A stretch of 17,233 nucleotides of DNA, from positions 1 through 17,233 of the forward strand of contig CAXTTL010000093.1 in assembly GCA_964247135.1 (NCBI GenBank). Reading direction: 5' to 3'. Under the pieces are notes generated by a model. The model was not told the origin of the DNA. It made no database searches and saw only the letters and a list, made by a program, of their open reading frames with translations. Of this stretch, positions 1 to 17,233 are shown piece by piece. A program made the translations under genes and the position numbers. Each line of letters begins with the position of its first letter. Within the stretch, counting starts at the first letter, position 1. Origin of the DNA: an uncultured Deinococcales bacterium (GTDB lineage Bacteria; Deinococcota; Deinococci; Deinococcales; JAAFIG01).

Positions 1-681
1 ATTACTAATCTCTCGGCTCGGTTTGAGAATGATGTGGTTGCGGTGATCGGACTCGGTGGCACGGGTTCATACCTTTTGGATTTCTTGGTCAAAACGCCAG
101 TTCGAGCGATTCGCGCCTTCGATTCGGACGCGTATCACGTTCACAATGCCTTCCGCTCGCCAGGCAGGCTCGAGGAAGCCGAATTCTGTAAAACCAAGGC
201 GGAAGTCTACCAAACCCGCTATGAAAACTTTCGTCACGGCTTGAGCATTGTGCCAGAATTCATTGACAGCTCAAGTGCTGAACATTTGAACGGTGTCACT
301 TTTGCTTTTGTCTGCGTCGATCAGGGTTCGGCTCGAAGCGAGATTTTTAAACTCCTGCTGGCACAAGGCATCCCCTTTATTGATGTGGGCATGGGTTTGG
401 ATCACAAAAACGAAGGACTGAAAGGGCAGTTGCGTGTCACCTATTTTTCGATTGAGGACGGGGCAAATATCCGTGATAAGGGCTATGCACAATTGCAGGA
501 CAGTGAAGACGACCTGTACCAAACCAACATCCAAATCAGTGAACTCAACGCCCTAAACGCCAGTCTGGCGATGATCAAATTCAAGAAGCTGCGCGGGTTT
601 TACAGCGATTCAGAACCACAGTACCACTCGATTTTTAACTTGCGCGATCAAAGCTTGATGGGGAACACCGATGAAAATTGA
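1..681 (+). CDS. ThiF/E1-like adenylyltransferase of a bacterial ubiquitin-like conjugation operon (5'-truncated by window edge; probably an E2-E1-type fusion)
   Basis: Frame is open from base 1 (ITNLSARFENDVVAVIGLGGTGS). Has the Rossmann GxGGxG motif, FDSD...HNAFRSPG (D-x-D...N-x-x-R), K-x-K, FVCVD and IDVGMG, and C-terminal Y-x-x-NIQISELNALNA...GFY. Overlaps the next gene by 11 nt. Confidence 0.85.
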   Translation: MTNLSARFENDVVAVIGLGGTGSYLLDFLVKTPVRAIRAFDSDAYHVHNAFRSPGRLEEAEFCKTKAEVYQTRYENFRHGLSIVPEFIDSSSAEHLNGVTFAFVCVDQGSARSEIFKLLLAQGIPFIDVGMGLDHKNEGLKGQLRVTYFSIEDGANIRDKGYAQLQDSEDDLYQTNIQISELNALNASLAMIKFKKLRGFYSDSEPQYHSIFNLRDQSLMGNTDEN

Positions 682-1075
682 GGTGGAGCACGTACACTTC
701 ATGCCAGCAACGTTACAGCCAGGTGTGCTGTACGTTTCAACAGAATTCCGAACAGCCGCGCATCTTTGCGCTTGCGGTTGCGGGGCGAAAATCAGAACAC
801 CACTCGGTCCAACCGAGTGGTTGCTCGAGGAAAGTAGAAATGGACCAACCTTGCGCCCCTCCATCGGAAACTGGCAGGAGGCATGTCAATCACATTACTG
901 GATCAGAAATGGTGAGATTCGCTGGTCAACTCAATGGACAAGCGAGGAGATTGCTGCCGGTCGTCAAATGGAACACGAACGTCGGGTGTTGTATTTTGAA
1001 CGCTCCCAAAATGCAAAAAAGGGTCGATTCTCGAAAATCAGCCGCTGGTTCAAAAAAGTGTTTCGATCACGATAA
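671..1075 (+). CDS. DUF6527-like Cys/His-rich protein (partner of ThiF/E1 in ubiquitin-like operons)
   Basis: P..L.PGVLYVS, AHLCACGCG, TPL...W, TLRPSIGNW...CQSHYWI.NG.I.W pattern. ATG overlaps the end of the E1 gene. Confidence 0.75.
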   Translation: MKIEVEHVHFMPATLQPGVLYVSTEFRTAAHLCACGCGAKIRTPLGPTEWLLEESRNGPTLRPSIGNWQEACQSHYWIRNGEIRWSTQWTSEEIAAGRQMEHERRVLYFERSQNAKKGRFSKISRWFKKVFRSR

Positions 1076-1139
1076 AGTGGGCGTCAGCAAGAGACTTATG
1101 GTTTTGATGGCGGGCTGGTATTTCAAGCTGTGTTGATAT

Positions 1140-1433
1140 TCAGTTTGAAATACCAACACGGTGATGTTGAATTTGTTCGATCAAGACAATCGAATTCAAA
1201 CTCCGTGAATTGGTTGAGCTTGTAGAGGTTTCCTGTCGCGTATGGACTTTCAATTCCACCTCGGCGTGAAAGGCTTGCAGACCAGATGCCCATTCAACCA
1301 AGACAGGTTTCTTGCCTGGCTCGAGTTTGAGGATTGTTCCAACGCCGAGCGAGGGTTCAAATCGGCATGTCACCGCAAAGCCTGTTTGTATTGGCTGTGC
1401 GCGGTTGAACGTGTGTTGTTTCTTGCGGCTCAT
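1140..1433 (-). CDS. Small hypothetical protein (~97 aa), possible SH3/Tudor-like beta-barrel
   Basis: ORF 1140..1505. The internal ATG at 1433 (MSRKKQ) is preferred because the upstream part overlaps the cassette promoter. Segment V.CRFEPSLGVGTILKLEPGKKPVLVEWASG resembles small beta-barrels. No clear RBS. Confidence 0.4.
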   Translation of the reverse strand: MSRKKQHTFNRAQPIQTGFAVTCRFEPSLGVGTILKLEPGKKPVLVEWASGLQAFHAEVELKVHTRQETSTSSTNSRSLNSIVLIEQIQHHRVGISN

Positions 1434-1482
1434 CTTTGCTCGAGGTTGTTGTTTGAAGTCTTGTTCTGAACCAGGCTTTGGT

Positions 1483-1512
1483 TTGACTGATGTTATGTTT
1501 ATCACGTATTGT
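1483..1512 (+). promoter_or_regulatory. sigma70-type promoter of the mutagenesis cassette
   Basis: TTGACT (1483-1488), 18-nt spacer, TATTGT (1507-1512), in an AT-rich island ~180 nt upstream of imuY. Confidence 0.6.
1493..1509. promoter_or_regulatory. RDRM-like (radiation/desiccation response motif) operator, putative DdrO site
   Basis: 17-mer TTATGTTTATCACGTAT matches the Deinococcus RDRM consensus TTAYGYNNWNNRCRTAA at all but the last base. It lies between the -35 and -10 boxes (overlapping the -10) of a DNA-damage cassette. Confidence 0.7.
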
Positions 1513-1693
1513 TAAAAGGGAATACGATCACATTAAAACCAAGGAGTCCGTTTGGATTAACAGCATCTCGAGACAAAAATCAAGAGGAACGCCGTGCTTG
1601 GCAGCCCCTAGCGTTCCTCAAGCAAACTCGAAAGCTCGAGTTTATGCCGTGTGGCTTCATCATCTTAGCGCCTGATGGGGCTGAGGTGGTGTC

Positions 1694-2914
1694 ATGCAAC
1701 CAACAACCCAATTCCAACCCAAAAATCAAGCTCGAGGTTCTTCCAACTCGAGCTTCGCGGTCGTGTGGATTGCGGATGTTCCGAGTTGGGCGGCGCACCG
1801 TACCGATCCGACTTTAGAGGGTCAAACGCTGGTCATCACGGCTGGTCGGCGGGTGGTCGGGTCGGATGCCAGCGCCCGAAGCTTCAAGGTGCGGGTGGGC
1901 GATTCGCTCGAGCGTGCCCGAGGTTTAGCTCCGAACGCGGTGTTTGTGCCGTTTGAAGCCTCGGTGGTGCAAACGGCTTGGGATGCCGCGTTGCACACCA
2001 TGAACGCCTTCACGCCTTGGCTCGAGTCGGGTCAGGTCGGCTTGGCGTTTTTGGCGGGTTTGAACCGGCTCGAGGTTGAAGCGCTGGCACTCGAGTTGCA
2101 GGCGCGGGTTGGACTTGCGCCGTCTCGGGGGTCTGCGTTGATGGCTGCCTTCAGTGCTCGAGATTCCGAGGTGCGCTTGGTGCAGCATGAGGCTGAGTTT
2201 CTTGGGGCTGCACCGACCTATTTGTTGCGGGGTGCGGGTTTGCCCGGTGAGATCATCGAACGGTTGCGGCTGTTTGGCTTGCACACCCTGGGTTCAATCG
2301 CGGCGCTCGAGGCACGCTACCTTCAAGCCCAGTTTGGTGCGTTTGCCCCGCGTTTGCTGGCGCTCTGCACGGGTTTGGACCGGCGCAGCGTTCCAGTTTT
2401 CACGCCCGCGCTCGAGGTCAGTGCCGGCTTTGAGTTTGAATTGCCCGCGATTGAACCGAACGTGCTGTATCCGGCTTTGGATTTTGTGCTCGAGCGTCTG
2501 GTGTTGAGGCTGCAAGATCGCCTCGCCTCGAGTGTGACGCTTGCCTTAAAAACCACCCTTGGTGTCTCGAGTGTGCGTCGATCATTGAAAGCCCCTTCAA
2601 ACGATCCCCGAACCTTGCGCCATGTGGCACTCGCGGCGCTCGAACGGGCGATGACTGGACTCGAGGTGCTGGCGTTGACCGTGACCGCCTCGGGTTTGAT
2701 GCGTCCAGTGCTGGTGCAAGATTCATTGTTTGCGGTGCTCGAGCGTCCCGCCGTGCGCGAGGTGGTGCGCCGCATTTACCAGGGATTTCCGGAGCGTCTG
2801 GGCAGGCTCGAGATCGTTCAACCACGATCCTTGCTGCCCGAACGTCGGTTTCGCTTTCGGGCGTTGACGGGCGAGGAAGTCGGTCAGCCCAAACGCAAGG
2901 GGCGACGCAAGTGA
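1694..2914 (+). CDS. imuY: Y-family polymerase-like protein ImuY/ImuB (N-terminal part), probably catalytically inactive
   Basis: Y-family fingers motif (SARSFKVRVGDSLERARGLAP), HhH-like LRLFGLHTLGSIAAL and beta-clamp motif QDSLF (2717-2731). The SIDE catalytic motif is replaced by ESGQVG. RBS GAGGTGG precedes the ATG. Sits upstream of dnaE2. Confidence 0.85.
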   Translation: MQPTTQFQPKNQARGSSNSSFAVVWIADVPSWAAHRTDPTLEGQTLVITAGRRVVGSDASARSFKVRVGDSLERARGLAPNAVFVPFEASVVQTAWDAALHTMNAFTPWLESGQVGLAFLAGLNRLEVEALALELQARVGLAPSRGSALMAAFSARDSEVRLVQHEAEFLGAAPTYLLRGAGLPGEIIERLRLFGLHTLGSIAALEARYLQAQFGAFAPRLLALCTGLDRRSVPVFTPALEVSAGFEFELPAIEPNVLYPALDFVLERLVLRLQDRLASSVTLALKTTLGVSSVRRSLKAPSNDPRTLRHVALAALERAMTGLEVLALTVTASGLMRPVLVQDSLFAVLERPAVREVVRRIYQGFPERLGRLEIVQPRSLLPERRFRFRALTGEEVGQPKRKGRRK

Positions 2915-3174
2915 AGGTGCTGCACATCCCAGAAAAATGCCTGGTGCTGCTCGAGCATTCAAGGCTCACGATGGTTCGGTGGCGCAACCGTCCGTGGTCG
3001 GTGATGGCGACGCTCGAGGTCTACGTCTGGCACGGCGAGTGGTGGACGACCCCCGACTTTGCTGGTGAACGCCGCGAGTACCACCTGCTCGCCACCAAAC
3101 GCGGTGAGATCGAAGTCTTTTTGCTCGAGCGTCCCGGTCAGACGGCTTGGTTTGTCTCGAGGTGGTTTGATTGA
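2911..3174 (+). CDS. Stand-alone ImuB C-terminal domain protein (ImuB-C / DUF6504-like)
   Basis: GEWW...RREYH...W.VSRWFD pattern typical of the ImuB C-terminus. GTGA overlap with imuY and TTGA overlap with dnaE2. Confidence 0.75.
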   Translation: MKVLHIPEKCLVLLEHSRLTMVRWRNRPWSVMATLEVYVWHGEWWTTPDFAGERREYHLLATKRGEIEVFLLERPGQTAWFVSRWFD

Positions 3175-6100
3175 GCGGCTTTGTCCATTTGCACTCGCGC
3201 AGTTATTTCAGTTTCAGGCGCGGGGCGAGCAGCCCCGAGGCATTGGTGGCGCGGGCGGTTGAACTGGATCAACCCGCCCTGGCGATCACCGATTGGATGA
3301 GTCTGGCTGGGGCGGTGCAGTTTCAACTCGCGGCTCGGGCGGCTGGGATTCACGCGGTCATCGGGGCAGAGGTGCTGCTCGAGCAGCATCCGGTGGTGCT
3401 GTTGTGCCAGAGCAATGCCGGTTATGCCGCGCTCTGCCGCTTGCTCTCAAAAGCGTTCAGCCATGAACACCCTCACCTCGAGTTTGTTGACCTCGAGGCA
3501 GATCATGGTGATTTGTTGATGTTGGCTGGAGGTCCGGACAGTTTTATTCGCTCTTGCCTCGAGCAGCACCAACCGCAGACCGCGCTCGAGTGGCTCGGGC
3601 GGTGCAGTGCCTTGATGGTGGATCGGGTGGTGGTTGAACTGTCCTCACACCGATTGCCTGGGGACTCGAGAATGCTCTCGAAACTCAGCAACCTGGCACG
3701 AACCGCGAGGTTGCCCGTCGCGGCGACCAACGCGGCTCGCTATGCGGTTCGGGAAGATTGGATTCTTCACGACCTGCTGACCTGCGCTCGGCTCGGCATC
3801 AGCGTGGCAGAGGCACACCCTGAGCGTCCAGACAACAGCGAAGCCTATTTGAAGACAGAAAGTGAGTTGAGATCGCTGATCCGTTCACCCCAAGCCTTTA
3901 CGACCCCGCTGAATCTGGCTCAGTCCTGTCAGATGGACTTGCTCCCCGGGGCGATCACCCCTCCAGGGGCGAACCTGCCCTTGGGCGTCCGTCCCGATGA
4001 GGCGCTCGAGGCGATGTGTCGCGCCGCCCTACCCAAACGCTACCCGAGTGCCAGGTTCACACTCGAGTACCGCCGTCGCGCCAGGGCGCAATTAACCCAC
4101 GAACTCGAGGTGATCGGGGCACTCGAGTTGAGCGAGTTTTTTTTGGTGGTCGCGGAAGTGGTGCAGGCGGCAAGGGATTTGGAGGTGCGGCTGGCAGGAC
4201 GGGGCAGCGCCGCGAACTCCATCGTCGCATACTTGTGTGGCGTGACCGGGGTTGATCCGCTCGAGCACAATCTGTTGTTTGAACGTTTTTTACACACCGG
4301 CAGGGCGGGCACGCCCGACATCGACGTTGATTTTCAATCGTCTCGCCGTCTCGAGGTGATCCACTGGCTCGAGCAGCGCTTTGCCGGACAGACCGCGATG
4401 ACCGCCAACGTCATGACCTACCGATTGCGTTCCGCCGTGCGAGATGCCGCCAAAGTGCTGGGGTTTCCGCTTGAGGTCATTAACCGAGCCAACAAGCGTT
4501 TGCCGCACGGCTCGAGTGCCAAACACGTGCGCCAACACCGTGAGGCGCTCGAGGATATTTTTGGCTCGAGTCCACTGTTTGAAAGCCTGCTCGGTTTGGT
4601 CGAACGGATGGCGGACGTGCCGAGGACGCTGGGACAGCATTCGGGCGGAATGCTCTTGACCCGAGATGCCCTGACCAACCACACGCCGATTCAAACCAGT
4701 GCCAACGGGGTCAAACAGGCGGTTTTCGCTAAAGACGATGTGGAGGCGATGGGACTGGTGAAATTTGACGTGTTGGGGTTGAGAAGCCTGGACGTGGTGC
4801 AAGGCAGTGTAGAGAAGCACCTGGCTGCCACCGGTGAACGGCTCGAGATTGATGATATCGCGCTCGACGATCCTCGGGTTTTTGCTTTGATTTGCTCGGG
4901 CGAAACACTGGCATTGTTTCAGATCGAGAGTCCTGGGCAGATGCACCTGATCGCCAAACACCAACCCAGGACATTTCACGCCCTGATCGCCCAGATCGCG
5001 CTCCTGCGTCCTGGTCCGATTGAGGGCGGGATGGTCAACACCTTCGTCAATCGCGCCTGTGGACTCGAGGCGGTACGGTTCGCCCACCCGAGTTTAGAGC
5101 CGATTCTGAGCGACACTTACGGGGTGATTCTGTACCAAGAACAGGTCTTGCAAGTCACACACCTCTTTGCGGGCATGAGCTACGGCGAATCGGACGATTA
5201 CCGCCGACTGATGAGCAAATGGCGCGACGGCGATCAAATGCTGGCGATGCGCGAACGCTTTGTCAGCAAAGCGCTCGAGACGCACCCCGACTGTTCGCTC
5301 GAGGTGGCTGAGGAGGTCTTCCGGCAGGTCAGCCACTTTGCTGGCTACGGTTTTCCCAGAAGCCACGCGGCGAGTTTTGCCAAAACGGTCTATCAAACCG
5401 CCTTTTTAAAGCTGTACCACCCGGCGGCATTTCTCGCCTCGGTGATGGAATACCACCCTGGGATGTACCCCAGGCAGAGTTTTGTGCTCGAGGCGCAGCG
5501 CTGCGGGGTGACGGTGCTCCAGCCAATCCTCGAGCGTTCCAGCCTGGGATTCACACTCGAGCGTCACGATCAACAATTGGCGATTCGGCTGCCGCTCGAG
5601 GGCATCAAAGGGATCGGTGTGGAGCAGGCTCGAGCCATCGTGCTCGAGCGCAGCGCCAGACCATTTTCGAGCTTGGAAGACTTGTATCGCCGGGTTCGCG
5701 TGCCAAAAGCCGTGCTGGCCAGCCTCGCCCAAGCGGGAGCGCTCGAGGGCTTTGGGTTAAGGCGGGAGGCGCTCTGGTCGCTCGGGGTGCTCGAGACACA
5801 ATTTGGACCTCCGGGCGGTGAAACGCCGTTGCTGCCCACGCCCGCCGCGACGGACTTGCCCGACCTCGAGTTGCTGACCAGTTTAGAGCTTGGAAACTGG
5901 GACGCGCGAACTTACAGTGCCTCGCTCGAGCATCCGATCTCGAGGGTAAGACCACGACTCGAGCTGGGTGGGGTCACGACAATCCGCGAGGCGAATCGAG
6001 CCAACGTGACCATCGCGGGTTTGGTGATCGCCAGACAACGACCACCGGCGGCGAAAGGTTTGGTGTTCTTGTATCTTGAGGATGAGACTGGGCGAATGCA

Positions 6101-6275
6101 GTGCGTGGCAAGCCCCCAGGTCTGGGAGCAACTTCAATCTGCGCTACGCGCCCCTGCCATTATCTTGGCGGGACAAATTCAACGGCGCGGGCAGTGGCGC
6201 GGCTTGATGATTCGGGACGCTCGAGCGCTCGAGGTCGGCTTGAAAGGGGGACGCTCGGGCTTGCCTCGAGCCTAA
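3171..6275 (+). CDS. dnaE2: Error-prone DNA polymerase III alpha subunit DnaE2 (ImuC)
   Basis: PHP HLHSRSYFSF and ALAITD; GRGSAANS; catalytic PDIDVDF; QHSGG; KFDVLGL; FQIESPGQ; YGFPRSHA; OB-fold RQRPPAAKGLVFLYLEDETG. 1034 aa, in imu context. Confidence 0.95.
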   Translation: MSGFVHLHSRSYFSFRRGASSPEALVARAVELDQPALAITDWMSLAGAVQFQLAARAAGIHAVIGAEVLLEQHPVVLLCQSNAGYAALCRLLSKAFSHEHPHLEFVDLEADHGDLLMLAGGPDSFIRSCLEQHQPQTALEWLGRCSALMVDRVVVELSSHRLPGDSRMLSKLSNLARTARLPVAATNAARYAVREDWILHDLLTCARLGISVAEAHPERPDNSEAYLKTESELRSLIRSPQAFTTPLNLAQSCQMDLLPGAITPPGANLPLGVRPDEALEAMCRAALPKRYPSARFTLEYRRRARAQLTHELEVIGALELSEFFLVVAEVVQAARDLEVRLAGRGSAANSIVAYLCGVTGVDPLEHNLLFERFLHTGRAGTPDIDVDFQSSRRLEVIHWLEQRFAGQTAMTANVMTYRLRSAVRDAAKVLGFPLEVINRANKRLPHGSSAKHVRQHREALEDIFGSSPLFESLLGLVERMADVPRTLGQHSGGMLLTRDALTNHTPIQTSANGVKQAVFAKDDVEAMGLVKFDVLGLRSLDVVQGSVEKHLAATGERLEIDDIALDDPRVFALICSGETLALFQIESPGQMHLIAKHQPRTFHALIAQIALLRPGPIEGGMVNTFVNRACGLEAVRFAHPSLEPILSDTYGVILYQEQVLQVTHLFAGMSYGESDDYRRLMSKWRDGDQMLAMRERFVSKALETHPDCSLEVAEEVFRQVSHFAGYGFPRSHAASFAKTVYQTAFLKLYHPAAFLASVMEYHPGMYPRQSFVLEAQRCGVTVLQPILERSSLGFTLERHDQQLAIRLPLEGIKGIGVEQARAIVLERSARPFSSLEDLYRRVRVPKAVLASLAQAGALEGFGLRREALWSLGVLETQFGPPGGETPLLPTPAATDLPDLELLTSLELGNWDARTYSASLEHPISRVRPRLELGGVTTIREANRANVTIAGLVIARQRPPAAKGLVFLYLEDETGRMQCVASPQVWEQLQSALRAPAIILAGQIQRRGQWRGLMIRDARALEVGLKGGRSGLPRA

Positions 6276-6279
6276 ACCC

Positions 6280-6852
6280 ATGTGCGGCAGTTACGGCAAT
6301 CAGCTCGAGGTTCAGGCGTACAGGGATTTGTTTGGTCTGAAGGTTATCCCAGACCTGCCAGAACGAACGCTGTTTAGACCCACGGATGTTGCACCGATCA
6401 TCACCAATCAAACGGGACTCGAGTTGCGCCTTGCCCGTTGGGGCTTTTCGCAACCGCCGAACGCCGGCAAAAAGCTGGCTTTGTTTAATGCTCGAGATGA
6501 CAAGCTGGTTTCGTCCCCAACCTGGCGCGAGGCGTTTCGCTCGAGGCGCTGCGTTGTTCCGATGAGTGAATTTCATGAGTTTTCAGGAGTCAAAGGGGCA
6601 AAAGTGCGTCATGCCTTCCAACCCAGTCACGCCCGAGCCTTCATGGTGGCGGGACTCTGGCAGGACGGGCATTTCTCGCTGATCACGACGCACGCCAACA
6701 GCACCGTCTCGAGCTATCACGACCGAATGCCAGTGATCCTCAAACCTCGAGACGTGGAAGTGTGGCTCGAGCCTGGTGTGGCTGTGGGGGAATTGTTGTG
6801 GTTGTGCAAACCGTTTTTGGCAAATCGAATCAGTGTTAGTTCGATGTTTTAA
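6280..6852 (+). CDS. SOS response-associated peptidase (SRAP/YedK/HMCES family abasic-site protein)
   Basis: N-terminal MCG (Cys2), RWG, FNAR, FRSRRCVVP..EFHEF, AGLW, ITT.AN, HDRMPVIL. Starts 4 nt after the dnaE2 stop. Confidence 0.9.
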   Translation: MCGSYGNQLEVQAYRDLFGLKVIPDLPERTLFRPTDVAPIITNQTGLELRLARWGFSQPPNAGKKLALFNARDDKLVSSPTWREAFRSRRCVVPMSEFHEFSGVKGAKVRHAFQPSHARAFMVAGLWQDGHFSLITTHANSTVSSYHDRMPVILKPRDVEVWLEPGVAVGELLWLCKPFLANRISVSSMF

Positions 6853-6954
6853 ACTGAGTTTTGAACTGAAGTATAAAATGTGAGCAAGTTGTAAAATCGT
6901 TAGCACTACCCCCAATACTATGGACTTCTTTCGCACGCTTTTGAGGTTTTAAAG

Positions 6955-8514
6955 TTAACTACGTACTGGACGTATAACAGCAGGGAGCATGTCAGGTTCG
7001 CCGTCCCAATTGACCAGGATTGGTGGAAGCCAGTGGAGCACTGCCTCACGCACTTGGGTATCTCGAGGTCCACGGTAGAAATGATGGTAATGTGCTCGCC
7101 TCACGTGGGGGATGACCGTGTGACCACTTGAGGCTTTAAGCCCATTAGCACCTGGGTCATCAAGGTTTTCTTTGGCTTTTCGCAGGGCTGCACCGAAACG
7201 GAATCCTGTGTACCAGGTTGTCGGTTCTGCGGGTGGTTTATCATGGCGAATTGGGGACTTTGGTGTTGGTGTTTTACGGGTTAAGTCTGGTTTTTCGGTT
7301 CGCAAATACAACAACACCGAGACAAATTGCGCCAAATCCTCTAGCTCTTCGTCGGCAATTTTTTGCAAAAAATCGGGTTCAAACTCGTCGCCAAAGCGCT
7401 GTTCGTGTTCGACCAACGTCTCAAAAATGGTTTGTCCCAGCGGAAATGTGTTCGGTTCGAGTTTTGGTCCATATTCCCAGTCATCGATGTCAAGCAACAA
7501 ACAGATGTTGCGCTCATCGGTTTCGATGTTATGGTCAAGAAAGGCAAAAAATCCATGCAGGGGATTTCGACGCTGAGTTTCTGCGTATTGGTTTGGTGTC
7601 GCAACGTAGATACACCAGGCGGGTAAAGTGTTGAGGGTATCAATTGGAAGATTGTCTGTAACTTCAGTGTTGAGCAGTGCCTCGAGCAGCGTCTCGTCAA
7701 ATTCAAAAATGTACTTTGACCAGCGCCAGGCGGCAAGTCCAGCCAGGACTTCAGCGTGCATACCGACATACATTTGGTAGCCCTCGGGCGGTTGTTTGGG
7801 ATCAACTTTGCCCCATAGGAATTCGCCGCCTGCGGCGCTTGGTACAAAACAAGATTCGTGCCACAGCGGGAGTGATTCGCCCCGCTCTGCTCTCACCTCA
7901 TCAAAGAATGTCCAGACATCCGAATACGCCGCACTCCATTGACGAAAGTGCGCCAAAGCGCGTGGGGTGTTGTTTAGAAATGCTTTTGGCACTGCTCGTT
8001 TGATGCGCAACACTCGACGCGGGATCGTTTCTGCTGTTGGTGCAGTGCGCAACGAACCGCGTTTGGCTGCGACTTGCAAGTGAATCAAAACCATCGGCAC
8101 TTTAAGGGTCCAGAGAAAAAGAGGATGATCATGCTGAATGTCACGTCCGTACAACAGTTTGCGCGGTTCATCTCGACATATCAGTATCGTGATTCTGAGG
8201 CTTTGAGTCTCGTGACGAACCTCAATTTCGCAGCTTGCCCAATCTCTGTCTTTGTCTGGTGATTCAAAGGTTTGATTTAGTTCCATTGCTCTCAATTGTG
8301 ACTCGAGTTCAGGACTGGACGCCGCAAGCGGTTCGCAACGTATCAGACCATAATGGCGTTCGCTGTCATCTTCAATTTGAATGGCTCGAGGCTTGGACAA
8401 GAAATCAAACGCCAGTTCGCCCTTTGGAATTTCATCATCGATTTGCATGAAGGTAAATCGGTCCATCACAAATATCGCGTCTTGGAAAAATTGCGAGTCG
8501 ATATTGTCTGGCAT
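6955..8514 (-). CDS. AcrVA2/FinQ-family protein with N-terminal extension (copy 1, ~519 aa)
   Basis: C-terminal ~340 aa has AAWRWSKYIFEFDE, LPAWCIYV, HGFFAFLD, LLYL...PD, GFRFGAALR, PHVRRAHYHHFYRG (7081-7110) and HWLPPILVN, in the order I recall for Moraxella AcrVA2. ATG 8514 is preceded by AGGGGG. The ORF extends to a TTG at 8748. Confidence 0.75.
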   Translation of the reverse strand: MPDNIDSQFFQDAIFVMDRFTFMQIDDEIPKGELAFDFLSKPRAIQIEDDSERHYGLIRCEPLAASSPELESQLRAMELNQTFESPDKDRDWASCEIEVRHETQSLRITILICRDEPRKLLYGRDIQHDHPLFLWTLKVPMVLIHLQVAAKRGSLRTAPTAETIPRRVLRIKRAVPKAFLNNTPRALAHFRQWSAAYSDVWTFFDEVRAERGESLPLWHESCFVPSAAGGEFLWGKVDPKQPPEGYQMYVGMHAEVLAGLAAWRWSKYIFEFDETLLEALLNTEVTDNLPIDTLNTLPAWCIYVATPNQYAETQRRNPLHGFFAFLDHNIETDERNICLLLDIDDWEYGPKLEPNTFPLGQTIFETLVEHEQRFGDEFEPDFLQKIADEELEDLAQFVSVLLYLRTEKPDLTRKTPTPKSPIRHDKPPAEPTTWYTGFRFGAALRKAKENLDDPGANGLKASSGHTVIPHVRRAHYHHFYRGPRDTQVREAVLHWLPPILVNWDGEPDMLPAVIRPVRS

Positions 8515-8578
8515 CCTGAACCCCCTGTTTGTCTCGAAGAATACGAAAGTTGATTCGGTTGTAAGTCTGTTAGGTGTA

Positions 8579-8587
8579 AGTTTACCA
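8579..8587 (-). promoter_or_regulatory. Possible extended -10 promoter for AcrVA2-like copy 1
   Basis: TGGTAAACT (TGn + TAAACT) on the minus strand, ~65 nt upstream of ATG 8514. Confidence 0.35.
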
Positions 8588-8829
8588 TCCGACACCACGA
8601 CAAGATCGATTTTTGCGACGAAGGACGATGTTGATGCAATCCATGAGGGGAATAGTTTTGTCTGGTGTGGGACGTATGAATTCTGCGAAACGCGTGCATA
8701 AGTGGTTGAAAACGTCCTAAATGCAGAATTCGTTTCTACTGTAGCCAATTCAAGTCTGGCGCTCCCACTTTCTGGGCCAAGCTTTGAAGTCGGTGCCAGC
8801 CGTTTGGCAATGAGTTTTGAATTTCAATA

Positions 8830-8866
8830 TTGCATAGATGTTACATTTAATGTACAATCTATGCAA
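8830..8866. promoter_or_regulatory. 37-bp inverted repeat operator overlapping the abiE promoter
   Basis: TTGCATAGATGTTACATT-T-AATGTACAATCTATGCAA, arms 16/18 identical. Contains + strand TTGCAT(8830-35)-N17-TACAAT(8853-58). AbiEi antitoxins are known to autorepress through promoter inverted repeats. Confidence 0.85.
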
Positions 8867-9481
8867 ATGAAGGCTCGAGAAACCAATAACACAACCAAAA
8901 CCCGAGCCGCCGAATTGTTCCAAGTTGCCGATCGGCAGGGCGGCTATTTCAGTGCAGGTCAAGCGCTTGCCCTCGGCTATTCGCGGCGTTTGCATCATTA
9001 CCATCGGCAGCAAGGTCACTGGCTCGAGGTGAATCGCGGTCTGTTCAGACTGCGCGATTATCCCGTCACGCCAGACGAAGAATTGGTGAAATTAAGCCTC
9101 TGGAGTCGTGATCTCAAAGGTCAACCGCAAGCGGTGATTTCACATGAAACGGCTTTAAGACTTTATGACTTAAGCGATTTGATGCCTTCAAAGATTCACC
9201 TGAGCGTCCCCAAGAACTTTAGGAAAACACCACCAGAAGGGGTTGTCTTGCATAAAACTGCTGTCGAGCCAAACGATGTCGAAGCTCGATCTGGATTTCG
9301 AGTCACCTCACCGATGCGAACCTTGATTGATGTCGCCGATATGCACATCAGTCCCGAACACCTTAAAACAGCCACCCAGCAAGCCCTTGAACGTGGTTTG
9401 GTGCGGCGCAAACGACTCGAGGCTGCCATAACCAAGTTCGGTACTTCGAACCGCCTTGAGCGGGTTTTGAGGAGCTTATGA
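8867..9481 (+). CDS. abiEi: Type IV toxin-antitoxin antitoxin AbiEi (wHTH transcriptional regulator)
   Basis: ADRQGGYFSAGQALALG...W..V.RGLFRL wHTH, VISHETAL..YDLSD..P..IHLSVP, VTSP.RTLID. Start placed at ATG 8867, just after the -10. ATGA overlap with abiEii. Confidence 0.9.
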   Translation: MKARETNNTTKTRAAELFQVADRQGGYFSAGQALALGYSRRLHHYHRQQGHWLEVNRGLFRLRDYPVTPDEELVKLSLWSRDLKGQPQAVISHETALRLYDLSDLMPSKIHLSVPKNFRKTPPEGVVLHKTAVEPNDVEARSGFRVTSPMRTLIDVADMHISPEHLKTATQQALERGLVRRKRLEAAITKFGTSNRLERVLRSL

Positions 9482-10323
9482 AATACAACACGGCTGGGGC
9501 GTTTCGCCAAGCGATTGATGCCAGATTGACCCGCCAAGCCAGCGAAGAGGGCATTGATCGGGTTCGTTTACAACGACGGCTCGCGTTTGAACGTTTTTTG
9601 GCCCGACTGTTTCATCATCACACCGACCGATGGGTGCTCAAAGGCGGATATGCGCTCGAGTTGCGACTCGGAGGACGGGCGAGAGCCACCAAGGACATGG
9701 ATTTTAACGCGCCATCAGGATCGGCTGAGGAATTGCTTGAGGAGTTGCGAGACGTGAGCGAGCTTGACTTGGGCGATTTCTTTCGCTTTTCAATCCTCAA
9801 ACCACCGCGAGGTGAGTTGCTTGGTCCACCCGAAGGTGGACACCGTTTTCGGGTCGAGACACGCCTTGACAGCACCCGCGTTTATGCGACTTTTTTAATT
9901 GATGTTGGACAAGGGGACGTGTTGTACAATCCTGTCGAAAACATCCCTGCTCGAGTGAACCTCGAGTTTGCGGAACTGGCTACGCCACCATTCCCGAGTT
10001 ATCCCTTACCTGAGCATTTTGCCGAAAAATTTCATGCCTATACCAGACCGCGCAGTGAGCGAACCCGAGTCAAAGACCTGGTCGATTTAACACTGATCAT
10101 CGAAGACCTTGAGTTGAAACCCAGCCCTGCCCTGGCGATGGTGATTGAAATGGTGTTTGAACGCTACAACACTCACCCATTGCCAAAAGCAAATCAGGTT
10201 GATCCGCCTCCTGAGTCTTGGCGTGAACCATACCGTGTGACGGCGGAGGAACTGGGATTGGGCACGACTGATGTTGTAAAAGCCTTAGAGCGGGTTCAAA
10301 GCTTTTTGACTCAATGCTGGTGA
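9478..10323 (+). CDS. abiEii: Type IV TA toxin AbiEii (nucleotidyltransferase, AbiEii/AbiGii family)
   Basis: ERFLARL, WVLKGGYALELR...RATKDMDF (GG...DxD), AEKFHA, RVKDLVDL. Confidence 0.92.
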   Translation: MKYNTAGAFRQAIDARLTRQASEEGIDRVRLQRRLAFERFLARLFHHHTDRWVLKGGYALELRLGGRARATKDMDFNAPSGSAEELLEELRDVSELDLGDFFRFSILKPPRGELLGPPEGGHRFRVETRLDSTRVYATFLIDVGQGDVLYNPVENIPARVNLEFAELATPPFPSYPLPEHFAEKFHAYTRPRSERTRVKDLVDLTLIIEDLELKPSPALAMVIEMVFERYNTHPLPKANQVDPPPESWREPYRVTAEELGLGTTDVVKALERVQSFLTQCW

Positions 10324-10373
10324 TCGTTTGTGCATTAAGCTTGAACGGTCAAAGCCAGTAAAAGGAGGCTTAA

Positions 10374-12239
10374 ATGAATAAGGTCAATCTTTTTTTTGAC
10401 GCAGCACTCACCAAACACGCCCCAGACGTGCCATTCGAGATGTTGCAAGAGGAGACATTGGTGCTCATTGCCGATGAGACGCTAATTCCTTTGGCTGAGA
10501 AAAAAGCGACCACCACGCGGTTTCCTGAACTCCCAACGGTCTTTTTTGATTATGACTTTGTTTGGATTGAGTTCCGTAAATCGTTTGCTGAACACGAACG
10601 TCAACGCCTTTTGCCTGGAATGTCTGGTGGCACTGGCGTCATGGGACAATATTATGACCTCGAGAACCTTGCCCTGCGAGAGACTTTAGAGCAATCCTGG
10701 CGACAACGTTACAGAATACCGGGTATTCCAAATCAAGCGACTGATGCGTTGGTTTTCAAAGTCTTTGGTGAAAAAAGACTTCAAGACAAAACCTTTGATC
10801 CGGCTGGAGCAGAATTCGGCGTTGGGCTTTTGCTTTTTGACGCGGAAGGTGAACCCTTCGGTGATGGATATTTCGGTGTGATTCCACCGCCTGAAAGTGA
10901 AATTGACCGTCAAAGTTTTTTGCGATCACGCCCAATGATGGGTGATTTTGTGATTCAAAGGGTGCAGTATTTTATCGCCATGCTTGAGCTTTTGGATAAC
11001 AACCACCTGAGCTTTGAAGAGGTTCTCGAATCCTCTCGAGGAACACCTTATTTTCACTTGTTGCCGACAGAATCTCAAAAGAAGTACGTTGAATACAGCG
11101 AGAAGATTGCAGGTCTATCGAAAACCAAAGTTGAACTTGGTCACGAAACCAACCTGCTGCCAGGTGAGATTCCTCGAGCACTTGGACACTTTCGCCGTGC
11201 GAGCACACTGTTCTCAACCATTTGGAGCAAAGCCCAAACTCTACGGAACGAATACAGCGCTAAATTTCCAGAGTTGGCTCGGGTTGTGTTTTTGCCAGCC
11301 GACTCTGGAATCAATTTGTTGCAACAATTGCGCTCAGTACCCAAATACGGCGATACCTTGCGCCTACCAACTCAGGATGAGAGACTAACGAATTCGTTGT
11401 CGCTGAGGGGCACACCTTGGCTTCGACGAGCCGACAAGGTTGATATTGAGGTTCAGGATGAGGCGGCAGCCTTGGTTGGACTGGCGGCGTGGCGATGGAC
11501 CAAAGGTATCTACCGCTTTGATGAAACCTTGGCGCTCGAGCTGCAAAAAACCGAAATTCGTGGGCAGCTACCGATCCAACTCATGGAACGTCTGCCCGAT
11601 TACTGCGTGTACATCGAAACGCCAAACATGGTTTTTGAAGAGATACCGCTGCACGGATTTTTTGCCTATCTCGATATTGACACCAGCGGTCAACGTTGGG
11701 TTGTGTTCTTGCTGGATACCAACCTGAATATGTACGGCGACATTCTCAAACCACGCTTTGTTCCACTCGGAGTCACCATCGAGGAGGGTGCATTTCTCGA
11801 GCCAGACCTTGATTTCTTGCCACTCGAGGTCAACGCGGTCGCAGAACTTTCACCATTGATTTCAATGCTGATGTACCTGACCAGCGACCAGCCCGATGTT
11901 TTAGAACTAAATCCGATTCCAGTCTCAAAGACCGCTTCAAACCTTGAGAAACCCAAAAGCGAACCTCGAGTTTGGGAGGTGGGCGTGCGTTTTGGGGCGG
12001 CGCTGCGTGGCGGGCTAGAAACACCAACGGCTGAAAATACTTCTGGATTGAGCGGCGTTCACGAACCGATCCGCCCGCACATGCGTCGGGCGCACTGGCA
12101 CGGGGTTTGGACTGGACCTCGTTCCGATCTGAGCAAACGCCAGCTTTCGCTGCGATGGTTTCCACCGATCCCAGTCAATTGGAATCCTGATGCTGAGGAT
12201 GATCAAATGCCAGCCGTGATCCATCAGGTCAACGATTGA
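10374..12239 (+). CDS. AcrVA2/FinQ-family protein with N-terminal extension (copy 2, 621 aa)
   Basis: RBS AAGGAGG. From aa ~266: PRALGHFR, AAWRWTKGIYRFDE, LPDYCVYIE, HGFFAYLD, MLMYL...PD, WEVGVRFGAALR, PHMRRAHWHGVWTG (12075-12101), RWFPPIPVN. Clearly paralogous to 6955..8514. Confidence 0.8.
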   Translation: MNKVNLFFDAALTKHAPDVPFEMLQEETLVLIADETLIPLAEKKATTTRFPELPTVFFDYDFVWIEFRKSFAEHERQRLLPGMSGGTGVMGQYYDLENLALRETLEQSWRQRYRIPGIPNQATDALVFKVFGEKRLQDKTFDPAGAEFGVGLLLFDAEGEPFGDGYFGVIPPPESEIDRQSFLRSRPMMGDFVIQRVQYFIAMLELLDNNHLSFEEVLESSRGTPYFHLLPTESQKKYVEYSEKIAGLSKTKVELGHETNLLPGEIPRALGHFRRASTLFSTIWSKAQTLRNEYSAKFPELARVVFLPADSGINLLQQLRSVPKYGDTLRLPTQDERLTNSLSLRGTPWLRRADKVDIEVQDEAAALVGLAAWRWTKGIYRFDETLALELQKTEIRGQLPIQLMERLPDYCVYIETPNMVFEEIPLHGFFAYLDIDTSGQRWVVFLLDTNLNMYGDILKPRFVPLGVTIEEGAFLEPDLDFLPLEVNAVAELSPLISMLMYLTSDQPDVLELNPIPVSKTASNLEKPKSEPRVWEVGVRFGAALRGGLETPTAENTSGLSGVHEPIRPHMRRAHWHGVWTGPRSDLSKRQLSLRWFPPIPVNWNPDAEDDQMPAVIHQVND

Positions 12240-12240
12240 A

Positions 12241-13095
12241 TCAGGGTCGAATTCGACGACCAAGTTTGCTGGCAGCGATTCGGCGATTGATCTTCGCCGC
12301 CCCGATTTGGACGAATTCGGCAACAAGCTGATGTAGTTTCGAGGATGTAATTTCAGCTCGAGCGGCGCATTGTACACAGTAACCAACGGCGCGAATTTCG
12401 AGTCTGACGTGCTCAAATGCCTCGATTGAATTTTGGGTGTTTTGAAGCTCGAGCCACCAGCCATGCAATGGGGTTTGCTGAAATTCTCGTTCGAAGAGTT
12501 TCCAAAGCAGTTCGAGCAACTTGTGATCCAGGTCTTCAAAATTTATGGCACTGATGGCTTCGGTTTGCGTTTGGAGCACGGCTGGGGCATTGGTGAATGA
12601 CTTTTCGGGCACTACGGAGTTTGCGGTTGGCGCAATCGCTATAAACGTGGTTTTGTTGGTTGACGGCACGGCTTTCCAAACCCGTACCGATGACGGTTTG
12701 CTTGGGCGTTTTTGGCGTTTGCGCTTGGTTACGCGCACCACTTGTGGCGGCGGATCAGGATGGTCTTGCAGCTCGGCTATGTTGAGAAGTTGAGCTTTGA
12801 GTTTTTGCTGGGCGATAAGAAGTTTGTCGCGCTGTCGGTAAATTTGATTGAGGTAACGAAAGCATTTGAGTGCCTTGTCCAGATCGCTGACCTCAAGGTA
12901 CGCATCGATTTTTTGGATGTGCCGATCTATTGAGGTTGTTAGCTGCTGCTCTGCACGGTTAAAAACCTCAATTTTGTCGGAGGCGCGTTCAAGATCAGCG
13001 ATGTATTCAATACTTTTTGCATGGAGGTCAGGGTCGTTGACGACATGCCCAATCAAATTAACCTTAAGCCGGCTCGAGATTTGGAGATGACCCAT
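12241..13095 (-). CDS. Hypothetical protein (~284 aa; helical N-terminal region, basic/low-complexity linker, C-terminal domain)
   Basis: Long ORF (extends to 13224). ATG 13095 has AGGAG 7 nt upstream. Converges on copy 2 with a 1-nt gap. Confidence 0.6.
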   Translation of the reverse strand: MGHLQISSRLKVNLIGHVVNDPDLHAKSIEYIADLERASDKIEVFNRAEQQLTTSIDRHIQKIDAYLEVSDLDKALKCFRYLNQIYRQRDKLLIAQQKLKAQLLNIAELQDHPDPPPQVVRVTKRKRQKRPSKPSSVRVWKAVPSTNKTTFIAIAPTANSVVPEKSFTNAPAVLQTQTEAISAINFEDLDHKLLELLWKLFEREFQQTPLHGWWLELQNTQNSIEAFEHVRLEIRAVGYCVQCAARAEITSSKLHQLVAEFVQIGAAKINRRIAASKLGRRIRP

Positions 13096-13153
13096 CGAAA
13101 GACTCCTGACCAGCAAACTCTGAAATGGTATTTTGAAGTTGTTTTGCGGTCTG

Positions 13154-13182
13154 ATTCTACAACATTGGGCAATTTGTGACAC
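13154..13182 (-). promoter_or_regulatory. Putative sigma70 promoter for the 12241..13095 gene
   Basis: Minus strand GTGTCA-N17-TAGAAT. Confidence 0.45.
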
Positions 13183-13334
13183 GTTTTCAAGGGGTGGTGC
13201 GTTTTGTGTCATACTTGATGGCAAATGTAAAAGCCCGTGGCAATATTTGTGTTTTGGTTACTCACGATGCGTAATTTTGTTGCTTTAAACCATGGATTTT
13301 GATTGCCCGCGTCTTTTGAGAATATGGGGTTGGT

Positions 13335-13478
13335 ATGAATTGGAAACGCTTGACGGTGTTGTCGATTTCGCTGGTTTTGAGCTTGGCATTGGCTCAGGTG
13401 TCAACCACAGGGGTGCAACTCCGTTTTACGACGATGTTTTTCCTGCGATGTACAGGTGATTGTTGCCATACCACTTAG
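13335..13478 (+). pseudogene. Probable truncated remnant of a secreted protein (47-aa ORF)
   Basis: MNWKRLTVLSISLVLSLALA|QVSTTGVQLRF... is a clean Sec signal peptide followed by only ~27 residues before a stop. Confidence 0.35.
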
Positions 13479-13568
13479 TTTTATGCACGCTTCATCAGAT
13501 GTTTCAAGGTTGTTTAAAGCTCACCGACCAAAGAGTCCAACTTCTTAAAGTCCATGCTAGCCTAAACC

Positions 13569-13823
13569 ATGCAAGTGGTGATCGATGACTTTGAGAACCA
13601 AGTCGCTCGGCTCGAGACAGCCGAACTCGAACAACTTATCATCCCTCGAGCCTGGCTGCCCAGTGACGCCCGCCCTGGCGATCACCTCCAAATCGATGCC
13701 GACCAAGCGGGTTTGATCCAAATCACCATCGATCACCAGGCGACCCAGGCTGCGTTCGAGGCGGCTCGAGAGAGCCTCGAGTCACTCACCGCGAGCGACG
13801 ATGGAAAGGACCTACAACTGTGA
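13569..13823 (+). CDS. DUF3006 family protein
   Basis: VIDDFENQVARLE...IPRAWLPSDARPGDHL.I pattern. GTGA overlap with the MBL hydrolase, a common partner. TG-c-TAGCCT-N5-ATG suggests a leaderless start. Confidence 0.8.
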   Translation: MQVVIDDFENQVARLETAELEQLIIPRAWLPSDARPGDHLQIDADQAGLIQITIDHQATQAAFEAARESLESLTASDDGKDLQL

Positions 13824-15679
13824 AACGATTGTTGCTGACCTGTCTGCTGGTGGTGGGATTTGCCCAAGCGTTCGCCCAAAAGTTGCAAATTGATTTTTTG
13901 GATGTTGGTCAGGGGGATGCGGTGTTGATCCGAACCCCCGATGGACACGCGGCGCTGTATGACGCTGGACGGAACGCGCTCGAGGTCGCCAACCAATTGA
14001 CGCAACTCGGGGTAACGCATCTTGACCTGGTCGTGATGAGTCATGCCGATGCCGATCACATCGGCGGGATGGCGGAAGTGGTTGAGAAATTTTCTCCCCA
14101 AGCCTTTTTAAGTAACGACCTGCCGAGTGCCACCGGAACGTACACGAAAACACTCGAGAGCCTCGCACGAGTCGGTGCTCAAGGGTTGAAAGCCACAGAC
14201 CGCATCATTGGGCTGGGCGACCAGGTTCAACTACAAGTCTTGCCGCCAGAACACCGCAACACCGATCAAAACGAGAATTCGGTAGGCATTTTGCTGGAAT
14301 TCTACGATTTTCGCTTGGTGCTCGCAGGCGACAGCGAACCCGCCACACAGCGCTATTGGCTTTCCAAATTTGCCAGCAAACTCGCTCATGTGGACGTGTA
14401 CAAGTCCAGCCATCACGGTTCAAAAAGCAACGACACCCAGATCTGGCTCGAGGCGCTCAAACCCCAGGATGTGGTGATCAGCGTCGGAAAGGGCAACGCC
14501 TATGGACATCCCTCGATTGAGGCTATCGCACTTTACAACAGTGTCAGGGCTAGGGTTTGGCGCACCGATCTCGAGGGGCGGATCAGCTTCAGCGTCTCAC
14601 CTTCGGGTTTATACTCTGTCAAAAGCCGCGAAATTGAAATCAATCGCAATTTGCGTGTCAACCCGAGTTTGGACATCAGCGCCTTCGCCAAGCGAGCCAC
14701 AGTCACCACGCGCCCGCTTCACAACTCAAACCAAAGTTTGATTGCCTTTGAGCCAATGCAGGTCAACGCGCTGTTGAGCATTCAAGACGCCAACGGCAGG
14801 GTCATGACCGGTGCTTTAACGACAGGAACGTATTACTTGACCCTTAGCAATCCTGGCTTTGTTCCCATTCGAGAACAGGTCACGATTAGCGACGACACCA
14901 AGCAAGTCGTGGTGGCAGTCGATGAACTTCAAGCCAATCCAAGTGCCAGCCCAACGAGCCTTACTTGGGTGGGAAGCAACCTCGAGTATGCCGTCTTTGT
15001 GATTCAGGATCGCGTTTTTGTGCCGGACATTTCGCGTTTGAAACCTGGTGAGTACACGGTGGTCTACCAATCGAGGTTTGAACCTTACAAATTGAGCCTC
15101 GTCACGGTGCGTTTGGAGGCGGACGTCAACCTCGAGTTGACGACGCCCAAATTAGGCGGGCGCGTTGGCGTGAACCCACGGACTGCCATCGTGTCCTCAA
15201 CGGTGGTGGTCGCACTCTCGTTGGTGATCTCGCCAAGTTGGGCGCTTTTCAACTTCGATCAACCGCTCAGTCCAGAGTCCAATGGGCACAACTTCCAGGG
15301 CAGCCAAACCCCGAGTGCAACCACAACGGTCGGTGATTTGGATTGTCGTGATTTCCCATCGCAGGCGAGCGCTCAAGCGTTCTTCGATGGTTTGGGTGGG
15401 GTGGGGCACGATCCTTACGATTTGGACCGCGATCATGATGGGATTCCATGTGAACGAAACGAGGACTGGACGATCAAACCCAATGAACCCCGTCCGGGTA
15501 GAACGGCAAGCACGCCCGCGCCGTTAATCACACCATCAGTTCCCTCAACGCCGGCAACCCAACCCAGTCCACCAGCGCCGTCCACGCCGACGACCACACC
15601 GAGTTCAGGTTGGTGTTGGGTCAATGGATACACCAAGAAAAACGGGACTCAGGTGGCAGGCTACTGGAGGCGATGCTGA
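13820..15679 (+). CDS. Secreted ComEC/Rec2-like metallo-beta-lactamase-fold hydrolase with beta-rich middle region, Excalibur Ca-binding domain and Pro/Thr linker
   Basis: Signal peptide ending AQAFA|Q; FLDVGQGDA; YDAG; SHADADHIGG; NENS; GDSE; HHGS; NAYGHP. Later DLDCRDF...DPYDLDRDHDGIPCE (Excalibur), P/T/S-rich linker and CWVNGYTKKNGTQVAGYWRRC tail. No ComEC membrane domain. Confidence 0.85.
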   Translation: MKRLLLTCLLVVGFAQAFAQKLQIDFLDVGQGDAVLIRTPDGHAALYDAGRNALEVANQLTQLGVTHLDLVVMSHADADHIGGMAEVVEKFSPQAFLSNDLPSATGTYTKTLESLARVGAQGLKATDRIIGLGDQVQLQVLPPEHRNTDQNENSVGILLEFYDFRLVLAGDSEPATQRYWLSKFASKLAHVDVYKSSHHGSKSNDTQIWLEALKPQDVVISVGKGNAYGHPSIEAIALYNSVRARVWRTDLEGRISFSVSPSGLYSVKSREIEINRNLRVNPSLDISAFAKRATVTTRPLHNSNQSLIAFEPMQVNALLSIQDANGRVMTGALTTGTYYLTLSNPGFVPIREQVTISDDTKQVVVAVDELQANPSASPTSLTWVGSNLEYAVFVIQDRVFVPDISRLKPGEYTVVYQSRFEPYKLSLVTVRLEADVNLELTTPKLGGRVGVNPRTAIVSSTVVVALSLVISPSWALFNFDQPLSPESNGHNFQGSQTPSATTTVGDLDCRDFPSQASAQAFFDGLGGVGHDPYDLDRDHDGIPCERNEDWTIKPNEPRPGRTASTPAPLITPSVPSTPATQPSPPAPSTPTTTPSSGWCWVNGYTKKNGTQVAGYWRRC

Positions 15680-15763
15680 AGGTTGTTTGCAAGTGGCGGC
15701 GAAGTTTATTTCCACATTAAACCCAGCGACGAAAAATTGGGTTTTCAATCACAGGAGTTTGGC

Positions 15764-16288
15764 ATGAAATCATTTTCAATCGTTGTTTTCTGCATTGTGT
15801 TTGCCGTGAGTGGCGTGCTGGCCGCGCCGTTGCTTGGCTCGAAAAACTCTTTTTACGAGTCAACGTTTTGTAAGTTTTACCTCTGCGATTTGACCTCCAA
15901 ACAATTGATGACTTCGACGCTCGAGGAATTCCGTTACACCACCGCGAACCCGACCCCCACCGAACCCAATGCCATTCCCGAACCGGGCAAGACCGTTTGG
16001 GTGCTGCGTGAAAACGGAATCATCGTCAGCGGTGGCATGGAATTCGGCGTACAAGACAGCATGTTCGGCTATGGCGGTAACAATTTTGTGAAGCGTTTCA
16101 TTGAGTCGTTGACCGACACTCGAGTCTCAGACGAACAACTGGTTCAACTTGAAGCGCGAGCCGGGCGATCCAAGGGTGAAGTGCGAATTCAGATTGGGAA
16201 ATCCGTCAAGAAGATGTACTTATCGATGCTGATCTCGAGTGGTGAGTACGGCAATGCCAATCGTCTCTCGCTTCGCGTGTCGCTCTAA
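15764..16288 (+). CDS. Secreted hypothetical protein (174 aa)
   Basis: RBS CAGGAG before ATG 15764. Signal peptide MKSFSIVVFCIVFAVSGVLA|AP. Confidence 0.7.
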   Translation: MKSFSIVVFCIVFAVSGVLAAPLLGSKNSFYESTFCKFYLCDLTSKQLMTSTLEEFRYTTANPTPTEPNAIPEPGKTVWVLRENGIIVSGGMEFGVQDSMFGYGGNNFVKRFIESLTDTRVSDEQLVQLEARAGRSKGEVRIQIGKSVKKMYLSMLISSGEYGNANRLSLRVSL

Positions 16289-16419
16289 ACAAGGGGTTTG
16301 ATGTGCTGGTGCAGGTGGGAACCTCGACTCGGCATGGCACAACCGAAGTTGCAACAAGTTCTGATTTTTTTGCCGTACAGCTTGGAGTTTCTTGGATCTT
16401 GGAACGCTATACTCGAAAG

Positions 16420-17001
16420 ATGAAACGCTTAATGTTGGTGGTGGTTGGCCTGTTCGCCACGTCACTTGCCGTCTCAACACCTTCGCGCGGTTTGGGTTTG
16501 ACCCGCACGCAATGGGAAGCAAACCACAAGAAAACCGGATTTGGGAATCTCGGCGTGCAATACGGGGACGTTGAGGTGCTGTTCGCCAAAAATCGAGTGC
16601 AGCAAATCATGTTGCTCGCCGACACGGAACTTCCAGCCCAAGAAGCCATCTCGAGCATCAAAAGCTTTTTGCCACGCGATGCCAAAGCCACCACGCAAGT
16701 TAAAAACGAGAAGAAAAGCAATGTTGTTTTCAATTACTCGAGTGCCAGCCTGGGCAAGTTGCATTTTCAGTACAACAATTTTGCAGACTTAAAAGGGTTG
16801 ACTCGGCTGATGATCGCACTCGGGGACAAGCCAGTTTCGGCAATGCAAGCAAGTTACCCAAAAAAGCCTCCATTCTTTTTTGCAAACTGTGAGGATTTGA
16901 ATGAAAAATTCCCAGATGGTGTGGGCAACTGGCACGCTTCATACCGTCCCAAACTTGATCGGAACAACAACGGATGGGCATGCGAACCGACTCCCCGTTG
17001 A
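16420..17001 (+). CDS. Secreted Excalibur calcium-binding domain protein (193 aa)
   Basis: Signal peptide MKRLMLVVVGLFATSLA. C-terminal FANCEDL...GV...HASYRPKLDRNNNGWACE. TATACT-N6-ATG leaderless-type start. Confidence 0.8.
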   Translation: MKRLMLVVVGLFATSLAVSTPSRGLGLTRTQWEANHKKTGFGNLGVQYGDVEVLFAKNRVQQIMLLADTELPAQEAISSIKSFLPRDAKATTQVKNEKKSNVVFNYSSASLGKLHFQYNNFADLKGLTRLMIALGDKPVSAMQASYPKKPPFFFANCEDLNEKFPDGVGNWHASYRPKLDRNNNGWACEPTPR

Positions 17002-17060
17002 ATATAAATCAATTCCGTTGGCGCAGTGCCGTGTTCGATTCGCGACGTTCGGGCTTGCGT

Positions 17061-17233
17061 TCAATCATTTGGTTTGCTGTTTTGCTCTGGCTTTGTTCTG
17101 ACGAGTGTTTCAGCTCGAGTCAACTCAACATAGTCTTTACCCATGTCAAACGTGTTTCTGCGGGCTTCGCACCAGGCAGCAAATTCAGTGTTGTTCATAT
17201 GCTCAGGGTGAGCGCGAAGCCCAAGTGGCCACC
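17061..17233 (-). CDS. Possible 3' end of a hypothetical gene entering from the right edge
   Basis: Minus frame is open from the window edge: WPLGLRAHPEHMNNTEFAAWCEARRNTFDMGKDYVELTRAETLVRTKPEQNSKPND*. Confidence 0.35.
   Translation of the reverse strand, partial: WPLGLRAHPEHMNNTEFAAWCEARRNTFDMGKDYVELTRAETLVRTKPEQNSKPND

Follow-up and report, generated by a model that had tools for sequence, protein, structure and literature searches.

The window, by which we mean the whole 17,233-nucleotide stretch of DNA analyzed from an uncultured Deinococcales bacterium (GCA_964247135.1, CAXTTL010000093.1:1-17233), encodes two paralogous proteins of the AcrVA2/FinQ family on either side of an abiEi-abiEii gene pair. 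The outer genes, paralog 1 (P0008; 6955..8514, minus strand, 519 aa) and paralog 2 (P0002; 10374..12239, plus strand, 621 aa), are mutually divergent, and P0002 lies directly downstream of abiEi-abiEii in the same orientation. Between them are abiEi (8861..9481, plus strand), an antitoxin/repressor gene of 206 codons counted from M54 of an ORF at 8702-9481, and abiEii (9478..10323, plus strand), which encodes a nucleotidyltransferase toxin of 281 aa. A divergent intergenic region of 346 bp (8515..8860), containing a promoter-like pair and a palindrome, separates P0008 from abiEi. Also found in the window were an orphan ORF, P0157 (12241..13224, minus strand, 327 aa), convergent on P0002, and a Bub-type E1 + DUF6527 pair at positions 1-1075.

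The ORFs, the C-terminal domain common to the outer proteins and their bracketing of abiEi-abiEii, all of which a preliminary description of this DNA had put forward, were confirmed by BLASTP and translation, and the three motif pairs it quoted were present in the translations (e.g., PHVRRAHYH versus PHMRRAHWH and WLPPILVNW versus WFPPIPVNW). BLASTP aligned the paralogs (133/369 identical, 36%, E 2e-59) only over their C-terminal ~340-355 aa. From 112 short-form relatives we built a family HMM (336 positions), which matched the two proteins with E values of 7e-80 and 6e-85 over positions 6-335, delimiting a complete AcrVA2-like core at residues 183-518 of P0008 (~6958-7965, minus strand; W263, D273, H470, R472 and H475) and a complete core at residues 266-620 of P0002 (plus strand; W373, D383, H569, R571 and H574). 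The cores are preceded by orphan N-terminal extensions, comprising residues 1-~180 of P0008 (7975-8514, minus strand) and 1-~260 of P0002 (10374-11171, plus strand). The P0008 reading frame is open across 6955..8748(-), up to a TTG, and the ATG start at 8514, which has a G-rich, SD-like CAGGGGG upstream, is supported because the codon-usage score drops to -0.15 in 8515-8748, versus +0.11 for 7966-8514. P0002 has a consensus SD, AAGGAGG, 5 nt ahead of its ATG, and mis-called starts were ruled out for the paralogs by coding scores.

Judging from sequence and predicted structure, both paralogs belong to the AcrVA2/FinQ family, as the preliminary description had proposed; they are long forms, and both are intact. 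Searches with phmmer aligned AcrVA2 (PDB 7ci1_A) with P0002 (E 3.9e-15, query 352-602 to chain 59-317) and with P0008 (E 1e-13, query 261-502 to chain 78-317); phrog_6160 was matched at E 2.3e-43 by P0008 and at E 1.9e-36 to 2e-37 by P0002, and PF26125 ("AcrVA2-like") is assigned to both in precomputed annotation. The AcrVA2 fold was also found by Foldseek for AlphaFold-type (AF2) models of both proteins, in which core pLDDT is mostly > 85. The best matches to 7ci2_A had E values of 1.4e-15 for P0008 (TMt 0.66) and 1.1e-14 for P0002, and against the AcrVA2 chains overall the models scored E 1e-14 to 1e-15, prob 1.00 and TMt 0.63-0.67; 7ci2_A, 7ci1_A and 7ci1_B were the only PDB hits with E <= 0.001, and the next-best hits outside AcrVA2 had E values of 0.09 and 0.075. 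The residues aligned with AcrVA2 H286/R288/H291 are invariant in alignments of 150 and 114 sequences, and those aligned with W79/D89 are invariant or at least 90% conserved in the same alignments (equivalences were counted on the phmmer alignments; PDB chain numbering is +1). These five residues are reported to be needed for AcrVA2 activity in a preprint by Marino et al. In agreement with the preliminary description, the preprint also gives the homology of AcrVA2 with FinQ and the mechanism of mRNA loss, and it describes FinQ as an AcrVA2 homolog that lowers tra mRNA and inhibits F-plasmid transfer. A 2026 review describes AcrVA2 as the first protein known from prokaryotes to eliminate a particular mRNA by reading the nascent protein that this mRNA encodes, and relates that the C-terminal part of the family associates with ribosomes and that a cellular enzyme is recruited. 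With tblastn, P0002 matched 758 plasmid records, of which 614 are conjugative, with hits that included genes annotated "protein FinQ" (E 3e-20 to 2e-21); it matched 47 phage records, one annotated AcrVA2, and a metagenome scan with it yielded a single distant locus, at 33% identity in the C-terminal part.

P0008 and P0002 are sisters in the family tree (SH-aLRT 98; 83 rows, 341 columns), which places their origin, as read from these sequences, in one duplication followed by divergence to the present identity. That divergence is uneven: identity is 15-32% at P0002 residues 261-360, 42-53% at 361-470 and 531-621, and 22% at 471-530. The two extensions are unlike each other (local z 0.17; the global score is reached by 26 of 400 shuffles), and shuffling ruled out the 27% identity in a MAFFT alignment as real homology. 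Internal duplication of the core was rejected as their source, there being no second HMM hit even with --max. No relatives of the extensions were found by phmmer against the 150 top family members, in all-against-all comparison of 15 long forms, or by tblastn against the genome itself and all loci; word-index searches returned only the query, Atlas feature scores of 0.80-0.83 are at chance level, and Pfam assigned no domain to 10 other long forms. In frame the extensions score as coding (+0.22 and +0.11, versus -0.35 to -1.17 out of frame). Their pLDDT is < 50 in both models, so that the fold offers no support for them as recognition domains. The proposal that these are two effectors of different specificity fits the strong divergence of the N-terminal parts, and because the N-terminal third of the core has diverged most and the orphan extensions are unrelated, we infer that the paralogs most likely silence two different targets.

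The suggestion that the target is probably not Cas12a is plausible. Neither paralog would be expected to inhibit this enzyme, because none was found in the genome or the phylum sample: Cas12a model TIGR04330 matched 0 of 364 phylum genomes, this one included, a weak negative because the model matched none of 14 control genomes either and so had no positive control. The genome, which is 84% complete, carries a type I-C CRISPR-Cas on contig C9. The AcrVA2 family as a whole comprises 3,388 representative clusters and occurs mostly where Cas12a is absent.

The abiEi-abiEii genes are, by sequence, a canonical AbiE type IV toxin-antitoxin pair. AbiEi was matched by PADLOC (1.9e-65, from residue 52) and by Pfam AbiEi_4 (27.4 bits, cut-off 25), and AbiEii by PADLOC (2.2e-79) and PF08843 (E 2.7e-31, 109.8 bits, cut-off 22.5); the genes share a 4-nt stop/start overlap (9478-9481), and the GG...DxD and K/D motif columns of AbiEii are invariant among 13 clade members. 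AbiE systems are autoregulated via inverted repeats in their promoters, and their toxins have GTP-dependent nucleotidyltransferase activity. In the intergenic region a near-perfect palindrome at 8830-8866 (I5; 18-nt arms, 89% complementary, 1 nt apart) overlaps the abiEi ATG (8861) and contains the promoter-like pair TTGCAT (8830)-17 nt-TACAAT (8853), which was read by eye and is unlisted by the promoter scan. Of 14 orthologous loci, 4 have a palindrome of the TTACA..TGTAA type where abiEi is projected to start. We regard the palindrome as a putative AbiEi operator and the start of abiEi as putatively leaderless or near-leaderless. The abiE operon probably includes the P0002 gene as its third member, co-transcribed with abiEii, because the gap between them is 50 nt, the ribosome-binding site is strong, and no terminator-like site lies between 10323 and 10374.

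GC3 is 0.44-0.54 in the genes from P0008 to P0157, versus 0.62-0.70 in dnaE2, SRAP and MBL, and CTCGAG occurs there at 3.19/kb, a density within the bottom 2.4% among 614 windows of the genome (genome median, 6.6/kb). These values suggest that ~6955-13224 is an acquired, partly ameliorated island; composition is the one basis for this reading, because the window contains no integrase, transfer or phage gene and no empty site was found in relatives, where the dnaE2 cassettes are conserved, downstream synteny is not, and contigs are short. P0157, part of the same low-GC3, low-CTCGAG island, has a coding score of +0.12 versus -0.32 and -0.60 in other frames, no Pfam, PHROG or PADLOC match, and no paralog in the genome. 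The window has no tRNA and no Rfam family at gathering score, and no sequencing runs are listed for 6900-13300.

The preliminary description saw in the four genes a candidate new module. In a module AbiE might stabilize the set by addiction, or regulate it, with the silencers as payload, or all four might form one abortive-infection or anti-defense circuit. Such cooperation would suit the tight layout, with P0002 closely following abiEii and P0008 sharing the divergent control region that contains the operator-like palindrome, and the retention of both copies beside abiE while they diverged so far. On viral contigs, moreover, the 147 neighbors of family members include HTH regulators and HicB antitoxins (HTH_3 5, HicB-like 2 and AbiEi_4 1). 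Against this, neither the AbiE linkage nor the two-copy arrangement recurs in any other locus examined. In the phylum, 17 other genomes have an AcrVA2-like gene and two of these also have AbiEii, on a different contig, giving adjacency in 0 of 17. Across 80 viral loci, covered out to as much as ±10 kb, neither this AbiE nor a second AcrVA2-like copy was matched; tblastn and HMM searches detected no AcrVA2-like gene in the 14 AbiE loci closest to this one, out to as much as ±8 kb; and this AbiEii clade is absent from viral_contigs. AbiEii matched 15 plasmid records, none of them among the 25 listed of the 758 AcrVA2-like plasmid records, a weak comparison. In the literature searched, the term "AcrVA2-like" and a linkage of the family to AbiE were not found, and FinQ appeared together with AcrVA2 only in the Marino et al. 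preprint, whose tree of ~1,800 orthologs may hold long forms or TA-linked members. The preliminary description had also named, as counting against its reading, that AbiE might be a recent independent insertion never linked to these genes elsewhere. The absence of linkage elsewhere holds for the sets examined; a recent insertion is not supported, because GC3 and CTCGAG density are similar across the island genes and abiE does not resemble a later insertion, a point that also speaks for the module. Because the arrangement was found in no other set examined, the neighborhood looks one-off, and we conclude from these comparisons that the juxtaposition with AbiE is probably lineage-specific and that a four-gene module is unlikely.

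Slightly less probable again is that the proteins serve the host or the island itself, excluding incoming plasmids or phages by FinQ-like silencing in a defense-type island that also holds AbiE and the Bub (E1 + DUF6527) operon. The activity of FinQ against F-plasmid transfer reported in the preprint would be a precedent, and the neighboring genes, the lack of phage or plasmid backbone genes in the window, and a third, truncated copy of the family amid housekeeping genes on contig C109 of the same genome are consistent with such a role. Most relatives, however, lie on conjugative plasmids and phages, and those on three Deinococcota plasmids adjoin replication, helicase, methyltransferase or ArdC-like genes, without AbiE; no PADLOC defense model matches P0008 or P0002, and sequence cannot tell the direction of the conflict.

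We give only a small chance to a true three-gene system, abiEi-abiEii-acrVA2-like, in which a silencer under the AbiEi repressor would be wired to the toxin and its divergent sister would add a second specificity. The silencer could then recognize a nascent protein of an invader, or of the TA pair itself, and so set off or restrain AbiEii; if so, AcrVA2-like proteins would be programmable sensor/effector parts of abortive-infection systems, a role beyond that of anti-CRISPRs. That the genes are decaying, non-functional relics of an old mobile element, with extensions created by reading through sequence that was once non-coding or unrelated, is very improbable: the extensions are orphans of low-confidence fold, the third copy is clearly truncated, and AcrVA2-like relatives occur in 0 of 18 genomes of the genome's own family, but both ORFs are intact, all residues known to matter are conserved, the extensions score as coding in frame, and P0002 has its consensus SD.

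The explanation we prefer, with moderate confidence, is that two silencers with different targets, neither of them Cas12a, lie together with AbiE in an acquired, partly ameliorated island and do not constitute a conserved module. By homology, the conserved C-terminal part of each paralog, with its HxR..H motif, would work at the translating ribosome, and the variable N-terminal parts would recognize the nascent chain of one particular protein, whereupon the mRNA for it would be lost by the action of a host RNase. Host genes and those of rival mobile elements are the candidate targets. P0002 would most likely share a transcript with abiEi-abiEii, begun at a promoter under AbiEi repression via the palindrome, so that one paralog may also be under the control of a TA antitoxin/repressor. 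The novelty is limited: the locus contributes further family members, from Deinococcota-type genomes, together with their long-form architecture, and no new kind of system is implied. A sister pair with a conserved effector half and wholly different N-terminal parts is nevertheless a natural experiment on how the family encodes specificity, and if the paralogs deplete different transcripts, an N-terminal swap would bear on polypeptide-specific, programmable gene silencing.

AcrVA2 itself, the anti-CRISPR of a Moraxella bovoculi prophage (PDB 7CI1/7CI2), is homologous to these proteins over its whole ~320 aa and shares their fold, and equivalents of its W79, D89, H286, R288 and H291 are kept in both paralogs; identity in the structural alignment, however, is only 18-21%. 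At 519 and 621 aa the window proteins are longer than AcrVA2 (322-323 aa) because of their orphan extensions, and whereas AcrVA2 adjoins acrVA1 in its prophage, they are a sister pair around a TA system. FinQ, the fertility inhibitor of IncI/F-like plasmids, belongs to the same family as P0002, the query in the plasmid search, with 26-29% identity; it is a short form carried by conjugative plasmids of enterobacteria, whereas P0002 is a long form. The AbiE pair resembles known type IV TA/abortive-infection systems in its wHTH antitoxin, its DUF1814 nucleotidyltransferase toxin and its overlapping bicistron, and may do so in the palindrome at its putative promoter, but here a third gene of another family follows in the same orientation with no terminator-like site in between, an arrangement that the 14 closest AbiE loci lack. 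The layout is also like that of acr-aca operons, in which an HTH repressor gene heads an operon with an Acr-family gene, and HTH and Aca2 genes are neighbors of AcrVA2-family members on viral contigs. The HTH protein here differs in being a TA antitoxin, with the toxin gene in between, and by the regulatory link proposed above the part of AbiEi for P0002 would be similar to that of an Aca repressor in an acr operon.

We lean, if only slightly, towards reading the locus as a duplicated pair of AcrVA2/FinQ-family proteins that are both functional and silence two different genes. Each paralogue would couple recognition of a nascent chain to decay of the mRNA of one target gene, cas12a being neither target, and one of the two would be controlled by AbiEi; the association of the pair with AbiE would be specific to this lineage. 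Both open reading frames named in the preliminary description, encoding P0008 (6955-8514, minus strand, 519 aa) and P0002 (10374-12239, plus strand, 621 aa), are present in the window, a single entire contig (C93, 17,233 bp) of a genome that is 84% complete in 386 contigs. The similarity reported between them was confirmed by BLASTP, with 133 of 369 residues identical (36%, E 2e-59) in a match confined to the C-terminal part, and every motif pair quoted from the two proteins was found in their translations. The P0008 frame is open from 8748, and the ATG at 8514 is its likely start, judging by an SD-like CAGGGGG upstream and by coding scores of -0.15 (non-coding) for 8515-8748 vs +0.11 for 7966-8514. 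P0002 has a consensus SD, AAGGAGG, 5 nt 5' of its ATG at 10374.

The AbiE pair placed between the paralogues is also there, with abiEi at 8861-9481 (PADLOC 1.9e-65, Pfam AbiEi_4 over cut-off) and abiEii at 9478-10323 (PADLOC 2.2e-79, Pfam E 2.7e-31). The two genes overlap by 4 nt, the abiEii stop lies 50 nt from the P0002 start, and no terminator-like site was found between them, from which we infer that abiEi, abiEii and the P0002 gene probably form one operon. The P0008 gene diverges from abiEi out of a common 346-bp region, where a near-perfect palindrome with 18-nt arms (8830-8866) stands directly 5' of the abiEi ATG and encloses the promoter-like hexamers TTGCAT-17-TACAAT; TTACA..TGTAA palindromes occupy the equivalent position in 4 of 14 orthologous abiE loci. 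Transcription of abiE is autoregulated by AbiEi, and this putative operator is consistent with such autoregulation and with a leaderless abiEi start. Convergent on P0002 is an orphan frame of 327 aa (12241-13224, minus strand) with a K/R-rich center, which scores as coding and matched nothing in any library searched or elsewhere in its own genome.

Recurrence of the order acrVA2-abiEi-abiEii-acrVA2, which the preliminary description had offered as a candidate new module, was not borne out in 364 genomes of the phylum, 80 viral loci or 14 AbiE loci. AcrVA2-like matches occurred in 18 of the phylum genomes and AbiEii matches in 77, a tally that counts one genome marked as unpublished (G325). The window's own family contributed 18 further genomes to the sample, all without an AcrVA2-like match, and among the 17 other phylum genomes with such a gene only 2 had AbiEii, on different contigs both times. 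The viral loci, taken with up to 10 kb per side, held exactly one family member each and, by tblastn or phmmer, nothing matching either AbiE protein of the window, and the window's AbiEii clade was absent from viral contigs. A Pfam census of 147 immediate neighbors on viral contigs found HTH_3 (5), HTH_31 (5), integrase (2), S24 peptidase (2), D12 methylase (2), HicB-like (2), Aca2 (1) and one AbiEi_4-type HTH (E 4e-7), with no AbiEii among the best 25 of 43 families. In three Deinococcota plasmid loci the family member sits beside replication, helicase, methyltransferase and ArdC-like genes, without AbiE, and neither tblastn nor HMM detected an AcrVA2-like gene around the 14 nearest AbiE relatives (tblastn identity 44-58%; flanks of up to 8 kb). 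Thus the arrangement is a singleton among the sets examined. At a locus of another genome of the same genus (G002:C304, 4195-8044), orthologous abiEi-abiEii genes are followed by a gap of ~0.7 kb holding a 160-aa frame on the opposite strand, and then by a co-oriented 526-aa orphan frame, which is unlike AcrVA2 and free of Pfam domains; the passenger genes downstream of AbiE may thus vary within this genus.

The island at 6955-13224 is distinct in composition from its left flank, with a GC3 of 0.44-0.54 vs 0.62-0.70 in the dnaE2, SRAP and MBL genes. The genome carries 33,926 copies of CTCGAG in 5.09 Mb (6,663/Mb, ~27x expectation), vs 1 of GAGCTC, 7 of GGATCC and 49 of CTGCAG. Densities of 6-8.7/kb were found in 7 of 8 loci fetched from other genomes of the family and 0-2.4/kb in loci from other families of the phylum. 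CTCGAG has the look of a highly iterated palindrome shared across the family; no paper naming both was found. Its local density may mark the residence time of acquired DNA. The island has 3.19/kb, in the lowest 2.4% of 614 windows (genome median 6.6/kb), which is still ~13x the chance expectation of 0.24/kb, and the adjacent dnaE2 cassette has 11.8/kb. The island therefore looks either acquired but long resident, or derived from a related genome. At 3.99/kb in the right flank (13225-17233), CTCGAG is of no value for placing the right-hand boundary. No integrase, tRNA or direct repeats were found at the island ends, nor an empty site in relatives. It had been allowed that the AbiE pair might be a recent insertion never linked to such genes elsewhere: the lack of linkage held in the sets examined, but CTCGAG density is alike in abiE and the flanking genes, and nothing in it suggests that AbiE arrived later. 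An integrated module of AbiE and AcrVA2-like genes, as first proposed, gains from this uniformity; having been seen only once in those sets, it is nonetheless unlikely.

The assignment of both proteins to the AcrVA2/FinQ family in the preliminary description proved right, because sequence, fold, FinQ-annotated matches and key residues all agree. Local copies of Pfam, NCBIfam and PADLOC gave no match to either protein, and the precomputed Pfam family of both is PF26125, 'AcrVA2-like'. By sequence they matched the AcrVA2 structure 7CI1 (P0002 E 3.9e-15, P0008 E 1e-13) and PHROG 6160 (E 1.9e-36 and 2.3e-43, respectively). AlphaFold2 cores were confident (pLDDT mostly > 85 from residue ~265 in P0002 and ~180 in P0008), and for both models the only Foldseek hits in the PDB at E <= 0.001 were three AcrVA2 chains (E 1e-14 to 1e-15, TMt 0.63-0.67), the next best having E 0.09 and 0.075. 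A tblastn search with P0002 matched 758 plasmid records, 614 of them conjugative, including genes annotated FinQ (E 8e-21 to 2e-21), and 47 phage records, of which one carries the annotation AcrVA2; no plasmid or phage match covered as much as 80% of the query. Residues W79, D89, H286, R288 and H291 of AcrVA2 are all kept in P0008 and P0002, as counted on phmmer alignments to 7CI1, and the H, R and H columns of the HxR..H motif are invariant in family alignments of 150 and 114 sequences. AcrVA2 with its first motif His mutated traps the target. The preprint by Marino et al. reports that AcrVA2 reduces cas12a mRNA in a translation-dependent manner through recognition of the N-terminal polypeptide, that its activity is lowered by W79A and D89A and lost with H286A, R288A or H291A, that FinQ is a homologue, and that homologues are common on mobile elements without Cas12a. 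According to a 2026 review, the C-terminal part of AcrVA2 associates with ribosomes and the cutting is done by a cellular enzyme. A FinQ-like role of the paralogues in exclusion or defense is an alternative, one that we consider quite improbable.

At E <= 0.001 the family comprises 3,388 representative clusters, and its typical member is short, with a median of 347 aa in the 148 best representatives, of which 14 are long forms (>= 400 aa), and a median of 345 aa (maximum 463 aa) in the 80 viral loci. A core HMM of 336 positions, built from 112 short forms, spans residues 183-518 of P0008 and 266-620 of P0002; each protein therefore consists of an entire AcrVA2-like core and an N-terminal extension, of ~180 and ~260 aa, respectively. 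The extensions score as coding and have pLDDT < 50 in the AlphaFold2 models. Neither resembles the other, and no relatives were detectable among family representatives, by word-index and feature searches, or in their own genome; duplication of the core was ruled out as their source, neither giving such a core-HMM match. Extensions of the family's long forms are mutually unrelated, and no Pfam domain was found in the 10 other long forms scanned. Decay of the paralogue genes, whose products keep complete cores and all five residues, is very hard to credit. The two proteins are sisters (SH-aLRT 98; 83 representatives, 341 columns), and they are least alike over the first 100 core residues (15-32% identity), most of the remainder being 42-53% identical, with the exception of 471-530 (22%). 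Another member, P0130 (749 aa), carries a partial tandem duplication of the N-terminal half of the core (HMM 8-146 at 22-194 and HMM 7-332 at 349-743), which shows that the putative recognition half is duplicable within one protein. A third, truncated copy of 237 aa in the window's own genome (C109:7973-8683; HMM positions 9-256, E 6e-23) is without the HxR..H region and is set among housekeeping genes, adjoining orphan ORFs, HD-domain and ABC-transporter genes.

To the left of the island, positions 1-1075 hold a ThiF/E1-like gene (ThiF Pfam 1.5e-11, weak PADLOC E1-E2), truncated where the contig ends, and then a DUF6527 gene (E 4.9e-25); together they are the 3' part of a Bub-type ubiquitination-like operon. 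A 2024 preprint identifies DUF6527 as BubE, a serine protease. The cassette at 1694-6852 (GC3 0.70) encodes an imuB-like protein (IMS), an 87-aa ORF, a DnaE2-type error-prone polymerase (1034 aa) and an SRAP/YedK-like protein, and other genera of the family keep it, with proteins 54-63% identical. A possible secreted nuclease-type cluster occupies 13569-17001: DUF3006, a metallo-beta-lactamase-fold protein of 619 aa with an Excalibur Ca-binding domain, an orphan of 201 aa and an Excalibur protein of 232 aa. Its DUF3006-MBL pair is kept in one genome of another genus in the family. The last 55 bases (17179-17233) are the reverse complement of C311:4539-4593, the end of a 4.6-kb contig that is probably the assembly-graph neighbor of this one and encodes a TPR/BTAD-type regulator. 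Elsewhere in the genome is a complete-looking type I-C CRISPR-Cas set (C9:652-11128; Cas3c, Cas5c, Cas8c, Cas7c, Cas1c, WYL) that adjoins a TPR protein matching PADLOC models; no repeat array was found within the first 16 kb of C9. A search of the 364 phylum genomes for Cas12a (TIGR04330), run without a positive control, found none.

No description of a long-form sister-pair layout was found in the literature searched. The locus offers a good natural test of how the AcrVA2/FinQ family encodes specificity. No new kind of system is involved; the two proteins are new members of a family already described, with a long-form architecture and a sister-pair layout.

Follow-up and report, generated by a model that had tools for sequence, protein, structure and literature searches.

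An AcrVA2/FinQ-like protein with an orphan N-terminal extension encoded beside an AbiE toxin-antitoxin pair

The two paralogues and their surroundings

The window analysed here is a whole contig of 17,233 bp, taken from a genome that is 84% complete and spread over 386 contigs. Its genes are, in order, a ThiF-type E1 fragment, a DUF6527 gene, ImuB, DnaE2, an SRAP peptidase, an AcrVA2-like gene on the reverse strand (copy 1), AbiEi, AbiEii and a second AcrVA2-like gene on the forward strand (copy 2), followed by an orphan 327-aa gene on the reverse strand, DUF3006, a metallo-beta-lactamase-fold protein and Excalibur-domain proteins. The AbiE pair lies exactly between the two paralogues, with 51 bp separating the stop codon of AbiEii from the start of copy 2 on the same strand. 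The features of the paralogues and of the AbiE pair are as follows.

6955..8514 (-): copy 1 gene (P0001), 519 aa and a stop codon, from translation of the open reading frame
7966..8514 (-): N1, the orphan N-terminal extension of copy 1, aa 1-183, delimited by codon log-likelihood ratio (LLR), homology searches, pLDDT and charge
6958..7965 (-): C1, the complete AcrVA2/FinQ-like module of copy 1, aa 184-519, delimited by matches to 7ci1 and phrog_6160, Foldseek and a family HMM
7696..7734 (-): AAWRW...FD core motif of copy 1 (W263, R264, D273), from the phmmer alignment to 7ci1; equivalent to W79 and D89 of AcrVA2
7090..7107 (-): HVRRAH of copy 1 (H470, R472, H475), from the alignment to 7ci1; equivalent to H286, R288 and H291 of AcrVA2
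8521..8525 (-): GGGGG, a Shine-Dalgarno-like run 6 nt upstream of the ATG at 8514, read from the sequence
8867..10323 (+): complete AbiEi-AbiEii toxin-antitoxin pair (Pfam; PADLOC, AbiEi E 1.9e-65 and AbiEii E 2.2e-79), the start of AbiEi being approximate
10374..12239 (+): copy 2 gene (P0002), 621 aa
10374-11171 (+): N2, the orphan N-terminal extension of copy 2, aa 1-266
11172-12236 (+): C2, the AcrVA2-like module of copy 2

A BLASTP comparison of the two paralogues aligns residues 184-517 of copy 1 with residues 267-619 of copy 2 (133/369 identities, E 9e-60) and returns no second HSP below E 20. N1 and N2 are similar only at chance level in all 10 combinations of gap penalty and alignment mode, with scores at or below those of shuffled sequences, and the 27% identity that MAFFT gives for this pair is thus a gap artefact. 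A sequence-only reading, which concerned positions 7600-8514 (codons 1-305 of copy 1), had described N-terminal domains that barely resemble each other and C-terminal domains that are well conserved, and this description holds. The two-part architecture of copy 1 is real.

The stretch from 6900 to 13300, which contains both paralogues and the AbiE pair, has a G+C content of 49.4% compared with 52.7% for the genome (standard deviation among contigs, 1.6%). It carries 20 CTCGAG words where about 42.6 are expected, and among 596 windows of 6.4 kb it ranks at the 2nd percentile; genome-wide, this word occurs once per 150 bp (33,925 copies, of which 103 are in this contig). The low G+C content and the scarcity of CTCGAG around the paralogues and AbiE fit imported accessory DNA that was acquired later than the rest, but no integrase, relaxase or phage gene was found in the window, which makes the evidence for a mobile element indirect. 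Adjacency to an AbiE-family gene was seen at none of 117 other loci of the AcrVA2/FinQ family, and searches of 13 window proteins against the flanks of these loci gave no match at E <= 1e-4.

Other parts of the window have features of their own. The imuB-dnaE2-SRAP cassette (1694-6852, forward strand) has a G+C content of 60% compared with the genome's 52.7%. CTCGAG is denser there than anywhere else in the window, the three genes containing 57 copies against an expectation of about 33, and for this word the window's first 6.4 kb rank at the 98th percentile of genome windows. The ThiF-type E1-like protein (1-1075, forward strand) is cut by the contig end, has weak PADLOC 'E1-E2' matches (best E 4.6e-7) and is overlapped by the DUF6527 gene (E 4.9e-25); together the two genes may form a ubiquitin-like conjugation or defence pair. 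The 327-aa orphan gene (12241-13224, reverse strand) is convergent with copy 2, their stop codons being 1 bp apart, and it has a gene-like codon LLR of 0.110 and no match in Pfam, PHROG or PADLOC.

A C-terminal module of the AcrVA2/FinQ family

The C-terminal part of copy 1 had been called AcrVA2-like in the sequence-only reading, and sequence and structure comparisons both bear this out. Using phmmer, copy 1 and copy 2 match AcrVA2 (PDB identifier 7ci1) with E-values of 1e-13 and 3.9e-15, respectively. Each has one match to the profile phrog_6160, which in copy 1 extends over aa 197-503 and profile positions 19-318 of 322 (E 2.3e-43) and in copy 2 has an E-value of 1.9e-36. Our own family HMM, built from 25 single-module homologues, is matched by copy 1 at positions 4-339 of 340 (E 1e-79). 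All 27 word-search matches of copy 1 carry PF26125, a label taken from precomputed annotation; scans of both copies against NCBIfam and a Pfam copy that does not contain PF26125 gave nothing, and PADLOC matched neither copy.

In an AlphaFold2 model of full-length copy 1 (27 sequences), the region of about aa 180-450 is confident, with pLDDT mostly between 77 and 97. A Foldseek search with the copy 1 module returned only three matches at E <= 0.001, namely 7ci1_A, 7ci2_A and 7ci1_B, and no other fold below E 0.05; the match to 7ci1_A has an E-value of 8.5e-17 and a TM-score of 0.68 (normalised to the target) over 345 columns. The module also retains the residues on which AcrVA2 depends. In the 27-sequence alignment W263, R264, H470, R472, R473, H475 and H477 are invariant and D273 is kept in at least 90% of the sequences. 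In the phmmer alignment to 7ci1, W263, D273, H470, R472 and H475 align with W79, D89, H286, R288 and H291 of AcrVA2, given an inferred offset of one residue between the numbering of the PDB chain and that of the paper. In Marino et al. (bioRxiv 10.1101/2022.11.29.518452), mutagenesis of AcrVA2 found W79, D89 and above all H286, R288 and H291 to matter. Copy 2 keeps these functional residues as well, in AAWRW at 371 and PHMRRAHWHG at 568. Copy 1 thus has a module that belongs to the family, adopts its fold and carries the five residues tested by mutagenesis.

Compared with AcrVA2 of a Moraxella bovoculi prophage (PDB identifiers 7CI1 and 7CI2), aa 184-519 of copy 1 agree in sequence, fold and the five functional residues; the differences are an identity of only about 20% in the structural alignment and the 183 additional N-terminal residues. 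Copy 1 also belongs to the same family (PF26125 / phrog_6160) as FinQ of IncI/F-like plasmids. Typical members of the FinQ family, which include the 26 non-self word-search matches covering at most 65% of the copy 1 query, are 311-419 aa long and have no extension of the N1 type, whereas copy 1 has 519 aa. We found the family in 628 plasmid records, 563 of them conjugative, and in 38 phage records. Two of the plasmids come from Deinococcus proteolyticus and Oceanithermus profundus, and there the family gene has repA as its neighbour or ardC nearby. Copy 1, by contrast, stands next to AbiE, and its contig shows no hallmark genes of a plasmid or phage.

The Cas12a model TIGR04330 is unmatched in the 84%-complete genome and is equally unmatched in all 14 control genomes. 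The target of copy 1 is probably a protein other than Cas12a, which agrees with the statement of Marino et al. (bioRxiv 10.1101/2022.11.29.518452) that most AcrVA2/FinQ members occur in hosts without Cas12a. Among the papers listed by a literature search on AcrVA2-like/FinQ proteins, this preprint was the single relevant one.

A translated N-terminal extension without homologues

The region encoding N1 has the codon usage of a gene. Under a codon model trained on the genome, its LLR per codon is 0.116, compared with 0.126 for the module, and the five other frames of the same region score between -0.05 and -0.42. The frame of copy 1 remains open up to a TTG at 8748, and the stretch 8515-8748 looks non-coding (LLR -0.166 per codon). 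No Shine-Dalgarno-like sequence was seen upstream of the internal ATG (aa 141) and GTG (aa 167) of copy 1. Because of the codon LLR, the GGGGG run ahead of the ATG at 8514 and the absence of such a site at the internal starts, N1 is read as translated as part of copy 1, and it is coding. The extension of copy 2 (262-266 residues) is likewise gene-like, with an LLR of 0.188.

In composition, N1 falls into an acidic part (aa 1-115; pI 4.4, net charge -13) and a basic tail (aa 116-183; pI 11.6, net charge +9), and its 183 residues contain 2 Trp compared with the 10-14 found in each family module. AlphaFold2 assigns pLDDT values of 25-51 to aa 1-170 in the full-length model of copy 1, and a model of aa 1-183 alone has a mean pLDDT of 32.5, which makes it unusable for a fold search. 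Two elements of low confidence, a helix at 68-75 and a beta-hairpin at 92-113, are present in both AlphaFold2 runs.

N1 is an orphan. A phmmer search of aa 1-183 against 1.84 billion (1.84e9) representative proteins returned N1 itself and one spurious protein only. The latter (P0029, 2778 aa), which we take to be an AHNAK-like protein, is highly repetitive and rich in K, P, D and G, and its match (E 6.6e-6 over 8 stretches) is a repeat artefact. Pfam, NCBIfam and PHROG gave no match to N1. A tblastn search of N1 against its own genome found only itself below E 0.01, and neither N1 nor N2 has a paralogue in that genome. The region search with N2 (copy 2 aa 1-266) likewise returned only itself among 3101 candidates. 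A search with the family alignment for longer forms (735-2095 aa) found none, and none of the 628 plasmid or 38 phage records of the family covers 80% of the copy 1 query.

Extensions of this size are rare within the family. An order-level search of 201 genomes found the family in 13 (in 0 of the 18 that belong to the organism's own family), and the matches begin no earlier than residue 155 of the query. Among 364 genomes of the phylum the family is present in 22, and the only real N-terminal extensions are those of copy 1, copy 2 and one pair of genes from the same order (L026 in G169:C32 and L027 in G007:C25). At 80 loci from other phyla, most genes have no extension and five have an open upstream frame of at least 120 aa; by composition, only one of the five (L098), and perhaps a second (L115), looks like real protein. 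Large real N-terminal extensions on AcrVA2-like modules are thus rare, and they differ from one another.

The extensions found elsewhere may be described separately. L026 and L027 have in common an extension of about 130-190 aa that is 48% identical between them; BLAST, HMM and hhalign comparisons show no relationship of this extension to N1, N2 or the core. A 'WLEFD.P' run in this extension looks core-like by eye and proved to be a chance likeness (hhalign 0.2%; HMM score reached by 51/200 shuffles). L098, on a Myxococcota MAG contig, is an AcrVA2-like gene whose product begins with about 200 aa of protein-like extension, and this front part resembles neither N1 nor N2 nor the family profile. 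The front part of L115 does not resemble N1 or N2.

Origin and possible role of the extension

The sequence-only reading had gone further and proposed a cryptic duplication of the AcrVA2 core as the origin of the front part of copy 1, with aa 13-48 keeping the spacing of the core motif. The strings on which this was based are where they were said to be (AIFVMD at aa 13, AIQIE at 44, HYGL at 54, ITILIC at 108 and VPMVLIHL at 139). The alignment itself does not rise above chance. Over aa 13-48 it has 6/36 identities to the GIYRFD...CVYIE region of copy 2, with a gap of two residues and a BLOSUM62 score of 16. Wherever the 38-aa motif is aligned in N1, its local score does not exceed 21, a value reached by 791/1000 shuffled N1 sequences, and looser gap penalties, or the whole core of either copy in place of the motif, lead to the same chance-level picture. 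The distances from motif to motif are 31/10/54/31 in N1, 33/15/17/53 in the core of copy 2 and 33/18/18/61 in the core of copy 1, so that the spacing is consistent between the two true cores, and N1 follows it in the first of the four intervals only. The Trp-Arg...D (AAWR..GIY.FD) and LPxW (LP.W.VY.E) motifs of the core are absent from the sequence of aa 1-183.

Comparisons over longer regions do not reveal a duplicate either. Smith-Waterman scores of N1 are reached by 165/300 shuffles against C1 and by 78/300 against C2, and those of N2 by 70/300 against C2 and 242/300 against C1, while the score of the control, C1 against C2, is reached by 0/50. The family HMM gives N1 -1.6 bits, which is reached by 17/200 shuffles (top 8.5%, non-significant), and N2 -3.0 bits, reached by 59/200 (a value of -20 was assigned to shuffles for which none was reported). 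On this HMM, translating the same DNA in wrong frames yields scores that are just as high. Using hhalign, the probability is 0.24% for N1 and 0.02% for N2, and with a profile of 127 sequences it is 0.3% for N1 (score 15.6) and 0.1% for N2 (score 12.9), compared with shuffle scores of 14.0 +/- 2.4. The best HMM and hhalign match of N1, itself non-significant, places aa 88-110 on the hairpin of the core, in a register different from the one proposed in the sequence-only reading. As judged from sequence comparison, the hidden duplication is unsupported.

The only hint in favour of the duplication, a weak one, comes from neighbours in the ESM Atlas. Among the three nearest neighbours of N1 are PF26125-bearing clusters at 0.80 and 0.79 (16% and 26% of members), and among those of N2 are such clusters at 0.83 and 0.82 (14% and 26% of members). 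Such neighbours might reflect a very distant relationship between the extensions and the AcrVA2/FinQ family. However, by the tool's own account 0.8 is attained by a third of shuffled proteins, and the measure is uncalibrated for parts of proteins. The same two clusters recur for N1 and N2, which are themselves mutually unrelated, and a hub effect fits this recurrence as well as kinship does.

Based on these comparisons, we consider it likely that copy 1 belongs to the AcrVA2/FinQ family and that its complete module of about 336 residues stands behind a translated, lineage-specific extension of 183 residues, for which no relationship to the module, to N2 or to the other proteins searched could be detected. 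One rival explanation keeps the duplication in an extreme form, with N1, and likewise aa 1-266 of copy 2, as extremely diverged tandem duplicates of the AcrVA2 peptide-binding core that lost the C-terminal HxRRxHWH domain, giving each protein two binding cores. The Atlas clusters that the two extensions have as neighbours (215-552 aa, 0.79-0.83) speak for it, as do the ten best family-carrying Atlas matches, all of which have PF26125, and the weak HMM/hhalign match falls on the core hairpin just where AlphaFold2 draws a hairpin in N1. Against this, every significance test on sequence (Smith-Waterman, motif, HMM and hhalign) fails, the motif spacing is kept at one interval of four, the hairpin register departs from that of the original proposal, N1 is poor in Trp and has none of the invariant W, R, D and LP-W positions, and the Atlas values lie in the range of shuffled proteins. 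We regard such a duplication as quite improbable, and the extension is probably not a second core.

The other rival holds that the extension is a young and functionless read-through, arising from an upstream in-frame ATG or a deletion fusion, in which case the module of 336 residues would be active and aa 1-183 would be largely disordered ballast. The lack of any homologue of N1, a pLDDT below 50 throughout it and the prevalence of family members without an extension (the 26 non-self matches and the majority of the 80 loci in other phyla) are what such an origin would lead one to expect. It is difficult to reconcile with the gene-like codon usage of N1, which is close to that of the module and unlike that of the adjacent open stretch, with 183 codons without a stop in a region of 50% G+C, and with a good ribosome-binding site at the ATG at 8514 and none seen at the internal starts. 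The paralogue, moreover, independently carries a gene-like extension of its own. This explanation, too, appears distinctly unlikely to us.

In the preferred reading of a family module behind an unrelated, translated extension, the functions of copy 1 would by analogy reside in the module. The middle domain, with W263 and D273, would bind a short peptide of one target protein during translation, and the C-terminal domain with H470, R472 and H475 would then cause the loss of the target's mRNA. To our knowledge, no bacterial protein other than AcrVA2 has so far been described as silencing a gene through recognition of the nascent polypeptide. The extension would consist of an acidic, probably beta-rich portion of about 115 residues and a basic tail of about 68 residues. 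Its most likely role is that of an accessory part, which either makes a further contact (to target, ribosome or RNA) or has a regulatory effect on the module. The binding-linked residues of AcrVA2 lie inside the conserved module according to Marino et al. (bioRxiv 10.1101/2022.11.29.518452) and a review (PMC13131331), the former naming W79 together with E98, D129 and D195 at the crystal interface. Since these residues lie there, the module would already hold both the binding and the effector parts, with N1 as an extra, and the division into a conserved effector half and a fast-evolving specificity half that had been suggested for copy 1 is oversimplified. The preprint by Marino et al. also describes a family with a conserved C-terminus and divergence near the N-terminus. 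For the extensions themselves, 'fast-evolving' is indistinguishable from 'independently acquired', because neither has a homologue from which dN/dS could be obtained.

A more far-reaching possibility, which we hold to be rather doubtful, is that the orphan front parts are lineage-specific and exchangeable 'arming' modules on a silencer of the AcrVA2 type, either remote duplicates of its peptide-binding core, at which the Atlas neighbours hint, or new domains, each giving its paralogue a second recognition site. If this were true, a single element would shut off two distinct proteins, of the host or of a rival element, while they are being translated. As it stands, copy 1 is an ordinary member of the family with an unexplained extension. 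Family members with additional N-terminal parts, and two differently extended paralogues lying side by side, lend themselves well to the question of whether such domains alter the choice of target.

The same genome contains a third AcrVA2-like gene (locus L038, G000:C109:7985-8533, forward strand) with an open frame of 237 aa. Its core is preserved, with W...GIY..D and LPQWCLYVE (HMM positions 8-184), but the C-terminal HxRRxHWH domain is missing, and no remnant of that domain was seen in other frames downstream.

Follow-up and report, generated by a model that had tools for sequence, protein, structure and literature searches.

The AbiEi antitoxin of S. agalactiae, which has a winged helix at its N-terminus and an antitoxin domain at its C-terminus and is encoded by the first gene of a two-gene operon, is reported to repress its own promoter through two 23-bp inverted repeats (IR1 and IR2) lying 3 bp apart (PMC7319586). 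The same source describes the M. tuberculosis homologue Rv2827c as binding repeats that overlap its promoter and start, with two repeat pairs that have 13-bp gaps, located between −1 and −131 relative to the start codon and bound with negative cooperativity. A comparable arrangement of a HTH repressor and a promoter inverted repeat is described for Aca-repressed acr operons (e.g. Aca2; PMC6765145). Among Acr proteins, AcrVA2 of M. bovoculi has a published relationship to FinQ of IncI/F-like plasmids; the work in question reports ~1,800 AcrVA2 homologues, most of them occurring without Cas12a, and lists W79, D89, H286, R288 and H291 as functionally important residues (10.1101/2022.11.29.518452).

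Here we describe a locus in which an abiE gene pair lies between two genes of the AcrVA2/FinQ family. The original prediction for this locus proposed that a palindrome upstream of abiEi forms a bidirectional promoter at which AbiEi, in the manner of an Aca protein, regulates both AcrVA2-like genes. The part of this proposal that places AbiEi on the abiE promoter held up, as a predicted operator, while Aca-like control of the two AcrVA2-like genes did not.

Gene content of the abiE locus

The window, by which we mean the whole stretch of DNA that was analysed (17,233 bp), is one whole contig (C93) of a metagenome-assembled genome of 5.09 Mb and 84% completeness. The genome is assigned to Deinococcota, as three of its relatives give match coordinates identical or almost identical to those found in plasmids of Deinococcus proteolyticus, Oceanithermus profundus and Allomeiothermus silvanus. 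The genes under consideration and the spacer between them are arranged as follows:

6955 to 8514, minus strand: copy 1, an AcrVA2/FinQ-family protein of 519 aa, with its ATG at 8514
8515 to 8829, no strand: non-coding stretch (spacer) that separates the palindrome from the copy 1 start, with GC by codon position that is not coding-like
8867 to 9481, plus strand: abiEi, putative antitoxin and repressor of 204 aa, with its ATG at 8867
9478 to 10323, plus strand: abiEii, DUF1814 nucleotidyltransferase toxin, whose start overlaps the abiEi stop by 4 nt
10374 to 12239, plus strand: copy 2, an AcrVA2/FinQ-family protein of 621 aa

The gene names, which had been assigned from the letters alone, were all borne out by profile and structure matches. 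AbiEi matches Pfam AbiEi_4 (PF13338; 2.5e-6, residues 16–62) and the PADLOC AbiEi model (1.1e-64), AbiEii matches PF08843 (2.7e-31) and PADLOC AbiEii (2.2e-79), and the solved AcrVA2 structure (7ci1) is matched by copy 1 at 1e-13 and by copy 2 at 3.9e-15. The pair thus has the traits of an AbiE type IV toxin–antitoxin system, i.e. an N-terminal winged-helix AbiEi, a DUF1814 AbiEii, an antitoxin-first two-gene operon and a promoter inverted repeat, here a palindrome that spans the predicted −35, −10 and start. Open frames of abiEi homologues are mostly 202–221 aa long. A longer abiEi form starting at GTG 8702 was rejected, as homologues align only from residues 5–17 of the 204-aa form. Likewise, a longer copy 1 starting at TTG 8748 was discarded, its 78-codon extension having GC1 of 0.40 and GC2 of 0.47 versus ~0.60 and ~0.40 in the four genes, and the database gene call being the 519-aa form. 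With copy 1 starting at ATG 8514 and an upstream extension whose GC is not coding-like, the 352 bp between copy 1 and abiEi (8515–8866) are taken to be non-coding. No convincing small ORF was seen within these 352 bp, and the spacer (8515–8829) is not repeated elsewhere in the 5.09-Mb genome.

The palindrome and the predicted abiE promoter

The imperfect palindrome comprises 37 bases (8830–8866; 18+1+18), with arms complementary at 16 of 18 positions (89%) and a single central base. A palindrome of this quality (16/18, loop ≤5) arose in none of 300 windows simulated under a first-order Markov model. At up to 3 mismatches the half-site occurs twice in the window, against 0.01 occurrences expected, and none of 200 shuffled sequences contained two; at up to 2 mismatches it was found nowhere else in the 5.09-Mb genome, which therefore holds no second operator copy. 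The promoter hexamers originally read from the palindrome are present as claimed, with TTGCAT and TACAAT separated by N17 on the plus strand, and TTGCAT (8866–8861) and TAACAT (8843–8838) separated by N17 on the minus strand. The minus-strand hexamers are the mirror of the plus-strand ones and do not constitute an independent observation.

As a frame of reference for these hexamers, 4282 long ORFs of the genome were taken from their first ATG or GTG, and the position of TANNNT ahead of that codon was tallied. The motif peaks 12 nt before start codons, at 8.2% of the long ORFs (350/4282) versus a background of ~0.9%. In these 350 putative leaderless promoters the −10 consensus is TAAACT with a G two bases upstream, and the start, an A at +1 preceded by C at −1, falls 6 nt after the hexamer; as a class they carry no −35 information. 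In D. deserti, 60% of mRNAs are reported to be leaderless and very short leaders to be translated efficiently as well (PMC4007540). Judged from its position in the sequence, the −12 peak is the signature of leaderless mRNAs as in that species. A −10/start matrix built from the genome's own 350 sites was used to score 8400–8900 and the region upstream of copy 2, which gave, together with the palindrome arms, the following elements:

8830 to 8847, no strand: left arm of the inverted repeat, TTGCATAGATGTTACATT, proposed AbiEi half-site
8849 to 8866, no strand: right arm of the inverted repeat, proposed second half-site, ending 1 nt before the abiEi ATG
8830 to 8835, plus strand: −35-like TTGCAT of the predicted abiE promoter, read from the sequence; the motif recurs upstream of abiEi homologues
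8853 to 8858, plus strand: predicted −10 TACAAT of abiE, matrix score 9.3, the best in 8400–8900, expected by chance ~1 per 4.2 kb per strand
8865, plus strand: transcription start predicted by the matrix, an A after C8864, leaving a 2-nt leader before the AUG at 8867
8838 to 8843, minus strand: mirror-image −10 TAACAT with predicted start 8831, matrix score 8.2, second best in 8400–8900, ~1 per 2.6 kb per strand
8579 to 8584, minus strand: proximal candidate −10 TAAACT of copy 1 with predicted start 8572, matrix score only 5.4, ~1 per 0.9 kb per strand
10336 to 10341, plus strand: candidate −10 TAAGCT of copy 2 with predicted start 10348, matrix score 8.8, ~1 per 3.4 kb per strand

The starts predicted by the matrix at 8865 (plus) and 8831 (minus) agree exactly with those originally claimed. 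Of the 350 putative leaderless promoters, 9 have TACAAT as their −10, and no Shine–Dalgarno sequence precedes the abiEi ATG. The abiE −10 begins 14 nt before the ATG versus the canonical 12, so that the predicted mRNA begins AAAUG; TANNNT at −14 has a genome-wide frequency of 1.3%, barely over background, and this counts against the promoter reading.

A generic sigma-70 scan passed over the hexamers of the palindrome, as only 3 of the 6 bases of TTGCAT agree with TTGACA, and called TTGGCA-N16-AATATT at 8804–8831 instead. Transcription from such an upstream promoter would allow a different reading, in which the abiEi start codon is blocked by a hairpin that the palindrome forms in the RNA of a longer leader, and the right arm does abut the AUG. 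We nevertheless rejected the generic call, and with it we regard the hairpin as very improbable: AATATT is not a TANNNT box, nothing at that place scores ≥5 with the genome's own matrix, and a start at ~8838 (~7 nt past AATATT) would leave the left arm only partly transcribed, which makes the full hairpin impossible. The leadered mRNA would moreover be without a Shine–Dalgarno sequence, and no Rfam family was matched in the whole window (E up to 1).

Homologous loci and probable AbiEi autoregulation

Relatives of AbiEi with 30–60% identity were found in 23 of 200 related genomes. With a strong inverted repeat defined as at least 11 matched pairs within −60 to +12 (72 nt) of the start codon, 8 of the 23 loci carry one, versus 0.2 expected from shuffles and none of 23 internal coding controls, although some homologues are interrelated (e.g. 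L015/L017 and L022–L024), so that these counts overstate independence. The right arms of these eight repeats all terminate at 0 to +11 relative to the start codon, offsets that could be biased in that homologue start codons were picked from few candidates. The promoter architecture recurs as well: TTGC[AG]N-N15–19-TANNNT lies upstream of 6 of the 23 abiEi homologues versus 7 of 1210 control windows, and in five of the six the −10 stands at exactly −12. The apparent abiEi promoter of one homologue (L021) is TTGCAT-N17-TAACAT-N6-ATG, the left-arm sequence TTGCAcAGATGTTACA is common to another (L012) and the palindrome, and a TTACA...TGTAA core is common to several, two metagenomic ones included. 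The metagenome scan for AbiEi returned only 3 loci, with at most 60% identity, a value reached over only 32 residues, and among them no close relatives suited to testing for compensatory change in the palindrome.

These loci also bear on whether the palindrome belongs to AbiEi at all. It could instead be bound by another regulator or be a DNA-level element, for instance one that serves recombination or forms a cruciform, to which its arm length and spacing, unlike those of characterised AbiEi operators, and the 15 of 23 homologue loci without a strong repeat by the 11-pair criterion would lend some weight. Against this, homologues have their repeats in the same position over the abiEi −10 and start even though the repeat sequences vary, which is what a cognate operator would predict. 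A recombination site is further disfavoured by the missing second genomic copy that would serve as partner, and the window ORFs that were scanned showed neither an integrase nor a transposase. We consider it quite unlikely that the palindrome is such an element or the site of another regulator.

The palindrome at 8830–8866 is thus probably an AbiEi autoregulatory operator placed over a near-leaderless abiE core promoter, a reading that draws on its position, its uniqueness and the architecture of the homologues, and on what has been published for AbiEi and Rv2827c. Two AbiEi molecules would use their N-terminal winged-helix domains to occupy the pair of inverted 18-bp half-sites, covering the −35-like TTGCAT, the −10 TACAAT and the start point and excluding RNA polymerase, so that AbiEi on its own promoter would exert negative autoregulation. 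With the operator free, transcription would begin at ~A8865 and yield a mRNA with a 2-nt leader and no Shine–Dalgarno sequence, the leaderless mode common in this genome, and abiEii would come next in the operon, with its start overlapping the abiEi stop. The leftward hexamers within the palindrome would be a by-product of operator symmetry.

Compared with the described systems, the locus resembles S. agalactiae abiE in having the antitoxin gene first in a two-gene operon, an inverted repeat in the promoter and over the start, and an AbiEi built in the same way, winged helix first and antitoxin domain second. It differs from S. agalactiae in that the predicted operator has 18-bp arms separated by 1 bp, that its right arm directly adjoins the start codon, and that the mRNA would be near-leaderless. 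The overlap of the repeat with promoter and start is shared with Rv2827c, whose two reported repeat pairs (PMC7319586) differ from the one pair found here; two metagenomic AbiEi homologues (L127 and L128) do have two repeat sets. As read here, the palindrome would be an ordinary AbiE autoregulatory operator, with the local twist that in Deinococcota the repeat covers a near-leaderless start and reaches up to or into the start codon. This repeat-over-start pattern recurs in homologues and could help to annotate AbiE promoters and start codons in Deinococcota.

The proposed shared control of the AcrVA2/FinQ-like genes

The wider proposal was that, from a bidirectional promoter, AbiEi represses copy 1 to the left and abiEi–abiEii–copy 2 to the right, giving a burst of expression in a naive cell. 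If true, it would represent a new way of timing anti-defence genes, with an antitoxin as Aca-like switch for FinQ/AcrVA2-family genes. Promoter-grade −10 sequences are indeed present on both strands of the palindrome (9.3 on the plus strand and 8.2 on the minus strand), and the L021 promoter uses the same TTGCAT-N17-TAACAT as the leftward site, which speaks for promoter-grade sequence. However, given the symmetry of the palindrome, the leftward hexamers come automatically with the rightward ones and so provide no independent evidence of a leftward promoter. The predicted start at 8831 would give copy 1 a 317-nt leader in a genome where leaderless or short-leader mRNAs predominate, whereas the consensus TAAACT (8584–8579), the commonest −10 hexamer of the genome (86/350), lies only 65 nt before the copy 1 ATG. 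A proximal promoter of its own, with TAAACT as the candidate −10, is the most likely driver of copy 1. That the genome has only the one operator also counts against control of all four genes.

To the right, the original description of the gap between abiEii and copy 2 proved accurate. Copy 2 begins 50 nt after the abiEii stop (10324–10373), a Shine–Dalgarno sequence AAGGAGG (10362–10368, plus strand) stands 5 nt before its ATG, and no terminator-like site was called in the gap, though the genome uses hairpin-plus-T-run terminators elsewhere; canonical sites of this type follow abiEii at few homologue loci. This arrangement would suit a transcript that runs from abiE into copy 2. Copy 2 also has a −10 candidate of its own, TAAGCT. 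It scores 8.8, compared with 9.3 for the abiE promoter, is the −10 hexamer in 10 of the 350 training promoters and would start transcription 26 nt before the copy 2 ATG. We see the chances that copy 2 receives read-through from abiEii as roughly balanced. The RNA fold of 10290–10400 (−32.1 kcal/mol, z = −3.0) pairs the copy 2 Shine–Dalgarno sequence with 10299–10307 at the abiEii 3′ end; this pairing was not relied on, as the partner moves to 10206–10212 in longer contexts.

The comparative data argue against shared control more broadly. Where the eight strong homologue operators are concerned, the upstream gene is co-oriented at five (an AbiEii-like gene, L19, a NHL-repeat protein, UvrC and MatE), divergent at one (an ArsR-type HTH gene) and without flank at two, so that co-orientation holds for five of the six whose upstream gene could be identified, and a divergent gene does not recur at homologous operators (1 among the 8 strong ones). 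An AcrVA2-like gene was found in 10 of the 200 related genomes and beside abiEi in none of the ten, and the only genome with both genes (G148) has them on different contigs. AbiEi and AbiEii profiles built from relatives and run on flanking ORFs, which may miss remote DUF1814 members, gave no match in flanks of up to 6 kb around the AcrVA2-like gene at any of 79 loci from a contig search with a four-sequence alignment, nor at any of 14 further loci; across the AcrVA2-like loci, the window itself was the only one with a match. On Deinococcota plasmids, AcrVA2-like homologues adjoin RepA, ArdC-like or helicase genes instead.

The locus therefore shares with Aca-repressed acr operons a HTH repressor and a promoter inverted repeat adjoining an acr-like gene, but differs in that conserved linkage to acr genes is the defining trait of an Aca gene, whereas the linkage of abiE to AcrVA2-like genes was found in no other genome or locus examined, and in that the regulator belongs to a toxin–antitoxin pair. 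The operator would lie in the promoter of copy 2 only if copy 2 is co-transcribed with abiE. A single Aca-like operator for all four genes is not supported, and the comparative evidence lends no support to the idea of the antitoxin as an Aca switch; we rate the bidirectional model as unlikely, although AcrVA2 activity residues are kept in both copies, which is in its favour. A more elaborate version makes AbiEi the shared repressor of a four-gene mobile-element module, in which the symmetric operator would fire both ways without AbiEi, and entry into a naive cell would release the toxin–antitoxin pair together with two FinQ/AcrVA2 paralogues, whose differing orphan N-terminal domains would each direct the destruction of a different target mRNA. 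This version is marginally more doubtful still.

The two paralogues may be the more interesting objects in the locus, given that, according to published work, targets are recognised by parts other than the conserved C-terminal region and that both are long proteins with orphan N-terminal parts. Their C-terminal ~250 aa are homologous to AcrVA2 and FinQ, both copies match phrog_6160 (2.3e-43 for copy 1 and 1.9e-36 for copy 2), and the two are 36% identical to each other over ~370 C-terminal residues. The residues corresponding to W79, D89 and H286xR288..H291 of AcrVA2 are kept in both copies as WRW...FDE and PH[VM]RRAH, the numbering for the copies being inferred from a one-residue offset in the PDB chain. 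In sequence terms, this homology does not imply anti-CRISPR activity. At 519 and 621 aa, both exceed the ~320–390 aa (~1 kb coding) of most AcrVA2/FinQ relatives; they have N-terminal extensions, and their N-terminal parts (185 aa in copy 1 and 265 aa in copy 2) found only themselves among 5.8 billion proteins searched at near lengths. Both copies carry PF26125 as a precomputed label. A tblastn search with copy 2 matched 750 plasmid records, 609 of them typed as conjugative, and genes annotated as finQ were among the matches.

The two FinQ/AcrVA2-family genes

By sequence, both genes flanking the abiE pair, copy 1 (6955–8514, minus strand, 519 aa) and copy 2 (10374–12239, plus strand, 621 aa), are members of the FinQ/AcrVA2 family. 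Both proteins carry the protein-database label PF26125.1, and a Pfam search with a version that does not include PF26125 returned no matches for either. Copy 2 matched 750 plasmid records, 609 of which were typed as conjugative. The N-terminal parts of the two proteins (185 aa in copy 1, 265 aa in copy 2) show no similarity to each other, which suggests that the copies differ in their targets, and no relative of either part was found in a search of 5.8 billion proteins covering near lengths only. The open frame of copy 1 continues for 78 codons 5' of its ATG at 8514 (8515–8748, minus strand), with a base composition that is not coding-like.

The junction between abiEii, the toxin gene, and copy 2 was examined by folding 10290–10400 (plus strand), which spans the abiEii 3' end and the start of copy 2. 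The predicted fold (-32.1 kcal/mol, z = -3.0) was equalled by none of 200 shuffles, and in it the Shine-Dalgarno sequence and AUG of copy 2 are predicted to pair with 10294–10307. In longer contexts the pairing partner moves to 10206–10212, and translational coupling of abiEii and copy 2 is therefore only hinted at by these models.

Promoters of AbiEi homologues and start signals in the genome

Upstream of the abiEi homologues of two metagenomic loci (L127 and L128), which have a Shine-Dalgarno leader, CTTACA...TGTAAG inverted repeats occur in two sets, one directly 3' of a TATAAT box and the other ~60 nt farther upstream. This double layout is reminiscent of the two-pair repeat arrangement at the promoter of Rv2827c, the Mycobacterium tuberculosis AbiEi homologue. 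At another homologue locus (L007), a second AbiEii-like gene (522–1235, plus strand; PF08843, 8.8e-6) lies on the same strand 238 nt 5' of the abiEi homologue, suggesting that this relative holds tandem AbiE systems.

The Deinococcales genome itself carries a leaderless-mRNA signature, with TANNNT starting exactly 12 nt 5' of the first ATG or GTG in 8.2% of long ORFs. At these leaderless promoters TAAACT is the consensus -10 hexamer, positions -1 and +1 are C and A, and the -35 position is without information. CTCGAG and GCTCGA rank among the commonest hexamers 16–18 nt 5' of these -10 boxes. CTCGAG also lies within the stems of many long hairpins throughout the genome, which may form a dispersed repeat or terminator family; hairpins with such stems are likewise found 3' of abiEii at two homologue loci (L014 and L016).

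Flanking genes of the contig

The outer parts of the contig encode the following:

from the contig start (which lies inside the gene), ThiF-like gene, NCBIfam PRK06153 group
1694–2914, ImuB-like Y-family polymerase gene
3171–6275, error-prone DnaE2
6280–6852, SRAP peptidase
within 13820–17001, MBL-fold protein of 619 aa with an Excalibur domain
16303–17001, second Excalibur-domain protein, after the MBL-fold gene

GC content is 58–61% across 1500–6500, compared with ~47–53% in the abiE region. The MBL-fold protein shows likeness to the ComEC C-terminus and also matches MBL models for defence systems in PADLOC (LmuA and Avs1a).
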